Positions 1-64,000 of a stretch of 64,000 nt of DNA are shown here, piece after piece. A model generated the notes under the pieces. The model was not told where the DNA came from and made no database searches. It worked only from the letters and a program-made list of their open reading frames with translations. Source of the DNA: Bacteroidales bacterium (GTDB lineage: Bacteria > Bacteroidota > Bacteroidia > Bacteroidales > VadinHA17); NCBI GenBank assembly GCA_021738535.1, contig JAIPBU010000012.1, positions 7,095-71,094 on the forward strand. The letters are read 5' to 3'. Position 1 is the stretch's first letter. The number at the start of each line of letters is the position of its first letter. A program made the position numbers and the translations under genes.

Positions 1-618
1 AGCAATCAGTTTGATGAGTCTCTTACAGAAGACAGGATGTTTTATCCTGATGGCAGTGATGGTATTATGGTAAGCACAATGACAGGAGAAGTGAGAGCAA
101 AGACTTATAGCGGAGATAATTACAAAGCGGTTGAACTGCCATACGGGCGGACTAATTTCACAATGATTATTATGGTCCCGGATGAGACACTGGCAGATTT
201 AACAGGTAGCTTTACCAGTTCTGAATGGACCACAATGACAGATGCTTTCAGTGCCTTGGATTATTATGATACGGAAGTTTTCATGCCACTATACAAGTTT
301 TCTTATGAAAAGTTCCTGAACGACCAGCTTAAAAGCATGGGTATGATTGATGCTTTAAGTCCTTCAATGGCTGATCTTTCAGGGATAGCTGAGGGCTCTA
401 TATTTGTCAGCTTTGTGAAGCAGAACACATTTGTGGAAGTAAATGAAAAGGGTACCGAGGCTGCTGCAGTAACCACGATTGGCGTTGAATTGACCAGTGT
501 GCCGTCCGGTCCTCCTGTATTCACCGTTGATAAATCATTTGTCTTTGCTATAAGGGAAAGAACGACAAATACTATACTCTTTATAGGCCAGGTCCTTACA
601 CCTGAATATGATTCATAA
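1..618 (+). CDS. Serpin-family protease inhibitor, C-terminal part (5' end lies outside the window)
   Basis: Frame 1 is open from base 1; the ORF track merely starts at internal Met 37. It has a reactive-centre-loop hinge-like EKGTEAAAVT and the C-terminal serpin-type block FVFAIRERTTNTILFIGQVLTP. Confidence 0.8.
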   Translation, partial: SNQFDESLTEDRMFYPDGSDGIMVSTMTGEVRAKTYSGDNYKAVELPYGRTNFTMIIMVPDETLADLTGSFTSSEWTTMTDAFSALDYYDTEVFMPLYKFSYEKFLNDQLKSMGMIDALSPSMADLSGIAEGSIFVSFVKQNTFVEVNEKGTEAAAVTTIGVELTSVPSGPPVFTVDKSFVFAIRERTTNTILFIGQVLTPEYDS

Positions 619-653
619 GCATACATTTATAAAAAAAATTTAAAACCGGTATT

Positions 654-1931
654 ATGAAAACTCTGACTAATTTAAGTGCTGTACTTCTTTTTATAGGCGC
701 CTTTATTACAGCCTGCGAGGACAGGACATACGAACGTGTTACCTATGAGGCCAATGTGCCTGTTTATATGAGTTATGATGAGTTCAGGGGCAGTTTCCTT
801 AAGAGCGAGCCAATAGAGATTAGTCAGCCCGGTAAAATATATTTTAAGGACGGCTACCTTTTTGTAAATGAGTATGGGAAAGGTATACATTTAATAGATA
901 ATTCCGATCCTTCAAACCCTCAGAAGGAGGCATTTTATAAGATACCCGGCAATATTGATATGGCCATACGGGGTAATATACTTTATGCCGACAGTTATAT
1001 TGACCTCGTGGCTATTGATATCTCGGATATTGATAATCCTGAAGAAATTGAACGCCTCGAAAATGTTTTCCCTGAGGCCGTGCCTGAAGGTGAAAAGGGT
1101 TATGCTTATGCACGCGTTGACAGTAAGAAAGGTGTGGTTGTCGACTGGGAGGTAAAGACCATTACCGAGGACAGGGAGGTTTATCAGCAGGGTGGATGGA
1201 GGTTTGAAAATATGTTGACTTCTTCCTCCATGGTTGACTCCCGTGCATCATGGTCAGCAGGTGCAGGAGTGGCAGGATCAATGGCCCGTTTTATGCTTAA
1301 TGAAGAATACCTGTACCTGATAGCACAGCCTACAGTGCTCAAGACAGTTGATACTGAATCAGGTAATGAGATGCAGGTAACTGACAGTATTGAGGTGTCC
1401 AGGAGTATGGAGACATTATTCAGGCTGGGTGATAAGCTGTTTATCGGCACAACAACAGGCATGCTGATCTATAGTCTGAATAGCCCTGCCGAACCGGGAT
1501 ACCTCTCATCATATGATCATATAACTGCCTGCGATCCTGTTATAACTGACGGTGAATATGCATATGTTACATTGAGAACAGGTAATAGGTGCGGGGGTAA
1601 CCAGGATCTTCTTGAAGTTATTGATATTACTTCCATAAGCAATCCCTATCTGCTTAAGTCATATCCCATGTTCAATCCCCATGGCCTGGGTTTAGACGGC
1701 AACCTGCTTTTCATTTGCGACGGAGAAGCCGGGTTAAAGATATATGACCGTGATGATCCCCTGGATATAATTAATAACAAACTGGCTCACTATCCGGATA
1801 TTGATGCTTTTGACCTTATACCTGTAAATGGAATACTGATGCTTATCGGTGATGATGGCATATACCAGTATGATTACTCTGATATACTTAATATCGAACA
1901 GATAAGTCATATAGTTATAAATGAAGAATGA
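654..1931 (+). CDS. Lipoprotein with LVIVD-type beta-propeller repeats
   Basis: Lipobox-like FIGAFITAC. Recurring motifs DLVAIDISDIDNPEEI, LLEVIDITSISNPYLL and GLKIYDRDDP resemble LVIVD repeats. Confidence 0.55.
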   Translation: MKTLTNLSAVLLFIGAFITACEDRTYERVTYEANVPVYMSYDEFRGSFLKSEPIEISQPGKIYFKDGYLFVNEYGKGIHLIDNSDPSNPQKEAFYKIPGNIDMAIRGNILYADSYIDLVAIDISDIDNPEEIERLENVFPEAVPEGEKGYAYARVDSKKGVVVDWEVKTITEDREVYQQGGWRFENMLTSSSMVDSRASWSAGAGVAGSMARFMLNEEYLYLIAQPTVLKTVDTESGNEMQVTDSIEVSRSMETLFRLGDKLFIGTTTGMLIYSLNSPAEPGYLSSYDHITACDPVITDGEYAYVTLRTGNRCGGNQDLLEVIDITSISNPYLLKSYPMFNPHGLGLDGNLLFICDGEAGLKIYDRDDPLDIINNKLAHYPDIDAFDLIPVNGILMLIGDDGIYQYDYSDILNIEQISHIVINEE

Positions 1932-2547
1932 TCTAATATTTAGAATGTATTTAACAGCTGCAGGATTGATGATTTTTTTATCAGCTACCCCGCAGCAGAA
2001 TCCGGGTACTACATTACAGGAGAATCAGTTTAATAAGCCCCGCTATGCCTATTTTATACACCCTACATTAAGTAACCTGGCAGGCAAATCGGCCAATGAC
2101 GAACCGAACAGCCTTAGTATTCATCTTCTCAGTGCATATAAATTCATGAACGGACTGAGTGTGGGTGCCGGTTCGGGAATTGAGCACCTCGGGAAGCCAA
2201 TGCTTCCGGCCTATGGCTATCTGAGGTATGATTTGAGGACGGCAGGGACTACTCCTTATGTATGGATCAAGGCCGGATACGGATTTTCACTGGAAAGTGA
2301 AGATACAGATGATCCGTGGTATATCTCTTACCGTGAAAGCAAAGGAGGCATGCTGTTTAATGCCGGGATTGGGATAGCCCTGTTCAGCAGGAAAAACCTT
2401 GGTGTAAATATGGGAGTAGGGTACAGGTACCATAAAGTTAGTACAACATACCACGAAACTAGTTGGGGAGGCGAAGAAGAAACGATCAGGCAGGTTTTTA
2501 CTGAGTTTAACAGGTTTGAATTACAAATTGGTGTTGTTTTCAGGTAA
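1921..2547 (+). CDS. Hypothetical secreted protein, beta-barrel-like
   Basis: 208-aa ORF overlapping the previous stop by 11 nt. It has an N-terminal hydrophobic signal, alternating Gly/aromatic strands and a C-terminal IGVVFR. Confidence 0.4.
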   Translation: MKNDLIFRMYLTAAGLMIFLSATPQQNPGTTLQENQFNKPRYAYFIHPTLSNLAGKSANDEPNSLSIHLLSAYKFMNGLSVGAGSGIEHLGKPMLPAYGYLRYDLRTAGTTPYVWIKAGYGFSLESEDTDDPWYISYRESKGGMLFNAGIGIALFSRKNLGVNMGVGYRYHKVSTTYHETSWGGEEETIRQVFTEFNRFELQIGVVFR

Positions 2548-2574
2548 AAAGTAAGGATAAAGCAACATAAAATA

Positions 2575-2613
2575 ATCTGAATTAAGTTATATTGACAGAT
2601 AGTTAATTCAGAT
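2575..2613. promoter_or_regulatory. 11-bp inverted repeat (ATCTGAATTAA-N17-TTAATTCAGAT) 8 nt upstream of the ECF sigma start
   Basis: Read directly from the sequence. The stem is AT-rich with no T-tract, so it could be an operator or a weak terminator. Confidence 0.3.
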
Positions 2614-2620
2614 AGCAGGT

Positions 2621-3208
2621 ATGGCAAAAAGGCGCTTGGATGTTAAAGAACGTTCTGACCGGGAGCTTGTGGAAGAGAGCCTTAAAGGAAAGCTGTTTTT
2701 CCGGGAGGCTCTGTATAAGCGCTATTTTTCATATGCCATGTCCGTTGCACTCAGGTATACAATTAGCAGGGATGAAGCAATGGAAGTAGTAAATGACAGT
2801 TTTTTGAAGGTTCTTGACAAGCTTGATAGTTATGATACTGCTAAAGAATTTAAAAAATGGTATGGGAGAATAGTAATAAACACTGCTATTGACAGGTACC
2901 GGAGAAGGAGGAAGGATGAAATTACCATTAATATTGAAATAGAATATAGTGAGAGGGTCAAAGCGCCGGAAATTGAAGAAAAGTTATCGGTTGATGATAT
3001 TCTTGGCTTATTCAGCTTTTTACCCGACATATATAAAATAACATTTAATCTTTACGAAATAGAAGGTTATGATCATAAAGAGATTGGCAGGATGATGGGA
3101 ATCAGTACCTCGACATCAAGATCAAACCTTGCAAGGGCAAAAAAAATGCTCAGACAATTATATAACAAAAAGTTAAACTCTGCCGGGAACAATAATGAAG
3201 CAGTTTGA
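2621..3208 (+). CDS. RNA polymerase sigma-70 factor, ECF subfamily
   Basis: Region 2-like YFSYAMSVALRY..DEAMEVVNDSFLKV and a region 4 HTH, GYDHKEIGRMMGISTSTSRSNLARAKKML. Confidence 0.85.
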   Translation: MAKRRLDVKERSDRELVEESLKGKLFFREALYKRYFSYAMSVALRYTISRDEAMEVVNDSFLKVLDKLDSYDTAKEFKKWYGRIVINTAIDRYRRRRKDEITINIEIEYSERVKAPEIEEKLSVDDILGLFSFLPDIYKITFNLYEIEGYDHKEIGRMMGISTSTSRSNLARAKKMLRQLYNKKLNSAGNNNEAV

Positions 3209-4400
3209 TGACATATTCACCCGAAAAGTAAAGGATGCTTTCAGCAACTATAATGCGGACCACCTGGCCGATGATGCCTGGAATTCCTTTATCAGGAAGA
3301 AAAGGAGGAAAGGTGCAGTTATAATCCCCCTGTGGGCAAAGGCTGCCTCCGTGGCTGTGTTGATTACAGGTGCCGGCATTATTGCATATAATACATTCTT
3401 CACTAAGAGTGATAAGCTTAATGAGGTGGCCGTAGTCGCTGAACAACAAGCAGGATCAGGCGAAGTTATTGAAAGGGACTTTGCTGCCGGTGAAGTAACA
3501 GAGCCAATTGCTGAAAATACCGGGGGCAGTGCAGTGCCCTCAATATCACCTGATTTAATCATTACAGAAGAACAAGCTGCATCAGTGCCAGAAAAGCCGG
3601 AGCAGGTGACTCCTGGTAAATTGCCTGTCCTTACCGCAGGTCTCAGGCTCCTTAACACAGGTAAGCTTATTGATGAGATTTCCAACCCCGGACTAATATC
3701 ATATTATGAGCCGTTTACCGGGACTGCAACCAGGGAACAAAAGACAGGTCTGATGGCTGGCTTATCAGGTATGGTGTCCAGGGTTGATGATAATGCTGAT
3801 CCTGGCACATCTATGGGTGTTTATATTGAACGTAAACTAAGTGACCGTATATCTGTGCGACCGGGAATAGCTTTTTCATACCAGGACCATAACCTTTCAG
3901 GCAATAGTACATTGAAAGAAAGTATGGCATATGCAGCCCCACTGACTGATGTTTCTTCGGTGGATGTTGAAAATACCAGTGCGCAGCTTAACTTGCTGGC
4001 TTTCGAGATACCCCTGGACCTTGTATTTACCGTCTGGGAAAGAAGGAGGTCAAATGTATACCTGTCTGCCGGCGCATCTACAATGGTCTACCTTAACCAG
4101 AAATTTGACGGCAGTTTCACAAATACATATATCGTGGAGAACTATAACAGTGCTACCGGTGACGTTACATATGAAAGGAATTCATCGCTTCTGGATGTTG
4201 AAAGTAATTATGGAGCATTCTCGCATGTCGACTTTATGGGACTGGCAAATTTTTCGGCAGGATTTTCAATGCCGCTATGGAACAAAAACAGAATGCTGTT
4301 TGAACCCTTCGTAAAAGTGCCTTTAAGTGATCTTACAAGTCTCAATCTCCGGATTTTTTACGGCGGACTGTCCGTTAAAGTGAGGTTTTTGGACCGTTAA
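3195..4400 (+). CDS. Single-TM protein with C-terminal beta-barrel-like domain (putative ECF sigma partner)
   Basis: Overlaps the sigma gene by 14 nt. It has a cytoplasmic N-terminus, one TM (AASVAVLITGAGIIAY), an acidic/Pro-rich linker and a strand-rich C-terminus. Confidence 0.5.
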   Translation: MKQFDDIFTRKVKDAFSNYNADHLADDAWNSFIRKKRRKGAVIIPLWAKAASVAVLITGAGIIAYNTFFTKSDKLNEVAVVAEQQAGSGEVIERDFAAGEVTEPIAENTGGSAVPSISPDLIITEEQAASVPEKPEQVTPGKLPVLTAGLRLLNTGKLIDEISNPGLISYYEPFTGTATREQKTGLMAGLSGMVSRVDDNADPGTSMGVYIERKLSDRISVRPGIAFSYQDHNLSGNSTLKESMAYAAPLTDVSSVDVENTSAQLNLLAFEIPLDLVFTVWERRRSNVYLSAGASTMVYLNQKFDGSFTNTYIVENYNSATGDVTYERNSSLLDVESNYGAFSHVDFMGLANFSAGFSMPLWNKNRMLFEPFVKVPLSDLTSLNLRIFYGGLSVKVRFLDR

Positions 4401-4403
4401 TAT

Positions 4404-7400
4404 TCATGGCAGCCGGAATCCCAGTACAATAATATCATCTGTTTGTTCATTATCCCCTTTCCATTCTTCAATCTTTCTGTCAAGGATGTCCCTTTGTTCA
4501 TTCATTGGTTTAACCGATATATCCTTCAGTATTCTTTTAAACCTCGGGTATTTGAATTTCTTGTCTTTCGGCCCTCCAAACTGGTCAGGGTAACCGTCTG
4601 AAAACATGTAAAAAAGATCCCCCTGCCGTGTTGATATCTTATGCTTTGTAAATGGCAGCATTACTTCGTCTTTTCCAATAGGCATCTTATCACCTTTAAC
4701 TTCGGTCAGTTCATTATCCCTTAGGAAATAAAGGGGGTTATTAGCTCCGCTGAAGCAAAGTGTGTTGGTCTTTTTGTCTATAGATACAAGATTTATATCC
4801 ATACCATCGCGTGATTCACTGTCACGTTCATCCTGGTTAAGAGCTTTAATGATATAGGATCTTAACTGGTTCAGCATTTCGTCAACTTCAATATTTTTAT
4901 ACTTATTGACTATTTCATTTAAGAAACTAATGCCCAGCATGCTCATTAAGGCCCCTGGGACCCCATGGCCGGTACAATCTGCAGCTATAAGATAAATCTT
5001 TGATTCCGTCTCTTTAACCCAGTAAAAATCTCCGCTGATGATATCACGTGGCTTGAACAGAACAAAATATTCACTGAATGTACTGCCCAGGGTTTCCTCA
5101 GATGGCAAAAGAGATCTTTGAATATTTTCTGCATAATATATACTGTCTGTAATGTCTTTTTTCTGTTCCGAGATCTGGTCTCTCTGCAATTCTACCAGTT
5201 CAAGCTGGTTTTCAATTTTTTCATTGGCTGCCTCCAGTTCTTTTGTACGTATATGCACAAGCTTTTCCAGCTTCTTTTTTTGCTGCTCTATAGTCTTAAC
5301 CCTCCACTTATAAGCCAGCCATATTAATAGCATAGTTATAAGAACTGCAACTGTCCTGAAAATCCATGTCTGATACCAGGCCTTCAGTATTGTAAATTTA
5401 TAATTGTTAGTGTAGCTCCATATCTCATTACTTCCTTTTGTCCTGTACATAAACTCATAATTACCTGGAGGTACATTGGTAAAGCTTGCCCTGTATTCCT
5501 TTCCTTTTTGATATGATGAGAAGTTATTTGCATCGCCCCTGAGATAAAACTCATATTCAATTGAATTTTCATTAGTAAATGAAAGAGCAGCTATTTCAAA
5601 GACAAAATTGTTTTTATTGTATTTAAATACTCCATTTTGTTCCGGTGCTATTAACTGATCATTTACCTGTACACTTTCCAGGCTGCATTCAGGGTAAAAC
5701 AGCATTGAAGTCCTGGCACGTATATTGAAATTGCTTAGCCCCTGGTAGGTACCTATCCATAAAATGTCATTGCTGTCCATGTAAAGCCCCGAAGATGTAA
5801 CCTCGTTTCCGAACATTCCGTCACCGGATCCGACAATAAAATCAATCTCATTTACTTTCTTGTTAAAATAGCAGAAGCCCTTATTGGTACCCAACCACAG
5901 GTAGTTTTTATTACGTGCCGGACATATTGATTTAATAATTAAATCATTACCCGGGTTAATCAAATGAATATTATCGAAGTCCCTGTTTATTACCAGTCCG
6001 AGTCCTTTTTCAGTTGCAAGCCATAGCTTATTATCGTCTTGATGCATAGACCATACCCGGTAATTCGTTTCTGCGAGCATTTTTGTCTGCCTGTCTTCCA
6101 GGATAACTATGCCATTGGCGCTTCCCCCCAGAATCTGGTCATCCATTTCAACAAGCTGGTAAATATCTGATGTAAGTTTACCGTTTGTTTTTACTGGTGA
6201 TGAATAAAAATCATCCAGGAAGTATAATAAGCTGTTAGACCCGTCTATCAGTATAATTTTGCCCTGTGCTGTCAGGAAGATGTTGTCAAGATTCATTAGT
6301 TCATTATCAAAAATCCTTTTCCGGGTGACCTTGTGTTTTTCCGGATCAACTTCATAAAGGCCTTTTGTGCTTGCCAGTAATATCTTATTGCCCTGCATGC
6401 CGGTCATTACATATTTGTTTTGCTTTTTATCCAGCCTTGACGTAAAATTGACCGGTTCTTCATTGAAATAGTAAACTCCATTATTGGAAGATATCCATAT
6501 TTCACCCGATTCAGCCTCAAGAATTGAGTAAACATGTGAATTTATTACACCGGGGTAAAAGTTTCTCAGTCCGTTCTTATTGGACAGCTTCTGTAAACCC
6601 CCTTTATACCCAAGCCATAAATTATATTCATTATCAACAGTAAATGATAGTATTTCATTATCCTTCAAGCCAACCTGCCTGTCATATACTGCATAATCCT
6701 GATCATACGGTGCAATTTTAATTATCCTTGAATCTTCTACTACCCAGGTAAAACCGAATCTGTCAGAAATTATTTCCTTTATTTTACTTCTGCCCTTGCC
6801 TGGATTTGCAATTACCTGTCGTTTTGTTTCTTGATATTCATTATTCCTCACATCGTCAATATGAGTAACAAATAAACCCTTATCAGTTGCTACCCACAAG
6901 GAATCATTATTATTTATCATCGCACAATAACTAAGTTCATCTGTCAGTTGCTTAATTGTCTTGTTGACAGGATTGTATTCGAATAATCCCCCGGAAGTTG
7001 AAATAATATTACATAAGCCCTTGTTGCTCTCATCTATATCATATATAGTAGCAGGCAATTCCTGGAATTCATCATTCAGGAATCGTTCTGCACCATTATC
7101 TGACAGAATATATACCCCATCATTGGCAATAAACCATTTATTGTTTTTACTATCAATAAATATTTTCTTAAAGCCTGTATCACTAAATAATCTTTCCCCG
7201 ATAGTGTCATAATTACATAAAGTGATTCCTTTCCTTGTAGCGAAATACATACGTCCCGTACTATCCTGGGCAATATCCCTTATGCTATTGCTTCCCGGTT
7301 CAGATCCCGTCGTGATAAGCTTCATACTCCTGCCATTGTACCTGACAGCCCCGGAGTTGGTACCAAACCACATATAACCTTTGGCATCCTGGAAAATTGT

Positions 7401-9062
7401 AAAAATATTTTCCTGGGGAAGCCCGTCTTCAGCATCATACATGACATACGGGAACTGTCCTTCCTGGTAGCTTTCATAATAGCTGCTTACAAATGCTTCA
7501 GGTGATTGCAGGTAATTTTTCTTAATGGCAGTAATCAATACATGAATCAGACCTGTTTGCTTCGACTGGGAAAAGAACTTTCTTAGCTCAGCCTCCAGCT
7601 TAGGCTGGTCCTTCCTTAGTCCCCAGCAGATATCATTTGTTCCCAATGATATTTTAAATTCAAGCCCGGGATAATTTGACAGCTTTGTGAAGGAATTGTC
7701 CATTATAGTGTAATCAGCCTTCCCTGACTGAATTTCTTCCAGGAAATTTCCTGAATCTTCGTAGTAATAGTTTGTAAGCTTATTATTGATAAGAAAATCT
7801 TCATATGAGGATCCCTTGCTGGTTACACATTTAAGCTCCCTGAGATCATCAATGCTGGTAATATCTGAATCTTTCCTGGCAATAATTGAATACTCGGAGG
7901 GATATACGGGAACAAAATTTACCTTTTTTGATCTCCAGGGACGCTTTGTGAAAATTTCGCATGCAATATCAAAATTATTGAACCATTCAGGTGTATATGA
8001 GCTGTCCTTTACAGTTTCCCCATTTGAGGTCTCCCAGTATTTATTAAAATAGGGTGTGACAACATACTCAAGAGAGACACCCAGTGAATTGGCAAATTCC
8101 TCTGCAATTGCGTGCATGGGCTGTTTAGGACCACCCTTTTGATATACAAATTTCCTGTCACGCAAGGCTACCACTAACTTGCCATCCTCAAGTATCCTGT
8201 CAAGATCTCTGTGGTATCTTCGAAGAATTACAACCTTATTAATCTTCTGCAGGTAGTTTGAGTGGGATATACCAAACTTATTATCAAATATCCTGTCAAG
8301 GACACCGTTATTTTTAATAGTCCGGAAGAAAGCTTCCACTTCTTTTTTAAGGTTATTGCCCTTTTCAACAGCCCATGCTGTTTTTTTGACAGGGCTCACA
8401 GGCAGTGAAATATCATATTTTTGATCATGTTCAGAATTGAATAGGAGGGCTTCATCAGCATCCAGGACTACCCCGAAAACCCTGTCTTCAAGGAGTAACT
8501 GCTTTGATTCATCACTGCTTTTTGTGGTAATAACATTAATACCTCCATCAATCCTGTTATTGATATCGCTGATATGTTCTTCAAAACTCGTATTACCCAC
8601 CAGGCCAATTGTTTTACCCTTCAGATCTGAGTAATCCTGCAGCGGGTTTTCGGTTCGTACCGTTAGCAGCATCTCTGATGATTCAAGTGTCCTGGCAAAA
8701 TCAAACAGCTTCTTTCTCCATTCAAGGGTTGAAATAGTACTACAGATAATATCTACCTTTTGGAAAATATCAGGGTTATAAATTATGGATGGATCTGTTT
8801 CAATATTTTTAGGAATAGCACCATTTTTCATAAAGGCCTCTTCCCAGCTGATTTCTACTATTTCCACCTCTACATTCAGGTACTTTGAAAATTCCAGGGC
8901 AAGAGGATAATTAATGTTTTCAATATCCTCCTTTGTCATGCCTATATATATTTTACCGCTGTTTTTAATTGTTTCCAGATCACGGGAATAGCTGTAGTGC
9001 AGTGAAATAGTGAAAAGGGTAATAATTACAATCACTAAATGATAAATCCTTGTTTTAGGCAT
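4404..9062 (-). CDS. Periplasmic sensor-phosphatase: two solute-binding-like modules, then two-component-regulator propeller/Y_Y_Y, TM, coiled coil and PP2C (SpoIIE)
   Basis: Uninterrupted 1552-aa ORF with an ATG start. SBP-like modules begin KIYIGMTKED and KLVVALRDRKF. Propeller repeats include GYMWFGTNSGAVRY, LWVATDKGLF, LWLGTNKGFCYF and LWIGTYQGLSNF. The Y_Y_Y-like block is YEFYLRG..GNYEFMYRTKG and the TM is WIFRTVAVLITMLLIWLAY. PP2C motifs are ISGDFYW, ADCTGHGVPGALMSM, FSDGYPDQFGG and DDIIVLGFRL. Confidence 0.8.
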   Translation of the reverse strand: MPKTRIYHLVIVIITLFTISLHYSYSRDLETIKNSGKIYIGMTKEDIENINYPLALEFSKYLNVEVEIVEISWEEAFMKNGAIPKNIETDPSIIYNPDIFQKVDIICSTISTLEWRKKLFDFARTLESSEMLLTVRTENPLQDYSDLKGKTIGLVGNTSFEEHISDINNRIDGGINVITTKSSDESKQLLLEDRVFGVVLDADEALLFNSEHDQKYDISLPVSPVKKTAWAVEKGNNLKKEVEAFFRTIKNNGVLDRIFDNKFGISHSNYLQKINKVVILRRYHRDLDRILEDGKLVVALRDRKFVYQKGGPKQPMHAIAEEFANSLGVSLEYVVTPYFNKYWETSNGETVKDSSYTPEWFNNFDIACEIFTKRPWRSKKVNFVPVYPSEYSIIARKDSDITSIDDLRELKCVTSKGSSYEDFLINNKLTNYYYEDSGNFLEEIQSGKADYTIMDNSFTKLSNYPGLEFKISLGTNDICWGLRKDQPKLEAELRKFFSQSKQTGLIHVLITAIKKNYLQSPEAFVSSYYESYQEGQFPYVMYDAEDGLPQENIFTIFQDAKGYMWFGTNSGAVRYNGRSMKLITTGSEPGSNSIRDIAQDSTGRMYFATRKGITLCNYDTIGERLFSDTGFKKIFIDSKNNKWFIANDGVYILSDNGAERFLNDEFQELPATIYDIDESNKGLCNIISTSGGLFEYNPVNKTIKQLTDELSYCAMINNNDSLWVATDKGLFVTHIDDVRNNEYQETKRQVIANPGKGRSKIKEIISDRFGFTWVVEDSRIIKIAPYDQDYAVYDRQVGLKDNEILSFTVDNEYNLWLGYKGGLQKLSNKNGLRNFYPGVINSHVYSILEAESGEIWISSNNGVYYFNEEPVNFTSRLDKKQNKYVMTGMQGNKILLASTKGLYEVDPEKHKVTRKRIFDNELMNLDNIFLTAQGKIILIDGSNSLLYFLDDFYSSPVKTNGKLTSDIYQLVEMDDQILGGSANGIVILEDRQTKMLAETNYRVWSMHQDDNKLWLATEKGLGLVINRDFDNIHLINPGNDLIIKSICPARNKNYLWLGTNKGFCYFNKKVNEIDFIVGSGDGMFGNEVTSSGLYMDSNDILWIGTYQGLSNFNIRARTSMLFYPECSLESVQVNDQLIAPEQNGVFKYNKNNFVFEIAALSFTNENSIEYEFYLRGDANNFSSYQKGKEYRASFTNVPPGNYEFMYRTKGSNEIWSYTNNYKFTILKAWYQTWIFRTVAVLITMLLIWLAYKWRVKTIEQQKKKLEKLVHIRTKELEAANEKIENQLELVELQRDQISEQKKDITDSIYYAENIQRSLLPSEETLGSTFSEYFVLFKPRDIISGDFYWVKETESKIYLIAADCTGHGVPGALMSMLGISFLNEIVNKYKNIEVDEMLNQLRSYIIKALNQDERDSESRDGMDINLVSIDKKTNTLCFSGANNPLYFLRDNELTEVKGDKMPIGKDEVMLPFTKHKISTRQGDLFYMFSDGYPDQFGGPKDKKFKYPRFKRILKDISVKPMNEQRDILDRKIEEWKGDNEQTDDIIVLGFRLP

Positions 9063-9342
9063 GATCAGATTGAGAATTTCCGGGTTTAAAGTTCAATTGG
9101 TTTTCGGTTTCAGGTTTAAGACAAAAATAACATTAAGTATTTAAATTTCACATGTATTCAATGTTTTTAAATTAAAGAAGGTTTTGATTTTAGTTGGGCA
9201 ACTTTTTTATTTTAAAGATTATTTAGGTACGACATGTTTTAGTACTGAAAGCCTGAATTAATCTTATATCAAAAGGAAAGAAAATAACATATGGATAATA
9301 AAATAACTGGCAGGTAAGCAGATTCTTCAATCCTATCGTTAA

Positions 9343-10884
9343 TCAGTCTTTTACACATCTGACTGAAAAACCTTTCAGTGTATCTGTAAAATTGCGGTTG
9401 ATTGTTGATTCTGTTTTGGACAGCATTCTGTACCAACCGTAATCATTTTGTTCTTTTGTTGAAGTCCAGAAGTATGCGTAGTTGCCGCTACTGAAATAAT
9501 TACCGTCTGTATGCCTGTATCCGGTCATTACCGCATCAAACCCCGTAGTGTTAAAGTCTGATTTAATGAGTTGCGCCCCCTGGTCTGTCCCTCTGTACCC
9601 TGTTGCATCTATATCTGTCTGGCTCATTCCAAGTGATGATTCGAGTGTTTTCCATTCTTCATCTGATGGAAGATGCCAGCCAACGGGGCATGCATTTATA
9701 GCTTCACCCAGTACATACAACCTTCCGTATTCTTTACTGTAGGATAAGCTGTCGTTATTGTAATACGATGACCCTGAATGTGTATAATAATTCAGATTTT
9801 CGGCCATCCACCACTGTGTCCCAATATTAACAACCCTGTATACTCTCCCGTCTCGGGAGTCAGTTATATATTCTATATTATTGCTATAAGTAATACATTG
9901 AATAGCATTGCTGTAAGCTGTATCAACAGAGTTTATGATGAATGCACTAATATAGTATTCTGTTCCCGGATACAGATTTGATATAGTATCATTGAAAATG
10001 CCTGTTTGAGTTATATTGTCCAGCTTTATAAATGAATCAATAGTTATTATTGGTTTCCCTGTTTCAGACCAGCAAAACCCCTGGCTAATTACTGTCTCAC
10101 TTCCTGAATTGATTATCTCCGTTTGAAGAGAGACACCGTTATGAGTTAAACAGGTAATAAATGGAGTGGACATTGTTGGGGATGTATAGCCTGTATCGCT
10201 TGTTGTGAACTCTGCTGTATTTCCATAATGGACAGATTTGGTATCCTTTATGTAAGCTCTAATGAAGTAATGGGTACCCGGTTTAAGACCTGTTATTTGA
10301 GTAGAGAAGGACGTGGGTTCTTCTGGAAAAAAATCGAATACAAAAGATTGTGCTGATCCTATTACAGGTTCAGGTTGTTCTGACCAGCAAAATCCAAATT
10401 CCACTGCGGGAGGATAACCCAGTTCGATGATTGTCCCATGTATTGTTGCACTATCATTGTTTATATCTGTTATGCTGTCGGTAGTTACGACCGGACTGAT
10501 AAGTTCAACCATAGTTTTAAAACTAACCTGGGTTGGACTATAAACAGTTTGCTGATTGCTTTTTGCCCAAGCCCTCGCATAGTAATCAGTATTTGCTTCA
10601 AGACCCTGGATATGCTGAGTAAAGGTTCCTGTAACCGCTTTTCCTTCGTAAGTTAAATAATTATCACTGACCTTTGGGTATTTATTCTCTGACCAGCATG
10701 TGCCATATTCAATATTAGATTCGTTGCCTGTGTCAATGATTTCTGATTTAATTTTTGCCTCATGGTCAGTTATATCTTCAACATTAACTGTCTCAAGTTT
10801 AATTATTCTTTCAATTGAAAGATTTTCGCAGCTGATCAAAAAGAAGATTAGAAGCAGTATTATTATTTTAGTTTTTATTATCAT
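9343..10884 (-). CDS. Lipoprotein with three FN3-like repeats and a C-terminal FISUMP (Fibrobacter succinogenes major paralogous) domain
   Basis: Lipobox FFLISC. There are three ~95-aa repeats, each with G(T/F)CWSE and a T(D/H/E)YY/HYF block. C-terminal motifs are WMAENLNY, CPVGWHLPSDEEW, YFWTST and GFSVRCVKD. ATG 10884 is preferred over the TTG at 10890 used by the ORF track. Confidence 0.75.
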   Translation of the reverse strand: MIIKTKIIILLLIFFLISCENLSIERIIKLETVNVEDITDHEAKIKSEIIDTGNESNIEYGTCWSENKYPKVSDNYLTYEGKAVTGTFTQHIQGLEANTDYYARAWAKSNQQTVYSPTQVSFKTMVELISPVVTTDSITDINNDSATIHGTIIELGYPPAVEFGFCWSEQPEPVIGSAQSFVFDFFPEEPTSFSTQITGLKPGTHYFIRAYIKDTKSVHYGNTAEFTTSDTGYTSPTMSTPFITCLTHNGVSLQTEIINSGSETVISQGFCWSETGKPIITIDSFIKLDNITQTGIFNDTISNLYPGTEYYISAFIINSVDTAYSNAIQCITYSNNIEYITDSRDGRVYRVVNIGTQWWMAENLNYYTHSGSSYYNNDSLSYSKEYGRLYVLGEAINACPVGWHLPSDEEWKTLESSLGMSQTDIDATGYRGTDQGAQLIKSDFNTTGFDAVMTGYRHTDGNYFSSGNYAYFWTSTKEQNDYGWYRMLSKTESTINRNFTDTLKGFSVRCVKD

Positions 10885-10904
10885 TAACAATTTCTGGTTT
10901 TGAT

Positions 10905-12047
10905 TTACCTGGATCGCTTAAGAAATATAAAATCACCTCCTTCATCTCCCACATCCATAATAACACCGTACTGTGGCATCACTCTGGAATTGTTGGTAAC
11001 TGCATCCCTTAAGCTGTTAAAAAGATCCTGCCCTGACATATATAGGTTTTTATTATTCCTAAGTCTTTCTATCAGATATTTTATGAATACACTTTCATCC
11101 GGAACCTCACTGAGCGCTCCGCTTGTCATGGCTTTTCTGCTCGGTAACTCATAAAGCATCTTGAGAGCATATGAGCTGTTATTGAATACGCTTCTGGTTT
11201 TGAATATACTTCCTCCAAAACATGCGTCTGAAATTAACAGAATATGCTTAGCCTTTATTTCTTTAAGGTAATCCCTTATCGTACTGTTCCTTATCCATGC
11301 CGTTTTGTATTCAGTTGACGCATCTGCAGGAAGCCAGTAGCCGATATTGGATTCTTCATCCCACAAGCCGTGTCCGGCATAAAACAAGACAAAATTATCA
11401 TATGGCTTTATCTTACCTGCAAACTTGTCCAGTTCCACGATGATTTCATTACGGGTTGCATTATTTAGGAGAACAATATTCTGTGGATCAAAGGTATATT
11501 CACTTGTTATTACATTGAAAAAATGCATTGCATCATCCGGCGGATTCTCCAGGTCAGAAATATTTGGATCCAGGTAGTTCTCATTTGCAATAAGCAGTGC
11601 ATAATATTCACCATTGATATTGATTTTTGCGTTATTGGCCAGGGTAGCATTATAATTGGCAGTGAACCTGTATTCGGTCAGGTTATTGTATTGATCAAGA
11701 GCAATTATACTGATCTTGTTTTCATTTTGTTCCAGAGGAATTTCGCTTCTGAAGATACCCTTAAGCGAAGGTATTATTGTATTATCATTTACTAAAAGTG
11801 AAATGCTTAAAGATTCGTCGTGGACTTGCCCGATAAGTACTAATTTATCTCCAGTGGCATCATAAATTCCACCGGGTTCTACTTCAGGCGAAATCAGGCT
11901 GATTGATGGTGGGATAGTGTCTGGTACAGGTCTGTCTTTTAAATTATTGATATATATTTTCACCTCCCTGCTTTTAATGGTCTGAGATGAGAGTGGTGTA
12001 AATAAAAATGTTATATATATTATGAAACAAAACCTAAAATAAGCCAT
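10905..12047 (-). CDS. Secreted caspase-family (peptidase C14) protein with an N-terminal Ig-like domain
   Basis: Signal peptide MAYFRFCFIIYITFLFTPLSSQ, using ATG 12047 because the track start at 12062 is TTG. The catalytic dyad contexts are VLFYAGHG (His) and ILLISDACFGGS (Cys). YALLIANENY opens the domain. Confidence 0.8.
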   Translation of the reverse strand: MAYFRFCFIIYITFLFTPLSSQTIKSREVKIYINNLKDRPVPDTIPPSISLISPEVEPGGIYDATGDKLVLIGQVHDESLSISLLVNDNTIIPSLKGIFRSEIPLEQNENKISIIALDQYNNLTEYRFTANYNATLANNAKININGEYYALLIANENYLDPNISDLENPPDDAMHFFNVITSEYTFDPQNIVLLNNATRNEIIVELDKFAGKIKPYDNFVLFYAGHGLWDEESNIGYWLPADASTEYKTAWIRNSTIRDYLKEIKAKHILLISDACFGGSIFKTRSVFNNSSYALKMLYELPSRKAMTSGALSEVPDESVFIKYLIERLRNNKNLYMSGQDLFNSLRDAVTNNSRVMPQYGVIMDVGDEGGDFIFLKRSR

Positions 12048-12051
12048 TATA

Positions 12052-12813
12052 TCAGAATTCAAGGTAAAATGTAATCATTGGTTTATAAGTCTCGGATAAT
12101 CCCGGCCTGACTGACCATTCTCCGGTACTGTCTGTATATCCATTTAATATCTCTCTTTTTGGTCTAAGCATAATCCATAATATGTCTGCTATCCAGATAC
12201 CTGCTGCCGTATATGCTAAATATTTTGATATTTTATTTTGCTTGTTTGCCATATCAAAGTAATTTTCGCTTTCCCGTATATCAGTTGATTCAAGGTAATT
12301 TTCGTAGTTGTTGCCTGCTGTTCTGTTAAGTATTACTGATCCAGTGATACATGCATATCCAGCGGTACCGATAAGAAGAAATGCATTTTTCTTGTGAAAT
12401 TTCTTTTGTCCCAGTCCGGGATAAATAATTGACAGTCCTATCAAGCCTGCTCTGGAAGGGGTTGCCGGGATCACTTCTGCAATTACTGTAACTGATATTT
12501 CCTCATCGAGATAGACAGAGTCTTTCTCAAGATCCCAGATGATTGTTTTGTTTTTTCCACCTTCATTTAGAAGACCAACGTCTCCGGATAAGGCTCTTAC
12601 ATTAATAATTTCACCTTCAGTGGATTTAACCTCAAGATTTACCCTGAACTTATTTTCCTTATCTCTCCCGATAATATCATAATCAATTTGTAATTTATTA
12701 TTAGCAAAGTTTAGCCTTGGTTCATTAATCACAGGCAGGTCTTGTGCATTTAGATTTGCATTAATAAACAAGGAAAATATAATAAGTAAAATATTTGGAA
12801 TGAAATACCTCAT
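12052..12813 (-). CDS. Membrane protein: signal peptide, beta-sandwich-like ectodomain and 2-3 TM segments
   Basis: 253-aa ORF whose start codon overlaps the upstream stop. It contains GDVGLLNEGGKNKTIIWDLEKD, then hydrophobic segments GLIGLSIIYPGLGQ, AFLLIGTAGYACITGSVIL and AAGIWIADILWIML. Confidence 0.5.
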   Translation of the reverse strand: MRYFIPNILLIIFSLFINANLNAQDLPVINEPRLNFANNKLQIDYDIIGRDKENKFRVNLEVKSTEGEIINVRALSGDVGLLNEGGKNKTIIWDLEKDSVYLDEEISVTVIAEVIPATPSRAGLIGLSIIYPGLGQKKFHKKNAFLLIGTAGYACITGSVILNRTAGNNYENYLESTDIRESENYFDMANKQNKISKYLAYTAAGIWIADILWIMLRPKREILNGYTDSTGEWSVRPGLSETYKPMITFYLEF

Positions 12814-14819
12814 TACTTATCTCTGATAACTTGAAAATCTTCGTAGTTTTTTCTTACACCGTAGATTACAAAATAAAATCTGGTATTGCTTTCACCTCCG
12901 TTAAGTTCTTTCACTGTTAGGTAATTGGTCGAAATGTCCTCCACGTATAAACCATTACAATTACCCGCAGGAGTTACGTTAGCTGATAAGTGCATATCTG
13001 ATGTTACCATCCCAAAGTGATCCGGTAGATTTATAGTAATCTCACCATTTATCAGTTTACCTTCTCCCCTGAAGTATGTACCAGCTTCTCCTGATTCAAT
13101 ACAGGCATAGACGATAACCTTGCTGTTATCTACAGGATGAGAAACCATGAAGTTTTTCGTACCATTCAGAGAAGTAATATTTCCTTCAACCTGTAAATCT
13201 CCTGTCCCATATATTCCCATTAGATAGTCACCTAAATCCGTTTTCCATTCCATTGCGGCATCTAATCCTATTTCAACTGCACCGTTGTAACCATGCATTT
13301 CTCCAACCAGGGAGGAAGCATCATAAAACTGTAAGTTTCCTTCATTATTCAGTCTGATAACACTTCCTCCGCCAGATGCAGTAAAAAGATCATCAACATT
13401 TATTATCCTGTTATTATTCATGTTTATCTCATATGCACCGGCACTGTTCCCTGTCGCTAAGATTTCTGATAAAGCTGGAGTGCTGCCACCTACATTTGAT
13501 AGTAGGCTTCCATCACCAATAAAGTAATTGGCCTTAACATTTCCTGCAATATCCAATTTTTCTGACGGCGTTGTTGTGCCAATACCAACATTTCCCATGC
13601 TGTAGCCAATACCACCGGTCACACTGGTCCATAAATTTGTGTATTTACTAAAATCTGCAGTACTTGAACTGCCACTTATGCTTAAAGTATTGCCTGACAG
13701 ACTGATACCCTGTTGATCAGTATTATCCAGGTATGCAGCCAGGCTGACCGAGTTTCCGTTTTCAATAGCCAGTATATTTGAAGATAAGCTCAGGGTTTGA
13801 TCATCTGTATTATCCAGATAAGAGGACATATCAACACTTGTCGGGTCAAGAGTGAGGCTCAGTGTATTTCCACTCAATGATAGATCCTGTATTTCATTTG
13901 CCGGATCATTATCTGCATCTTTAGTATTATCAGGTAGTGTAACACTGTTGCCATTTTCTATACTTAGTGTATGGTCTGTAATGGATAATATTTGATCATC
14001 CGTAGCTGTCCCGCTTTGCAGTGAAGAAAGGTCGACCTGAGCGGTGCCTCCATTATCTGTAAGTTCAAGCATACTGCCATTTAATAAGGCAGATTGTAAT
14101 AGTTCATTCTGAGGGTCGGAATCAGCATCTGCAATACTGTCAGGCAGGATTACACTATTACCATTTTCAATAGCAATTGTATGGTCTGTAATTGAAAGGG
14201 CCTGATTATCATTATCGGGCAGCGTCACACTGTTCCCATTTTCTATTATGAGCGTGTGATCTGTGATTGATAATGTTTGATCATCTGTTCCTGAGCCTGT
14301 TTGGAGAGGGGATAGGTCTACCTGCCTCGTACCCCCCTGGTCTGTCAACTCAAGGTATGTACCATTAAGGCTGGCGGACTGTATTAATTCATTATTTGGA
14401 TCTGCATCTGCATCATCGGAATTGGAAACTGTATTCGCATGCAAAGCATATGGAACTGACAGTATCTGGCTTGTTCCCATTTCTCTGTAACCTGTTCCGT
14501 CATCTATTTGTACCTTTATGAAGTGTTCATTACCAGCCCAGTTTATATTTTCGAAATTATATGCAGAAGAACCGTTATCACAAATCTCAAGGGTGAATAA
14601 TCCAAACTTATTTGTTGTTACCTGGAAAAATCCTTCCCATACCAGTTCACCATCAGGGGTTCCGGTATGGATACTGATGCCAACATCAAGGTTTTCTTCC
14701 TGTAAAAGATTGCCATTTCCATCCCTGGCTATTGCCTGGTAGGTTAGTTTTGAAGGTGATTGTGAATAAGCAGAAAAAGCAATTATGAAAAATGAAATTA
14801 AAAGGATGATTTGTTTCAT
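12813..14819 (-). CDS. Secreted repeat protein with a tail-fibre-like C-terminal region
   Basis: Signal peptide. About 10 tandem ~22-aa modules follow the pattern DDQTLS(I/L)..(H/N)TL.IENGNSV.LPD and NEL(I/L)QSA.LNG..LELTD.GGT.QVDLS.LQ, and are also visible as DNA repeats at about 13650-14420. Then comes GNVGIGTTTPSEKLDIAGNV. ATG 14819 is preferred because 14825 is TTG. Confidence 0.6.
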   Translation of the reverse strand: MKQIILLISFFIIAFSAYSQSPSKLTYQAIARDGNGNLLQEENLDVGISIHTGTPDGELVWEGFFQVTTNKFGLFTLEICDNGSSAYNFENINWAGNEHFIKVQIDDGTGYREMGTSQILSVPYALHANTVSNSDDADADPNNELIQSASLNGTYLELTDQGGTRQVDLSPLQTGSGTDDQTLSITDHTLIIENGNSVTLPDNDNQALSITDHTIAIENGNSVILPDSIADADSDPQNELLQSALLNGSMLELTDNGGTAQVDLSSLQSGTATDDQILSITDHTLSIENGNSVTLPDNTKDADNDPANEIQDLSLSGNTLSLTLDPTSVDMSSYLDNTDDQTLSLSSNILAIENGNSVSLAAYLDNTDQQGISLSGNTLSISGSSSTADFSKYTNLWTSVTGGIGYSMGNVGIGTTTPSEKLDIAGNVKANYFIGDGSLLSNVGGSTPALSEILATGNSAGAYEINMNNNRIINVDDLFTASGGGSVIRLNNEGNLQFYDASSLVGEMHGYNGAVEIGLDAAMEWKTDLGDYLMGIYGTGDLQVEGNITSLNGTKNFMVSHPVDNSKVIVYACIESGEAGTYFRGEGKLINGEITINLPDHFGMVTSDMHLSANVTPAGNCNGLYVEDISTNYLTVKELNGGESNTRFYFVIYGVRKNYEDFQVIRDK

Positions 14820-14946
14820 TTGCAAATAATATCTGATTAATACTCAAATCTAACCAGACCAGACTACGATTCATATACCAAATAATTGGGATTTTATATA
14901 CCAACCAATGGCTAGTGAGCAGGTGGGAATCCGGGGGGGATTGTAT

Positions 14947-15513
14947 TTATTTTACTGAATATCTTGCAATCATTTCATTACTGCTAATAAGTCCCAGCTT
15001 TTTTAGTATTGTTTTACGGTGGGTGTCAACGGTGTATTTGCTAATGAAAAGCTCACTTGCAATTTCAGAACTGGTTTTCCCCTGGCATATCAGCCTGGCA
15101 ACTTCTTTTTCCCTGTCAGTAAGGGGTGTGCTAGCTAAAGGATCATTTTGGTGGCGCTCGAAAATTCGATCAATAGTTTCCCGGAATTCCGATATATCAA
15201 CCGGCTTAAGAAGATAATCAAAAGCACGTTCCTTAACAGCCTTGATGGCATAATGATCATAAGCTGATATAAAAATGAAGCATGGTTTTATCCCGGCAGA
15301 CCTGGTTCTGTTAACCACCTCAAACCCATCCATACCCGGCATCTCAATATCAATAAATACTATTTCAGGCTCCAGTTGTAAAACCTTCTCAATGCCTTCA
15401 TGTGGAGATTGGTTGTATCCCAGGTATTCAAGCTCAGGGAACATTTGAATTATCTCTTTTATCCTGAGACATGCTGTCCTGTCATCGTCAATTATATAGC
15501 ACCTATGTTTCAA
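14947..15513 (-). CDS. Response regulator: receiver domain plus LuxR/GerE-type HTH output
   Basis: Receiver motifs are YIIDDD, IVFIDIEMPGMDG and DYLLKP. The LuxR HTH is LTDREKEVARLICQGKTSSEIASELFISKYTVDTHRKTILKKLG. There is no ATG at the 5' end. The maximal ORF starts at TTG 15564, and TTG 15513 (MKHRCYIIDDD) is more plausible. Confidence 0.85.
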   Translation of the reverse strand: MKHRCYIIDDDRTACLRIKEIIQMFPELEYLGYNQSPHEGIEKVLQLEPEIVFIDIEMPGMDGFEVVNRTRSAGIKPCFIFISAYDHYAIKAVKERAFDYLLKPVDISEFRETIDRIFERHQNDPLASTPLTDREKEVARLICQGKTSSEIASELFISKYTVDTHRKTILKKLGLISSNEMIARYSVK

Positions 15514-15588
15514 AACTATTTTTGTATTTACAATTAAAGTAACTCCATACAAATAAATTATCAAAAATTCTTTTTTTGATCATTATTC

Positions 15589-17658
15589 CTAAATCTTGTC
15601 AATAGTTACTATCGCTTTTGTTCCCGGGTTACTGCCTTCTGACAAACCGGGTTCGAGAGCAAAATCAATCTTTACACCCTCTATCTTATAGAAAAGCCCG
15701 GCTATCTCTTTCATAATTGTAAGTCCTTTACCTGTACTGCATTTAGCCTTATTGTATCCAAGACCGATTCCATTATCAATTATACAAATTATTATCCTTC
15801 CCACTTTATCCCTGATAATGATTTTCAATACAGGTTTTTCAATTTCAGATGTAAAGGCATGTTTAAATGAATTTTCCACGAAAGTATGAATCAGTAATTT
15901 AGGTATCCGGACAAGCTCACACTTTATCGTTTTGTCTATACTGATACCGACAGAAAGGTTACCATCCATCCTGAATTTCTGAATATCCAGATAATCATTT
16001 ACAAAATCAAGCTCCTCAGACAGTGTTGTGGCTATTTTTTCTGATGAAGTAATAGTTCTGTGCAGCATCCTTGAGTACTTTACAAAAACATTATATGCTT
16101 CTTCTTTATCCTTCCCTGAGAACAGAGAACCTATTGTATTTACCATATTAAGAGTGAAATGCGGGTCAATCTGGTTCTTTAATGCCATAATCTGCAATTT
16201 TTGCACACGCTTCTCATCTTCATACTTTTGTGTTAACCGAAGCTTTTGGATTCTGCTTATCGTCGAGACAAGCAAGAGAATTACGGGGTAAATTAATAAA
16301 TGAGAAGAAATTATAACCCAGAATAGCCGGTTCCTGGAATAATTTATTATGAATTCAAAACCATTATTATAAATAACCAGTTTTGAGGCAGTTTCTTTGT
16401 TGGTTTCCAGTTCTGAAATCTTTGTCTCACCATCCTCGAGGTAAAAATCAATAAATACCGGTTGCCTGAATTGGTTCCTGTAGACACCCAGTTTCTTATT
16501 TATATTATCATATATCAGGTATTCATTCTTGCCATTGTTATCCAGGTCAATTTTGTGAGTGAAAATATGTGGGATGATATCATTTATAGTCTTTCTGACC
16601 TTGAATAGTGAATCGAGTACTTCAATCTTTTTATCCCTGTAATAAAGTATCTTGTAATCATCAGATAAACAAGTATATATCCTGGGTGGTTTTCTGAAAT
16701 TATCAACATCAATTTGTTTCTTATATACAAGCTTCCCTTTTTGAGTGTACCGGGCAATGAATGAACTGTCGCTTAGACCGTTATAAGTATATAAAACAAT
16801 GAGATCTGTTCGGCTGCCTGTATTAAAGGGAACAGTGTTGACTTGAGATGAGAATTTACCAACTGGTACTGGATCAAATAAATAATCCAGATCGTTATCA
16901 AGTACCATAAGCCATGCAATACTGTCAGTCCATGGATAATCCTTTTTAGTGCAGTTCCCCCACGCAGCTGACCAGCCAGTAAACTCAGGTAATCCGTCGT
17001 GATCCCAATCAAAGCCTCTTACGTTGTTGACAATAACGGATCCGCTTTTAGGTGATTCTATTAGAGAATCTTTATGAATATCAACAGCAATAGTTTTCCT
17101 GTTTTGATATTGAAACCCTGCGAACAGGAAAATTATTAATTCATCAAAATTGTCTCCTGTTATATCTTCTGAGCAACAGTAACTGACCTGGATATCAACA
17201 TTATCTTTATATCTCAGGATTTTCGCCAGGTATCTTCTTTTATAGATTATTTTGCCTGTAAAAGGTTCAATTCCATTCAGGAACAAGGAATCATTTTCAT
17301 AAGTGAACAGGTAAACTTCTTTCATTCCGTTATGATCATAGTCGCCTATATGAAAATTACCCTCTCCGTCAATATTAAAACCTGAAATTATCCATTCTGA
17401 ATGGACTTTGCCGTTTTCCAGAATCATGATTCCAGGAACGTTTTTCAGGTTGGTGTATACTGGAAATTCTATTCTCTCACTATTCCCATCATTATTAAGA
17501 TCTGCATAGATCCCTTTCACAGTTTCAATCTTTTCTTCAATGGCTAACCTGTATCTTTCAGGCTTAGGTAAAAAAATAAGTATTGGAATTGATATTATTA
17601 TGGCAATAAACCAATTGCTGCTTAAAAATCGTAGGCGGTGGTTAAGATATTTGTTCAT
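15589..17658 (-). CDS. Sensor histidine kinase, LytS/YehU type (His_kinase + HATPase_c), with an FG-GAP-like extracytoplasmic domain
   Basis: N-terminal TM, then five DxDxDG-like Ca-type motifs: DLNNDGNSE, GDYDHNGMKE, DITGDNFDE, FDWDHDGLPE and DLDNNGKNE. A second TM follows, then the phosphoacceptor box NQIDPHFTLN and the ATPase box IDNGIGL..GKGL. Confidence 0.85.
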   Translation of the reverse strand: MNKYLNHRLRFLSSNWFIAIIISIPILIFLPKPERYRLAIEEKIETVKGIYADLNNDGNSERIEFPVYTNLKNVPGIMILENGKVHSEWIISGFNIDGEGNFHIGDYDHNGMKEVYLFTYENDSLFLNGIEPFTGKIIYKRRYLAKILRYKDNVDIQVSYCCSEDITGDNFDELIIFLFAGFQYQNRKTIAVDIHKDSLIESPKSGSVIVNNVRGFDWDHDGLPEFTGWSAAWGNCTKKDYPWTDSIAWLMVLDNDLDYLFDPVPVGKFSSQVNTVPFNTGSRTDLIVLYTYNGLSDSSFIARYTQKGKLVYKKQIDVDNFRKPPRIYTCLSDDYKILYYRDKKIEVLDSLFKVRKTINDIIPHIFTHKIDLDNNGKNEYLIYDNINKKLGVYRNQFRQPVFIDFYLEDGETKISELETNKETASKLVIYNNGFEFIINYSRNRLFWVIISSHLLIYPVILLLVSTISRIQKLRLTQKYEDEKRVQKLQIMALKNQIDPHFTLNMVNTIGSLFSGKDKEEAYNVFVKYSRMLHRTITSSEKIATTLSEELDFVNDYLDIQKFRMDGNLSVGISIDKTIKCELVRIPKLLIHTFVENSFKHAFTSEIEKPVLKIIIRDKVGRIIICIIDNGIGLGYNKAKCSTGKGLTIMKEIAGLFYKIEGVKIDFALEPGLSEGSNPGTKAIVTIDKI

Positions 17659-17771
17659 ACTGATAGAACTATGCTACCAATTATACACAAATATAATAAT
17701 TAGTGATAGAAACATATTATAATTAAAATTCAATAAAACCATTTAGTATATTTGGATAAAATTCAAATACC

Positions 17772-18896
17772 ATGAAAAAATTTATTTACCTCTTACTGAT
17801 TGCTTTAGTATTTTCTTCCTGCCAGGATAAGGAAAAAATACCGGTTTATGCCTGGTCTTCTGGTCCCGGAGATAAAAGCGATAAAGAATTATTGAAAGAA
17901 TTCAGGGATCTTAATCAAAAAGGTGTGGACGGGCTTATGTATAATGGTGGCCACAACCCGGCAACGTATGCCAGGGTGGGAGCAGTAGCTAAAGAGGCAG
18001 GACTTGAATTTCATGCCTGGATACCTACCATGGTGCAATCAAAAGAAGGATTACTCGATACCAGCCTTTATGCACAAAACGGCTTAAGACAATCTGCATG
18101 GACACATCCGGCGTATGTACCTCATTACAGGTTTCTTTGTCCTGAAAGACAGGAAGTATATGACTTCCTTGAAAATCTATATGCTAATGTGGCCGATGTG
18201 CCAGAGGTGGATGGTGTGCACCTGGATTATATAAGATTTCCTGATGTTATACTGGCCAGAGGACTGTGGGATAAGTACGGACTGGTAATGGACAGGGAAT
18301 ACCCGGAATTCGATTATTGCTATTGCGATAGCTGTGTTGCGCAATTCAAAAAAGAATCAGGGATAGATATACTTGAAGTTGAAGATCCTTCACAGGTGCA
18401 GGAATGGAAACAATTCAGGTATGACCAGATTACCAGTATTGTAAACCGACTGGCAGATATGGTGCACTCAAAGAATAAAGTGATTACCGCAGCAGTATTC
18501 CCGGGACCTAACTCCGTGGCAAAGAAGATTGTAAGGCAGGAATGGGACAAATGGAACCTGGATGCCTTCTATCCAATGAATTATAATGATTTTTATCTGG
18601 AAGATACCAAATGGATAGGTGAGGTAAGCAGGGAAGCAGTGCAGGCTATTGACGACAGGGTACCCGTCTACAGCGGGCTGTTCATCTGTCCTGATCCGGA
18701 AGGTAAGGATGATCAACCTGACCCGGAAGGTCATGGGCTTGTGCCATCGGAAATACCTGATGCCATTGAGGAATCCATCAGTAACGGGGCTGAAGGCATA
18801 TGTCTGTTTACGCCGGGCAGGATGACTGAAGAAGGCTGGAAACAATTTGAAAAAGCTATTTATGTGGAGCATAAAAAGGTGAAAGATGCTGAATAG
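17772..18896 (+). CDS. Lipoprotein, glycoside-hydrolase-like (GHL10-type TIM barrel)
   Basis: Lipobox VFSSC. VDGVHLDYIRFP and the surrounding pattern resemble the GHL10/YngK-like family. A TATATTTG -7 box lies at 17747-17754. Confidence 0.55.
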   Translation: MKKFIYLLLIALVFSSCQDKEKIPVYAWSSGPGDKSDKELLKEFRDLNQKGVDGLMYNGGHNPATYARVGAVAKEAGLEFHAWIPTMVQSKEGLLDTSLYAQNGLRQSAWTHPAYVPHYRFLCPERQEVYDFLENLYANVADVPEVDGVHLDYIRFPDVILARGLWDKYGLVMDREYPEFDYCYCDSCVAQFKKESGIDILEVEDPSQVQEWKQFRYDQITSIVNRLADMVHSKNKVITAAVFPGPNSVAKKIVRQEWDKWNLDAFYPMNYNDFYLEDTKWIGEVSREAVQAIDDRVPVYSGLFICPDPEGKDDQPDPEGHGLVPSEIPDAIEESISNGAEGICLFTPGRMTEEGWKQFEKAIYVEHKKVKDAE

Positions 18897-18912
18897 CCTC
18901 ATTAATTGAGGA

Positions 18913-19086
18913 AGATACAAGATACAAGTTTAAAGATACAATGAGTTGCAGGGATGTAATTATCTGCTTATTAAACTCATTTAAACTCATTCAAACTCAA
19001 TCAAGTGGGTTGTGCAGGCAGCAGGAAAAAGATATATGTTAGCAAATATACAAATCCACCTTAGCCCTTAGCCTTAGCCTTTAACC
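18913..19086. repeat. Intergenic cluster of three unrelated short direct-repeat families
   Basis: AGATACA x3 at 18913, 18920 and 18934. TTAAACTCAT x2 plus TCAAACTCAA at 18971-19000. TTAGCC x3 plus TTAACC at 19061-19086. Confidence 0.8.
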
Positions 19087-19197
19087 TACCTGTTTCCTCA
19101 ACTATTATTCAAATATGTTTAAAATAATATCATAATATTTAAACAATACTGCTCTTATGCTTGTTTAAGGATCATAAACAAATTAAAATCTAATATT

Positions 19198-19710
19198 ATG
19201 AAAACTTTAAAGACATTATTTTCAGCATTAATTATCAGTTCATTTATCTTTTCTGGGAACGCAAACGCACAGTGTGCAACAGATGAGGAAAAGAAAGGAT
19301 CAGACATAGTAGATCTTGCAGTATCAACAGATTTCCTCAGTACACTTGTTGCAGCCGTTAAGGCAGGCGACCTGGTGGAGACACTTAAAGGTGATGGTCC
19401 TTTTACAGTATTTGCTCCAACAAACGATGCATTCTCTGCCCTTCCGGAAGGAACACTTGAGAGTCTGCTTCTTCCTGAAAACAAGGACCAGCTGGTTGCA
19501 ATTCTTTCCTATCACGTGGTGGCCGGTAAGGTTAAATCAACTGACCTGAGCGATGGTATGAAAGCTAAAACAGTACAGGGAAGTAATATAAAGGTAGGTA
19601 TTTCAGATGCAGGAGTGAAGATTAACGATGCATCAGTCAAATCAGCTGATATTGAAGCTTCAAACGGTGTTGTTCATGTGATAGATAAGGTCATCTTACC
19701 TCCAATGTAA
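19198..19710 (+). CDS. Fasciclin (FAS1) domain protein, secreted
   Basis: Signal peptide, plus FAS1 H1/H2 boxes: [10 protein letters not shown] and [12 protein letters not shown]. Confidence 0.9.
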
Positions 19711-19766
19711 GAAGGATCTGAGTTAACAAAGCGACTCACAAAGAGTCCTTGCTTTTATGACAATCA

Positions 19767-19797
19767 GGGAGGTGACTTACAGGTGCCTCCTTTTTTT
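19767..19797 (+). terminator. Putative intrinsic terminator after the fasciclin gene
   Basis: GGAGG(TG)..loop..(CA wobble)CCTCC followed by TTTTTTT. The stem is short. Confidence 0.4.
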
Positions 19798-19839
19798 ATG
19801 CATTGTTTTTTAATAAATTAATTACTGAGATGCATGACA

Positions 19840-19867
19840 GTAGAGACGCACCATGGTGCGTCTCTAC
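19840..19867. repeat. 28-bp perfect palindrome GTAGAGACGCACCATGGTGCGTCTCTAC
   Basis: Read directly; it is its own reverse complement. Confidence 0.9.
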
Positions 19868-19955
19868 CTATCTATATGTATATTAATATCTTATGGAATA
19901 AAATAATATTTATCACATTCTTTACTGTTAATTTAAAAACAGCTATATTCGCGGT

Positions 19956-20300
19956 ATGTTTCAGTTTAGTTTTTTAACTACGAATGCACTGTATATCTTC
20001 TTTGCGGCAACCTATGTGATTTCCATGGGATTGTTCTCATATACAAAATTTGAACAGAAGAAACAGGCGCGGCAGTTAGAAAAATCAGAGGCAAAAGAGA
20101 TTGTAATTGATGCGGGTCACACGCATACTGATAGTGATAATAAAGTATGCTTTTATTACGATTGCATGGCCATTAATATTACAGTTTCATTACCCTTGAA
20201 TCATAGTACTGAAGCATCCTTGTATAGCCATTCAGATTTTAAGTATTCCCGATCGCTGTGGGATTTTTCCCTTTTTTCAAGACCGCCCCCGGTCCTTTAA
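19956..20300 (+). CDS. Hypothetical small membrane protein (doubtful)
   Basis: 114-aa ORF with one N-terminal hydrophobic segment. It is followed by the hairpin GACCG-CCCC-CGGTC. No recognisable family. Confidence 0.25.
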   Translation: MFQFSFLTTNALYIFFAATYVISMGLFSYTKFEQKKQARQLEKSEAKEIVIDAGHTHTDSDNKVCFYYDCMAINITVSLPLNHSTEASLYSHSDFKYSRSLWDFSLFSRPPPVL

Positions 20301-20402
20301 TAAATGATTTAAATTTTTTTATTGCTCCGTTTACCTGTGTTTTATTTGCTAATTACCAGGTGAATAAATTTATGTAGCTAATCATTTATTAAACTATATT
20401 TT

Positions 20403-22496
20403 ATGAATTTATCAAAAATCAATTTGCTGATTATATGTATTCTGATGCCATTTTCAATGCATGCTCAGAATGTAATATTATCAGCAGATACTACGGAAAT
20501 TCCTGAGCATGATCTGGGGGAGGTATCTGTTCAGGCTTCCAAGACCAACCTTTCCCTAAAAGAGATGCCGGCATCGGTATCAATGATAACAATGAATGCA
20601 ATCAAGGATAAAGAGATACGTTCACTTGTTGATGTATCATCCACAGCGCCTAATTTTTTCATGCCCGACTACGGATCCAAGTTATCGTCCCCGGTATATA
20701 TAAGGGGTATTGGATCCCGCAAAAATTCACCTTCAATTGGTTTATATGTCGATAATGTTCCCTTCTTCGAACAGTCGTCTTTCAATTTTGACTTTTTTGA
20801 TATAGAACGAATTGAAGTATTGCGTGGCCCGCAGGGGACACTCTACGGAAGGAATACAATGGGGGGTATCATAAATATTGTCACTGCTTCACCTTTTGAT
20901 AACCAGGGCGGCAGGGTGAATTTTTCAACCGGTAATTTTGGTTATTACAATGCCAATGCTTCATATTACGGTAACGCCGGAGATTCTTTCGGTTACTCTT
21001 TCGCATTAAGTTATAAGCACAAGGACGGTTATTTTGATAATAAGTTTACCGATGATGCAGTAGACAGGTCAAATGCTTACGGATTCAGGAATAAACTGAT
21101 CTGGAAACCGGGGAAACGTATTACAATTAAGAATGTGATCAACGCTGAGCACAGGAAAGAGGGTGGTTATCCTTATGCTGTTCTGAATGATACTACACGC
21201 GTGGCAGAAGACATTAACTATAACCAGTACAGTTATTACAATCGCAAAATATTATCTGATGCCCTTGTAATAAGCTACAGCGGTGATAATTTTGAAATAG
21301 TATCAACCGGTGCTTACCAGTATCTTGACGACTACCAGGGGGTTGACCAGGATTTTACCGCTGATTCGCTTTACTATGTCACACAGGATCAGAAGCAGCA
21401 TCTGTTTTCTCAGGAGATCATTGCAAGAAGTACCCCGGCCAGTAACTATAACTGGCTTTTCGGAGCATATGGTTTTACCCAGGTATTCGATAAAAGTGTA
21501 GGGGTTGACGTTTATAGTGCCGGAATGAAACTTTTTAAGGATTATGACCATGTGATTGCGGGATATGCGCTCTTTCACCAATCTACTATTGATGACCTGT
21601 TTACTGAGGGTTTAAGCATAACCGCCGGAATACGCCTCGATTATGAGAAAGATATACTGGATTATAATTACGACAGGGAAATGGGCGGATCACTTTCAAA
21701 CATTGCAGACACAGTTTACCCGGCATTAAGCTACTTTGAAGTCCTGCCAAAGATTGCTGTTAATTATACAAGCGGCAGGAATAGTTTTTATGCCACTGTT
21801 GCAAGGGGTTATAAAACAGGGGGCTTTAATTCTACTTTCGAGAGACCTGAGGATCTTACCTTTAATCCCGAATACAGCTGGAACTATGAACTGGGAGCAA
21901 AAACCTCTCTCTTTAGTAACCAGTTATTTGCTGATATTGCCTTTTTCTATATCGACTGGAAAAATCAGCAGATATACCAGACAGTTCCCAGCGGCAGGGG
22001 GGCAATGCTGAAAAATGCAGGACGCTCGGCAAGCAAAGGGTTTGAGCTAAGCCTGACAGCCATTCCTGTATGTGGTTACGAAATGGCACTTACATACGGC
22101 TATACTCATGCCAGGTTCCTTAGCCATATTGTAGATGAAGAGACCGATCACAGTGGCAATATGATCCCATATGTACCTCGCAATACTGTAACATTCAGCC
22201 TTGGCAAAACATATTATATCGATGGTTCAACGCTTCTTGACAGGGTAAGATTAAATTTCCAGTACAGGGGCATTGGTAAGATATACTGGAATGAGGAAAA
22301 CAGTCATGCCCAGGATTATTACAATATACTCGATTTCAAAGTGGGCCTGATGAGCAAAAATCTTGGTCTGGACTTCTGGTTTAAGAATATCCTGAATACA
22401 GGGTATGAGTCTTTTTATTTCCAGTCGCTTGGACGAGAGTATGTCCAACTGGGAAAACCAATGCATTTTGGAGTACGTTTATCTGCTAATTTCTAA
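20403..22496 (+). CDS. TonB-dependent outer-membrane receptor (iron-complex type)
   Basis: Signal peptide and plug region MPASVSMIT..VYIRGIGSR..IERIEVLRGPQGTLYGRNTMGG. A long barrel ends in a terminal aromatic residue (SANF). Confidence 0.9.
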   Translation: MNLSKINLLIICILMPFSMHAQNVILSADTTEIPEHDLGEVSVQASKTNLSLKEMPASVSMITMNAIKDKEIRSLVDVSSTAPNFFMPDYGSKLSSPVYIRGIGSRKNSPSIGLYVDNVPFFEQSSFNFDFFDIERIEVLRGPQGTLYGRNTMGGIINIVTASPFDNQGGRVNFSTGNFGYYNANASYYGNAGDSFGYSFALSYKHKDGYFDNKFTDDAVDRSNAYGFRNKLIWKPGKRITIKNVINAEHRKEGGYPYAVLNDTTRVAEDINYNQYSYYNRKILSDALVISYSGDNFEIVSTGAYQYLDDYQGVDQDFTADSLYYVTQDQKQHLFSQEIIARSTPASNYNWLFGAYGFTQVFDKSVGVDVYSAGMKLFKDYDHVIAGYALFHQSTIDDLFTEGLSITAGIRLDYEKDILDYNYDREMGGSLSNIADTVYPALSYFEVLPKIAVNYTSGRNSFYATVARGYKTGGFNSTFERPEDLTFNPEYSWNYELGAKTSLFSNQLFADIAFFYIDWKNQQIYQTVPSGRGAMLKNAGRSASKGFELSLTAIPVCGYEMALTYGYTHARFLSHIVDEETDHSGNMIPYVPRNTVTFSLGKTYYIDGSTLLDRVRLNFQYRGIGKIYWNEENSHAQDYYNILDFKVGLMSKNLGLDFWFKNILNTGYESFYFQSLGREYVQLGKPMHFGVRLSANF

Positions 22497-22498
22497 GA

Positions 22499-23713
22499 AT
22501 GAGTAACAGTAACTGGAAAAAGTTCCCCGTATTATTCAGCCTGTACATAGCACAATCGGTGCCGATGAGTTTCTTCTCCACGGTAGTGCCTGTAATTATG
22601 CGACAGGAAAATTATTCTCTTGAATCAATAGGCTTATTACAACTTGTTAAGTTGCCATGGATAATTAAGTTCCTCTGGGCACCTCTGGTGGATAAAACTG
22701 CAGGTAAAGCAAGGCATTACAAAAGCTGGATTATCATATCCGAATTGTTCTATGCATTAATAATAGTGAGCATAGCTTTTCTCGATCTGCAAACCGATTT
22801 CAGGCTTATAGTGGTGTTTATGGTAGTGGCCTTTATTGCATCTGCAACCCAGGATATTGCAACCGATGCTTATGCTATAATGATCCTTAAGAAAAAGGAG
22901 AGAAGTATAGGCAACAGCATGCAATCGGCAGGAAGTTTCTCCGGAGCCCTGCTGGGAACGGGTGTACTGCTCATTGCTTATTATTATTTCGGATGGAGGA
23001 TATTGTTGCTATTACTTGCTTTCTTCGTTGTCTTTGCAATAATACCTCTGCTCTTATACAGGAAAGATAATAACCAGAGAACAGCCAGGGATACTCATCA
23101 GAGAGTCTCAATGGCTGATATTTACAGGTTCTTCGCGGTAAAGGGTATGCATAAAAGGGTCCTGATACTGGTATTCTATTATTCCGGCATTATCGGGATC
23201 CTTGCAATGCTTAAACCATATATGGTCGACCTGGGCTACTCTGTCAAAGAAATAGGGTTTATGTCAGGTATAATTGGCACATCGGTGGCCGCTTTAATGG
23301 CTTTTCTTTCAGGCTATATAATTAAAATTGGGGGAAGGAAAGTATCAATTTACCTGTTTGCTGTTATCAATTTTCTTGCAGCATTATATTTTGTATTTAT
23401 TTCCACAGGGACACCCGGTATTGCTTCCTTATATGCGGCTATTTGCCTTGTATGGGGAGCCTATGGCCTTTCAACGGTTATTATTTTTACCACATCAATG
23501 GATGTTGTCAGGAAAGGCAGGGAAGGAACCGACTTCACTGTACAGATTGTATTAACACATTTAAGCGGCATGATAATCGCCATAATGAGTGGTAAAGCAG
23601 GAGATGCTATGGGTTATACCGGTTTATTTGGCCTTGAAGCAGCGCTTGCTCTGTTTACTTTAATATTACTTTTGTATGCTGTTCCAAAAAATTCAGGAAA
23701 TGGAGATATCTGA
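22499..23713 (+). CDS. MFS permease, AmpG/PAT-like (RhtX/FptX-like)
   Basis: About 12 TM segments. It starts 3 nt after the receptor stop and has the LWAPLVDK motif in the loop after TM2. Confidence 0.75.
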   Translation: MSNSNWKKFPVLFSLYIAQSVPMSFFSTVVPVIMRQENYSLESIGLLQLVKLPWIIKFLWAPLVDKTAGKARHYKSWIIISELFYALIIVSIAFLDLQTDFRLIVVFMVVAFIASATQDIATDAYAIMILKKKERSIGNSMQSAGSFSGALLGTGVLLIAYYYFGWRILLLLLAFFVVFAIIPLLLYRKDNNQRTARDTHQRVSMADIYRFFAVKGMHKRVLILVFYYSGIIGILAMLKPYMVDLGYSVKEIGFMSGIIGTSVAALMAFLSGYIIKIGGRKVSIYLFAVINFLAALYFVFISTGTPGIASLYAAICLVWGAYGLSTVIIFTTSMDVVRKGREGTDFTVQIVLTHLSGMIIAIMSGKAGDAMGYTGLFGLEAALALFTLILLLYAVPKNSGNGDI

Positions 23714-25076
23714 AAAATTACTTGAAAAATATAATAAACCCGTTCCGAGGTATACATCTTATCCGCCTGCCAATCATTTCAATGAAAAAATTGATGGCAG
23801 GAAATATATTGAAATGGTTAAAGAGTCAAATACGGGGAAACCTGAAAATATTGCATTTTATATTCATATCCCGTACTGCAAGAAAATATGTTTTTACTGC
23901 GGATGTAACTCGTGCAAACTTACTTCCACGGATGAGCATCTGAAGTATCATGAGGCATTGAAAAAGGAAATTGCTATGGTTTCACGGCATATCAGCAAGT
24001 CCAGGAAAGTAACCCAGATACATTTTGGCGGGGGTACACCAAATTCTGTTGCCGTAGAGCTGATCAGTGAGATAGTTGATATTATACGCAACACTTTCCT
24101 TATGTCGCCGGATGCTGAAATTGCAATTGAATGTAATCCTGCACTACTTGACAGGGATTATGTTGATAAATTAAAAAATGCAGGTTTCATCAGGTTCAGC
24201 CTGGGAATTCAGGATTTTAATGAGGATGTTCTGAAAAAGGTTAACAGGGATCCTTCGAAACTGCCGCTGGATGAATTGATGTCTTATATAAGGGAGGGCA
24301 ACAGCAGTATAGCAGTTAACCTTGATTTTATATATGGCTTGCCCGGGCAGAACCCTGATTCCTTTGCTGAAACAATCAGGAAGGCTGCCTCTCTGAAACC
24401 TGACAGGCTCGTTACCTTTTCCTATGCTCACGTGCCATGGATGAAACCAAATCAGAAAAAACTGGAAAAACTCGGACTGCCCGGACCCACGGAAAAAATT
24501 GAGATGTTCCTGGCAGGATATAATTACCTCAAAAATAATGGCTATAAACCTGTGGGTTTTGATCATTATGTACTACCCGGAGATGAGTTATACAAGTCTC
24601 TCAAGAGTAACATGCTCCACAGGAATTTCCAGGGTTATTGTACAAGACGTACCACAGGGCAGGTATATGCTTTCGGGGTCTCGGCTATCAGCCAACTCGA
24701 CCATGGATATGTACAGAATATTAAATCTGTAAGAGACTATATTATTATGCTCGAGAATGACAGCCTGCCGGCAGAGAAAGGAATTCTGCTTACTGACAGG
24801 GAAAAGGCAGTGAGGGAGTTTATAACGCACCTGATGTGCAACAAGCAAATAAGCACTGATATGGTAGATGATATGGCGGGAACAAAAATAAAAATGTCGG
24901 ATGTAATGACGCTTAACGAAAATGAACTGGGCGAATTTGAAGCAGATGGGCTGATTGAGATCGAAAACAGGCAGATAAAAGTAACAGAAAAAGGATCAAT
25001 GTTTGTTCGAAATATAGCTGCTTCACTCGATCCTGCATACAAGCCGGCAAAGAATAAATACTCAAAATCAGTTTAG
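23700..25076 (+). CDS. hemN: Oxygen-independent coproporphyrinogen III oxidase (radical SAM)
   Basis: PRYTSYPPANHF N-terminal motif, radical-SAM CxxxCxxC (YCKKICFYCGC) and GGGTP. ATG 23700 is preferred over 23676, which overlaps the MFS gene. Confidence 0.9.
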   Translation: MEISEKLLEKYNKPVPRYTSYPPANHFNEKIDGRKYIEMVKESNTGKPENIAFYIHIPYCKKICFYCGCNSCKLTSTDEHLKYHEALKKEIAMVSRHISKSRKVTQIHFGGGTPNSVAVELISEIVDIIRNTFLMSPDAEIAIECNPALLDRDYVDKLKNAGFIRFSLGIQDFNEDVLKKVNRDPSKLPLDELMSYIREGNSSIAVNLDFIYGLPGQNPDSFAETIRKAASLKPDRLVTFSYAHVPWMKPNQKKLEKLGLPGPTEKIEMFLAGYNYLKNNGYKPVGFDHYVLPGDELYKSLKSNMLHRNFQGYCTRRTTGQVYAFGVSAISQLDHGYVQNIKSVRDYIIMLENDSLPAEKGILLTDREKAVREFITHLMCNKQISTDMVDDMAGTKIKMSDVMTLNENELGEFEADGLIEIENRQIKVTEKGSMFVRNIAASLDPAYKPAKNKYSKSV

Positions 25077-25077
25077 A

Positions 25078-26454
25078 ATGATCAGTACGGAAAAAGATGT
25101 AATTATTATAGGTGCAGGCCTTACCGGCCTGGCCCTGGGTGTCTTCCTTAAAGAAAAGGGACTGACATTCAGTATAATTGAAAAAAACGAAAATACAGGG
25201 GGCGTAATAGGTACAAGGGATAATAATGGTTTTATTTATGAGACAGGTCCCAATACGGGAGTTCTGTCGACCCCAGAGCTGATAAGACTGTTTGATATAC
25301 TAGGCGATAAGGCTGAGCTTGAAACAGCTGATAAAAGTGCCTCAAAAAGGTATATATGGAAAAACGGTAAATGGAGGGCAATGCCTTCCGGATTGTTTTC
25401 AGCTGTAGGCACACCTCTTTTCAGCCTGTATGATAAATTCAGGATACTGGGTGAGCCATTCAGAAAGCCTGGAAATAACCCGGATGAATCAGTTGCTGAC
25501 CTGGTGAGAAGAAGGATGGGCAAATCTTTTCTTAACTATGCCGTTGATCCTTTTATCTCAGGTGTCTATGCCGGTAACCCTGACAAGCTGATTACCAGGT
25601 ACGCCCTTCCAAAACTTTATAATCTTGAACAGAACTACGGCAGTTTTATCGGGGGAGCAATGAAAAAGGCAAAAGAACCGAAGACAGAACTTGAGAAAAG
25701 AGCTACCAGGGAAGTTTTTTCTGTTAAGGGAGGCCTGGGTAATCTTATAAAAGGAATGGTCGATTATATTGGTAGTGATCATATTTTCACGTCTTGCTCT
25801 GAGACCTCAATTAATGCCACAAAAGATATTTATACCTGTACATTTAATAAGAATGACGAGAAAAAGAAATTTACTGCCGGCAAGGTAGTAACAACTACAG
25901 GCAGCGGAGATTTAAATAAACTTTTACCATTTACAAACAGTTCGGATATTCAAAGGATTACCGGCTTAAACCATGCCCGCATAGTGCTGGCTGCAGTGGG
26001 CTATAATAAATGGGAGGGAGTGCCACTGGATGCCTTCGGGGGACTGATTCCGTCAAAAGAGGAACGTAAAGTCCTTGGCGTGTTATTCCCTTCTGCAATA
26101 TTCAGTGGCAGGGCACCCGAAGGTGGAGCGCAGCTTTCTGTTTTCATGGGCGGTTACCGGGATGGCAGGATAATAGATAAAAGTGATGCCGAAATAAAGA
26201 ATATTGTAATGGATGAAATGAAGAGCATGATGGGTACAGGCAATCGTATACCTGAGGTACTGGATATATTCAGGTATGAAAAAGCAATTCCCCAGTATGA
26301 ACTGTCATCCGGCGATAGATTTGCTGCAATTAATAAAATTCAGGATCAATACCCGGGACTGTACATTGCAGGAAATATCAGGGATGGTATCGGTATGGCC
26401 GACAGGGTAAAACAGGCAGGACAACTGGCAGAAAGCATTGGAATAATGGAATAA
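25078..26454 (+). CDS. hemY: Protoporphyrinogen/coproporphyrinogen oxidase, FAD-dependent (HemY type)
   Basis: Dinucleotide fold VIIIGAGLTGLA..EKNENTGG. It has the C-terminal GLYIAGN..DGIGMADRV pattern and sits between hemN and hemH. Confidence 0.85.
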   Translation: MISTEKDVIIIGAGLTGLALGVFLKEKGLTFSIIEKNENTGGVIGTRDNNGFIYETGPNTGVLSTPELIRLFDILGDKAELETADKSASKRYIWKNGKWRAMPSGLFSAVGTPLFSLYDKFRILGEPFRKPGNNPDESVADLVRRRMGKSFLNYAVDPFISGVYAGNPDKLITRYALPKLYNLEQNYGSFIGGAMKKAKEPKTELEKRATREVFSVKGGLGNLIKGMVDYIGSDHIFTSCSETSINATKDIYTCTFNKNDEKKKFTAGKVVTTTGSGDLNKLLPFTNSSDIQRITGLNHARIVLAAVGYNKWEGVPLDAFGGLIPSKEERKVLGVLFPSAIFSGRAPEGGAQLSVFMGGYRDGRIIDKSDAEIKNIVMDEMKSMMGTGNRIPEVLDIFRYEKAIPQYELSSGDRFAAINKIQDQYPGLYIAGNIRDGIGMADRVKQAGQLAESIGIME

Positions 26455-26470
26455 TGGATTGATGGATTTT

Positions 26471-26523
26471 TGTCATCCTGAGCGACCTGCCCTGAGCCAC
26501 GTCGAAGGGAGCGAAGGATCTCG
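26471..26523. repeat. Intergenic element TGTCATCCTGAGCG...GAGCGAAGGATCTCG flanked by ATGGATT-type short repeats
   Basis: Read directly. CCTGAGC occurs twice. Flanks are GGAATAATGGAATAATGGATTGATGGATT on the left and ATTGGATTAATGGATTAATCC on the right. Confidence 0.6.
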
Positions 26524-26587
26524 TATTATTGGATTAATGGATTAATCCAGTATTCCAACACTCCATTGTTCCTGTAAACAGCAGCTA

Positions 26588-27610
26588 ATGACAACAAAAA
26601 AAACAGCACTGCTACTTGTAAACGTCGGCACACCCGACAGCCCTGATAAACGCTCAGTAAGGAGATACCTCAGGGAGTTTCTTAATGATAAAAGGGTCAT
26701 TGATCTGCCGTGGCTCTTTAGAAAAATTCTTGTAAACCTCGTTATAATACCCTTCCGCGTACCAAAATCCACATCACTTTACAAACGCTTATGGACTGAA
26801 CAAGGATCCCCCCTGTTAGTATATGCGGATTCAATTGTGAAAAAGGTGCAAGGCCTAAGCAAGGAAAAAGTAAATATTTATTATGCAATGAGATATGGCA
26901 AGCCATCTCTAACAAGTGTTCTTGATTCAATCCTGAAGAGCAAGTACGAAGAGATTGTTGTGTTGCCTCTATACCCCCAGTTCGCAGATTCCACAACGGG
27001 ATCTGTCAATGAAATAGTGAATGCTTTTAAACCCCGGTCAGGTAATGCTGCAATAAAGACCATTGATCAGTTCTGGTCGCACCCTGCCTTCATTGAATCA
27101 TTTGTAACAGGTATTAAAAAGCATCCCTTACATGAATATGATCATGTTGTTTTTTCATACCATGGCTTGCCACTAAGACAGATAAATAAGATTCACAAAG
27201 AGCATGACAGCAGGAGATGTATTTGCGATAGTGAGATGCCTCCATGGGGACATCATTGTTATAAGGCAGCATGCTACGGAACCACTCGCCTTCTCACTGC
27301 GAAGCTTGGCCTTGAAGAAGGGCAGTACAGCACATCTTTTCAATCGCGGCTAAACCGGAACTGGTTGTCGCCTTTTACCGATGAAACACTCATGAAACTT
27401 GCCAGCGAAGGTAAAAATAAGGTTCTTGTTGTAGCACCCTCATTTGTCACGGACTGCCTGGAAACAATCGTTGAAATAGGACAGGACTACAAAAAGTTAT
27501 TCCTCGAACATGGTGGCTCAGAGCTTACCCTTGTTGAAAGTCTAAATGACAGTTCTTCATGGGCAGATGCCATCCTGAAGATCAGCAAACTGCAGGCTGT
27601 GGATTACTAG
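26588..27610 (+). CDS. hemH: Ferrochelatase
   Basis: LLVNVGTPD, RYLREFL, VVLPLYPQF, FSYHGLP and FVTDCLET motifs. Confidence 0.9.
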   Translation: MTTKKTALLLVNVGTPDSPDKRSVRRYLREFLNDKRVIDLPWLFRKILVNLVIIPFRVPKSTSLYKRLWTEQGSPLLVYADSIVKKVQGLSKEKVNIYYAMRYGKPSLTSVLDSILKSKYEEIVVLPLYPQFADSTTGSVNEIVNAFKPRSGNAAIKTIDQFWSHPAFIESFVTGIKKHPLHEYDHVVFSYHGLPLRQINKIHKEHDSRRCICDSEMPPWGHHCYKAACYGTTRLLTAKLGLEEGQYSTSFQSRLNRNWLSPFTDETLMKLASEGKNKVLVVAPSFVTDCLETIVEIGQDYKKLFLEHGGSELTLVESLNDSSSWADAILKISKLQAVDY

Positions 27611-28032
27611 CTGATTGTCAGGATATCTCCTTCTTTCTTAACATTGTATGTTTTCAGGGGACTGCTGGCCGGCCCCTGGAGGACAGTCCCGTCCAATGCA
27701 AATACCGAATCATGGCAGGGACATAGCAGGTTATCATTAGCAGCTACGTAGCCAACCGTACATCCATTGTGGGTGCAAACACTGGATAGGGCAATGAAAT
27801 TATCGTTACCCGTATTTATAATAATAACTCCGCTTTTAACAAGGTAACCACCCTCGTTTGTCAATGAGTTATTAGCACTGTCGGAAAGGTCAATAATGAT
27901 ATCATCATTTGTATTGTTATTATTATTGTTTGAGTCCGGGTCTTCTTTTTCGCATGAACTTAAAGTTGCCGTGACCAGGAAAACAGTTGTTCCTCCCAGG
28001 AAGATTTTATTAAGAGCTTCTCTTCTTTTCAT
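27607..28032 (-). CDS. Rieske [2Fe-2S] domain lipoprotein
   Basis: RREAL-type signal ending in the lipobox LSSC, then a poly-Asn linker. The Rieske boxes are CTHNGC and CPCHDS. ATG 28032 is preferred because 28038 is TTG. Confidence 0.85.
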   Translation of the reverse strand: MKRREALNKIFLGGTTVFLVTATLSSCEKEDPDSNNNNNNTNDDIIIDLSDSANNSLTNEGGYLVKSGVIIINTGNDNFIALSSVCTHNGCTVGYVAANDNLLCPCHDSVFALDGTVLQGPASSPLKTYNVKKEGDILTIS

Positions 28033-28034
28033 AA

Positions 28035-28916
28035 TCAATAATTTTTTGATGTTAAGTAAAAAGTTCTGATAAGGTTAAATCCAAAATATATATTTCCATC
28101 AAGCCATCTGCCTGGATTATTTACAAGCATGGATTTATTGAACATACCAGTGGAATTGGAAAAAATTAACTGGAAGAGATGACCCCCGGTATCGAGATCA
28201 ACTCCAATACTTAAAGGATTATAATTTGTAAAAGGGGTATCGGTAAAACCGTAATAATACTCGGCTGTTAAGCTTACCTTCTCATTTATCCTGATACTCC
28301 CACCTGATCCAAGGGCATAATACATAAAGCTGTCGGCTATCCTGTAATCATAAGTGTTATAAACGAAAGAAGGTGATAGCATTAACGATAGCATTCCAAT
28401 TTGTCTTCCAACCAGTAACTGACCGCTGTACGCAAGCCTGCCGGACAGCTTATCATATTCATCCGGGTAGATATTCCTAAGTGTGTTTCCAGAAACCTGG
28501 AAAAAAACGTTGATGTCAAGTGGCTTGTTACCAGTGTCATTCTGTTTTAACAGTGATGCTTCTATTCCTGCGTCGTATGTTTTTTCAAATGTACTCCTGC
28601 CGATTGAGGCAGACAGCCAGTCATTGAATCCATATTCAAAGCCAAAGCGCATGGTAGCAACATCAAGCCCGAAGAGATCATATAAGCCATTGGATATATT
28701 GCCGAACCTGTGCTGAATGTTCAATTTTAACTCTCCGGGAAAAGCCTGCTCTGTAGACTGACCATTGTGAATAAGCGAACCTTTGAAGAGTTGTAAGCTT
28801 TCAGATTCCTGCCCCGGTGTGACTGTTTGGAGGCTATCAAGCAAAGACTGTGAGAATACGGCAGTGCTGGTTGCCGATAATACAATAGAGATAATAATTA
28901 ATCTAAATCTTTTCAT
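28035..28916 (-). CDS. Secreted beta-barrel-like protein of unknown function (DUF5777-like)
   Basis: Signal peptide and a strand-rich Gly/aromatic sequence. It is translationally coupled (ATGA overlap) to the upstream YceI gene. Confidence 0.45.
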   Translation of the reverse strand: MKRFRLIIISIVLSATSTAVFSQSLLDSLQTVTPGQESESLQLFKGSLIHNGQSTEQAFPGELKLNIQHRFGNISNGLYDLFGLDVATMRFGFEYGFNDWLSASIGRSTFEKTYDAGIEASLLKQNDTGNKPLDINVFFQVSGNTLRNIYPDEYDKLSGRLAYSGQLLVGRQIGMLSLMLSPSFVYNTYDYRIADSFMYYALGSGGSIRINEKVSLTAEYYYGFTDTPFTNYNPLSIGVDLDTGGHLFQLIFSNSTGMFNKSMLVNNPGRWLDGNIYFGFNLIRTFYLTSKNY

Positions 28917-29476
28917 TGTTTTTCAAGTTTCATATTAATGCTTACCAGGATCTTATCAGCGATATTCTTGATAAGGAGCTTAGGCCTTTTTATATTGAAG
29001 TCATCAAGCAGGACATAGAATTCTGCTTTGCCGTATAAGATGTTGCCCTCTTTTCTGAGTTGAGCTTTTACATCTAACTCCTTGCTTATTCCGTGTATAT
29101 TGATAATCCCTTCAACAGGAAATGACTCATTTGTATCTGACAAATCATCACTATTTATTCCTTTGATGATCCCGGAAAAAGTTGATTCAGGATACTTATC
29201 GGATTCCATGTATTGCTCGTTAAAATGTTTCTTCATTAATCGTTTTTTAAAACCAAAATCCCTGATTTTTACCAGTACTGCAATTTCTCCGGTACTTGCA
29301 TTCAGTATAGCCCTTGATGAATTGCTGGTGGCTTTAATGTCTTCGAGTAGGGTTGATGAATAGAACTGTATATTTACGTTCTCATCCCGGTATATGTCAG
29401 GCTGCGAGCTTGCACTGTCAGAATAATAAATTATACATATTAATATAACTAGTATTTTTAACGTACTATTTGCCAT
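28913..29476 (-). CDS. YceI-family protein
   Basis: The pattern NIQFYSS..LEDIKA, ESDKYPESTFSG and IHGISKEL..A matches the second YceI gene at 57076. ATG 29476 gives a normal signal peptide. Confidence 0.75.
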   Translation of the reverse strand: MANSTLKILVILICIIYYSDSASSQPDIYRDENVNIQFYSSTLLEDIKATSNSSRAILNASTGEIAVLVKIRDFGFKKRLMKKHFNEQYMESDKYPESTFSGIIKGINSDDLSDTNESFPVEGIINIHGISKELDVKAQLRKEGNILYGKAEFYVLLDDFNIKRPKLLIKNIADKILVSINMKLEKQ

Positions 29477-29604
29477 AATCTCTACTTGACTGTTCCATAA
29501 CCTATTAACACCAATCTGCATATATGGTTCATCAAAACGAGGTAAATATTAAGGAATTTTGTAATTTGGAATGCCTTTACAGATCAAACTAAAATGTGAC
29601 TGAT

Positions 29605-30966
29605 ATGAATTCATCAAAACCTAAAAGAAAAAGAATATTGACCGGGGTATTTACTGTTGTTTTACTGGTTATACTGACAGCAGCAGTCTATTTAAATTCT
29701 TTAATGCCAATTATTACGGGATACGCGGCAAAGAATCTTTGTTCTGCCGTTTTTGTGTCAGGCAGAGGCCAGGCGGATGTTGAGAACCTGGACCTCGATT
29801 TTTCATTTATCTCTTACGTTAACAGTGATGTGGATACAGATAATAAGACTGTTACAAGCAGGTTTCTTTGGGGTAAGTCAACGGCTGTTTACCGGGATGG
29901 TTTTGGTGTTACACTGCTACAGGAAAAAACTGCAGATGATATAAGGAAAATTAAATTCCCCGAAATATCACCGGCCTACAGCGGTGATACAATAGCATGG
30001 CCCATGGGAGATGTACTGCCTGACTCATTGCAGGAAGCCGGCAATACTGCTTTTGATGAAATAAGTAATAAGCTGGTGAACGACCAGGCATACGGTGGTA
30101 CGGCCTTTGCCTTTATGGTCCTTCATAAGGGAGTGCCCGTGACTGAAGCATACAGGGAAGGATTAAGCAAAGACACTAAACTTCTGTCCTGGTCAATGGC
30201 CAAGAGTGTTACAAATGCCCTTGTTGGAACAATGGTTGCAGACAGCATAATAAGTATCACCGGGAATGAGCTTATTGATGAATGGGGCGAAGATAAACGC
30301 AGCACTATTACCATAGAGAACCTTATGCATATGCAGAGCGGACTGGAATGGAACGAGGACTATGGCAACAGGTCTGATGTAACTGTTATGCTTCATTGCG
30401 AGCCCGACTTTGCTGAATATGCCTATAGCAGGTACCCTGAGCATGATCCGGGCACATTCTGGTACTATTCCTCCGGTACAACCAATATAGTGAGTTACAT
30501 TCTCAGGCAGCAGTTCGATAACGATGACAAATACTATGCATTTACTCATAAAAAGCTGTTTTACCGCATTGGCATTACAGATGCCGTTTTCGAACCTGAT
30601 GAGTCGGGCACACTGGTCGGATCATCGTATCTGTATATGACAGCAAGGGATTATGCACGTTTTGCACTGCTTTATATGAATGATGGTGTGTTTAACGGTG
30701 AACGTATCCTTCCTGAAGGCTGGGTTGATTATACAGTCACACCTGCTTCTGAAAGTGGCGGACGCTATGGATCTTTCTTCTGGCTAAACCGCGACGGGGG
30801 CTTTGAAAACGCACCTGAAGACATGTACATGTGCATAGGACACGACGGCCAGAGGATATTTATGATCCCTTCCCTGGACCTGGCAGTGGTAATACTGGGC
30901 TATTCTCCATCTGACTCTATGGATTTTGAAAGCATAATTTCAGATCTGACTGCCATCGTAGAATAA
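29605..30966 (+). CDS. Serine hydrolase, beta-lactamase/PBP-like fold, membrane anchored
   Basis: N-terminal TM and an SxxK active-site box (SWSMAKS). ATG 29605 is preferred because the track start at 29596 is GTG. Confidence 0.75.
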   Translation: MNSSKPKRKRILTGVFTVVLLVILTAAVYLNSLMPIITGYAAKNLCSAVFVSGRGQADVENLDLDFSFISYVNSDVDTDNKTVTSRFLWGKSTAVYRDGFGVTLLQEKTADDIRKIKFPEISPAYSGDTIAWPMGDVLPDSLQEAGNTAFDEISNKLVNDQAYGGTAFAFMVLHKGVPVTEAYREGLSKDTKLLSWSMAKSVTNALVGTMVADSIISITGNELIDEWGEDKRSTITIENLMHMQSGLEWNEDYGNRSDVTVMLHCEPDFAEYAYSRYPEHDPGTFWYYSSGTTNIVSYILRQQFDNDDKYYAFTHKKLFYRIGITDAVFEPDESGTLVGSSYLYMTARDYARFALLYMNDGVFNGERILPEGWVDYTVTPASESGGRYGSFFWLNRDGGFENAPEDMYMCIGHDGQRIFMIPSLDLAVVILGYSPSDSMDFESIISDLTAIVE

Positions 30967-31047
30967 ATGTTTTATTAGAAAATTTTAATTTTATTTTAAA
31001 ACAATTACTTTTATATATTGTTATCCAATTAATTAAAAAATTGTAAC

Positions 31048-31410
31048 TTGCTTAAGAAAGCAGCACATATAATTATCACACTTACTCTATTGTTTGCAAC
31101 AACAGGAGTAACGGTTTCCAAACATTACTGTGGGAATAACCTAAGGGGTATAGCAGTAATGAAAGCAGCTGCTTCATGTTGTGACTCAGATTCATGCTGC
31201 CATACCGAATCAGACTTTTATCAGGTTGATGATGATTTTATTTTAGAATACAATGATTTTCAACCGGTTATTCAAGCAGCGTTATCCGTAATTTATGTTT
31301 CATATACTGAACCACTACAATATGACTTAAACGCTTTTAGCAATTTTTATCTTAAAATTCCGCCACCAGGAAAGCCGCCCCTGGCTATGATACAATCGTT
31401 CTTATTATAG
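31048..31410 (+). CDS. HYC_CC_PP-type small protein preceding the metal efflux pump
   Basis: TM, then SKHYCG, CCDSDSCCH and the C-terminal PPPGKPP. It has a TTG start and no in-frame ATG that keeps the signal segment. Confidence 0.55.
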   Translation: MLKKAAHIIITLTLLFATTGVTVSKHYCGNNLRGIAVMKAAASCCDSDSCCHTESDFYQVDDDFILEYNDFQPVIQAALSVIYVSYTEPLQYDLNAFSNFYLKIPPPGKPPLAMIQSFLL

Positions 31411-31503
31411 TTTATTACCAGTAATAACCGGATAGGCAGGAACTTGTCACAGGCCGGTTTTGTATGTTGACGTAATGATTATTAACTATAATAACGATGA
31501 TCA

Positions 31504-34500
31504 ATGATTGATAAAATAATAAAATTTTTCCTTGAGAATAAGCTGGTAACCTTTATTGTTCTTGCAGTTTTGCTCTTATGGGGTATTGCCAGCTCTCCAT
31601 TTAACTGGGATACCGGTATCCTGCCCGCAGACCCTGTTCCTGTTGATGCTATTCCCGATATCGGTGAAAACCAGCAGATAGTTTACACAGAATGGCCGGG
31701 AAGATCACCCCAGGATATAGAGGACCAGGTTTCTTACCCCCTGACAACGGCATTACTTGGTATCCCTGGTGTAAAAACAATACGAAGCAATTCAATATTT
31801 GGCTTGTCAAGTATATATTTAATATTCGAAGAAGATATTGAATTTTACTGGAGCAGGACACGTATACTTGAAAAGCTCAATTCACTACCACCCGGCACAT
31901 TGCCAGACGATGTTAATCCTTCGCTGGGACCTGATGCAACGGCTCTCGGACAGATATACTGGTATACTCTTGAGGGAAGGGATAAAAATGGTAATCCGGC
32001 CGGCGGATGGGATCCCCAGGAATTGAGAACTATACAGGATTTCCATGTCAGGTATGCATTGACATCTGCACCCGGGGTGGCTGAAGTAGCATCCATAGGT
32101 GGTTATATAAAGGAATACCAGGTTGATATTGATCCGGATGCCATGAGGGCCTATGGAGTTAATATTTCACAGATAATGAATGCTGTTAAAAACAGTAACC
32201 TGGACATTGGTGCCCGCACGCTTGAGTTTAACCGTGTTGAGTACCTCGTAAGGGCACTTGGTTATATCAGGAACCTGGGGGATCTTGAAAAAAGTGTTGT
32301 GGCGGTAAGGGATAATGTACCGGTGAGGATAAAGGATGTGGCAAGGGTTAATTACGGTCCCGGTACACGTCGCGGCGGTCTTGATAAAGGAGGTGCTGAA
32401 GCAGTTGGTGGTGTTGTGGTAGCACGTTACGGGGCCAACCCGCTTGAAACCATTGAGAATGTTAAGAAAAAGATAGAAGAAATAGAGCCCGGACTTCCGT
32501 CTAAAACACTTGATGACGGAAGTGTTTCCAAAGTAAAAATTGTTCCTTTCTACGACAGGACAGGCCTGATAAAAGAAACCCTTGGTACACTGGAGGAAGC
32601 AATATCATTGCAGTTGCTTATAAGTATACTGGTTATTATTGTTCTTGTACTTAACCTGAGGGCCTCTTTCCTGATCTCCGGACTCCTGCCTGCAGGCGTG
32701 CTTATGACTTTCATTATAATGAAGCAATTCGGCGTTGATGCCAATATTGTAGCATTGTCAGGTATTGCAATTTCAATTGGCGTTATGATTGATGTCGGGA
32801 TCGTGATCACTGAAAATATAATAAGGCATATTGAGCAGGAAAAGAATTCAGGCTCAGGATCCAGGAAACTGATTACAGTCATATATGACGGAACAAAGGA
32901 AGTGGCAGGAGCTGTTTTTACAGCTATAGCTACAACTATTGTCAGCTTCCTGCCCGTTTTTGCCATGGAGGCTGCCGAAGGAAAATTATTCAAGCCCCTT
33001 GCTTTTACAAAAACCTTTACTATGGTATCAGCATTGGTAATCGGGCTCATTATTATACCGGCACTGGCTCATCTGGTTTTCTCTCTTAAAACAGATAAAA
33101 GAAAATATTTAAAAGCACTGAATCTGATAGCTGCGCTGGCAGGTATATTGCTAGCCGTTTTTAGCGGTAATATGATTGCCCTGGCTATAACAGCCTTCGG
33201 GGTTAATAATTATTTATCAGGACGTTGGGTGCCAGGGAAAAAACAGTGGGTAAACTATATTAATATTATCATTACAGCTTTCGTGGTAATATATTTTCTA
33301 TCAAGGGTGTGGTTACCGCTGGGGGCTCAAAACTCACTGGCGGCTAACTTTATCTTTGTTATCTCAATTGTAGCTGTAATTCTGGCCGTTCTTTCAACAG
33401 TAGTGTATTATTACAGGAGGATATTGGGATGGACACTTAATAATAAATGGACTTTCCTTTCCATTCCATTGCTTATTATTCTTTTCGGTATTACAGCATG
33501 GCAGGGATTTGACAGGATATTCGGCTTTATGCCTGGTCTTGTGAAAGAAACCCGGCTTTACAGTTCACTCGATAAATCAATCCCGGGACTGGGCAGGGAA
33601 TTTATGCCCTCACTTGATGAAGGATCATTTCTCCTGATGCCTACAACAATGCCTCACTCAGGAATTCAGGAAAACCTTGAAGTGATAAGGTTACTTGATA
33701 AAAAAGTTAATTCAATACCCGAAGTAGATGTAGTGGTAGGTAAATGGGGACGGGTTAATTCGGCCCTGGATCCGGCACCGGTCTCAATGTATGAAAATGT
33801 AATTAACTACAAGCCTGAATATATTCTTGATGAAAAAGGACACAGGAGGAGGTTTAAAAAAGACCGGGACGGCGCTTTTGTTCTAAGTAACGGTAATACA
33901 TATAATCCCGGCAAAGATGCATTCAGAGTGATCCCGGACAGCCTTCTGATAAGTGATAAGAATGGCGATTATTTCAGGCAATGGCGTAAGGAGATTACAT
34001 CAGCAGATGATATCTGGAATGAGATAATTAGGGCTGCAAAAATACCAGGTCTTACCTCGGCACCTAAGCTGCAACCAATATCAACCAGGCTTGTTATGTT
34101 GCAGACTGGCATGAGGGCTCCCATGGGGATAAAGGTTTATGGGCCTGATCTTGAAAGCATTGAACAAACAGGGCTGGAAATGGAAAAGCTTCTTACGAAT
34201 GTGGAAGGAGTAAAGGGTAGTTCTGTTTTTGCCGACAGGGTAGTAGGTAAACCCTACCTTGAGATCGATATAGACCGTGATGCAGCAGCTCGCTATGGCT
34301 TGTCTGTTAAACAGCTCCAGACAGTAATAGGAGGGGCTATTGGTGGTATGAGATTAAGCACTACGGTTGAAGGCCGGGAAAGATTCCCCGTGAGGATGAG
34401 ATATGCACGTGAATTCAGGGATAACCCCGAGGACCTGGAAAAGATAATTATTCCTGCTTCAGACGGACAGCAGGTGCCCCTGGGTGAGCTTGTCAATATA

Positions 34501-35304
34501 AAATACACGAGGGGACCACAAATGATAAAAAGTGAAAATACTTTTCTTGTGTCCTACGTGATATTTGATAAAAAAGACGGCTATGCTGAAGTGGATGTAG
34601 TGGAAAACGCTGATAAATATCTTAATGAGATGATCGATGAAGGAAAATTCAGTCTCCCGGCAGGTGTCAGTTATACTTTCACGGGTAATTATGAGAACCA
34701 GGTACGTGCAACAAAGCGCCTGGCACTGGTGGTTCCTGTATCACTTATTGTTATATTCCTCATATTGTATTTCCAGTTCAGGTCTGTTGTGTCAACATCC
34801 TTTATATTCAGCGGTATACTGGTTGCTTTCTCAGGAGGTTTCATTATGTTGTGGTTATACGGGCAGCCATGGTTTATGGACGGAACACTGGCAGGCATGA
34901 GCCTGCGTGATTTATTCCAGGTAAAAACCATTAACATCAGTGTGGCTGTATGGGTTGGTTTTATTGCCCTGTTTGGTATTGCAACTGATGACGGAGTACT
35001 CATAAGCACCTATATCAGGCAGTCCATGGATAAATATAAACCGGTATCTGTTAAAGAATTACATAATGTGATAATTGAAGCAGGGGCTAAAAGAGTAAGG
35101 CCTGCCATGATGACCACGGCAACAACACTGATAGCACTGCTTCCGGTACTTACGTCAACCGGTAAGGGATCTGATATTATGGTGCCAATGTCAATACCCC
35201 TGTTCGGAGGGATGTTGATTGCGGTACTGACAATGTTCGTTGTGCCAGTATTATATGGTATGTGGCAGGAATCGATAATAAAAAAAGAACCAAAGAATAA
35301 ATAA
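31504..35304 (+). CDS. CusA/CzcA-family heavy-metal efflux RND transporter (long form, 1266 aa)
   Basis: RND architecture throughout. Characteristic blocks include IPDIGENQQIVYTEWPGRSPQDIEDQVSYPL, IALSGIAISIGVMIDVGIV and GIATDDGVL. Confidence 0.95.
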   Translation: MIDKIIKFFLENKLVTFIVLAVLLLWGIASSPFNWDTGILPADPVPVDAIPDIGENQQIVYTEWPGRSPQDIEDQVSYPLTTALLGIPGVKTIRSNSIFGLSSIYLIFEEDIEFYWSRTRILEKLNSLPPGTLPDDVNPSLGPDATALGQIYWYTLEGRDKNGNPAGGWDPQELRTIQDFHVRYALTSAPGVAEVASIGGYIKEYQVDIDPDAMRAYGVNISQIMNAVKNSNLDIGARTLEFNRVEYLVRALGYIRNLGDLEKSVVAVRDNVPVRIKDVARVNYGPGTRRGGLDKGGAEAVGGVVVARYGANPLETIENVKKKIEEIEPGLPSKTLDDGSVSKVKIVPFYDRTGLIKETLGTLEEAISLQLLISILVIIVLVLNLRASFLISGLLPAGVLMTFIIMKQFGVDANIVALSGIAISIGVMIDVGIVITENIIRHIEQEKNSGSGSRKLITVIYDGTKEVAGAVFTAIATTIVSFLPVFAMEAAEGKLFKPLAFTKTFTMVSALVIGLIIIPALAHLVFSLKTDKRKYLKALNLIAALAGILLAVFSGNMIALAITAFGVNNYLSGRWVPGKKQWVNYINIIITAFVVIYFLSRVWLPLGAQNSLAANFIFVISIVAVILAVLSTVVYYYRRILGWTLNNKWTFLSIPLLIILFGITAWQGFDRIFGFMPGLVKETRLYSSLDKSIPGLGREFMPSLDEGSFLLMPTTMPHSGIQENLEVIRLLDKKVNSIPEVDVVVGKWGRVNSALDPAPVSMYENVINYKPEYILDEKGHRRRFKKDRDGAFVLSNGNTYNPGKDAFRVIPDSLLISDKNGDYFRQWRKEITSADDIWNEIIRAAKIPGLTSAPKLQPISTRLVMLQTGMRAPMGIKVYGPDLESIEQTGLEMEKLLTNVEGVKGSSVFADRVVGKPYLEIDIDRDAAARYGLSVKQLQTVIGGAIGGMRLSTTVEGRERFPVRMRYAREFRDNPEDLEKIIIPASDGQQVPLGELVNIKYTRGPQMIKSENTFLVSYVIFDKKDGYAEVDVVENADKYLNEMIDEGKFSLPAGVSYTFTGNYENQVRATKRLALVVPVSLIVIFLILYFQFRSVVSTSFIFSGILVAFSGGFIMLWLYGQPWFMDGTLAGMSLRDLFQVKTINISVAVWVGFIALFGIATDDGVLISTYIRQSMDKYKPVSVKELHNVIIEAGAKRVRPAMMTTATTLIALLPVLTSTGKGSDIMVPMSIPLFGGMLIAVLTMFVVPVLYGMWQESIIKKEPKNK

Positions 35305-35307
35305 ACA

Positions 35308-36540
35308 ATGAAGATCATAAAATACATAACATTCATATTTTTCATTGCTGGCTCTTCATTGCTTTCGGGGCAGGAAGATCTTAATAATTACCTCCGGGAA
35401 GCTGCTGAGAACAATCCCGGTCTGAAAGCCCGGTTCAATGAATATATGGCAGCACTTGAAAAGGTGCCACAGGCAGGATCATTGCCTGATCCTCAACTTG
35501 CTTTTTCATGGTTTATCAGCCCCGTTGAAACAAGAATGGGACCTCAGCAACTAAGGCTTTCATTATCGCAGTTTTTTCCATGGTTCGGTACTCTACGGGA
35601 CAGGGAGAATGCAGCTATAAAAAGCGCAAGGGCCAGGTATGAATTATTTGAAGAAAGCAAGTCAGCTCTTTATAAAGATATCAAAGCTCTTTATTTTAAC
35701 CTGTATTTCTTTGATAGTTCAACGGATATTACCCGTGAGAATATCCAGCTGCTGGAAGTAATTAGGAAGTTAGCTGAAGTTAAGCTTGAATCCGGTCTCG
35801 TTTCGGCTCTTGATGAATACAGGATCAGTATGGAAATCAATGACCTTGAGAACCAGCTTTTGCTTCTGAACGATAAATATTTAAGCCTTGAAACAGAGTT
35901 CAGAAACCTTGTGGGGAGTGATAATATAGGGCAAATCAGCATCCCTGATTCTCTATGGCTTGATGATTTCTCCCTTGGCAGGATGCAGGCAATGGATTCT
36001 GTACTGTCAGGTAATCACAGCCTCTTATCACTCGAATTTCGTAAAGCTGCCATTAACTATGAAAAGGATGCAGCGGAAAAAGCCGGTTTACCGGATTTCA
36101 GGATTGGATTAGACTATATTGTTACAGGCCGGGGTGATGACAATCTCTCCGGGAAAGATGCTTTTGCTTTCCCCACAATAGGTATATCGATTCCAATATA
36201 CAGGAATAAATACCGTGCTATGGTTAAGGAAGCAGGATACCGTGAGGAGGCGAGTATAAATGAGGCAGAAGACAGGGTTAATGCCCTTGAAACATTATTT
36301 GAAAACGCCTGGCGCGATTACCGTGATGCAGACAGGAGGGTTAAATTAAACGAAGAACAGGCCAGGCTCGCTGAGAACTCACTAAGGTTACTTGAAGAAC
36401 AATACAGCACAGCAAGCATAAACCTCGAAGAGATACTGAGAATGGAGCGAAGGTTATTACAATATAAACTTGAATATGAAAAAGCTAAGGCTGACAAACA
36501 GGCAGCCATAGCATTTATTTATTATCTGATGGGTAAATAA
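35308..36540 (+). CDS. TolC-family outer-membrane efflux protein
   Basis: Signal peptide. It has NNPGLKA and two long coiled-coil repeats typical of OEP proteins, and starts 4 nt after the pump gene. Confidence 0.85.
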   Translation: MKIIKYITFIFFIAGSSLLSGQEDLNNYLREAAENNPGLKARFNEYMAALEKVPQAGSLPDPQLAFSWFISPVETRMGPQQLRLSLSQFFPWFGTLRDRENAAIKSARARYELFEESKSALYKDIKALYFNLYFFDSSTDITRENIQLLEVIRKLAEVKLESGLVSALDEYRISMEINDLENQLLLLNDKYLSLETEFRNLVGSDNIGQISIPDSLWLDDFSLGRMQAMDSVLSGNHSLLSLEFRKAAINYEKDAAEKAGLPDFRIGLDYIVTGRGDDNLSGKDAFAFPTIGISIPIYRNKYRAMVKEAGYREEASINEAEDRVNALETLFENAWRDYRDADRRVKLNEEQARLAENSLRLLEEQYSTASINLEEILRMERRLLQYKLEYEKAKADKQAAIAFIYYLMGK

Positions 36541-36552
36541 AGAATTAATGTT

Positions 36553-38352
36553 ATGAAAAATATTATAAATAAAATAAAAGAAAATTATCTGATACTTATC
36601 GTGGTCCTGTTAACAGGGCTTTCGATGGGATATGCATTCTTTAATGATAATGACCGCAAAGACCAGGTATCAGAAGAACTGAGCGGCCATGAAGGCCACG
36701 ATCATGAAGGTGAAGACCCTTCAACATGGACTTGTTCTATGCATCCTCAGATTAAGCAGGAAGAACCCGGCGACTGTCCTATCTGCGGGATGGACCTTAT
36801 CCCACTGTCTGCACTGGATGAAGGCAGTGGTGAAGAATATGCCGGTGCGGTAATGATGAGCAGTGAAGCTGCCCGACTGGCTGATATACAGACCAGCGTT
36901 GTCAGAAGAGCTAAACCGGTTAAAACCATTTACCTGCAAGGGAAAGTAGAGACTGATGAAAGTGAAATGGCAGAGATAACCTCACGCTTTGGAGGCCGGA
37001 TTGAAAAACTGCATATCAGTTTTACCGGTGAGCAGGTAAATAAAGGGGAAAAACTGGCTACCCTGTATTCTCCGGAGCTTGTTAATGCCCAGCGAGAGCT
37101 GCTAGAAGCTTATACCATGAAGGACAGCCACCCGGCAATCTACAGGGCTGCAAGATCAAAGCTTAAGTTATGGGATCTGAGTGATAAACAGATCAACAGG
37201 ATCGAGCAGCAATCTGAACCAGAATTATACTTTGATATATTGTCGCCTATTTCAGGCACGGTCATGCAAAGACATGTGTCTGCCGGGGATTATGTAAAGA
37301 CGGGAGAATCTATGTTTATGGTCTCCGATCTAAGCCGTTTATGGGTGGTCTTTGATGCATACGAGGACGACCTGCCATGGATAAGGGAAGGAGACAGTAT
37401 TGAGTTTACAGTCCGTTCACTGCCAGGGAAAACCTTTTTGTCTGAGGTGGACTTTATTGATCCTTTCATTAACAGTAAAACCAGAACGGCAGGACTGAGG
37501 GTGGAAGTAGATAACAGGCAGGGAGAACTCAAACCCGGTATGTTTGCGGGAGCTAAGCTCTATTCAACCACAGCGGATAACAGTGATGAACTTATGATTC
37601 GCCGTTCAGCAATCCTGTGGACAGGTAAGAGATCTGTGGTATATGTTAAGGTGGCGGACAGCGAATCACCTGCTTTTACTTACAGGGAGATAGAAACCGG
37701 TGCCAGGGCAGGAGAGTATTACCTTGTAGCCTCCGGGCTGGAAGAAGGTGAAGAGATTGCCACCAACGGCGTCTTTAAGATCGATGCAGCTGCCCAGCTG
37801 GAAGGAAAAAAAAGCATGATGAACCCCGGTGGTGGAAAAATATCAACCGGGCATGATCATGGAAATATGGAAATGGGTTCGGAAGACAGACAACAGGATA
37901 CCCCTTCACTTTTCAGGGACCAGTTAACTGCATTTTATGATGCTTATGTAAGTATGAAAGATGCTTTAGTGGAAACGGATGCAGGCAAGGTTAAATCAAG
38001 GTCCCGGGATGTTATTAATGCCCTGGAAGATGTCGATATGGCCTTACTGGCAGGTGATGCCCATATGCAATGGATGGATCAGCTTGAGGAACTTGAGAAA
38101 ACAATCAGGGAAATAATTGACTCAGATGATATAGAAAAGCAAAGAAAAGCCTTCCTGGAATTGAACAATACTTTCTACCGGACTGTTAAGACTTTTGGGT
38201 TGAACCATGATACAGTCTATTACCAGTACTGTCCGATGGCCAACAATGACCAGGGAGGTTACTGGTTTAGCAATGAAGAAGAAATAAGAAACCCGTATTT
38301 CGGGGATATGATGCTTAAATGCGGAGAAGTCCGCGAAATGATAGTTAATTGA
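36553..38352 (+). CDS. RND periplasmic adaptor with an N-terminal metal-binding domain and a C-terminal DUF3347-like domain
   Basis: HEGHDHEGED then CSMHPQI..PGDCPICGMDL. The barrel-sandwich/lipoyl core has GRIEKL..GEQVNKGEKLATLYSPEL. The C-terminus has YCPMANNDQGGYWFS. Confidence 0.85.
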   Translation: MKNIINKIKENYLILIVVLLTGLSMGYAFFNDNDRKDQVSEELSGHEGHDHEGEDPSTWTCSMHPQIKQEEPGDCPICGMDLIPLSALDEGSGEEYAGAVMMSSEAARLADIQTSVVRRAKPVKTIYLQGKVETDESEMAEITSRFGGRIEKLHISFTGEQVNKGEKLATLYSPELVNAQRELLEAYTMKDSHPAIYRAARSKLKLWDLSDKQINRIEQQSEPELYFDILSPISGTVMQRHVSAGDYVKTGESMFMVSDLSRLWVVFDAYEDDLPWIREGDSIEFTVRSLPGKTFLSEVDFIDPFINSKTRTAGLRVEVDNRQGELKPGMFAGAKLYSTTADNSDELMIRRSAILWTGKRSVVYVKVADSESPAFTYREIETGARAGEYYLVASGLEEGEEIATNGVFKIDAAAQLEGKKSMMNPGGGKISTGHDHGNMEMGSEDRQQDTPSLFRDQLTAFYDAYVSMKDALVETDAGKVKSRSRDVINALEDVDMALLAGDAHMQWMDQLEELEKTIREIIDSDDIEKQRKAFLELNNTFYRTVKTFGLNHDTVYYQYCPMANNDQGGYWFSNEEEIRNPYFGDMMLKCGEVREMIVN

Positions 38353-38389
38353 GGCTAAGGCTAAGGTTATATATATGGGATTACCTTGT

Positions 38390-38930
38390 AACCGCCGGAG
38401 GCGGTAAATAACAATAGCCCCGGTTTCACACGGGGGTAAGAGTATGATAAATGAATGTTCAATAACCGCCGGAGGCGGTAAATAACAATAGCCCCGGTTT
38501 CACACGGGGGTAAAGAGTATGATAAATGAATGTTCAATAACCGCCGGAGGCGGTAAATAGCAATAGCCCCGGTTTCACACGGGGGTAAAGAGTATGATAA
38601 ATGAATGTTCAATAACCGCCGGAGGCGGTAAATAACAATAGCCCCGGTTTCACACGGGGGTAAGAGTATGATAAATGAATGTTCAATAACCGCCGGAGGC
38701 GGTAAATAACAATAGCCCCGGTTTCACCCGGGGGTAAGAGTATGATAAATGAATGTTCAATAACCGCCGGAGGCGGTAAATAACAATAGCCCCGGTTTCA
38801 CCCGGGGGTAAAGAGTATGATAAATGAATGTTCAATAACCGCCGGAGGCGGTAAATAACAATAGCCCCGGTTTCACCCGGGGGTAAATGTAATAGCAATG
38901 TAAATAAACAGCCCCGGAGGGGGCGAATAG
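38390..38930. repeat. Tandem array of 7 copies of a 74/75-bp unit plus a degenerate terminal remnant; two GC hairpins per unit
   Basis: Units start at 38390, 38464, 38539, 38614, 38688, 38762 and 38837. The unit is AACCGCCGGAGGCGGTAAATAACAATAGCCCCGGTTTCACACGGGGGTAAGAGTATGATAAATGAATGTTCAAT. The remnant hairpin GCCCC-GGAG-GGGGC lies at 38911-38924. Confidence 0.95.
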
Positions 38931-38958
38931 TATTATTATTAACCAAAAACAGATTATC

Positions 38959-39327
38959 ATGAAAAAACAACTATTAACACTTGCAGTTCTCTTAACAGTA
39001 ACTGCATCCGCTGCTTTCGGTCAGTGTGAAACCGATAAGAAAAAAGAGGATAATAAATTGTATGTTGCAGGTGAATGCGGTATGTGCGAGGCACGTATTG
39101 AAAAAGCTGCAAAATCAGTTGAAGGCGTTACCATGGCCGACTGGGACAAAGAAACAAAGATGCTTGCTGTAAACTTCAGCTGTGCAAATCCTGATGTAAA
39201 GTCAGTTCATAAAGCTGTAGCGGCTGTTGGACACGACACAAAGGAAGTTAAGGCAGATGATAAAGTATACAGTGAACTGCCCGGATGCTGCAAATATGAG
39301 CGTATTAAGATTGCAGAAAAACAGTAA
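38959..39327 (+). CDS. Secreted heavy-metal-associated (HMA) domain protein
   Basis: Signal peptide, a CxxC metal site in GECGMCEARIEKA with the ferredoxin-like HMA pattern, and a C-terminal PGCCKYE. Confidence 0.8.
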   Translation: MKKQLLTLAVLLTVTASAAFGQCETDKKKEDNKLYVAGECGMCEARIEKAAKSVEGVTMADWDKETKMLAVNFSCANPDVKSVHKAVAAVGHDTKEVKADDKVYSELPGCCKYERIKIAEKQ

Positions 39328-39364
39328 ATCATTTACTGACCGGGAAGGTCAGTTGAAAATTAAT

Positions 39365-39394
39365 GCGGGTAGGATTACTTACCCGTATTTTTTT
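39365..39394 (+). terminator. Intrinsic terminator after the HMA gene
   Basis: CGGGTA-N8-TACCCG followed by TATTTTTTT. It is preceded by a second hairpin, CTGACC-GGGAA-GGTCAG, at 39336-39352. Confidence 0.7.
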
Positions 39395-39426
39395 GTAAAT
39401 TTCAGAATTATCAACAACCGGCAACT

Positions 39427-40035
39427 ATGATCGAAGAAGTTTTTGGAAAGGAATTATCGGATGAAATACTTAATTTCCCCATAGCAGAGATACCAGCTGA
39501 AAGTGTTATTCTGCGTGAGGGTGCATATATTAAAGAGATCCCGATTGTAACAAAAGGATCTGTGAAAGTCCGTAAGATTGATCCTGGAGGAAAAGAAATT
39601 ACACTGTACAGGATAAGTCCGGGTGAGAGCTGCATACTCTCTATAACCTCTTGCCTGAATAATAAGCCAAGTAATGCCGAAGCTGTTATTGAAGAGCCTT
39701 CACAAATCATACTTATTCCTTCAGAAAAAGTCAGAGAGTGGATGGATAAACACAGTCTCTGGAGGAAATTTGTCATGAAATTATATTATGACAGGCTTGA
39801 ACAGGTATTGCAGCTGGTTGATGCAATAGCTTTTAAACAGGTTGATAGACGCGTTACAGAAAGGCTGAAGAAACTCCGTGAAACACATGGAGACAATATA
39901 AAGATAACTCACCAGGAACTTGCCAATGACATAGGAACCGCAAGAGAAGTGGTATCCAGGCTGCTTAAGAACCTGGAAGCATCGGGGGTAATAAGGCTGG
40001 AAAGGGGCAAAATTAAAATTATCCAGGCTTTGTGA
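39427..40035 (+). CDS. Crp/Fnr-family transcriptional regulator
   Basis: cNMP-binding-like beta-roll (G..I.EIPIV.KGSVKV) and a C-terminal HTH, THQELANDIGTAREVVSRLLKNLE. Confidence 0.85.
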   Translation: MIEEVFGKELSDEILNFPIAEIPAESVILREGAYIKEIPIVTKGSVKVRKIDPGGKEITLYRISPGESCILSITSCLNNKPSNAEAVIEEPSQIILIPSEKVREWMDKHSLWRKFVMKLYYDRLEQVLQLVDAIAFKQVDRRVTERLKKLRETHGDNIKITHQELANDIGTAREVVSRLLKNLEASGVIRLERGKIKIIQAL

Positions 40036-40104
40036 CCCTGGTTACATAATAAAAGACGTCTGTGTCCTATATTTGCCTAGTAATAATCAATAAATCATGT
40101 ACAA

Positions 40105-40290
40105 ATGAAAGCGAATATAGGAAAAATCGATCGTGCTATCAGAATAATTCTTGGCCTTCTTATAGGATTGGCAGGTTTATACTTTGAAAGCTGGCTTGGC
40201 CTGCTGGGCTTAATCCCTCTTTTGACGGCTTTTATAAGATGGTGTCCTCTGTATCTGTCTTTAGGTATCAGGACAAATAGAAAGAATTAA
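40105..40290 (+). CDS. DUF2892 (YgaP-like) small membrane protein
   Basis: IDRAIRIILGL...RWCPLY pattern with two TM segments. Confidence 0.7.
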   Translation: MKANIGKIDRAIRIILGLLIGLAGLYFESWLGLLGLIPLLTAFIRWCPLYLSLGIRTNRKN

Positions 40291-40310
40291 TCACTTTAAA
40301 ATCTATTAAT

Positions 40311-40781
40311 ATGAAAAATATATTAAGAATTAGCTTGATCCTTGCAGTAATACTATTTTCAGTATCCTGCAATAAGTCAGAGACATACCCCCAGGGTGGA
40401 GATGTTGATGATGCTCAAGTAAATCTACAGAAAAATTGGGTTTTAAATACTTACTTCCGTAATGATGTAAACGAAACAGAGCAGCTTATTATATCCTCCT
40501 ACTCAGAAGAATATACGGCCGATGGTGTTTACAGCAGATCTTACATTAAGGCTGACGCGAGTGAGGTATCGGAGGACGGAGCATATAGTTTCTCAGATAA
40601 CATGCATGAACTGAGAATATCTGATGTAAGCAGTATATCTGACTTTTCAGAAAACAATTCCACACTCTCATCTTCTGCTTACAAGATTTTGAAACTCACC
40701 GAATCTGAATTATGGTATTCTTATTTAAATGGAGGTGATAAACACGAGTTCAGGTTCTCAATAAACGGAGAGATAAAATAG
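40311..40781 (+). CDS. Hypothetical lipoprotein
   Basis: Lipobox LFSVSC. No recognisable family. Confidence 0.5.
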   Translation: MKNILRISLILAVILFSVSCNKSETYPQGGDVDDAQVNLQKNWVLNTYFRNDVNETEQLIISSYSEEYTADGVYSRSYIKADASEVSEDGAYSFSDNMHELRISDVSSISDFSENNSTLSSSAYKILKLTESELWYSYLNGGDKHEFRFSINGEIK

Positions 40782-40795
40782 TGTAATAATTAAAT

Positions 40796-40827
40796 AAAGG
40801 GCTTTCGTTTTAATAAGAAAGCCCTTT
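40796..40827. terminator. Bidirectional hairpin terminator between convergent genes
   Basis: AAAGGGCTTTC-N10-GAAAGCCCTTT, flanked by A-run and T-run. It overlaps the last codons of the minus-strand gene. Confidence 0.6.
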
Positions 40828-41406
40828 ATTTTTCTTTAGAACACTAATAGAGTTTATTAATTCCGTAATTCTAATAATATCCTCAGTAATTGCATGCACT
40901 GATATGGTTGCACCTGAGATTGCATCAATATTCTTATTTACCCTCATTTCATTGCTGCCATTATAGCCGGAAAATTGCTTAAGCCAGCCCCTGGATGATA
41001 TTTCATACCCGTGAGTTGCCTGGTAATTATAGACTTTGACCATGACAAGCTCCTTGAGCTTATTATAAATAATAAAATAATCGAAATATTCAGTTGATGC
41101 ACTCTCTTTACCTGTTCTGTCTGTATTAGCTATTGAACACCCACCGGCATGACATGTAAAAACCCTTCCGATATACAGGTACCCGGTTTTATTATCAGGG
41201 TTTTCAATCATGAAAAACTTTCCATTGGAATGTATTTCAGAATTTATTTTATTCATTCTTATTTCTTTCAGGTTATCCGGCTCGCCTAAATCGGCCTTTC
41301 TAAGGGCGCGGATTAGTGTCTTAGACCTGTAGTCAGGATAAGACTGACCTGATAATTGATCTGTAAAGACGAATAGTACAACAAAAAGCAGCAATAATGA
41401 TTTCAT
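40810..41406 (-). CDS. Secreted FMN_bind-domain protein
   Basis: Signal peptide from ATG 41406; the track ORF extends upstream into the porin gene. The C-terminal NIDAISGATISVHAI matches the FMN_bind (S/T)GAT flavinylation-type motif. Confidence 0.65.
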   Translation of the reverse strand: MKSLLLLFVVLFVFTDQLSGQSYPDYRSKTLIRALRKADLGEPDNLKEIRMNKINSEIHSNGKFFMIENPDNKTGYLYIGRVFTCHAGGCSIANTDRTGKESASTEYFDYFIIYNKLKELVMVKVYNYQATHGYEISSRGWLKQFSGYNGSNEMRVNKNIDAISGATISVHAITEDIIRITELINSISVLKKNKGLSY

Positions 41407-41416
41407 TTTTTTCTTT

Positions 41417-42622
41417 TTAAAACATAATGCCAAAACCTGCATTAAGCGTAGCCATATACTTGTCATGGCTACCATTTTTTACCAGCTGAATATCAGTCTT
41501 TATTACAGCACCTTTCTCAAGGAAGAGAGACAGTCCTGTAGTAATAACCGTATTATGATATTCAGGATTTCTTTGTAAATCACCGGCAACACTTTTATGA
41601 GTATCATATGATGAGTACCTAATAAAAGGTATCAGCTGCATTGTAGTTTCAGCCTGCCTGAGTACATTGTATCCGAGGTCGATATAAAACCCTGCCATTG
41701 AGCTTCCCAGGTCACCTCCGTCTTTGTCTGCGGTAAACTGGTTGTACTGGTTGGTATTACTGAGTTTTGTGTAATATAACTGAGCCTTTACCTGTAATCC
41801 CTGGTAACTGTATCGGGCATCAGCTCCCAGCATGCTTATATTAACCACAGAAGAATCAGCAATTGCCATGGCAACTTCATCGTCTTTTCTTATACCGTCA
41901 TACAGATTGCTCTGGGTTTTGCCATAATAAGCTGACAGACCAAGGTTGAGCCGCCTGAGGCCAAAATACTCGATCCTCCCACTCAGGTTGGGTGAGCTGA
42001 TAAATGATTCTGCCGCTTTCTGCCTGCCACCTCTGAGCCCACTTGAACCACCTATCCGGGCCTGGTTATCAAAACTTTTGAAACCATTCATAAGGTAAGC
42101 CTGGTATTTAACAGAAACGGGAAGAATAATACCACTTACGCCTATCCCGATTTCTCTCCATGTAGAAGGCACAATATATTTATCAAGCAGAGGTCTTTCA
42201 ACACCGTTGAAATTCGTTGGTTCATGGTACTCGTTTGTCAGTCCCATAGGTGTTAATAGTAATCCGCCCCTTATGTTGGCATAATTGTTAAGCTTGTATT
42301 GGATAAAGGCCTGTTCCACATATACTTCTTTAACATGCTCAAACTCCAGCTCAGTAATAAACTGGGTTCTGTTGTTAAACTGATATCCCAGCATCATAAT
42401 GAACCGGTGAACATCCAGTTTACCATTGTAGCGGGTATCCTTATTAATACTTTGATTATAGTGTACTCCTCCGTAACCGCCTATTTTCAGGTTACCATCT
42501 GTCAGCAGTAATCTTTCGGCACTGTTAAAGTAGAGATTGCCAGGTATACTGTCAGCTTCCTGAGCTGTGGCAGTTATTGCAGCAGCGAAGAAAATTATGC
42601 TGATTGTTATTCTTTTTATCAT
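41417..42622 (-). CDS. Outer-membrane porin-like beta-barrel protein
   Basis: Signal peptide ending TATAQE. It is strand-rich with Gly/Tyr and has a C-terminal aromatic residue (GFGIMF). Confidence 0.55.
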   Translation of the reverse strand: MIKRITISIIFFAAAITATAQEADSIPGNLYFNSAERLLLTDGNLKIGGYGGVHYNQSINKDTRYNGKLDVHRFIMMLGYQFNNRTQFITELEFEHVKEVYVEQAFIQYKLNNYANIRGGLLLTPMGLTNEYHEPTNFNGVERPLLDKYIVPSTWREIGIGVSGIILPVSVKYQAYLMNGFKSFDNQARIGGSSGLRGGRQKAAESFISSPNLSGRIEYFGLRRLNLGLSAYYGKTQSNLYDGIRKDDEVAMAIADSSVVNISMLGADARYSYQGLQVKAQLYYTKLSNTNQYNQFTADKDGGDLGSSMAGFYIDLGYNVLRQAETTMQLIPFIRYSSYDTHKSVAGDLQRNPEYHNTVITTGLSLFLEKGAVIKTDIQLVKNGSHDKYMATLNAGFGIMF

Positions 42623-42768
42623 AAGTTTGAGTTTTTGTATTTGTTATTAATGTTTATCAGCAGTAAAAATAGGGGGATAGGTTTGTGTCTGCAATCACGT
42701 GAAATGGTGGTTTTATATTTATATATCCCAACAGAAGGGGGGTCAGAATCTCTTTCAACCTGAACAAG

Positions 42769-45204
42769 TCAGGAAAAATTCAATAAAAGTGAATGGACCT
42801 GGTTGATAATGAAAACAGTTACCCAGGCAAAAACGAGGGGGTATACAGCAGAAAATATTGTCCATTTATATTTTGCGGTTTCTTTTTTAATGGCCAGCAG
42901 GGCACCCATGCAGGGAAAATAAAGGAGTACAAAAACAAGGAACCCGAAATAGCTTATAAGAGGTGTTTCACTGGCAATACGCGAATTTCTGAGTTTCTCC
43001 ACCAGTGTAATACCATCTTCTCCGGAGCTTGCTCCTGCCTGGTAAAGAATACCCATGGAGCTGACAACAACTTCCTTCGCCATAATGCCTGTAAGTATGC
43101 TTACTGACATCCTCCAGTCAAAACCAAGTGGTTCAAATACCGGCTGCACCGCTTTGCCAATTCGACTGATATATGACTGCTCAAGCATTGCCGAGGCCTT
43201 CATTGATTCATATCTTTCCGCATCGGGGGGATTCCCGCTTATCAGATTGTCATATTTATTTATGATCTCCCTGTCGCGTGGGAAGTAACCAAGAGCCCAT
43301 ATTACTATTGATGCAAAAAGAATAATGGTTCCCATCTTTTTAAGGAAGTGTGATGTCTTGAACCAGGTATGCTTAAATACTGACCGCATTGTTGGTACAC
43401 GATAGGGTGGAAGCTCCATTACAAAAGGAGATTCGGTTTTACGAAATATGGTTTTATTAAGAACCAGGGCTGTAAGGAGCGCTGCCAGAATACCTATTGC
43501 ATATATTGCAAACAACATTAATGATTCGTAGTGCGGGAAAAAAGCACTGATAAAGAGAACATAAACAGGGAGTCTTGCACTGCACGACATAAAAGGGGTA
43601 ATAAACATGGTGATGAGCCTGTCCCTTTTGCTGTCTATTGTTCTTGTAGCCATAATGGCCGGTACGTTGCAGCCAAATCCCATCAGCAGGGGTATAAATG
43701 ATTTGCCATGCAGCCCCGCCCTGTGCATTACCTTATCCATCAGGAAAGCAGTGCGTGCCATATAGCCTGAGTCCTCCAGCAGTGAAATAAAGGCAAAAAG
43801 GATCATTATATTTGGCAGGAATACCATTACCCCACCTACACCGCCTATTACACCGTCAGACAACAGCCTGCCGGCAATGCCCTGGCCAGGGCTTGCTGAT
43901 ATTGCCCCGCCAAGCCATCGGAAAAGACTCTCTATCCAGCCCATCGGTATTTCACCAAGCCTGAATGTGGAAAAGAAAATAAACCATATTATCCCGAAAA
44001 ACACCGGTAAACCCCATATCTTATGGGTAAGCACCCGGTCAATGCTTTGTGAAATGCTGATAGTTTGTTTCCTGGCTGGTATATAAGTCTCTGCCAGGGC
44101 CCCTTCAATAAAAGCATATCTCATGTTAACTATCTGGTTGCTGATATTGTTCTTAATCAGCGACTCAACATTCTTCCTCCTGGTGGCAGCAAAGTCTTTT
44201 ACCCTCTTCATGATTGTGGCCGGTATTTGAGGTAAGGCAGATGTGTCATCCTCCAGAAACCGTATTGCAGTCAACCTGCTGATATTGTTTTCCAATTCCC
44301 CGCTCTCAGCTGTCATGGAAATGACCTTTTCTATGGAATCATCTATCTCCTGACCGTAATTAAGCCTCGCCTGCCTGACCCTTTCATCTCTTCCCTCATA
44401 TACCTTTATGATGGTACTGAAAAGGTCTTTCAGCCCTACGCCTCTTGATCCCACGGTGGGGACGATGGGTATGCCAAGCATTTTTCCAAGAACTTCATGA
44501 TCCAGTCTCCCCTTGCTTTTTTCCAGTTCATCATACATGTTAAGGGCGGCAACAGTAATGATACCGCTATCTATAAGCTGCGTTGTCAGAAAAAGATTTC
44601 TTTCAAGGTTACCGGCATCAATAACATTCAGGACAATGTCAGGTTTGTTGTAAAGCAGGTAGTCAGTAACAAACATCTCTTCAGGTGAGTATGCCTTTAA
44701 TGAATAAGTGCCCGGAAGGTCTATAAGATTTATACGGTAATTGTCTATGTCTAGCCTGGCTTCTCGCGCGGCAACAGTAACCCCGGCGTAGTTGGCTACC
44801 CTTTCCCTTGACCGTGTGGCGTAGTTATATATTGTTGTTTTTCCACAATTTGGATTACCTATAAGAGCAACATTAATGGTACGTGACCGACCATGACGAG
44901 GTCTTGTTCTTCTCATCCTGTTTTTTTGGCCATGACCATGCTGATGGCGGAAACCGTTGTGTGCTTCCTTAACTGTCTTATCAGTCCTGGCAATATTTAT
45001 TGCTGCAGCATCTGCTTTGCGGATGGTAACTTTATATCCCATGATCTCATACTCAACAGGATCTCTGAGAGGAGCAGCTTTTATTGCCTTTACTTTCTGA
45101 CCTCTAATAAAACCAAGTTCATTTAGCCTGTCCTTTATACCGCCGTTACCGGAAATACCGGTAATAAATGCTTCCTGTCCTGTAATTAAGTCAGATAAAT
45201 TCAT
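42769..45204 (-). CDS. feoB: Ferrous iron transporter, FeoA-FeoB fusion
   Basis: The N-terminal FeoA SH3-like domain has ITGISG..RLNELGFIRGQKVK. A His/Arg-rich linker follows, then the G-domain P-loop GNPNCGKTT and DLPGTYSL, then the polytopic membrane domain. Confidence 0.95.
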   Translation of the reverse strand: MNLSDLITGQEAFITGISGNGGIKDRLNELGFIRGQKVKAIKAAPLRDPVEYEIMGYKVTIRKADAAAINIARTDKTVKEAHNGFRHQHGHGQKNRMRRTRPRHGRSRTINVALIGNPNCGKTTIYNYATRSRERVANYAGVTVAAREARLDIDNYRINLIDLPGTYSLKAYSPEEMFVTDYLLYNKPDIVLNVIDAGNLERNLFLTTQLIDSGIITVAALNMYDELEKSKGRLDHEVLGKMLGIPIVPTVGSRGVGLKDLFSTIIKVYEGRDERVRQARLNYGQEIDDSIEKVISMTAESGELENNISRLTAIRFLEDDTSALPQIPATIMKRVKDFAATRRKNVESLIKNNISNQIVNMRYAFIEGALAETYIPARKQTISISQSIDRVLTHKIWGLPVFFGIIWFIFFSTFRLGEIPMGWIESLFRWLGGAISASPGQGIAGRLLSDGVIGGVGGVMVFLPNIMILFAFISLLEDSGYMARTAFLMDKVMHRAGLHGKSFIPLLMGFGCNVPAIMATRTIDSKRDRLITMFITPFMSCSARLPVYVLFISAFFPHYESLMLFAIYAIGILAALLTALVLNKTIFRKTESPFVMELPPYRVPTMRSVFKHTWFKTSHFLKKMGTIILFASIVIWALGYFPRDREIINKYDNLISGNPPDAERYESMKASAMLEQSYISRIGKAVQPVFEPLGFDWRMSVSILTGIMAKEVVVSSMGILYQAGASSGEDGITLVEKLRNSRIASETPLISYFGFLVFVLLYFPCMGALLAIKKETAKYKWTIFSAVYPLVFAWVTVFIINQVHSLLLNFS

Positions 45205-45207
45205 TAC

Positions 45208-45243
45208 TTGTGAACCTTATGCGGTAAATATTGAGGTTCACAA
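45208..45243 (-). promoter_or_regulatory. 10-bp inverted repeat TTGTGAACCT-N16-AGGTTCACAA ending 4 nt upstream of the feoAB start codon
   Basis: Read directly. It could be a 5'-leader hairpin or an operator. Confidence 0.4.
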
Positions 45244-45329
45244 AACTACTGATACATATTATAGCAGGGAATAGCTTATAGTTGGGGTTTTTTAGCCTGA
45301 TCTCATAATAATAGGGGATGATAATGAAA

Positions 45330-45914
45330 TCATTTTTCACTTAAAGGTATCAGCTTGTTTGAGATCGCATAAATTGTTAAGCCCGGGAGGCTTTTAATAC
45401 CCGTTTTTTCAGAAATATTCTTGCGGTGACTGATAACCGTATGTATGCTTATATTAAGTTTATCTGCTATTTCCTTGTTTGACAGTCCTCCAACGAGCTG
45501 TATTAATATATCATTCTCCCTGTCGCTCAATTTGCTGCGGCTAAGTTCTTTCTTATTATTTTGGGAATGATCAATTTTATTTCTCAGGACATCGGATGTA
45601 TCGGTAATCGAAATTGATGAGTCAAACTCGTTAAGCAGCCTGTTATCAGTTAAAGAATACAGCAGGGCGATAAAATAAATAGCGGGATGACTATTCCTGA
45701 ATTTTCGCATTTGGTTTACCCTGTTAATAATATTCTCCGGGTTAAGTACTACAATATTTATTTCAGCTTTGACCGTCAGTATATCGAGCTCCTCAATATC
45801 ATCGATCCTGTACAGGAAATAGCGTTCACTTTGCCTGTGCAACAGGTTACTTATTCCTTCATAGATAATGTCAGGGTGACCGATCAGGGCTATGTTTATC
45901 CTTTCCTTTTTCAT
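45330..45914 (-). CDS. LuxR-family regulator with a degenerate (pseudo-)receiver domain
   Basis: The LuxR HTH is LSDRENDILIQLVGGLSNKEIADKLNISIHTVISHRKNI. In the receiver-like N-terminus IALIGHPD replaces the DD pocket, and IVVLNPEN places Asn where the phospho-Asp is expected. Confidence 0.75.
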   Translation of the reverse strand: MKKERINIALIGHPDIIYEGISNLLHRQSERYFLYRIDDIEELDILTVKAEINIVVLNPENIINRVNQMRKFRNSHPAIYFIALLYSLTDNRLLNEFDSSISITDTSDVLRNKIDHSQNNKKELSRSKLSDRENDILIQLVGGLSNKEIADKLNISIHTVISHRKNISEKTGIKSLPGLTIYAISNKLIPLSEK

Positions 45915-46618
45915 TTGCCCTGATTTTCAATTCTCTGAACCAGTGGAAGCAGTATTTCTTCTTCTATACGAGAATGGATATTGAGGTCATATTCAAGTTC
46001 GAAAAGGCTTAGCAGAAGTCGTCTCCTCAATGGTAAGTCATTTTCAATTGAAATATGCTTAAGCAGGAGGTTTTTAAGGTCTGTTAGCTTGGTTTCTATA
46101 TCGGTATGATGATCGCGGTATTCGTTTGCAGAGAAATTCTCTGTTTCAGATTTTGTTTTATCTCTGCTTAAACGGCAAAAATAAGGGAAGGCTGTGTCAT
46201 CCTCATAGTCAAGGTGATCTAATACCTCTATGAAATAATCGTTGAAAAATTTGCTAATAAGGTCAATATCCTGAGAAGGATGCCTTTTTTCAAGGTCAGA
46301 GATATATTTCTGTATCTCAGGGTACTTGTCATTTTTATAATAATTATGACTGTTTTTCAGAAACGTTATTAACAGGGATATGTCATTAACATGTTCCAGC
46401 TCGCCCTTTGCAGGGTAGAACCCATTATAAATGTTTGCTATTAGCAGAACCACATTTAAATCCAGTTTATGGTCCCGGCAGATCTCATCGACAGTTTTAT
46501 CTTTTACCACAAAATCAATCTTAAGGTGTTCCAGGAATAACAATAGCATCGGGTTTTCATCTATAAGACCCTGCAGTTTAACATCCTTCTTTATATGTGT
46601 TTTATGCGTTTGGTACAT
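45911..46618 (-). CDS. Hemerythrin-like (HHE cation-binding, RIC-like) protein
   Basis: Two H-x2-3-E(E/D)-x2-(F/L)(F/L)P boxes: DHLDYEDDTAFPYF and HSRIEEEILLPLV. It has an ATGA overlap with the downstream LuxR gene. Confidence 0.6.
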   Translation of the reverse strand: MYQTHKTHIKKDVKLQGLIDENPMLLLFLEHLKIDFVVKDKTVDEICRDHKLDLNVVLLIANIYNGFYPAKGELEHVNDISLLITFLKNSHNYYKNDKYPEIQKYISDLEKRHPSQDIDLISKFFNDYFIEVLDHLDYEDDTAFPYFCRLSRDKTKSETENFSANEYRDHHTDIETKLTDLKNLLLKHISIENDLPLRRRLLLSLFELEYDLNIHSRIEEEILLPLVQRIENQGK

Positions 46619-46675
46619 CAGGTTTTTTTTACAAAAATATATATTATTTTAGAACCGGATTAAAAGTTTGTATTT

Positions 46676-47059
46676 ATGGGTTCACTGGGGTTCTTTTCAA
46701 CCTTATTTATTTCATTGGCTCTTCTTTTTTATAGTCTTGGTGTATGGGCAGAAAGGATAGTAAAATATCTCAAAACATGGCATGTCGTTGTATTCTGGAT
46801 TGGTTTTACCTTCGATGTTACCGGCACTTTTCTTATGCATCTTATGGCAGATGGACCCTTTAACCTGCTGGAATCGCATACCCTCACCGGACAGATTGCA
46901 TTATGGCTGATGTTGGCTCATGCCAGCTGGGCAACGATTGTTATTTGGAAGAACAAGCAAGCACTCAGACTCAAATTTCACCGATATTCCCTGTTCGTAT
47001 GGCTGATCTGGTTAATCCCATATTTCGGGGGAATGGCTATGGCGATGGCGATGAAATAA
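46676..47059 (+). CDS. Small integral membrane protein (4 TM; HsmA/TIGR03987-like)
   Basis: 127 aa with four hydrophobic segments. The family assignment is from memory only. Confidence 0.5.
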   Translation: MGSLGFFSTLFISLALLFYSLGVWAERIVKYLKTWHVVVFWIGFTFDVTGTFLMHLMADGPFNLLESHTLTGQIALWLMLAHASWATIVIWKNKQALRLKFHRYSLFVWLIWLIPYFGGMAMAMAMK

Positions 47060-47084
47060 CCTTAACTCTATCTGTATTTACAAT

Positions 47085-48155
47085 CTAATTCCAGTTTTTT
47101 TTGAATCGAAGTGCAACATTAACCAGTGCAATCATTACCGGCACTTCCACCAGGGGCCCTATAACGGCTGCAAAGGCCTCGCCCGAGTTCATGCCGAAAA
47201 TGGCAATGGCAACTGCTATGGCAAGTTCAAAGTTATTACTGGCGGCAGTGAATGACAGTGTTGTCGTCTGCTCATAATTGGCTCCAATTTTCTTGCTCAT
47301 AAAAAATGAAAGGAAGAACATAACCACAAAATAAATAAGCAATGGAATGGCTATTAGAACAACATCCATTGGAATCATGATTATGTATTCACCTTTTAAT
47401 GAGAACATTACGATAATTGTAAAAAGCAGAGCTACAAGAGTGAGAGGGCTTATCTTAGGAATAAACCTGGTATGATACCATTCCTTGCTTTTTACCCTGA
47501 TAAGTATAAAACGGGTTAGGAACCCGGCAATAAAGGGTATGCCCAGGTAAATAAACACACTTTCAGCTATCTGGCCTATGGTTATATTTTCAACTGCTTC
47601 ATTGGTGGGTACACCAAACCAACCAGGGAGTATGGCAATAAAGACATATGCATATACCGAGAAGAACAATACCTGGAAAATAGAATTGAAAGCTACCAGG
47701 CCTGCACCATACTGAGTGTCACCCTTAGCCAGGTCGTTCCACACTATCACCATAGCTATGCACCTTGCAAGACCAATCATTATTATCCCGTACATATAGG
47801 GCAGGTTGGCATTGTCTTCACCAGGGAAAAGCTTGAAAAATAGTATGCCCAGTGCAAACATGAGTACCGGGCCTATAATCCAGTTCTGTATCAGTGACAG
47901 TGTAAGCACTTTATAGTTTCTGAACACATCTCCCAGTTCCTCGTACCTGACTTTGGCCAGAGGAGGGTACATCATGAGTATTAACCCTATTGCTATAGGC
48001 AGATTGGTTGTACTATCGGGACTCGATTTAAGCGATTCCCAGAATTCAGCAATTGCAGGGAAGAAATAGCCGGACAACACGCCTAAGGCCATGGCCAGGA
48101 ATATCCATAATGTAAGGTAACGGTCTAAAAATTTAAGTCTTGGTTTTGATGGCAT
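47085..48155 (-). CDS. acr3: Arsenite efflux transporter, ACR3 family
   Basis: [14 protein letters not shown]-terminus, about 10 TM segments, and position at the end of the ars operon. Confidence 0.9.
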
Positions 48156-48182
48156 TTTTTTAGTTTCGTTTATTGTTATACA

Positions 48183-48986
48183 CTATTTATAAGCAGTCAC
48201 AGTTACACTCAGCACACCTGCCTTCTTCTTTTTAAGATCCTCCAGTTCAGTACTGTTCAGGTATTTCAATAAAATACTATCAGGGATTTTTATTTCTTTG
48301 CGTTTTCTTGTTTTAATATTCTTAAATCCCTGTTGCTCTATTATTCCCATGTAATCAGTAAACCGGATTGCTCCTGACACGCATCCTGCATACATCTCGG
48401 CACTCTTTTTAACTGCATCGGGCAATAATCCTTCCAGAACTATATCTGAAACACAAAAGTGACCTCCGGGCCTGAGAATCCTGTACATCTCACTGAAGGC
48501 TTTCTGCTTGTCAGGTACCAGGTTCAATACGCAGTTACTTATTACAACATCAAACTGGTTGTCAGGCAGAGGCATGTTTTCAATGTCTCCATGTAAAAAC
48601 TCAATGTTGTTTAAGCCTGTTTTCACCCTGTTTATTTCAGCTTTTTTTACCATTGCTTCGGTAAAATCCAGTCCCGTAACAAATCCCTTATCCCTAACAA
48701 TTGTGGCAGCAATAAAGCAATCATTACCTGCCCCGGAACCAAGATCCAGCACCTTGTCTCCTTCCTTTAAGGCCGCAAATTCAAGGGGTATACCGCAACC
48801 AAGACCCAGGTCAGCGTCAGGGTTATAGCCTTTCTGTCCTGAATAATCTTCGCTGAATACAGTGTATTCTGTGCTTTCACAACAGCCTGACCCACCGCAG
48901 CATGAATTTTTATTTCCCGCTTTGTGTTCATCTGCAATTTCGCTGTATTTGTCTTTTACAATAAGTTTCAGTTCTTCAGCTTTCAT
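48183..48986 (-). CDS. arsM: Arsenite S-adenosylmethionine methyltransferase
   Basis: SAM motif I is VLDLGSGAGND. It has an N-terminal Cys cluster NSCCGGSGCCE, a later conserved Cys (YAGCVSGA), and an ars context. Confidence 0.8.
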   Translation of the reverse strand: MKAEELKLIVKDKYSEIADEHKAGNKNSCCGGSGCCESTEYTVFSEDYSGQKGYNPDADLGLGCGIPLEFAALKEGDKVLDLGSGAGNDCFIAATIVRDKGFVTGLDFTEAMVKKAEINRVKTGLNNIEFLHGDIENMPLPDNQFDVVISNCVLNLVPDKQKAFSEMYRILRPGGHFCVSDIVLEGLLPDAVKKSAEMYAGCVSGAIRFTDYMGIIEQQGFKNIKTRKRKEIKIPDSILLKYLNSTELEDLKKKKAGVLSVTVTAYK

Positions 48987-49408
48987 AACTTTGGTTTAAT
49001 TTCTTCATTGTACAGATTATAAAAAGCATCCCGGATTTCGTCACGTACCCTGTAATATTCACTCCAGATGAATTCAGGTGTGCCTGTCGCATAAGTAGGA
49101 TCGTCGAAACCAATGTGCAGGCGGTGTTTTACTTTTCCGAAAAAAGCGGGGCAATTGTCTTTGGCTCCTCCGCATACTGTTATAACATAATCCCATTCAC
49201 TGTCAAGGTACAAATCGACCGGGTCAGATGTATGGTGGCTGATATCGATACCAATTTCCTTCATCACCTCCACCGCCTTGGGGTTGAGCTTCCCCGAGGC
49301 TTCAGTGCCGGCAGAAGCCACTTCAAGCCTGTCGTCGAATGACTCCAGGAAGCCGTGAGCCATCTGGCTGCGACAACTGTTGCCTGTGCATAATATTAAG
49401 ATCTTCAT
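48983..49408 (-). CDS. arsC: Arsenate reductase, LMW-PTP/thioredoxin-coupled type
   Basis: P-loop CTGNSCRS, with downstream Cys residues in VITVCGGAKDNCP. ATG 49408 is preferred because 49414 is TTG. Confidence 0.9.
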   Translation of the reverse strand: MKILILCTGNSCRSQMAHGFLESFDDRLEVASAGTEASGKLNPKAVEVMKEIGIDISHHTSDPVDLYLDSEWDYVITVCGGAKDNCPAFFGKVKHRLHIGFDDPTYATGTPEFIWSEYYRVRDEIRDAFYNLYNEEIKPKL

Positions 49409-49420
49409 ATGCAAAAATAA

Positions 49421-50740
49421 TTAAAATAATCCTCCATAAATTAAACCTGATATTGTTGCCATTATAACTACAAGAACAAGGTAAACCAGGGTCTTTTTTG
49501 TACCAATAACACCCCGGATTACCAGAAGGTTTGGCAGTGATAGTGAGGGGCCGGCTAGTAATAAGGCCAGGGCAGGCCCCTTGCTCATACCTGATGCCAT
49601 AAGTCCTTGCAGTATGGGCACCTCAGTCAGTGTGGCAAAATACATGAATGCACCCACTATTGATGCAAAAAAATTTGCAAAAACTGAATTGTCCCCTACA
49701 AGATTAGCAATCCATTTTTCAGGAATTAGTCCAGCCATGGATGTTTCGCCATGAGTAGATCCCAGCAGGAAGCCCGCTATTAATACTCCTATGGCAAGGA
49801 GTGGTAAAATTTGTTTCAGAAAATCCCAGGATGAAAGTGTCCATTCCTTGTTCTCAGGATCCCGTTTATCAATAAGGTTAATAATGCTTAACCCGGCAAT
49901 TGCAACAAGCACCGGGATCATAGGAGATGAGCTGATAAAAGCTGATATAGCTGTAGCCAAAGCTGCAATCAACACATGCTGCCATTTAATTCTAAGAATA
50001 TATACCAGTGAAAAACCCAGTAATATTGCGAAAAATGATGTGATGTACCATTTATTGGCCCATATCCAGTACCATGCACCACTGCTTACATTTTCAGAGG
50101 GTTTGCCCCAGTTGGCAAATACAAGGATCAGAACAAGTGTAAAGAAATGAAATGCCGTTTGCCAGGCAGGCCTTTTTTCAGGGGTATCAGGAAAGTTAAG
50201 TTGCTCATCCCTCTTAGCCTTTTCTTCTTTCCTGTAAATTAATGACATGACCGAACCTATTACGATGGCAAAAATTACAGCTCCTGTAATTCTTGCAATA
50301 CCCATCTCAAAACCCAGTATGCGGGCAGTCAGGATGATTGCAAGTATATTAATGGCAGGACCGGAATACAGGAAAGCAATGGCCGGGCCCAGACCAGCAC
50401 CTCGCTTATGTATGCTTGAAAATAAGGGAAGAATGGTACAGCTGCATACGGCAAGTATTGTTCCTGACACTGATGCAACGGAATAGGCAAGCCATTTTTT
50501 TGCCTTTGCACCAAAATATTTCATTACTGCACCCTGGCTTACGAAAACGGCAATTACACCTGCAATGAAAAAAGCCGGCAGGAGACATAGGATTACATGC
50601 TCCCTGGCATACCACTTTGCAAGATCAAACATTGCAATTATGGCCTCCCTGAATCTTAAGGATTCAAGCGGCATAAAAAAAACAGACACAAAAACAGCAG
50701 CAATCCATAATAATATCTTAATCTCTCTTTTAAAATCCAT
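49421..50740 (-). CDS. Permease, UPF0718/ArsP-like
   Basis: About 10 TM segments, a vicinal Cys motif AVCSCTILP within a TM, and an ars context. Confidence 0.7.
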   Translation of the reverse strand: MDFKREIKILLWIAAVFVSVFFMPLESLRFREAIIAMFDLAKWYAREHVILCLLPAFFIAGVIAVFVSQGAVMKYFGAKAKKWLAYSVASVSGTILAVCSCTILPLFSSIHKRGAGLGPAIAFLYSGPAINILAIILTARILGFEMGIARITGAVIFAIVIGSVMSLIYRKEEKAKRDEQLNFPDTPEKRPAWQTAFHFFTLVLILVFANWGKPSENVSSGAWYWIWANKWYITSFFAILLGFSLVYILRIKWQHVLIAALATAISAFISSSPMIPVLVAIAGLSIINLIDKRDPENKEWTLSSWDFLKQILPLLAIGVLIAGFLLGSTHGETSMAGLIPEKWIANLVGDNSVFANFFASIVGAFMYFATLTEVPILQGLMASGMSKGPALALLLAGPSLSLPNLLVIRGVIGTKKTLVYLVLVVIMATISGLIYGGLF

Positions 50741-50798
50741 TTTTATATTAACATTTGAAGCTCAAACACTGAGGCATAACACCGTAACTATAAGTAAT

Positions 50799-51503
50799 TC
50801 AGAAATATATTATAATAATGTAATATACCCCGACACCCATAAAAACACCTGCTATTATCCGGCGAAACCATATTTCAAATACCTTAACACGCTTATAAAG
50901 TTTGCCTATCCCAGATACGGTAAAAGCTATCAGCCAGGCAAAAATAAGCACTGGTATTCCTGTTGCAATGGCAAAAACAGCAGGGAGTAACAATCCTGAG
51001 GGATTGCTTAGAGTGAGGGGGATTAACAAACCAAAATACAGAACCCCGCTGTAAGGACAAAAGGCAAGGGCAAAAACAACCCCAAGGAGCATGGCATCCA
51101 GGTATGTATTCCCTCGTTTTTCTGTAAACTTTTTTCCAGGTGTAAGAAGGCGACCCGAAGACTTGATTTTCAATACACCCAGCATTATTAAGCCAATAAG
51201 TACCAGTAATGGCCCGATAATCTTTTCACCATATCGTTGAAAAATACCGGAAATTTTAAACTGATCAGCGCCAATAACAATAATAACGGCTATCAGTGTA
51301 TAGGATATAAGCCGGCCAAATGTGTAAAACAGGCCATTATAAAATACTCTTCTCCTGTTTTCAATATCTTTACCTATATATCCTACTGCAGTAATGTTTG
51401 TTGCCAGAGGGCAGGGACTGATGGCTGTCATAAGTCCGAGGAATGCTGCAGTCAGTATAGGTGTTGTACTGTTACTTATTAGTGTATTCAGGAATTCGCT
51501 CAT
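50799..51503 (-). CDS. CcdA/DsbD-like membrane protein (ArsG-like)
   Basis: Six TM segments with TM-embedded Cys motifs: AISPCPLATN and LAFCPYSG. Confidence 0.65.
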   Translation of the reverse strand: MSEFLNTLISNSTTPILTAAFLGLMTAISPCPLATNITAVGYIGKDIENRRRVFYNGLFYTFGRLISYTLIAVIIVIGADQFKISGIFQRYGEKIIGPLLVLIGLIMLGVLKIKSSGRLLTPGKKFTEKRGNTYLDAMLLGVVFALAFCPYSGVLYFGLLIPLTLSNPSGLLLPAVFAIATGIPVLIFAWLIAFTVSGIGKLYKRVKVFEIWFRRIIAGVFMGVGVYYIIIIYF

Positions 51504-51515
51504 TAATACGCCTTC

Positions 51516-51935
51516 TTACAAAGCCAAAGGATTAATAGTTTCCTCCAGTTTCTTCTTCAGTTCTTCAGGTTTATTTACTGCATTCATAAAGGCGTCAGTT
51601 GTAAGGTCTGTCTTATTGTTTCCTTTAATTACCAGTAATGCCTGACCTGAAACGCCCAGTCTTTCTGCAATCTCCTTTCCTTCTTCATCATCAAGGTTAA
51701 CCGCATTGAATTTGACCTTGTCACTATAAAGCTCTGAAATAGCTTCTTTTGAGACTCTTTCAACAGCTTTGCAGGTAGCACACCTTCTTTCAAAATGAAA
51801 ATAATATACTGAAACTTCATTTTGTTCTACAGCCAGATCTTCTTTCTGATCACTTTGATCATTTGTTTCAGTCGCGCATGATATGCTTATGCATATGAGC
51901 GGTAAGACGAAAAAAAATAACTTAAGGTTCTTCAT
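51516..51935 (-). CDS. Thioredoxin-fold lipoprotein with CxxC (ArsF-like)
   Basis: Lipobox ISISC and redox motif CATC. Lies between the CcdA-like gene and the small thioredoxin gene. Confidence 0.5.
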   Translation of the reverse strand: MKNLKLFFFVLPLICISISCATETNDQSDQKEDLAVEQNEVSVYYFHFERRCATCKAVERVSKEAISELYSDKVKFNAVNLDDEEGKEIAERLGVSGQALLVIKGNNKTDLTTDAFMNAVNKPEELKKKLEETINPLAL

Positions 51936-51938
51936 GGT

Positions 51939-52178
51939 TTAAACTTTATTTTTTAATAGTTCAGCTAATTCTCTTCTTCCCGGTAATCGCCCGGATAAGA
52001 CCACTTTGCCATCAATAACAAGACCGGGTGTATGCAATATCCCGTATTCCATTATTTTCGTGATATCCTCTTCTTTCGTGACGGCAGCATCAACACCTTC
52101 TTCCTTTACAATATCAATAACCAATTTCTCCAATCGCTGGCATTTTGGGCAACCGGTACCCAGTACTTTAATTTCCAT
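51939..52178 (-). CDS. Small thioredoxin-family protein (redox-active disulfide protein 2 type)
   Basis: MEIKVLGTGCPKCQ N-terminus; 79 aa. Confidence 0.8.
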   Translation of the reverse strand: MEIKVLGTGCPKCQRLEKLVIDIVKEEGVDAAVTKEEDITKIMEYGILHTPGLVIDGKVVLSGRLPGRRELAELLKNKV

Positions 52179-52197
52179 AATCTAATTATTTAGTTGT

Positions 52198-52220
52198 TTC
52201 GTTATTCGCAAAATAACGAA
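52198..52220. promoter_or_regulatory. 9-bp inverted repeat TTCGTTATT-N5-AATAACGAA between arsR and the downstream ars genes
   Basis: Read directly. Related ATTCGT(T/A)A half-sites occur at 52242-52249 and 52543-52550 (upstream of arsR). Confidence 0.4.
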
Positions 52221-52239
52221 CATAATGTGTAAAAAAAAG

Positions 52240-52539
52240 CTATTCGTTAAAAAATTCCTTAATCAATTCTTTTGCCTCTTTCCAGTTCTCTGTATTTATA
52301 CAATATTTAATTCTTGGGGCCTCAATCTCTCCCTGGATAAGGCCTGCATCTTTTAATTCTTTAAGGTGCTGCGAGAGGGTAGATTTAGCAATTGGAAGGA
52401 CCTCGCTAAGGTCGCCACTGTAACAACAACTTTGTCTGGACAGTAATTCCAGTACATACATCCGGATAGGATGCCCCATTGCCTTTGCATACCTTGCTGT
52501 CTTTACCTGTTTATCTGATATATGCTCCCCGTAATCCAA
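52240..52539 (-). CDS. arsR: ArsR/SmtB-family metalloregulator
   Basis: The winged HTH is AKAMGHPIRMYVLELL..CCYSGDL..AKSTLSQHLKELKDAGL, and the CC pair sits in the metal-site position. TTG start. Confidence 0.9.
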   Translation of the reverse strand: MDYGEHISDKQVKTARYAKAMGHPIRMYVLELLSRQSCCYSGDLSEVLPIAKSTLSQHLKELKDAGLIQGEIEAPRIKYCINTENWKEAKELIKEFFNE

Positions 52540-52662
52540 TCTATTCGTAATTTACCGAACAAATATAAGAATATATTTTTACATTTTCTCCCTTGCCGTA
52601 ATGGATTTTGAACCATTGCTGTTTGAGTTTTGTATATTTACCTGTCTTAATATTATTAAAAC

Positions 52663-53229
52663 ATGGATAAGAAAATAATACCTGACCTCGGTGAATTGGT
52701 TGAAAAATATACAGAAGCGCTGTATGCGTGGGCGGCTCATAAAGTCTCTGATCCTGAAACTGCCCGTGACCTGGTTCAGGATACCTTCCTGGCTGCCGCC
52801 GAAAAACTTGATTCATTCAAAGCTGAAAGTTCACCCAAGACATGGCTTTTTTCGATACTTAATTATAAGATCATAGATATTTACAGAAAAAAGGTACATA
52901 CACGAGTCAACACTGATGATGAAACATATTCACGTTTTTTTGATACCTATGGCAAATGGCAAACAGGTCATCTTCCGGGTCAGTGGGATGATGAAGGGCC
53001 TGACAATAATCTGCTGGACGATGAAGCATTTCAGAAAGTGCTTCAGGAATGCCTTGATGCCTTACCGGATAACTGGAACTCCTGTATAAAATTGAAATAT
53101 CTTACAGGTAAAAAAGGCAGGGAAATCTGTCAGGAATTAGATATAACACCCACTAATTACTGGCAGATATTGCACAGGGCAAAGCTGGAATTGCGCGAAT
53201 GTATTGATTCCAACTGGTTTAATAACTAG
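52663..53229 (+). CDS. RNA polymerase sigma-70 factor, ECF subfamily
   Basis: Region 2 is ARDLVQDTFLAA..KTWLFSILNYKIIDIYRKK. The region 4 HTH is GREICQELDITPTNYWQILHRAKLELRE. Confidence 0.85.
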   Translation: MDKKIIPDLGELVEKYTEALYAWAAHKVSDPETARDLVQDTFLAAAEKLDSFKAESSPKTWLFSILNYKIIDIYRKKVHTRVNTDDETYSRFFDTYGKWQTGHLPGQWDDEGPDNNLLDDEAFQKVLQECLDALPDNWNSCIKLKYLTGKKGREICQELDITPTNYWQILHRAKLELRECIDSNWFNN

Positions 53230-53234
53230 ATTCT

Positions 53235-53540
53235 ATGAAGAAATTACTTAATATATTGTTTTTATCCTGTTTCAAAGCCACTGAGCTGATTGAAAAGAAA
53301 TTGAATTTTAAACTCTCAATTAAGGAAAGGATTCAGCTTAAACTTCATAAGTCAATGTGTGATGCATGTGCTGTTTATGAAAAGCAGAGTGAATTTCTGG
53401 ACAGGTGGATTGAAGCAACTGAAAAGAAAGATCACCATCCGGAAGAGGCAGGGGATCTGCAGGAGTTAAAGAAAATAATTATCAATCGGCTGACAGAGGA
53501 AGACCATAGACATGATGACTCAAAAGATCACATAACCTGA
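53235..53540 (+). CDS. Zinc-binding (ZAS, HxxxCxxC) anti-sigma factor, soluble RsrA-like
   Basis: It starts 6 nt after the sigma gene. It has H38-x3-C42-x2-C45 plus C12. The rest is hydrophilic with no TM segment. Confidence 0.6.
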   Translation: MKKLLNILFLSCFKATELIEKKLNFKLSIKERIQLKLHKSMCDACAVYEKQSEFLDRWIEATEKKDHHPEEAGDLQELKKIIINRLTEEDHRHDDSKDHIT

Positions 53541-53552
53541 AAATACTGTTTT

Positions 53553-55049
53553 ATGTACCTGAGAAACAGGATATTTTTATTTTTAAAGCTTGCAACAAAA
53601 CCTGATATAGCAATCAGGGCACTTAGAGTGGCAATAATTGTAGGAATAGTCCTCAATTTGATCAATAATACTGAACTTTTTACAAACCTGAGAACTGTCG
53701 TGCTGGATCCGGTAAGAATCCTTCTCACTTTTGCAGTGCCTTACCTTGTATCTACATATTCATCTGTAATATCCTCAGGAAGTGTGAAACCGGGCAATGT
53801 GTCCCGTATTGATTCAATTTTAAAATGCAGGAGTTGCAATACAACTGACTTTCACATCAATGTTGGCCAGCAGGTCGATGAATGTCCCACATGCGGACCA
53901 AAAACAAAATGGGGTATTAAAAAGATTTTTTCTGTTCCGCGTGATAATAGCGATCTGTTAAAAAGCCTTGCCTTGTTTGCCAGGCATAATCCGCAACCAT
54001 TGCTACGCACTGATGAAAAAGGAGTTATTAAGGGTGCAAACCCCGCTACTGTTGAACTTCTGGGTGAACAGGAAATCACCGGTATTAATCTTTATGACCT
54101 CTTACCCCAGATTCACCCTTTTTGCCTTAAAAGCATGGCTGATACAGGAGACACCAAAGAATTAATCATAGAACATAACAGCAGGCATTACAATCTGTTG
54201 TTTAAAGGAGTGCCCGAGCTGAAAAATATACATATCTACAGTTCAGATATTACCGGTATTGTACTGGCTGAAAAGAAAATAAGCGCACAGGCAAAATCCA
54301 TAAGCGACAGCATCGAATATGCATCGCTTATCCAGAAAGGCATGCTTCCCTCGGAAAAGTCCATTGAGTCTTACTTTCCTGATAGTGCAATACTTTACCT
54401 TCCAAAGGATGTTGTAAGTGGTGACTTTTACTGGGTAAACAGTATTAATGGCCGGCGGATATTTATAGTATCTGATTGCACGGGACATGGTGTGCCGGGA
54501 GCTTTTATGAGTATGATGGGTATATCCCTGCTTGATGAGATAATAATGCGTGAAGGTGTTTCAGATCCTGCAGAGATACTCAACAGTTTGAGAAACCGGC
54601 TTATATCCGCACTTACAAGGGGGAAAACGGAAAACGGATTACTCGATGGAATGGATATATCTGTTGTTGCTGCTGATGACAGAACAAACACTCTTTACTA
54701 TGCAGGGGCATATAATGATATTTATATACAACGTGAATCTGAACTGCATATACTAAAATCTGACAGAATGCCTGTTGGCAAACATATAAATGATACAGAC
54801 CTTTTTACCCTGGGAACCTTCGAATATATGAAAAGCGACCGCCTCTATATGTTTACAGACGGTTACCGAGACCAGATGGGAGGTGAGAGAGATAAAAAAT
54901 TCTCATCACGCAGATTCCGCGAAGTATTGTCAGAAACAGCCACCGAAACAGTGAAGGAACAGGTACACCGGCTTAAGCAACACTTTTTGGAATGGAAAGG
55001 CGATAATGAACAGATTGATGATGTGCTTGTTGCCGCAATAAAGCTCTGA
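53553..55049 (+). CDS. Membrane-anchored PAS-PP2C (SpoIIE) phosphatase with a zinc-ribbon
   Basis: The N-terminal 2-TM module has RALRVAIIVGIVLNLINN. The Zn ribbon is CRSCN..CPTCGP, followed by a PAS-like segment. PP2C motifs are VSGDFYW, SDCTGHGVPGAFMSM, FTDGYRDQMGG and DDVLVAAIKL. Confidence 0.8.
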   Translation: MYLRNRIFLFLKLATKPDIAIRALRVAIIVGIVLNLINNTELFTNLRTVVLDPVRILLTFAVPYLVSTYSSVISSGSVKPGNVSRIDSILKCRSCNTTDFHINVGQQVDECPTCGPKTKWGIKKIFSVPRDNSDLLKSLALFARHNPQPLLRTDEKGVIKGANPATVELLGEQEITGINLYDLLPQIHPFCLKSMADTGDTKELIIEHNSRHYNLLFKGVPELKNIHIYSSDITGIVLAEKKISAQAKSISDSIEYASLIQKGMLPSEKSIESYFPDSAILYLPKDVVSGDFYWVNSINGRRIFIVSDCTGHGVPGAFMSMMGISLLDEIIMREGVSDPAEILNSLRNRLISALTRGKTENGLLDGMDISVVAADDRTNTLYYAGAYNDIYIQRESELHILKSDRMPVGKHINDTDLFTLGTFEYMKSDRLYMFTDGYRDQMGGERDKKFSSRRFREVLSETATETVKEQVHRLKQHFLEWKGDNEQIDDVLVAAIKL

Positions 55050-55097
55050 TTATTGTAATTCTTACCCCACCGAAAAGATTATTATAATTTTTTGATG

Positions 55098-55126
55098 CTG
55101 TCAGGTTTTTTGTTTCAGGCCGACTA
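55098..55126 (+). promoter_or_regulatory. ECF-type promoter candidate CTGTCAGG-N15-CGACTA (copy A)
   Basis: It ends 15 nt upstream of ATG 55142. It shares both blocks with the copies at 55890 and 56491. Confidence 0.45.
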
Positions 55127-55141
55127 ATGAAATAAAAAATC

Positions 55142-55879
55142 ATGCAAACAGTAATAATTATGTTTTCTTATCTATTATCATTAGTCACAACAAATGGCCC
55201 GGGAACAAAATATTCAAATGTTAACTCTTCTGAATTCCGGGAGCTTGTCAGTAATGATAAATCCGCTACGCTATTGGATGTCAGAACCGAACAGGAATAC
55301 GTCAATGGACATATAGCCAGTGCAGGTCAGCTTAACTTTTATTCCCTGGACTTCAGGAAAAAACTACTCCTTTTACCAAAGGACGAACCGGTTTACCTCT
55401 ATTGCAATACAGGATACAGAAGCAAAATAGCTGCCAGGTTTCTTGCCAGGAAAGGTTACAGCAAAATATATAATCTGGAAAATGGTATAATGGACTGGGA
55501 ACTTAATGATTTGCCCATAATAACGGAACCAGGTGCAACACCTGATACAAATGATAAAATGGAACCTGACGAGTTTAATGCACTGATCACAGGCGACCAA
55601 CCTGTAATGATAGATTTTTATGCTCCATGGTGTGCACCATGCAGGAGTATGATGCCTGTGATCGACAGGCTGAAGAAAGAGTACAGAGGGAGAGTCAGGA
55701 TAGTGAAAATAAATGTTGATGCAAGCAAAAGGCTGGTTAAGAAACTGAAAATTGGCGGAGTCCCTTATTTTGCTCTATACAAAAAAGGTGAAATACAATA
55801 TAAACATTATGGAGTGGTTGATGAACCGGCCCTAAAAAAAATACTTGAAGCACATTCACCGTCAATTTCTGAAAAATAA
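55142..55879 (+). CDS. Rhodanese-thioredoxin fusion protein
   Basis: Rhodanese active-site loop YCNTGYRS, and a thioredoxin WCAPC with GVPYF. Confidence 0.85.
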   Translation: MQTVIIMFSYLLSLVTTNGPGTKYSNVNSSEFRELVSNDKSATLLDVRTEQEYVNGHIASAGQLNFYSLDFRKKLLLLPKDEPVYLYCNTGYRSKIAARFLARKGYSKIYNLENGIMDWELNDLPIITEPGATPDTNDKMEPDEFNALITGDQPVMIDFYAPWCAPCRSMMPVIDRLKKEYRGRVRIVKINVDASKRLVKKLKIGGVPYFALYKKGEIQYKHYGVVDEPALKKILEAHSPSISEK

Positions 55880-55889
55880 ACAGCGTGAA

Positions 55890-55917
55890 CTGTCAGGATT
55901 TTAATGATGTCCGACTG
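55890..55917 (+). promoter_or_regulatory. ECF-type promoter candidate CTGTCAGG-N14-CGACTG (copy C)
   Basis: It ends 45 nt upstream of ATG 55963. It lies inside the GTG-extended track ORF, which argues for the shorter gene. Confidence 0.45.
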
Positions 55918-55962
55918 ATAGTATATAAAAATAGTAAGTTTTTAAATTTAAAAATTAACATT

Positions 55963-56367
55963 ATGAAAAGAATGAGATCTCTTTTAACAGTAGTTACAGT
56001 GCTGATACTTGGCATCAGTACACTAACGGCACAGGACAATGCAAAAGTAATTGCCGTAATGAATAAAGCAGATTGGTGCCCGGCATGCGAAAAGCACGGA
56101 GAAAGGGCGATGACTGCTCTTATGAAGGCAAACACAGATGAAGCTGTGCGTATTGTTGCTAATGATGTAACGGATGATGAAACAAAAAAAAATTCATCCC
56201 TGAAACTAACAAAGGCAGGGCTTGATGCAGAAAAAATATCCGCTATGAAGTCTACAGGTGTTATATATTTTTTTGATGCCGGGACAAAAGAAAGGATAAG
56301 CAGCATAAGCATGAGCAAAGATGACGCGGACCTGGTTGCTGCAATGAAAAAAGCAGTTAATAAGTAA
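55963..56367 (+). CDS. Secreted thioredoxin-like protein (WCPAC)
   Basis: Signal peptide MKRMRSLLTVVTVLILGISTLTAQ and the redox motif WCPAC. Confidence 0.6.
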   Translation: MKRMRSLLTVVTVLILGISTLTAQDNAKVIAVMNKADWCPACEKHGERAMTALMKANTDEAVRIVANDVTDDETKKNSSLKLTKAGLDAEKISAMKSTGVIYFFDAGTKERISSISMSKDDADLVAAMKKAVNK

Positions 56368-56387
56368 TTTTTTATTACACCAATTTT

Positions 56388-56421
56388 AAAGGCGAGTCCT
56401 CTGGTGGTTCGCCTTTTTTTT
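56388..56421 (+). terminator. Intrinsic terminator
   Basis: AAAGGCGA-N13-TCGCCTTT followed by a T-run. Confidence 0.7.
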
Positions 56422-56490
56422 ATTCGTAATCAGAGCCTGTGTATTTGTAAACATTAGTGGTACAGGTTATAAGTAATTTCGTTGAATATT

Positions 56491-56518
56491 CTGTCAGGTT
56501 TTTATGTTTTTACGACTA
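56491..56518 (+). promoter_or_regulatory. ECF-type promoter candidate CTGTCAGG-N14-CGACTA (copy B)
   Basis: It ends 41 nt upstream of ATG 56560. Confidence 0.45.
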
Positions 56519-56559
56519 TTTGGTAAACCAAGTGAAAAAAAGTTGAAAAATTTAAGCAA

Positions 56560-57033
56560 ATGAAAAAAAGAAAAAAACTCCGAATAATTATACTGACCGC
56601 CGCAGGGGGGCTGATAATAGGTGGTGCGCTTACAATGTATATGTTTAACATGCCACACCGTGATGTTACAGAAACTGATCCTGATTATTATATAACTTCA
56701 ACTGAAATAGTAAATGAATACCTTGCAAACAGTGATACGGCAAATGAGAAATATCTTGCAGCTGACGGTGATTCAAAGATCCTGGAGATAACAGGTAATA
56801 TTTCAGATATATCTGAAGACTTTGATGGTAATGCAGTAGTGCTGCTTAAAGGAGAGAATGACAGGGCAGGAGTGAGGGTGACATTTACCGGTGAGACAGA
56901 ACCAGATGAAGGGTCACTCTCGGTAGGACAGCAAATCACTGTTAAAGGAGTGATTCGCTCAGGAGCAGCATATGATAAGGATCTTGAGATGTACGAGAAT
57001 GTGATTATTGAGAAAAGTGTAATAATACAATAA
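56560..57033 (+). CDS. Membrane-anchored OB-fold (tRNA_anti-like) protein
   Basis: N-terminal TM. The pattern ANEKYL...LEITG.I......G..VVLLKGE....GV...F resembles the tRNA_anti-like family. Confidence 0.45.
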   Translation: MKKRKKLRIIILTAAGGLIIGGALTMYMFNMPHRDVTETDPDYYITSTEIVNEYLANSDTANEKYLAADGDSKILEITGNISDISEDFDGNAVVLLKGENDRAGVRVTFTGETEPDEGSLSVGQQITVKGVIRSGAAYDKDLEMYENVIIEKSVIIQ

Positions 57034-57075
57034 AGAATTAACCATAAATATTAATAAATAAAAAGAACGAAGATC

Positions 57076-57642
57076 ATGAAAAAGAAAATGTTTTTTACAA
57101 TCATCCTGGTAACTGTACTTTCAGGTATGGCAATAAGCCAGCCAGCGAAAAGACTTGTTACCGAAAAATCACAGATTAAATTTTTCTCCAGCACTCCCGC
57201 CGAGGATATTGAAGCAGTCAATACGACCGCGGTAGGTACCATAGACCGGGAGAGCGGAAAGGTGGTGTTTTCTGTCCCGATGCAGGGATTTGAATTTGAT
57301 AAGAGATTGATGCAGAAGCACTTTAATAATGATAACTTTCTTGACACGAAAGCTTTTCCTAAGGCTAAACTAACCGGAAGGATTACAAATATTGAAAAAG
57401 TGGATTTTGCCAGTGACGGAAAATACGATGCAACTGTAGAAGGTAAAATGACACTAAAAGGCGTAACAAAGCCATTTACTGCAATAGGTACACTTACAAT
57501 AAATGGAGACAAAGCAGAGGTCAGCAGCGTTTTTGATATTACGCTGGCCGATTATGGGATAACATTCAAGAAAGGTAAGCCTTCCACAAATATTGCAAAA
57601 ACAGTTGAGGTTTCGGTAAATGCAGAATACAGTCAGGAATAG
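57076..57642 (+). CDS. YceI-family protein
   Basis: SQIKFFSSTPAEDIEA, DTKAFPKAKLTG and LKGVTKPFTA motifs. Confidence 0.85.
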   Translation: MKKKMFFTIILVTVLSGMAISQPAKRLVTEKSQIKFFSSTPAEDIEAVNTTAVGTIDRESGKVVFSVPMQGFEFDKRLMQKHFNNDNFLDTKAFPKAKLTGRITNIEKVDFASDGKYDATVEGKMTLKGVTKPFTAIGTLTINGDKAEVSSVFDITLADYGITFKKGKPSTNIAKTVEVSVNAEYSQE

Positions 57643-57669
57643 GATAATGGAGTGCATATGCTTCAAATG

Positions 57670-57707
57670 CCGGAAGGTTCAATAAGAGAATGATCCTTCC
57701 GGTATTT
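57670..57707 (+). terminator. Hairpin after the YceI gene (CCGGAAGG-N17-CCTTCCGG)
   Basis: 8-bp GC-rich stem with a weak T-tract (TATTTAT). Confidence 0.4.
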
Positions 57708-57971
57708 ATAATTAATCAATATGAACCTTTTGACAGCATATATAAGCGGTTTACTAATCACTACTGGAGGTGCCATACCACTTGGACTTGTTAACCTTAG
57801 GGATCTTCTCCGGGAAAGTGCTGGTGCTGTACATATATGCACTATCAGGTGAAAGGCTGCTTGATAAATGGCAGTTCGTAGCAGTCAATATAAACAGGAT
57901 AATTAGAGGCATATTGTTAATTACTATGATAATACAGATTATAAAGGTTTAAATTAAAAGGATAATGCGCT

Positions 57972-58160
57972 ATGGATAAAGAGATGATATCAATTATTGA
58001 ATGCCCTGAGTGTGGTCACAGGCAGACTGAAGAGATGCCCGGAGATAGTTGTCAGTTTTTTTACGAATGTACGGCCTGCCATGCTATTCTTAAACCGGAA
58101 CAGGGCGATTGCTGCATCTTCTGCTCTTACGGATCTGTTAATTGTCCCTCTAAACAATAA
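57972..58160 (+). CDS. GDCCVxC-type cysteine-rich small protein (putative metal binding)
   Basis: The zinc-ribbon-like pairs are CPECG and CTAC. The C-terminus is GDCCIFCSYGSVNCP. Confidence 0.6.
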   Translation: MDKEMISIIECPECGHRQTEEMPGDSCQFFYECTACHAILKPEQGDCCIFCSYGSVNCPSKQ

Positions 58161-58171
58161 AAAATAAAACA

Positions 58172-58978
58172 ATGATAATTAAAGAATATAACAATACAGA
58201 TAGGGTGATGCATACTGTGAGCCAGTACCTGGCGCGGATAGGTAAATCATTCCTTGATCAAAAAGATGATGACAGCCATACAAATCTTGCTTTTGACAGT
58301 ATTGGAAACCGCGTTACCGGAAGATGGATACAGTCAGAACAAAAAAGATACCTTCCGGCAGTGGAATTATCTCCCCTGGCATTTGTTTGGCTGGATGAGT
58401 ATTTAAACAGGGCTTATGAAATATTACTGGCGGGAAGGAATAAGACTTCCATTGAAGAAGATCTTAAAAACAGCCTGCTAAAAATTGGTCTTGATCCTAA
58501 TGAGTTAATAGAAAAAATGCATTATGAAATTCCTGTTTATCCGGAAACAGAAGATATAATAAGGGAACTGACACCTGCAGGAGCACACGTTTGGTCACAA
58601 TACAGGAAACTCGCAAATACAGCTTCATTTGAACTGATGAACTTCCTGCAGGGTGAGAGTGAGATACGGGTATGGCCTCATCATTTCGATACAGGGATAT
58701 ATGTAAATACATTTACCGGTATGGGCATTGGTTTCGGTCTGGCAATGGAGGACCAAATTGGCGGTGAGCCATATTTCTATGTCTCAGCATACCCGGATGA
58801 GGGAGTTATTGATTACAGTAAACTACCGGTGATGGACCATGGAAAGTGGATTGTTGCTGACTTTTGGAAAGGTGCTGTGCTTACTCTTTCTTCGCTGGAT
58901 TTCAGCTCTTATGAAAAGCAAAATATTGCTTTAAAACAATTTATAAAAGATACAACTGGCTGGTTTCTTAATATATGA
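58172..58978 (+). CDS. Hypothetical protein
   Basis: 268-aa ORF starting 11 nt after the GDCCVxC gene. It has a WPHHFDTG block and no family I can name with confidence. Confidence 0.5.
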   Translation: MIIKEYNNTDRVMHTVSQYLARIGKSFLDQKDDDSHTNLAFDSIGNRVTGRWIQSEQKRYLPAVELSPLAFVWLDEYLNRAYEILLAGRNKTSIEEDLKNSLLKIGLDPNELIEKMHYEIPVYPETEDIIRELTPAGAHVWSQYRKLANTASFELMNFLQGESEIRVWPHHFDTGIYVNTFTGMGIGFGLAMEDQIGGEPYFYVSAYPDEGVIDYSKLPVMDHGKWIVADFWKGAVLTLSSLDFSSYEKQNIALKQFIKDTTGWFLNI

Positions 58979-59054
58979 AACTAACCTGATCCCCACTTGA
59001 AAAAAAGCTTAAATAATTAATTTCAACAATCAATTCTTAATAATGCATTTTATT

Positions 59055-59075
59055 CTAAGCAAATGCTTAGCTTTG
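59055..59075. promoter_or_regulatory. Palindrome CTAAGCA-AA-TGCTTAG overlapping a TAGCTTTG -7 box
   Basis: Palindrome at 59055-59070. The TAnnTTTG match is at 59068-59075, 26 nt upstream of ATG 59101. Confidence 0.4.
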
Positions 59076-59100
59076 TATATATAACTATAAAGACTGAAGC

Positions 59101-60258
59101 ATGAAGTTACTAATAAGCTATTGTGCATTCCTGGTACTATCAATTAATATATTTTCGCAGGATATGACTAATCAGAAAGAAATGAAAGATATTGATAAGA
59201 TTTTAAAAACAGTCAGGGACCATTCATTTAATCCACTTGCAAAAAATAACACTATGACTTTTGACAGGGATATGAATGTGGCAGGGGTGGCTGACCTCGA
59301 TAATAGAGACTGGAGAGTGAGGATGCTGGCTGTCAGGGATCTTGTCAGAGCGGGAGCAGAGCATGCAGATGAGATTGCTGCAGGACTCAGCGATAACTCG
59401 CCATTCGTAAGGCAGATTAGTGCTATGGCTCTGGGAATTATTGATGCCAAATCAGTTGTTCCGCAGCTGGAGGAAACAGTTAAAAATGATGATAACGCCA
59501 TTGTTAGATCCCAGGCTGTTATTGCTCTTGGGCAACTTGAATCGGAATCTTCATTAGAATTATTACTCAATAGACTTAAAGATGATCCCGCTGCTGATGT
59601 ACGTCACCAATGCGAATTAGCAATTGACCAGATAGAGAAAAAAAAAGGTGTATCTAAAGAAAACAGGCAGGCATGGATCAACCTTGATGAATCACTGTTT
59701 GAAACTGTCAAAACAGGGATGATAGCGCCGGATTTTACCCTGAAAGATACGCAAGGGAAAAAGTGGCAACTCAGTTCTTTTCGTGGAAATGAATGGGTGG
59801 TCCTGATATGGGTGTTTGCCGACTGGTGCCCAGTTTGTCACGGTGAGTTTCACGACCTTATGGAGATGGAGAATGAATGTACAAAGGAGAATATTCAAGT
59901 ATTTACCCTTGAAACACATGACCGGTACAGGTCGAGGGTAATGGTTGGTAAGGAACTTGATCCTGAATACTGGTTCTCAAAAACATCATTTAAGGAAGCC
60001 TATACAAACAGAATATGGTGGCCTCATCTGGTTGATCATGCAGGTTCCATTGCTGCAATATATGGAGCAGATCCGCTGACTTTTGCAGTTCATTCGGAGT
60101 TTATTAACAGGCCTGCTACCATTATTATAGACAAATCCGGCATCGTAAGGTTTGCTTATTATGGCACATACTGGGGCGACCGCCCGACAATTAAACAAAC
60201 GCTTGAAATGGTCAGAACCCGCGATTTCACATTTATTCACCCTAATCGTCTCAAATAA
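59101..60258 (+). CDS. Secreted HEAT-repeat / peroxiredoxin (AhpC-TSA/redoxin) fusion
   Basis: Signal peptide. The HEAT-like repeats are DWRVRMLAVRDL, DNSPFVRQISAMALG, DDNAIVRSQAVIALG and DPAADVRHQCELAI. The redoxin domain has FADWCPVCHGEF. Confidence 0.75.
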   Translation: MKLLISYCAFLVLSINIFSQDMTNQKEMKDIDKILKTVRDHSFNPLAKNNTMTFDRDMNVAGVADLDNRDWRVRMLAVRDLVRAGAEHADEIAAGLSDNSPFVRQISAMALGIIDAKSVVPQLEETVKNDDNAIVRSQAVIALGQLESESSLELLLNRLKDDPAADVRHQCELAIDQIEKKKGVSKENRQAWINLDESLFETVKTGMIAPDFTLKDTQGKKWQLSSFRGNEWVVLIWVFADWCPVCHGEFHDLMEMENECTKENIQVFTLETHDRYRSRVMVGKELDPEYWFSKTSFKEAYTNRIWWPHLVDHAGSIAAIYGADPLTFAVHSEFINRPATIIIDKSGIVRFAYYGTYWGDRPTIKQTLEMVRTRDFTFIHPNRLK

Positions 60259-60275
60259 CAAGGTATTGAATAAAC

Positions 60276-60710
60276 TTATGTAGTGTGCAGATTTTTATAA
60301 ACCTTGTCCAGTGTCTTCATCATGGCCCCGGCTTCTTTTTTATCTATACCAGCAAAAGCTTCCACGAGTGTTGCCTCGGCCAGAGGAGCAAGTGTTGAAT
60401 ATATTTTCTTTCCTCGTTTACTTAGCCTTATTTCATTTATCCTGCGGTCATCAGTCAGTGGTGAGCGTGTGAGATAACCATGCTTTTCAAGTGCATTGAC
60501 TGCCCTGGTCAAAGTCACCTTATCCATCTGAAGTGTGGTTCCTACACATTGCTGTGTGACACAATCCGATTGCTGCAGCATGGACAGGATACTCCATTGT
60601 GCTCCGTTCATTCTGATACCTTCCGACCTGAATTTTTTCTCCAGTCTGATCCCCAGCGACTTTGATACCTGCTGGCTTAATCTGCCAAGTGATTTATTAA
60701 ACTCATACAT
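60276..60710 (-). CDS. MarR-family transcriptional regulator
   Basis: The winged HTH is WSILSMLQQSDCVTQQCVGTTLQMDKVTLTRAVNALEKHGYL..DRR. ATG 60710 is preferred because the track start at 60737 is TTG. Confidence 0.85.
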   Translation of the reverse strand: MYEFNKSLGRLSQQVSKSLGIRLEKKFRSEGIRMNGAQWSILSMLQQSDCVTQQCVGTTLQMDKVTLTRAVNALEKHGYLTRSPLTDDRRINEIRLSKRGKKIYSTLAPLAEATLVEAFAGIDKKEAGAMMKTLDKVYKNLHTT

Positions 60711-60749
60711 AATAAGATCTATATTAATTGATGACAATAAAAATAGAAA

Positions 60750-60769
60750 TTAGTTGCAATTGTAACTAA
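60750..60769. promoter_or_regulatory. Imperfect 20-bp palindrome TTAGTTGCAATTGTAACTAA in the marR/rdhA divergent region
   Basis: 18 of 20 positions are self-complementary. It lies 8 nt upstream of the TATATTTG -7 box at 60778-60785, which is 28 nt from ATG 60813. Confidence 0.5.
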
Positions 60770-60812
60770 ATTTCGGATATATTTGATAAATATATTGAAA
60801 TAATGCCGCCAT

Positions 60813-62279
60813 ATGAATAAAATTGATCGCAGAAAATTTATTAAGTCGGCCGGACTGGCCGGTGGTGCTCTATCGCTTGCAGGTGCTGCAGGAGCAGGAT
60901 ATTCAGCAGGGGCTGATAAGGATAGTTATACGGGCTATGGGCGAACTAACTATGGAGAAGACCAGTTCTTTAACAGGAAGCCTTTCATAGTTGATAACCC
61001 TACTTATGTTAAGAAGGGAGAACCTGTCCGGATAACAGCAGTTGAGGATATCTTTAAACGGAATGGTATGCTTTCAAGGCTGATGTTTTCAAGAGGTGAC
61101 ATAGAACCTGCCTGGAAGCCGGCCGATGGCATTGATGCTTTACCGGGACAGTTGCGTGACTACTATAAAGCTAATCCCGGTGCGCTTGAAGAGTTCATTA
61201 AGGCTATGGAAAAGGGCAGGGCACAAAGAGCCAACTGGGAAAAGTACCGCGATAAATATTTTATTGCTGACGCATGGTCAACTGCTCATTCCAGTCCCAT
61301 AAGAGGCAGAGGGGCTTTCCCGGCTGAACCCAGGGACCGGCCGGAAAAATCTGATTTTAGGGGGGTAAATAAAGTAAAACTTGAGCCTAAATCACCTTCT
61401 CATGCATCTGAACTGATCAAAAAAATATGTTATAGTTTTGGTGCTTCACTTGCAGGGATTGCAAAAGTCAAGAAAGAATGGGTGTACCAGGGAAGCCTCA
61501 GGGGAGTGGGCAGGGAAGATTATGAGGTACCTTCACACTGGAAATACGCTATTGTGATAGCAGTTCCTCATGAATGGGATTCAATGTATGCAAATCCAAC
61601 ATACGGTACTTCCTATGATGCCTATTCAAAGCTAAGATTCATCGCAGGTAAAATGGAAGTTTTTGTTAAGGAACTGGGCTATTCTTCAAGACCACATGTA
61701 CCACCCACATCCTATGACCTGGTAATGCCCCCTCTGGCCATTGATGCAGGATTGGGTGAACAGGGAAGAAACGGTATTCTGATAACCCCCGAACTGGGAG
61801 CAAATACAAGGCTTGCTGCAGTCACTACTGACATGCCGCTTGAGCCTGACAAACCTATTGATATAGGTGTCAGCCGCTTTTGTGAAAAGTGTAAGATATG
61901 TGCTGAAGAGTGTCCTGGCGGGGCAATTGATTTTTCTGATAAAGCCGAAACAGTAGTTCGAGGTTACAAAAGATGGAAGATAGATCAGAACAAATGCTTT
62001 ACAATATGGAATTCAGTGGCAACAAGCCATGCCAGGGGCTGCAGGGTGTGCCTTTCTGTATGTCCCTACTCAAGAAAAAATAACTGGGTTCATAGTTTTG
62101 CACGTGAGGTGGACCCGAGAGACCCGACAGGCCTGGTTGCATCAGGACTCCTTGCTATGCAGAAGAAATTCTTCAATTATCCGGGCGGACAGGAATACCT
62201 GCCGCCGCCTGACGGCAACAACCGGACATTCGGTGAAGCTCCTGAATGGATGAAGACAGATGAATGGTTTAAAATTTAA
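60813..62279 (+). CDS. rdhA: Reductive dehalogenase catalytic subunit-like protein (Tat-exported, two Fe-S motifs)
   Basis: The twin-arginine signal is DRRKFIKSAGLAGGA. Core blocks are FGASLAGIA and AIDAGLGEQGRNGILITPELGANTRL. The Fe-S motifs are FCEKCKICAEECPGGAI and CRVCLSVCPYS. Confidence 0.8.
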   Translation: MNKIDRRKFIKSAGLAGGALSLAGAAGAGYSAGADKDSYTGYGRTNYGEDQFFNRKPFIVDNPTYVKKGEPVRITAVEDIFKRNGMLSRLMFSRGDIEPAWKPADGIDALPGQLRDYYKANPGALEEFIKAMEKGRAQRANWEKYRDKYFIADAWSTAHSSPIRGRGAFPAEPRDRPEKSDFRGVNKVKLEPKSPSHASELIKKICYSFGASLAGIAKVKKEWVYQGSLRGVGREDYEVPSHWKYAIVIAVPHEWDSMYANPTYGTSYDAYSKLRFIAGKMEVFVKELGYSSRPHVPPTSYDLVMPPLAIDAGLGEQGRNGILITPELGANTRLAAVTTDMPLEPDKPIDIGVSRFCEKCKICAEECPGGAIDFSDKAETVVRGYKRWKIDQNKCFTIWNSVATSHARGCRVCLSVCPYSRKNNWVHSFAREVDPRDPTGLVASGLLAMQKKFFNYPGGQEYLPPPDGNNRTFGEAPEWMKTDEWFKI

Positions 62280-62290
62280 TAGATGTAATC

Positions 62291-62605
62291 ATGTTTAGTA
62301 ATTCGAATATATTGGGGCCTCTTTTCTGGATAATAATGGGAGTGCTCTACATGGTTTTTATAACAGGATTGGTGGTTTGGCTCAAAGATCTGAATATAAA
62401 AATGAACTGGTGGAAATGGAGCCTTGTGCTTTTGTGGTTTATTCTTCTGAGCATTATAATAGCCGGAGGTTTTACCCTGATAGGGGAGAATGAGATGCGT
62501 GCGGGACTCTTATTTATAGCTGTTCCGGGAGCTGTTATGATTGTGGCAGGTGTTGCACTGAGCAGGTTTTTGTTTAGAAACAGGCATGAAAAACAAAATA
62601 ATTGA
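62291..62605 (+). CDS. Small 3-TM membrane protein, RdhB-like anchor candidate
   Basis: 104 aa with three hydrophobic helices. It starts 11 nt after rdhA. The size and position match RdhB proteins. Confidence 0.5.
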   Translation: MFSNSNILGPLFWIIMGVLYMVFITGLVVWLKDLNIKMNWWKWSLVLLWFILLSIIIAGGFTLIGENEMRAGLLFIAVPGAVMIVAGVALSRFLFRNRHEKQNN

Positions 62606-63722
62606 TAGTATAATAGTTCTTTCTGTTGGTTTCGTTGTAATTATTGCAGCAGTGACAGGAAAAATAATTGCTGAAAAGGATGATCTGAAGCTGATTGGAA
62701 GTATTTTAAAGCCAGGGGAGGAACTGCAAGCAGTGAACAATAATAAGCATATACTCTTTGATGAAAGGGGTGAAGCATATGGATTTATATACAGTGGAGA
62801 AGGAAGGGGCTATAATGGTAAGTTGCGTGTGGCAGCAGTCTCTGATACCACAGAAGTTATTAAGTCTGTTCAAGTGCTCACAAATAAAGAGACACCTTCA
62901 TTTATAAACAGATTATTCAGAAGGAATTTCCTGGCCAGATTTGAGGGGATTCGCTTTTCTGAGCTAGCCGCCGGTGATAAATCAGTTGATGCAGTGGCAG
63001 GAGCCACAATAACAAGTAGCGCTATCAAAGAAGCCCTTATATTAGGTTTTACCGCAGGAGAAGGATTACAGCAGAATAACAATTTTAACATTAGTGCAGG
63101 CTGGCCTGAATTGATGGTTCTCCTGCTTTTTTTGATCTCGGCGCTGATATCTGTAAAAAAATTCAGTGCTGCAAGGAAATACCTGCTATGGGCATCATGG
63201 ACACTGTCTGTTATATTTCTGGGTTTCGTCCTGGGACAGCCTCTTACACTGCCAAGGTTTATAACATTATTTACCGGCTACCTTCCCGATCCCGGGGGTG
63301 AACTGTACATCCTTCTGATACCTGTCCTTGCTGTGGGGTTTATACTTATTAGCGGTAAAAATAACTATTGCAGGTCTGTATGTCCCTTCGGTGCAACACA
63401 GGAGATACTCGGAGCTATAGGTAATGCATCCCATATGAGGCTGAAAAGATTCAGGCTGGTGAAATATATACAATGGGGAATTACATTGCTTGCCGTTGTC
63501 CTGGCACTTGTAATGAATAACCCTTCAGTTGCAGAGTATTCTGTTTTCGGGGCTTTCTTTCAACTTACAGGTACGGCCCTTATTTTTATACTTCTGTTGC
63601 TAAGCATAATCATGTCACTGTTTTTCAGGAGACCATGGTGCAATTATCTGTGTCCCGTAGACGGTGTAATGGCGTATTTCAGAACTATGCGAAGGGCAGT
63701 AATAAGTATTTTTAAACGATGA
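62586..63722 (+). CDS. RdhC/NosR/NapH-like membrane protein: exoplasmic FMN_bind domain plus polytopic domain with two CX3CP motifs
   Basis: N-terminal TM. The FMN_bind motif is VDAVAGATITSSAI. Multiple TM segments follow, with CRSVCPFG and CNYLCPVDG. Confidence 0.7.
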   Translation: MKNKIIDSIIVLSVGFVVIIAAVTGKIIAEKDDLKLIGSILKPGEELQAVNNNKHILFDERGEAYGFIYSGEGRGYNGKLRVAAVSDTTEVIKSVQVLTNKETPSFINRLFRRNFLARFEGIRFSELAAGDKSVDAVAGATITSSAIKEALILGFTAGEGLQQNNNFNISAGWPELMVLLLFLISALISVKKFSAARKYLLWASWTLSVIFLGFVLGQPLTLPRFITLFTGYLPDPGGELYILLIPVLAVGFILISGKNNYCRSVCPFGATQEILGAIGNASHMRLKRFRLVKYIQWGITLLAVVLALVMNNPSVAEYSVFGAFFQLTGTALIFILLLLSIIMSLFFRRPWCNYLCPVDGVMAYFRTMRRAVISIFKR

Positions 63723-63940
63723 ACACACGAATAATAAGGAAAATATCATTAATCATATTTATTACATTAGCATTTTCGCTGATACTTATTCAACTTATAG
63801 CAAGTGTCAGCTCAAAGCAGCCACCGGATAAGATTTTTCATACAGATCCTGTTGACATGCATACTGACAGTATTATGGTACACCCGGATTCGCTTTGGAA
63901 CAATAGTGAATTCACAAATACATATTCAAATGAAAGATAA
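63719..63940 (+). CDS. Hypothetical small membrane protein
   Basis: 73-aa ORF with an ATGA overlap to the previous gene and one TM segment. Confidence 0.35.
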   Translation: MNTRIIRKISLIIFITLAFSLILIQLIASVSSKQPPDKIFHTDPVDMHTDSIMVHPDSLWNNSEFTNTYSNER

Positions 63941-64000
63941 ATTAATCTGGCATAAGGTGCTGGACAATAAGTCTGATCTGGCAGATGGACGTGTAATCAG
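63930..64000 (+). CDS. Start of a further gene (3' end outside the window)
   Basis: ATG 63930 opens the frame MKDKLIWHKVLDNKSDLADGRVI, which runs to the window end. It is too short for a family call. Confidence 0.3.
   Translation, partial: MKDKLIWHKVLDNKSDLADGRVI

Follow-up and report, generated by a model that had tools for sequence, protein, structure and literature searches.

REPs of the REP325 type occur genome-wide in hundreds of copies, and MIRUs occupy about 40 loci per genome, with small ORFs bridging the genes on either side. The CsrB/RsmZ sponge RNAs, which act via CsrA/RsmA, are encoded by sRNA genes that stand alone, each having its own promoter and terminator, and the presence of multiple identical sites is a hallmark both of sponge RNAs and of operator arrays. 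In the case of REP325, the upstream mRNA is stabilised and the downstream gene is attenuated, with read-through cut about 8-10-fold and a ladder of hairpin-ended RNAs (bioRxiv 10.64898/2026.03.23.713779). In the GTAG/CGTC REP families, clusters arise when singletons or dimers are reiterated along with the DNA that flanks them (Di Nocera et al. 2013, PMC3733652). Moreover, the MIRUs of Mycobacterium are minisatellites with copy-number variation (PMC3635867), and BrickBuilt of Porphyromonas gingivalis is a minisatellite-containing MITE with a 23-nt unit, leader and tail subunits with inverted-repeat ends, 19 copies in one genome and promoters (PMC4596501).

The array described here is a locus-fixed hairpin minisatellite inside a cusA-OEP-cusB-HMA operon of a Bacteroidales bacterium, and its closest analogue, judged from its layout, appears to be REP325 of E. 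coli. The features of the locus, as located in the window (the whole stretch of 64,000 nt of DNA that was analysed), are as follows.

31504..35304, + strand: gene for a CusA/CzcA-like RND pump, 1266 aa, the first large gene of the operon (Pfam ACR_tran, E 2.7e-173)
35308..36540, + strand: gene for an outer-membrane efflux protein, 410 aa (Pfam OEP, E 9.6e-42)
36553..38352, + strand: gene for a CusB-like periplasmic adaptor, 599 aa (Pfam HlyD_D23, HMBD and DUF3347)
38340..38378, + strand: 39-nt insert GATAGTTAATTGAGGCTAAGGCTAAGGTTATATATATGG, missing at the other array-bearing loci (alignment A3)
38379..38390, + strand: former cusB 3' end GATTACCTTGTA (junction alignment)
38391..38837, + strand: six full units W1-W6 (38391-38464, 38465-38539, 38540-38614, 38615-38688, 38689-38762 and 38763-38837)
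38838..38909, + strand: seventh unit, 72 nt, with the core as in W1-W6 and an older-type tail GTAAATGTAATAGCAATGTAAATAAAC
38910..38925, + strand: degenerate hairpin-1 copy AGCCCC-GGA(G)-GGGGCG (match to covariance model R1, 14.9 bits)
38926..38958, + strand: relic of the ancestral cusB 3' end and of the original short spacer (comparison of array-bearing loci)
38959..39327, + strand: gene for an HMA-domain protein, 122 aa, carrying a signal peptide and the motif GMCxxC (Pfam HMA; 804 homologues)
39362..39394, + strand: first canonical intrinsic terminator on the sense strand 3' of the operon, 12-bp stem and T-run (terminator scan)

The 606-nt spacer between the cusB-like gene and the HMA gene contains a non-coding tandem array of about seven units of 74/75 nt (TRF: 38389-38887, period 75, 6.7 copies, 98% matches, score 949). 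The unit starts given in the original prediction (38390, 38464, 38539, 38614, 38688, 38762 and 38837) were recovered, since the 34-nt unit head matches at all of them and in 0 of 100 shuffles, and the recomputed periods have the values given there (74, 75, 75, 74, 74 and 75). The three variable sites that it named are also present, namely A/C in hairpin 2 (units 1-4 versus units 5-7), TAAG/TAAAG and A>G in unit 3, as is the remnant GCCCC-GGAG-GGGGC at 38911-38924, 34 nt 5' of the ATG at 38959. Furthermore, the two GC-rich stem-loops per unit are both predicted by folding in every unit (-22 to -24 kcal/mol per unit, z about -2.5, with 3 of 200 shuffles equally stable). Two parts of the description had to be amended. 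Seven copies of a 74/75-bp unit had been proposed and seven units are indeed present, but the seventh (38838-38909) has 72 nt and another tail, so that the array consists of six full units and one of an older type. And the array was said to fill the entire spacer, while it takes up most of the 606 nt, with 37 nt (38353-38389) and 33 nt (38926-38958) lying outside it.

Each full unit is composed of a 45-nt core and a 29/30-nt AT-rich tail. The core runs from hairpin 1 (ACCGCC-GGA-GGCGGT, 15 nt, 6 bp with a GGA loop) through an A-rich linker of 11 nt to hairpin 2 (CCCCG(G)-loop-(C)CGGGG, 18-21 nt, 5-6 bp), the inverted repeats of the hairpins having 6-3-6 and 6-6-6 geometry. In W-type units both hairpins are flanked by 5'-AATA and 3'-TAA(A) and have a common orientation, and their stems differ from each other. 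The tail GTAAATGTAATAGCAATGTAAATAAAC of the seventh unit has 74% identity to the internal-unit tail in the 72-nt arrays of relatives; the periods of the related arrays are 72 and 74. As in minisatellites or VNTRs, units of tens of bases follow each other head to tail with unique spacers absent, and the array is not a CRISPR, as had been pointed out, since its inter-core segments are near-identical and no cas domain is encoded in the window.

The flanks of the array are also informative. The present cusB stop (TGA, 38350-38352) falls within the lineage-specific 39-nt insert GATAGTTAATTGAGGCTAAGGCTAAGGTTATATATATGG (junction alignment A3), whose (AGGCTA)n motif occurs also at 19066-19079 on the minus strand and in L011-L014. 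In L035, the equivalent of GATTACCTTGTA still provides the last cusB codons and the stop, and overlaps unit 1 at its start. On the other side, ATTATTAACCAAAAACAGATTATC (38935-38958), the 24 nt before the HMA ATG, is identical in every array-bearing locus that reaches the HMA start and is likely the translation-initiation region of the HMA gene. This gene, the product of which is a putative periplasmic metallochaperone, accompanies cusB on its downstream side in every relative (synteny).

The likeness to REP325 lies in the head-to-tail array of double hairpins in an intra-operon spacer (period 100, 5.8 copies and 96% matches in the 657-nt yjdM-yjdN spacer of E. coli, as computed here), and its action, to stabilise upstream and attenuate downstream, is the mode that we propose by analogy for the present array. 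However, the REPs of REP325 (unit: GTAGGCCGGATAAGG...GGCA then GCCTGATG...AGGCCTAC) are GTAG-tagged and the two in each unit are mutually inverted, whereas the hairpins here are unrelated to each other, in direct orientation, untagged and found at one junction, with a core conserved across saturated divergence. Thus, of the suggestion that the array is a BIME/REP-like block whose stem-loops act on the transcript, the analogy holds, REP325 being the best one available, but the array is not a member of a REP/BIME family, because it has no GTAG/CGTC tag, its hairpins are not mutual inverted copies and there is no other copy in the 64 kb. The hairpins themselves have the form of REP palindromes (GC-rich stem-loops of about 20-40 nt), although hairpin 1 falls below the usual REP length. 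In every unit ATAG stands before hairpin 2, and hairpin 1 follows AATA, GAAC or AATC, with GTAG/CGTC absent, and the inverted alternation of BIMEs is lacking as the two hairpins have different stems. With the GTAG/CGTC REP families, the array therefore shares short GC-rich stem-loops and the ATAG before hairpin 2, but not the tag, and it comes with no dispersed family or RAYT in the available DNA.

The other known systems are more distant. MIRUs resemble the array in their 40-100 bp units, which are intergenic in operons, have one orientation to transcription and vary in copy number between strains, but the array is at one locus, with every sense frame stopped in each unit and without a bridging ORF that is conserved; W units alone have a mini-ORF of 13 codons, which is absent from the J and K types and falls short of the HMA ATG. 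BrickBuilt is likewise a spacer-free tandem repeat of Bacteroidales, strictly intergenic and proposed to modulate the transcription of its neighbours, but its 23-nt unit, leader/tail subunits, 19 copies and promoters have no counterpart here. The CsrB/RsmZ RNAs have many repeated short hairpins with GGA in the loop, as the array does, but the array is embedded in an operon and Bacteroides is reported to be without CsrA. In addition, integron attC sites, iterons and tandem riboswitches were considered and rejected (no cassettes, no rep gene, no Rfam match), as were operators of the CsoR/CueR/CopY type: the spacing and sequence of their consensus sites do not fit, no such regulator is adjacent, and the insertion in L033 keeps a stem but not an operator.

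The statement that no described element has this unit is in line with our searches, which gave no match in Rfam, plasmids, phages or predicted proteins. An Rfam cmscan of 37800-39500 (E up to 10) returned sub-threshold chance matches only, the best in the array having 19.9 bits versus a gathering score of 72; three units compared with plasmids and phages by distant-mode BLAST found nothing, and a pattern scan of viral contigs gave 0 matches. In the 64-kb window no further copy of the hairpins was found by regex, and the covariance model R1 with filters off detected the seven units and the remnant only. The genome and metagenome scans used the two-hairpin pattern. The 241 million JGI metagenome records contained the two-hairpin core at a single place, which is this same junction, and in 185,579 species genomes (hairpin 1 exact plus hairpin 2 stems; the window's own genome not included) there were 13 single, chance-like matches, nearly all of them from coding DNA and high-GC genomes and in the number given by the prior chance estimate for high-GC DNA.

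These results bear on the idea that the array is a selfish REP/MITE-like palindrome, which would have entered the 3' end of cusB a single time and been amplified locally, and which would owe its conservation to recognition by a transposase/RAYT or to self-correction of the palindrome, with no benefit to the host. At the REP density of E. coli about 8 further copies would be expected in the 64-kb window where none was seen, and the confinement of the core to one junction in the JGI records, with chance-like matches only in the species genomes, argues likewise against it. Neither a transposase, RAYT or integrase nor any other mobile-element or partner gene was found by a Pfam scan of the window's large ORFs, about 55 in number. 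Some observations do favour such an element: ATAG before hairpin 2 has three of the four bases of the GTAG tag, a Balneolaceae MAG (L027) contains a similar TAG-CCCCGG...CCGGGG with a GGA/GAA-triloop hairpin in a 70-nt tandem of two plus an inverted copy, and a Thermoanaerobaculia MAG has a similar double hairpin as 3 dispersed copies. Sequence resembling the cusB 3' end lies on both sides of the array, as in a target duplication, with an imperfect match and no clear terminal inverted repeats beyond the palindromes themselves, and in L033 a small extra hairpin of 38 nt is nested in the loop of the remnant hairpin, with GGA duplicated and the closing stem intact. Moreover, it is the sequence that is conserved rather than the structure, as in REPs. 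On the other hand, transposition would be unable to hold a single-locus element constant, and the tails have diverged while the core has not, unlike what recent spread predicts. We consider a selfish element unlikely.

The array is present at the same cusB/HMA junction in six other assemblies, which come from different samples and assemblers. Five of the seven assemblies break inside the array, with partial arrays of at least 1.3 to at least 2.4 units, and two arrays only are complete, with 3 units in L028 and 6.7 units in the window. The breaks could suggest that the array, or its copy number, is an artefact of assembly, the AA/AAA difference is a typical homopolymer-type error, and the Logan contigs are from a run that may underlie the window's own assembly. 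In a Logan assembly of this organism with k=31, the contigs end at both sides of the array, and the copy number in the window rests on one assembly. However, the six other assemblies also have multi-unit arrays at this junction, L028 spans its 3-unit array completely, and the internal variants limit the longest exact repeat in the window array to 115 nt, so that the assembly path is unique at k of about 117 or more. An artefact is hence very improbable. The copy number thus differs between lineages, as had been foreseen in the proposal of a copy-number-variable minisatellite that tunes HMA, but the tuning itself rests on the comparison of 3 with 6.7 units, since these are the only complete arrays.

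In the more distant relatives that lack the array, cusB and HMA are separated by 12-103 nt (12 nt in L003/L011, 47 nt in L007 and 103 nt in L030), and the ancestral state would therefore be a short spacer without array, into which the array came at a formerly tight operon junction. The insertion point is at the same codon in L028, L034 and L037, with small additions in L035 and the window (alignment A3). In one carrier, cusB is only 71% identical and the four-fold sites are 35% identical (61/175), i.e. saturated. The array is fixed at one junction across a clade with saturated synonymous sites, and is real and old, not a young local curiosity.

The minus-strand ORFs over the array had been called artefacts on the ground that the indel breaks every frame. 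They are non-coding on other evidence, but this argument alone is no proof, because one minus-strand frame is open through each unit and the 72-nt arrays of relatives, with a period of 24 codons, keep it open for 107 codons (L028), compared with 81 and 95 codons in the window. A minus-strand gene for a protein of 24/25-residue repeats (...PGETGAIAIYRLRR...) would make use of this frame. Its ORFs, however, take as start codon a TTG that lies within the start of HMA in antisense; in the window the frame is interrupted by the mixing of 74- and 75-nt units; variants in the core (linker A/G, hairpin-2 A/C and changes in the loops) change residues (AIV/AIA, PPC/PPG and PGE/PGI); and the parts encoded by the tails are unrelated between unit types. 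When all open frames of the array were compared with 5.8 billion protein clusters, which would also reveal arrays mistaken for genes, there were 0 matches, and the existence of such a gene is effectively refuted.

No sense-strand intrinsic terminator was called in the array, where the sequence 3' of the hairpins is A-rich, and a consensus scan found none between cusB and HMA, the first being at 39362. The Bacteroidetes -7 motif TAnnTTTG is absent from both strands of the array, which is a weak negative as the 620 nt upstream of cusA lack the motif too, and a sigma-70-type promoter scan, a model unsuited to this phylum, gave 16 sites versus 12.5 expected from shuffles, without enrichment. The absence of a sense terminator and of TAnnTTTG makes it plausible that cusB, the array and HMA form one transcription unit; by the same two absences, the suggestion that the units are separate small-RNA genes gains no support. 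The sense strand of the array has G>C (C/G 0.72) and A-rich linkers, a composition that may make it a poor Rho loading site.

On the minus strand, the terminator scan flagged 7/7 hairpin-2 copies and the remnant as terminator-like, e.g. CCCCGGGTGAAACCGGGG then CTATTGTTAT, with the conserved A-rich linker as U-tract; these eight sites are one observation, as they are copies of one sequence. The array could hence be an orientation-specific insulator, in which minus-strand intrinsic terminators stop antisense transcripts, for example from convergent arsenic-resistance genes, before they enter the cus genes, while sense transcription passes. An ACR3/SBF operon on the minus strand does converge on HMA in relatives. 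But the array lies upstream of HMA and not between HMA and the convergent genes, so that HMA would be left exposed, and a canonical bidirectional terminator is already present at 39362-39389. Furthermore, the U-tracts are interrupted, and terminators normally drift in sequence. We regard an insulator role as improbable.

Across lineages, the 45-nt core differs at 3 positions at most, while the AT-rich tails diverge. For the saturated lineages, the probability of at least 43/45 identical positions is 9e-18, given the four-fold identity of cusB of 35%; between the window and L028, the core has 1/45 differences versus 72% neutral identity, the probability of at most 1 difference being 5.7e-6. Among 16 units there are 7 variable core positions, which lie in the loops, in the linker or in the optional sixth pair of hairpin 2, and 0/7 fall in the 22 firmly paired positions (P = 0.005). 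These comparisons place the 45-nt core under strong purifying constraint. In the terminal hairpin-1 copy, the stem is kept through one G-C to C-G double change, and its W and J versions have G-C versus G-U, which is tolerated on the sense RNA only, so that action on the sense strand is supported by this single difference. The nested insertion in L033 likewise spares the closing stem of this copy. A covariation test with the 16 units showed no covariation and is uninformative, as no stem position varies. The loop of hairpin 1 is GGA in 15/16 tabulated units and in the units of L037, GGAG in the remnant and GAA in L034 u1.

Since the sequence itself is conserved in the stems, the linker and most positions of the loops across saturated divergence, with no covariation, a sequence-specific partner is indicated. 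This conservation beyond the potential for pairing, the constant GGA loop and the multiplicity of identical sites could all be read as signs of a binding-site array for a sequence-specific protein, acting either as RNA (a sponge or scaffold like CsrB/RsmZ, or the target of a dedicated RNase or RNA-binding protein) or as DNA (bound by a regulator or nucleoid protein). However, no lineage encodes a candidate binding protein beside the array, which has only the cus genes and HMA as constant neighbours. CsrA and Hfq are reported absent from Bacteroides (PMC13370968; PMC7366714), and no CsrA domain was found in the window. The nested insertion in L033 alters the spacing of the arms, which would ruin an operator in double-stranded DNA but keeps the stem, and the GAA loop of L034 u1 does not fit either. 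A binding-site array of this kind is distinctly doubtful.

Considering that the core is near-unchanged while the neighbouring silent sites have been randomised, we assume that the array probably tunes expression within the copper/silver efflux operon, much as REP325, by analogy, would suggest. It is a serious possibility, somewhat short of an even chance, that it does so as a cis-acting structured spacer in the operon mRNA, serving as a decay barrier or a leaky attenuator that sets the ratio of pump to chaperone; here we infer that the array is transcribed within the operon, that it acts as RNA, and that its mechanism is that of a stabiliser or attenuator. In such a scheme, a hairpin-bearing segment would have entered the last cusB codons in the ancestor of one uncultured Bacteroidales clade, and head-to-tail reiteration by slippage or unequal exchange would have built arrays of 3 to about 7 units, each 72-75 nt long, while the tail types turned over. 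The array would be transcribed within the operon mRNA, where each unit may form two stable GC stem-loops with A/U-rich single-stranded segments between them. The stem-loops could hold back 3'-to-5' decay and could also be leaky roadblocks or attenuators, and the A/U-rich linkers could be entry sites for an endonuclease. The pump genes would thereby be uncoupled from the HMA chaperone gene, from which a 12-nt spacer separates them in relatives, and the ratio would be set by the array and be adjustable via its copy number. Attenuation by intrinsic termination is not expected, because the hairpins have no sense-strand U-tract. Moreover, a decay barrier needs only a stable stem and would allow compensatory drift, so that the conservation of sequence counts against a simple barrier.

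A more specific proposal, which we put forward as a tentative and rather unlikely one, is that the 45-nt double hairpin is a new, sequence-specifically recognised regulatory RNA module that serves specifically the copper/silver efflux operons of an uncultured Bacteroidales clade. Its invariant stems, linker and loops would be read by a putative protein, RNase or RNA, and its tandem multiplication would be a heritable dial, adjustable by slippage, for the ratio of pump to metallochaperone. If this were true, the array would be a host-selected, single-locus counterpart of REP clusters, independent of any transposase.

In practical terms, the repeat breaks short-read assemblies of these MAGs right within a metal-resistance operon. 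It has long been disputed whether tandem hairpin clusters within operons, such as REP/BIME, are junk or host regulators, and their conservation in E. coli is confounded by ongoing mobilisation. The array offers a cleaner natural test of host-level selection on hairpin clusters, since it is at one junction, has no dispersed family or transposase in the available DNA, and has a core that is near-invariant while silent sites are randomised. For the phylum, in which post-transcriptional control is poorly known and neither Hfq nor CsrA is reported, the array is a candidate new cis-regulatory RNA.

The unit heads were recovered at 38390, 38464, 38539, 38614, 38688, 38762 and 38837 (none in 100 shuffles), with periods of 74, 75, 75, 74, 74 and 75 nt, the same positions as in the original prediction, whose three variable sites were also matched exactly. 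Tandem Repeats Finder places the array at 38389–38887 with a period of 75, 98% matches, a score of 949 and, as assembled, 6.7 copies. Every unit is predicted to fold as ACCGCC-GGA-GGCGGT plus CCCCG(G)-loop-(C)CGGGG, with an energy of −22 to −24 kcal/mol (z ~ −2.5). Seven units had been said to fill the whole spacer, and the seven heads are there, but 37 nt at the start and 33 nt at the end of the 606-nt spacer lie outside the array, and the seventh unit (38838–38909) has 72 nt and a tail unlike that of the other units in the window. The surroundings of the array are as follows.

Operon features in the window
31504–35304, ACR_tran pump gene, flanks the array
35308–36540, OEP gene, flanks the array
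36553–38352, gene for a CusB-like adaptor with HMBD and DUF3347 domains, flanks the array
38959–39327, HMA protein gene, flanks the array
39362, canonical terminator, 3' of the operon

In a Logan assembly of this organism (k=31), the contigs end on both sides of the array. That the array or its copy number is an assembly artefact is nevertheless very improbable, since the longest exact internal repeat is 115 nt, which leaves a unique path for an assembler with k of ~117 or more, and since arrays occupy the same junction in six other assemblies.

Loci from other assemblies with the array at the cusB-HMA junction
L028, JGI, complete array of three 72-nt units
L029, ENA, at least 2.3 units
L032, ENA (SPAdes), at least 2.4 units, of the 75-nt type seen in the window
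L033/L035, Logan ERR12082721, both array ends seen
L034, GCA_964603975.1, at least 1.9 units
L037, GCA_018224495.1 (annotated Bacteroidales bacterium), period 74, at least 1.3 units

In array-free relatives, whose HMA protein is 73–82% identical, cusB and HMA are 12 nt (L003, L011), 47 nt (L007) or 103 nt (L030) apart, so the tight operon junction is ancestral. The insertion point is the same cusB codon in L028, L034 and L037 (...ETI(T/I)|ACCGCC...), where cusB ends within unit 1 as ...TAGGGK*; L035 and the window carry five extra bases there. In the window cusB now stops within a 39-nt insert at 38340–38378 (GATAGTTAATTGAGGCTAAGGCTAAGGTTATATATATGG) that is confined to the window's lineage. 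Every array that extends to the HMA start is bordered on its right by a relic of the former cusB end and spacer, and ATTATTAACCAAAAACAGATTATC is identical in all of these lineages. The array is thus real, old and fixed at one junction. As the tail of the window's seventh unit is 74% identical to the internal-unit tail of L028, the window array is a newer unit type expanded upstream of an older terminal unit.

The (AGGCTA)n-AGG motif of the 39-nt insert, followed by T...TATAT, also occurs in an intergenic region of the window (19066–19079, minus strand) and, as GGCTGAGGCTAAGG, just 3' of the HMA stop in a relative (L011–L014, 3892–3905); the insert may thus belong to a small dispersed element. 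A short tandem of TTAAACTCAT (three copies, 18971–19004) lies intergenic before a fasciclin-domain gene, ~60 nt from the second motif. The array-free relative L030/L031 shows a local duplication of its own where cusB ends (3360–3500; AAAAATGATGAAGGGGATTTT / AAAAATGATGGAGGGGATTTG) and two unrelated hairpins in its 103-nt spacer, so the junction seems prone to acquiring stem-loops. Further downstream, ~7 kb of the window (~39400–46650) is missing from relatives, in which a 125-aa membrane ORF and/or a convergent ACR3(SBF)-arsenic gene set comes straight after HMA; the extra genes encode a Crp-family regulator, two unknowns, an FMN_bind protein, a FeoA-FeoB fusion, a LuxR-type protein and a hemerythrin-domain protein. 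A 127-aa ORF at 46676–47059 is 77% identical to an ORF of L007. Four-fold identity of the window HMA gene to L032/L033 is 51–60%, dropping towards the 3' end, while the cus genes, at 82% to L035, are far less diverged, a pattern that suggests a recombination breakpoint within HMA or directly 3' of it, adjacent to the extra region. Unrelated to the array are a 1552-aa protein (4404–9062, minus strand) with SBP_bac_3, Reg_prop propeller repeats and a SpoIIE phosphatase domain, and, near it (10905–12062, minus strand), a caspase-domain (Peptidase_C14) protein and a Fib_succ_major protein.

The array is non-coding, is not a CRISPR and has no sequence match to anything known. On the sense strand there are stops in all frames of each unit. 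The minus-strand ORFs had been called artefacts on the ground that the indel breaks every frame, but one minus-strand frame is open through every unit. A minus-strand gene for a repeat protein is still hardly credible, as this frame opens with a TTG that lies antisense to the HMA start, the mixture of 74- and 75-nt units disrupts it, the core variants alter the predicted residue, the tail-encoded parts are unrelated among unit types, and no open frame of the array matched anything among 5.8 billion protein clusters. Within an array, near-identical segments join one core to the next, so there are no spacers, in agreement with the earlier rejection of a CRISPR. The earlier statement that no described element has such a unit also held, as an Rfam scan (E up to 10) gave chance-level matches only and plasmid, phage and viral collections gave none.

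With identity at four-fold-degenerate cusB sites as the neutral yardstick, the window is 82% identical to L035, 72% to L028 and 35% to L037 (61/175, saturated). The 45-nt core, ACCGCCGGAGGCGGT-AAATARCAATA-GCCCCGGTTTCACMCGGGG, differs at 1/45 positions between the window and L028 types (P of at most one difference at 72% neutral identity, 5.7e-6) and at 2–3/45 from L037 (P of at least 43/45 identical at 35%, 9e-18). Among 16 units of five lineages variation is confined to seven core positions, of which one lies in the loop of hairpin 1, two are in the linker, three in the loop of hairpin 2, and the last is the optional sixth pair of hairpin 2; the 22 firmly paired positions are invariant (P = 0.005, or 0.03 with the sixth pair counted as stem). 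Three types can be told apart among the AT-rich tails, that of the window and L032 being 67% identical to that of L037 and that of L028 ~50–58% to both, little above chance for AT-rich 30-mers. Synonymous differences directly adjoin the array on both sides, so recent transfer of the region does not explain the core identity; recent spread would also have left the tails as similar as the cores. On these comparisons, the core is under strong constraint and the tails are not.

Because no stem position varies among units, covariation between them gives no score. The remnant (38910–38925) is a diverged hairpin-1 copy. In register it retains four pairs, one of them turned from G-C to C-G by a double change, and in a shifted register it forms five. 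It has G-C in the window against G-U in L028/L032, a single event tolerated on the sense RNA and an A-C mismatch on the opposite strand. In L033 (60–97), a 38-nt segment (CATTGTGCGACGTAGTCCCGAGGCAATGGGACGAAGTC), itself a hairpin and absent from the window and all other fetched loci, sits within the remnant loop with GGA duplicated on both sides and the closing stem intact; such an insertion would be ruinous for a double-stranded operator but not for a stem-loop.

No sense-strand terminator was found between cusB and HMA and no Bacteroidetes −7 motif in the array, and the HMA translation-initiation region is preserved, which suggests that the array is transcribed as part of the operon mRNA. There, stable GC stem-loops would alternate with A/U-rich single strands, and the composition, G>C, would be ill suited to Rho loading. 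In function, the closest precedent is REP325, the E. coli REP cluster between yjdM and yjdN (measured here at period 100, 5.8 copies, 96% matches, filling the 657-nt spacer), which stabilises the upstream transcript and lowers downstream expression ~8–10-fold (2026 preprint, bioRxiv 10.64898/2026.03.23.713779). By this analogy we tentatively favour an intercistronic stabiliser/attenuator, which would uncouple pump and HMA chaperone genes and set their ratio, with a unit number adjustable by slippage. The difficulty with this reading is that stable stems alone would suffice for it, yet conservation extends to the sequence of stems, linker and loops, which suggests a sequence-specific reader of the core. 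That the units are binding sites of a protein recognising a particular RNA or DNA sequence is unlikely: the GGA loops of hairpin 1 speak for it, but Bacteroides is reported to be without CsrA (PMC13370968; PMC7366714) and there is no linked partner gene. An array of antisense-direction terminators is quite improbable, for although every hairpin 2 was flagged in the minus-strand scan, an insulator would hardly be expected upstream of HMA.

A selfish REP/MITE-like cluster is a somewhat unlikely reading. In its favour, ATAG precedes hairpin 2, REP clusters have been described as tandemly reiterated dimers plus flanking DNA (PMC3733652), and similar TAG-CCCCGG...CCGGGG elements exist elsewhere. 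In an uncultured Balneolaceae MAG (L027, CALJMB010000223.1, 2311–2548) an intergenic tandem of two 70-nt units, CAATAGCCCCGG-ATGCAAT-CCGGGG with a second hairpin AACTCC-GAA/AAA-GGAGTT, is accompanied ~100 nt away by an inverted copy with the same hairpin after CCGCCGGAGGCGG; this architecture resembles the studied unit and was found with our own search pattern, an ascertainment bias. The Thermoanaerobaculia MAG DASQGS01 has three dispersed double hairpins, GCCGCCGGAGGCGGC-(G/A)AAAG(A/G)(A/G)TT(T/C)AG-CCCCCGGCGCCAGCCGGGGG (L022, 3580–3625; L023, 262–307; L024, 80–125), with flanks common to two of them, which looks like a genome-specific repeat family of similar design. Against a selfish cluster, a covariance model run without filters gave no further copy in the 64 kb, and the single metagenome match is at the same junction; the window holds no transposase, and core and tail evolve at different rates.

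The proposed BIME/REP-like block of stem-loops therefore stands as a likeness in working, since by analogy the array may act like a REP325/BIME-2 cluster, and not as membership, since it has neither the REP tag nor inverted pairs and is not dispersed within the DNA available. It evolves like a minisatellite (units of 72–75 nt, 3 versus 6.7 copies, unit-type turnover), differs from MIRU in having one locus instead of many and no bridging ORFs, and is unlike BrickBuilt (23-nt unit, 19 copies, promoters). This deeply conserved double-hairpin array of a metal-efflux operon is familiar in anatomy but unusual in joining a single locus with near-invariance across saturated divergence, and so allows a direct test of host-level selection on such arrays.
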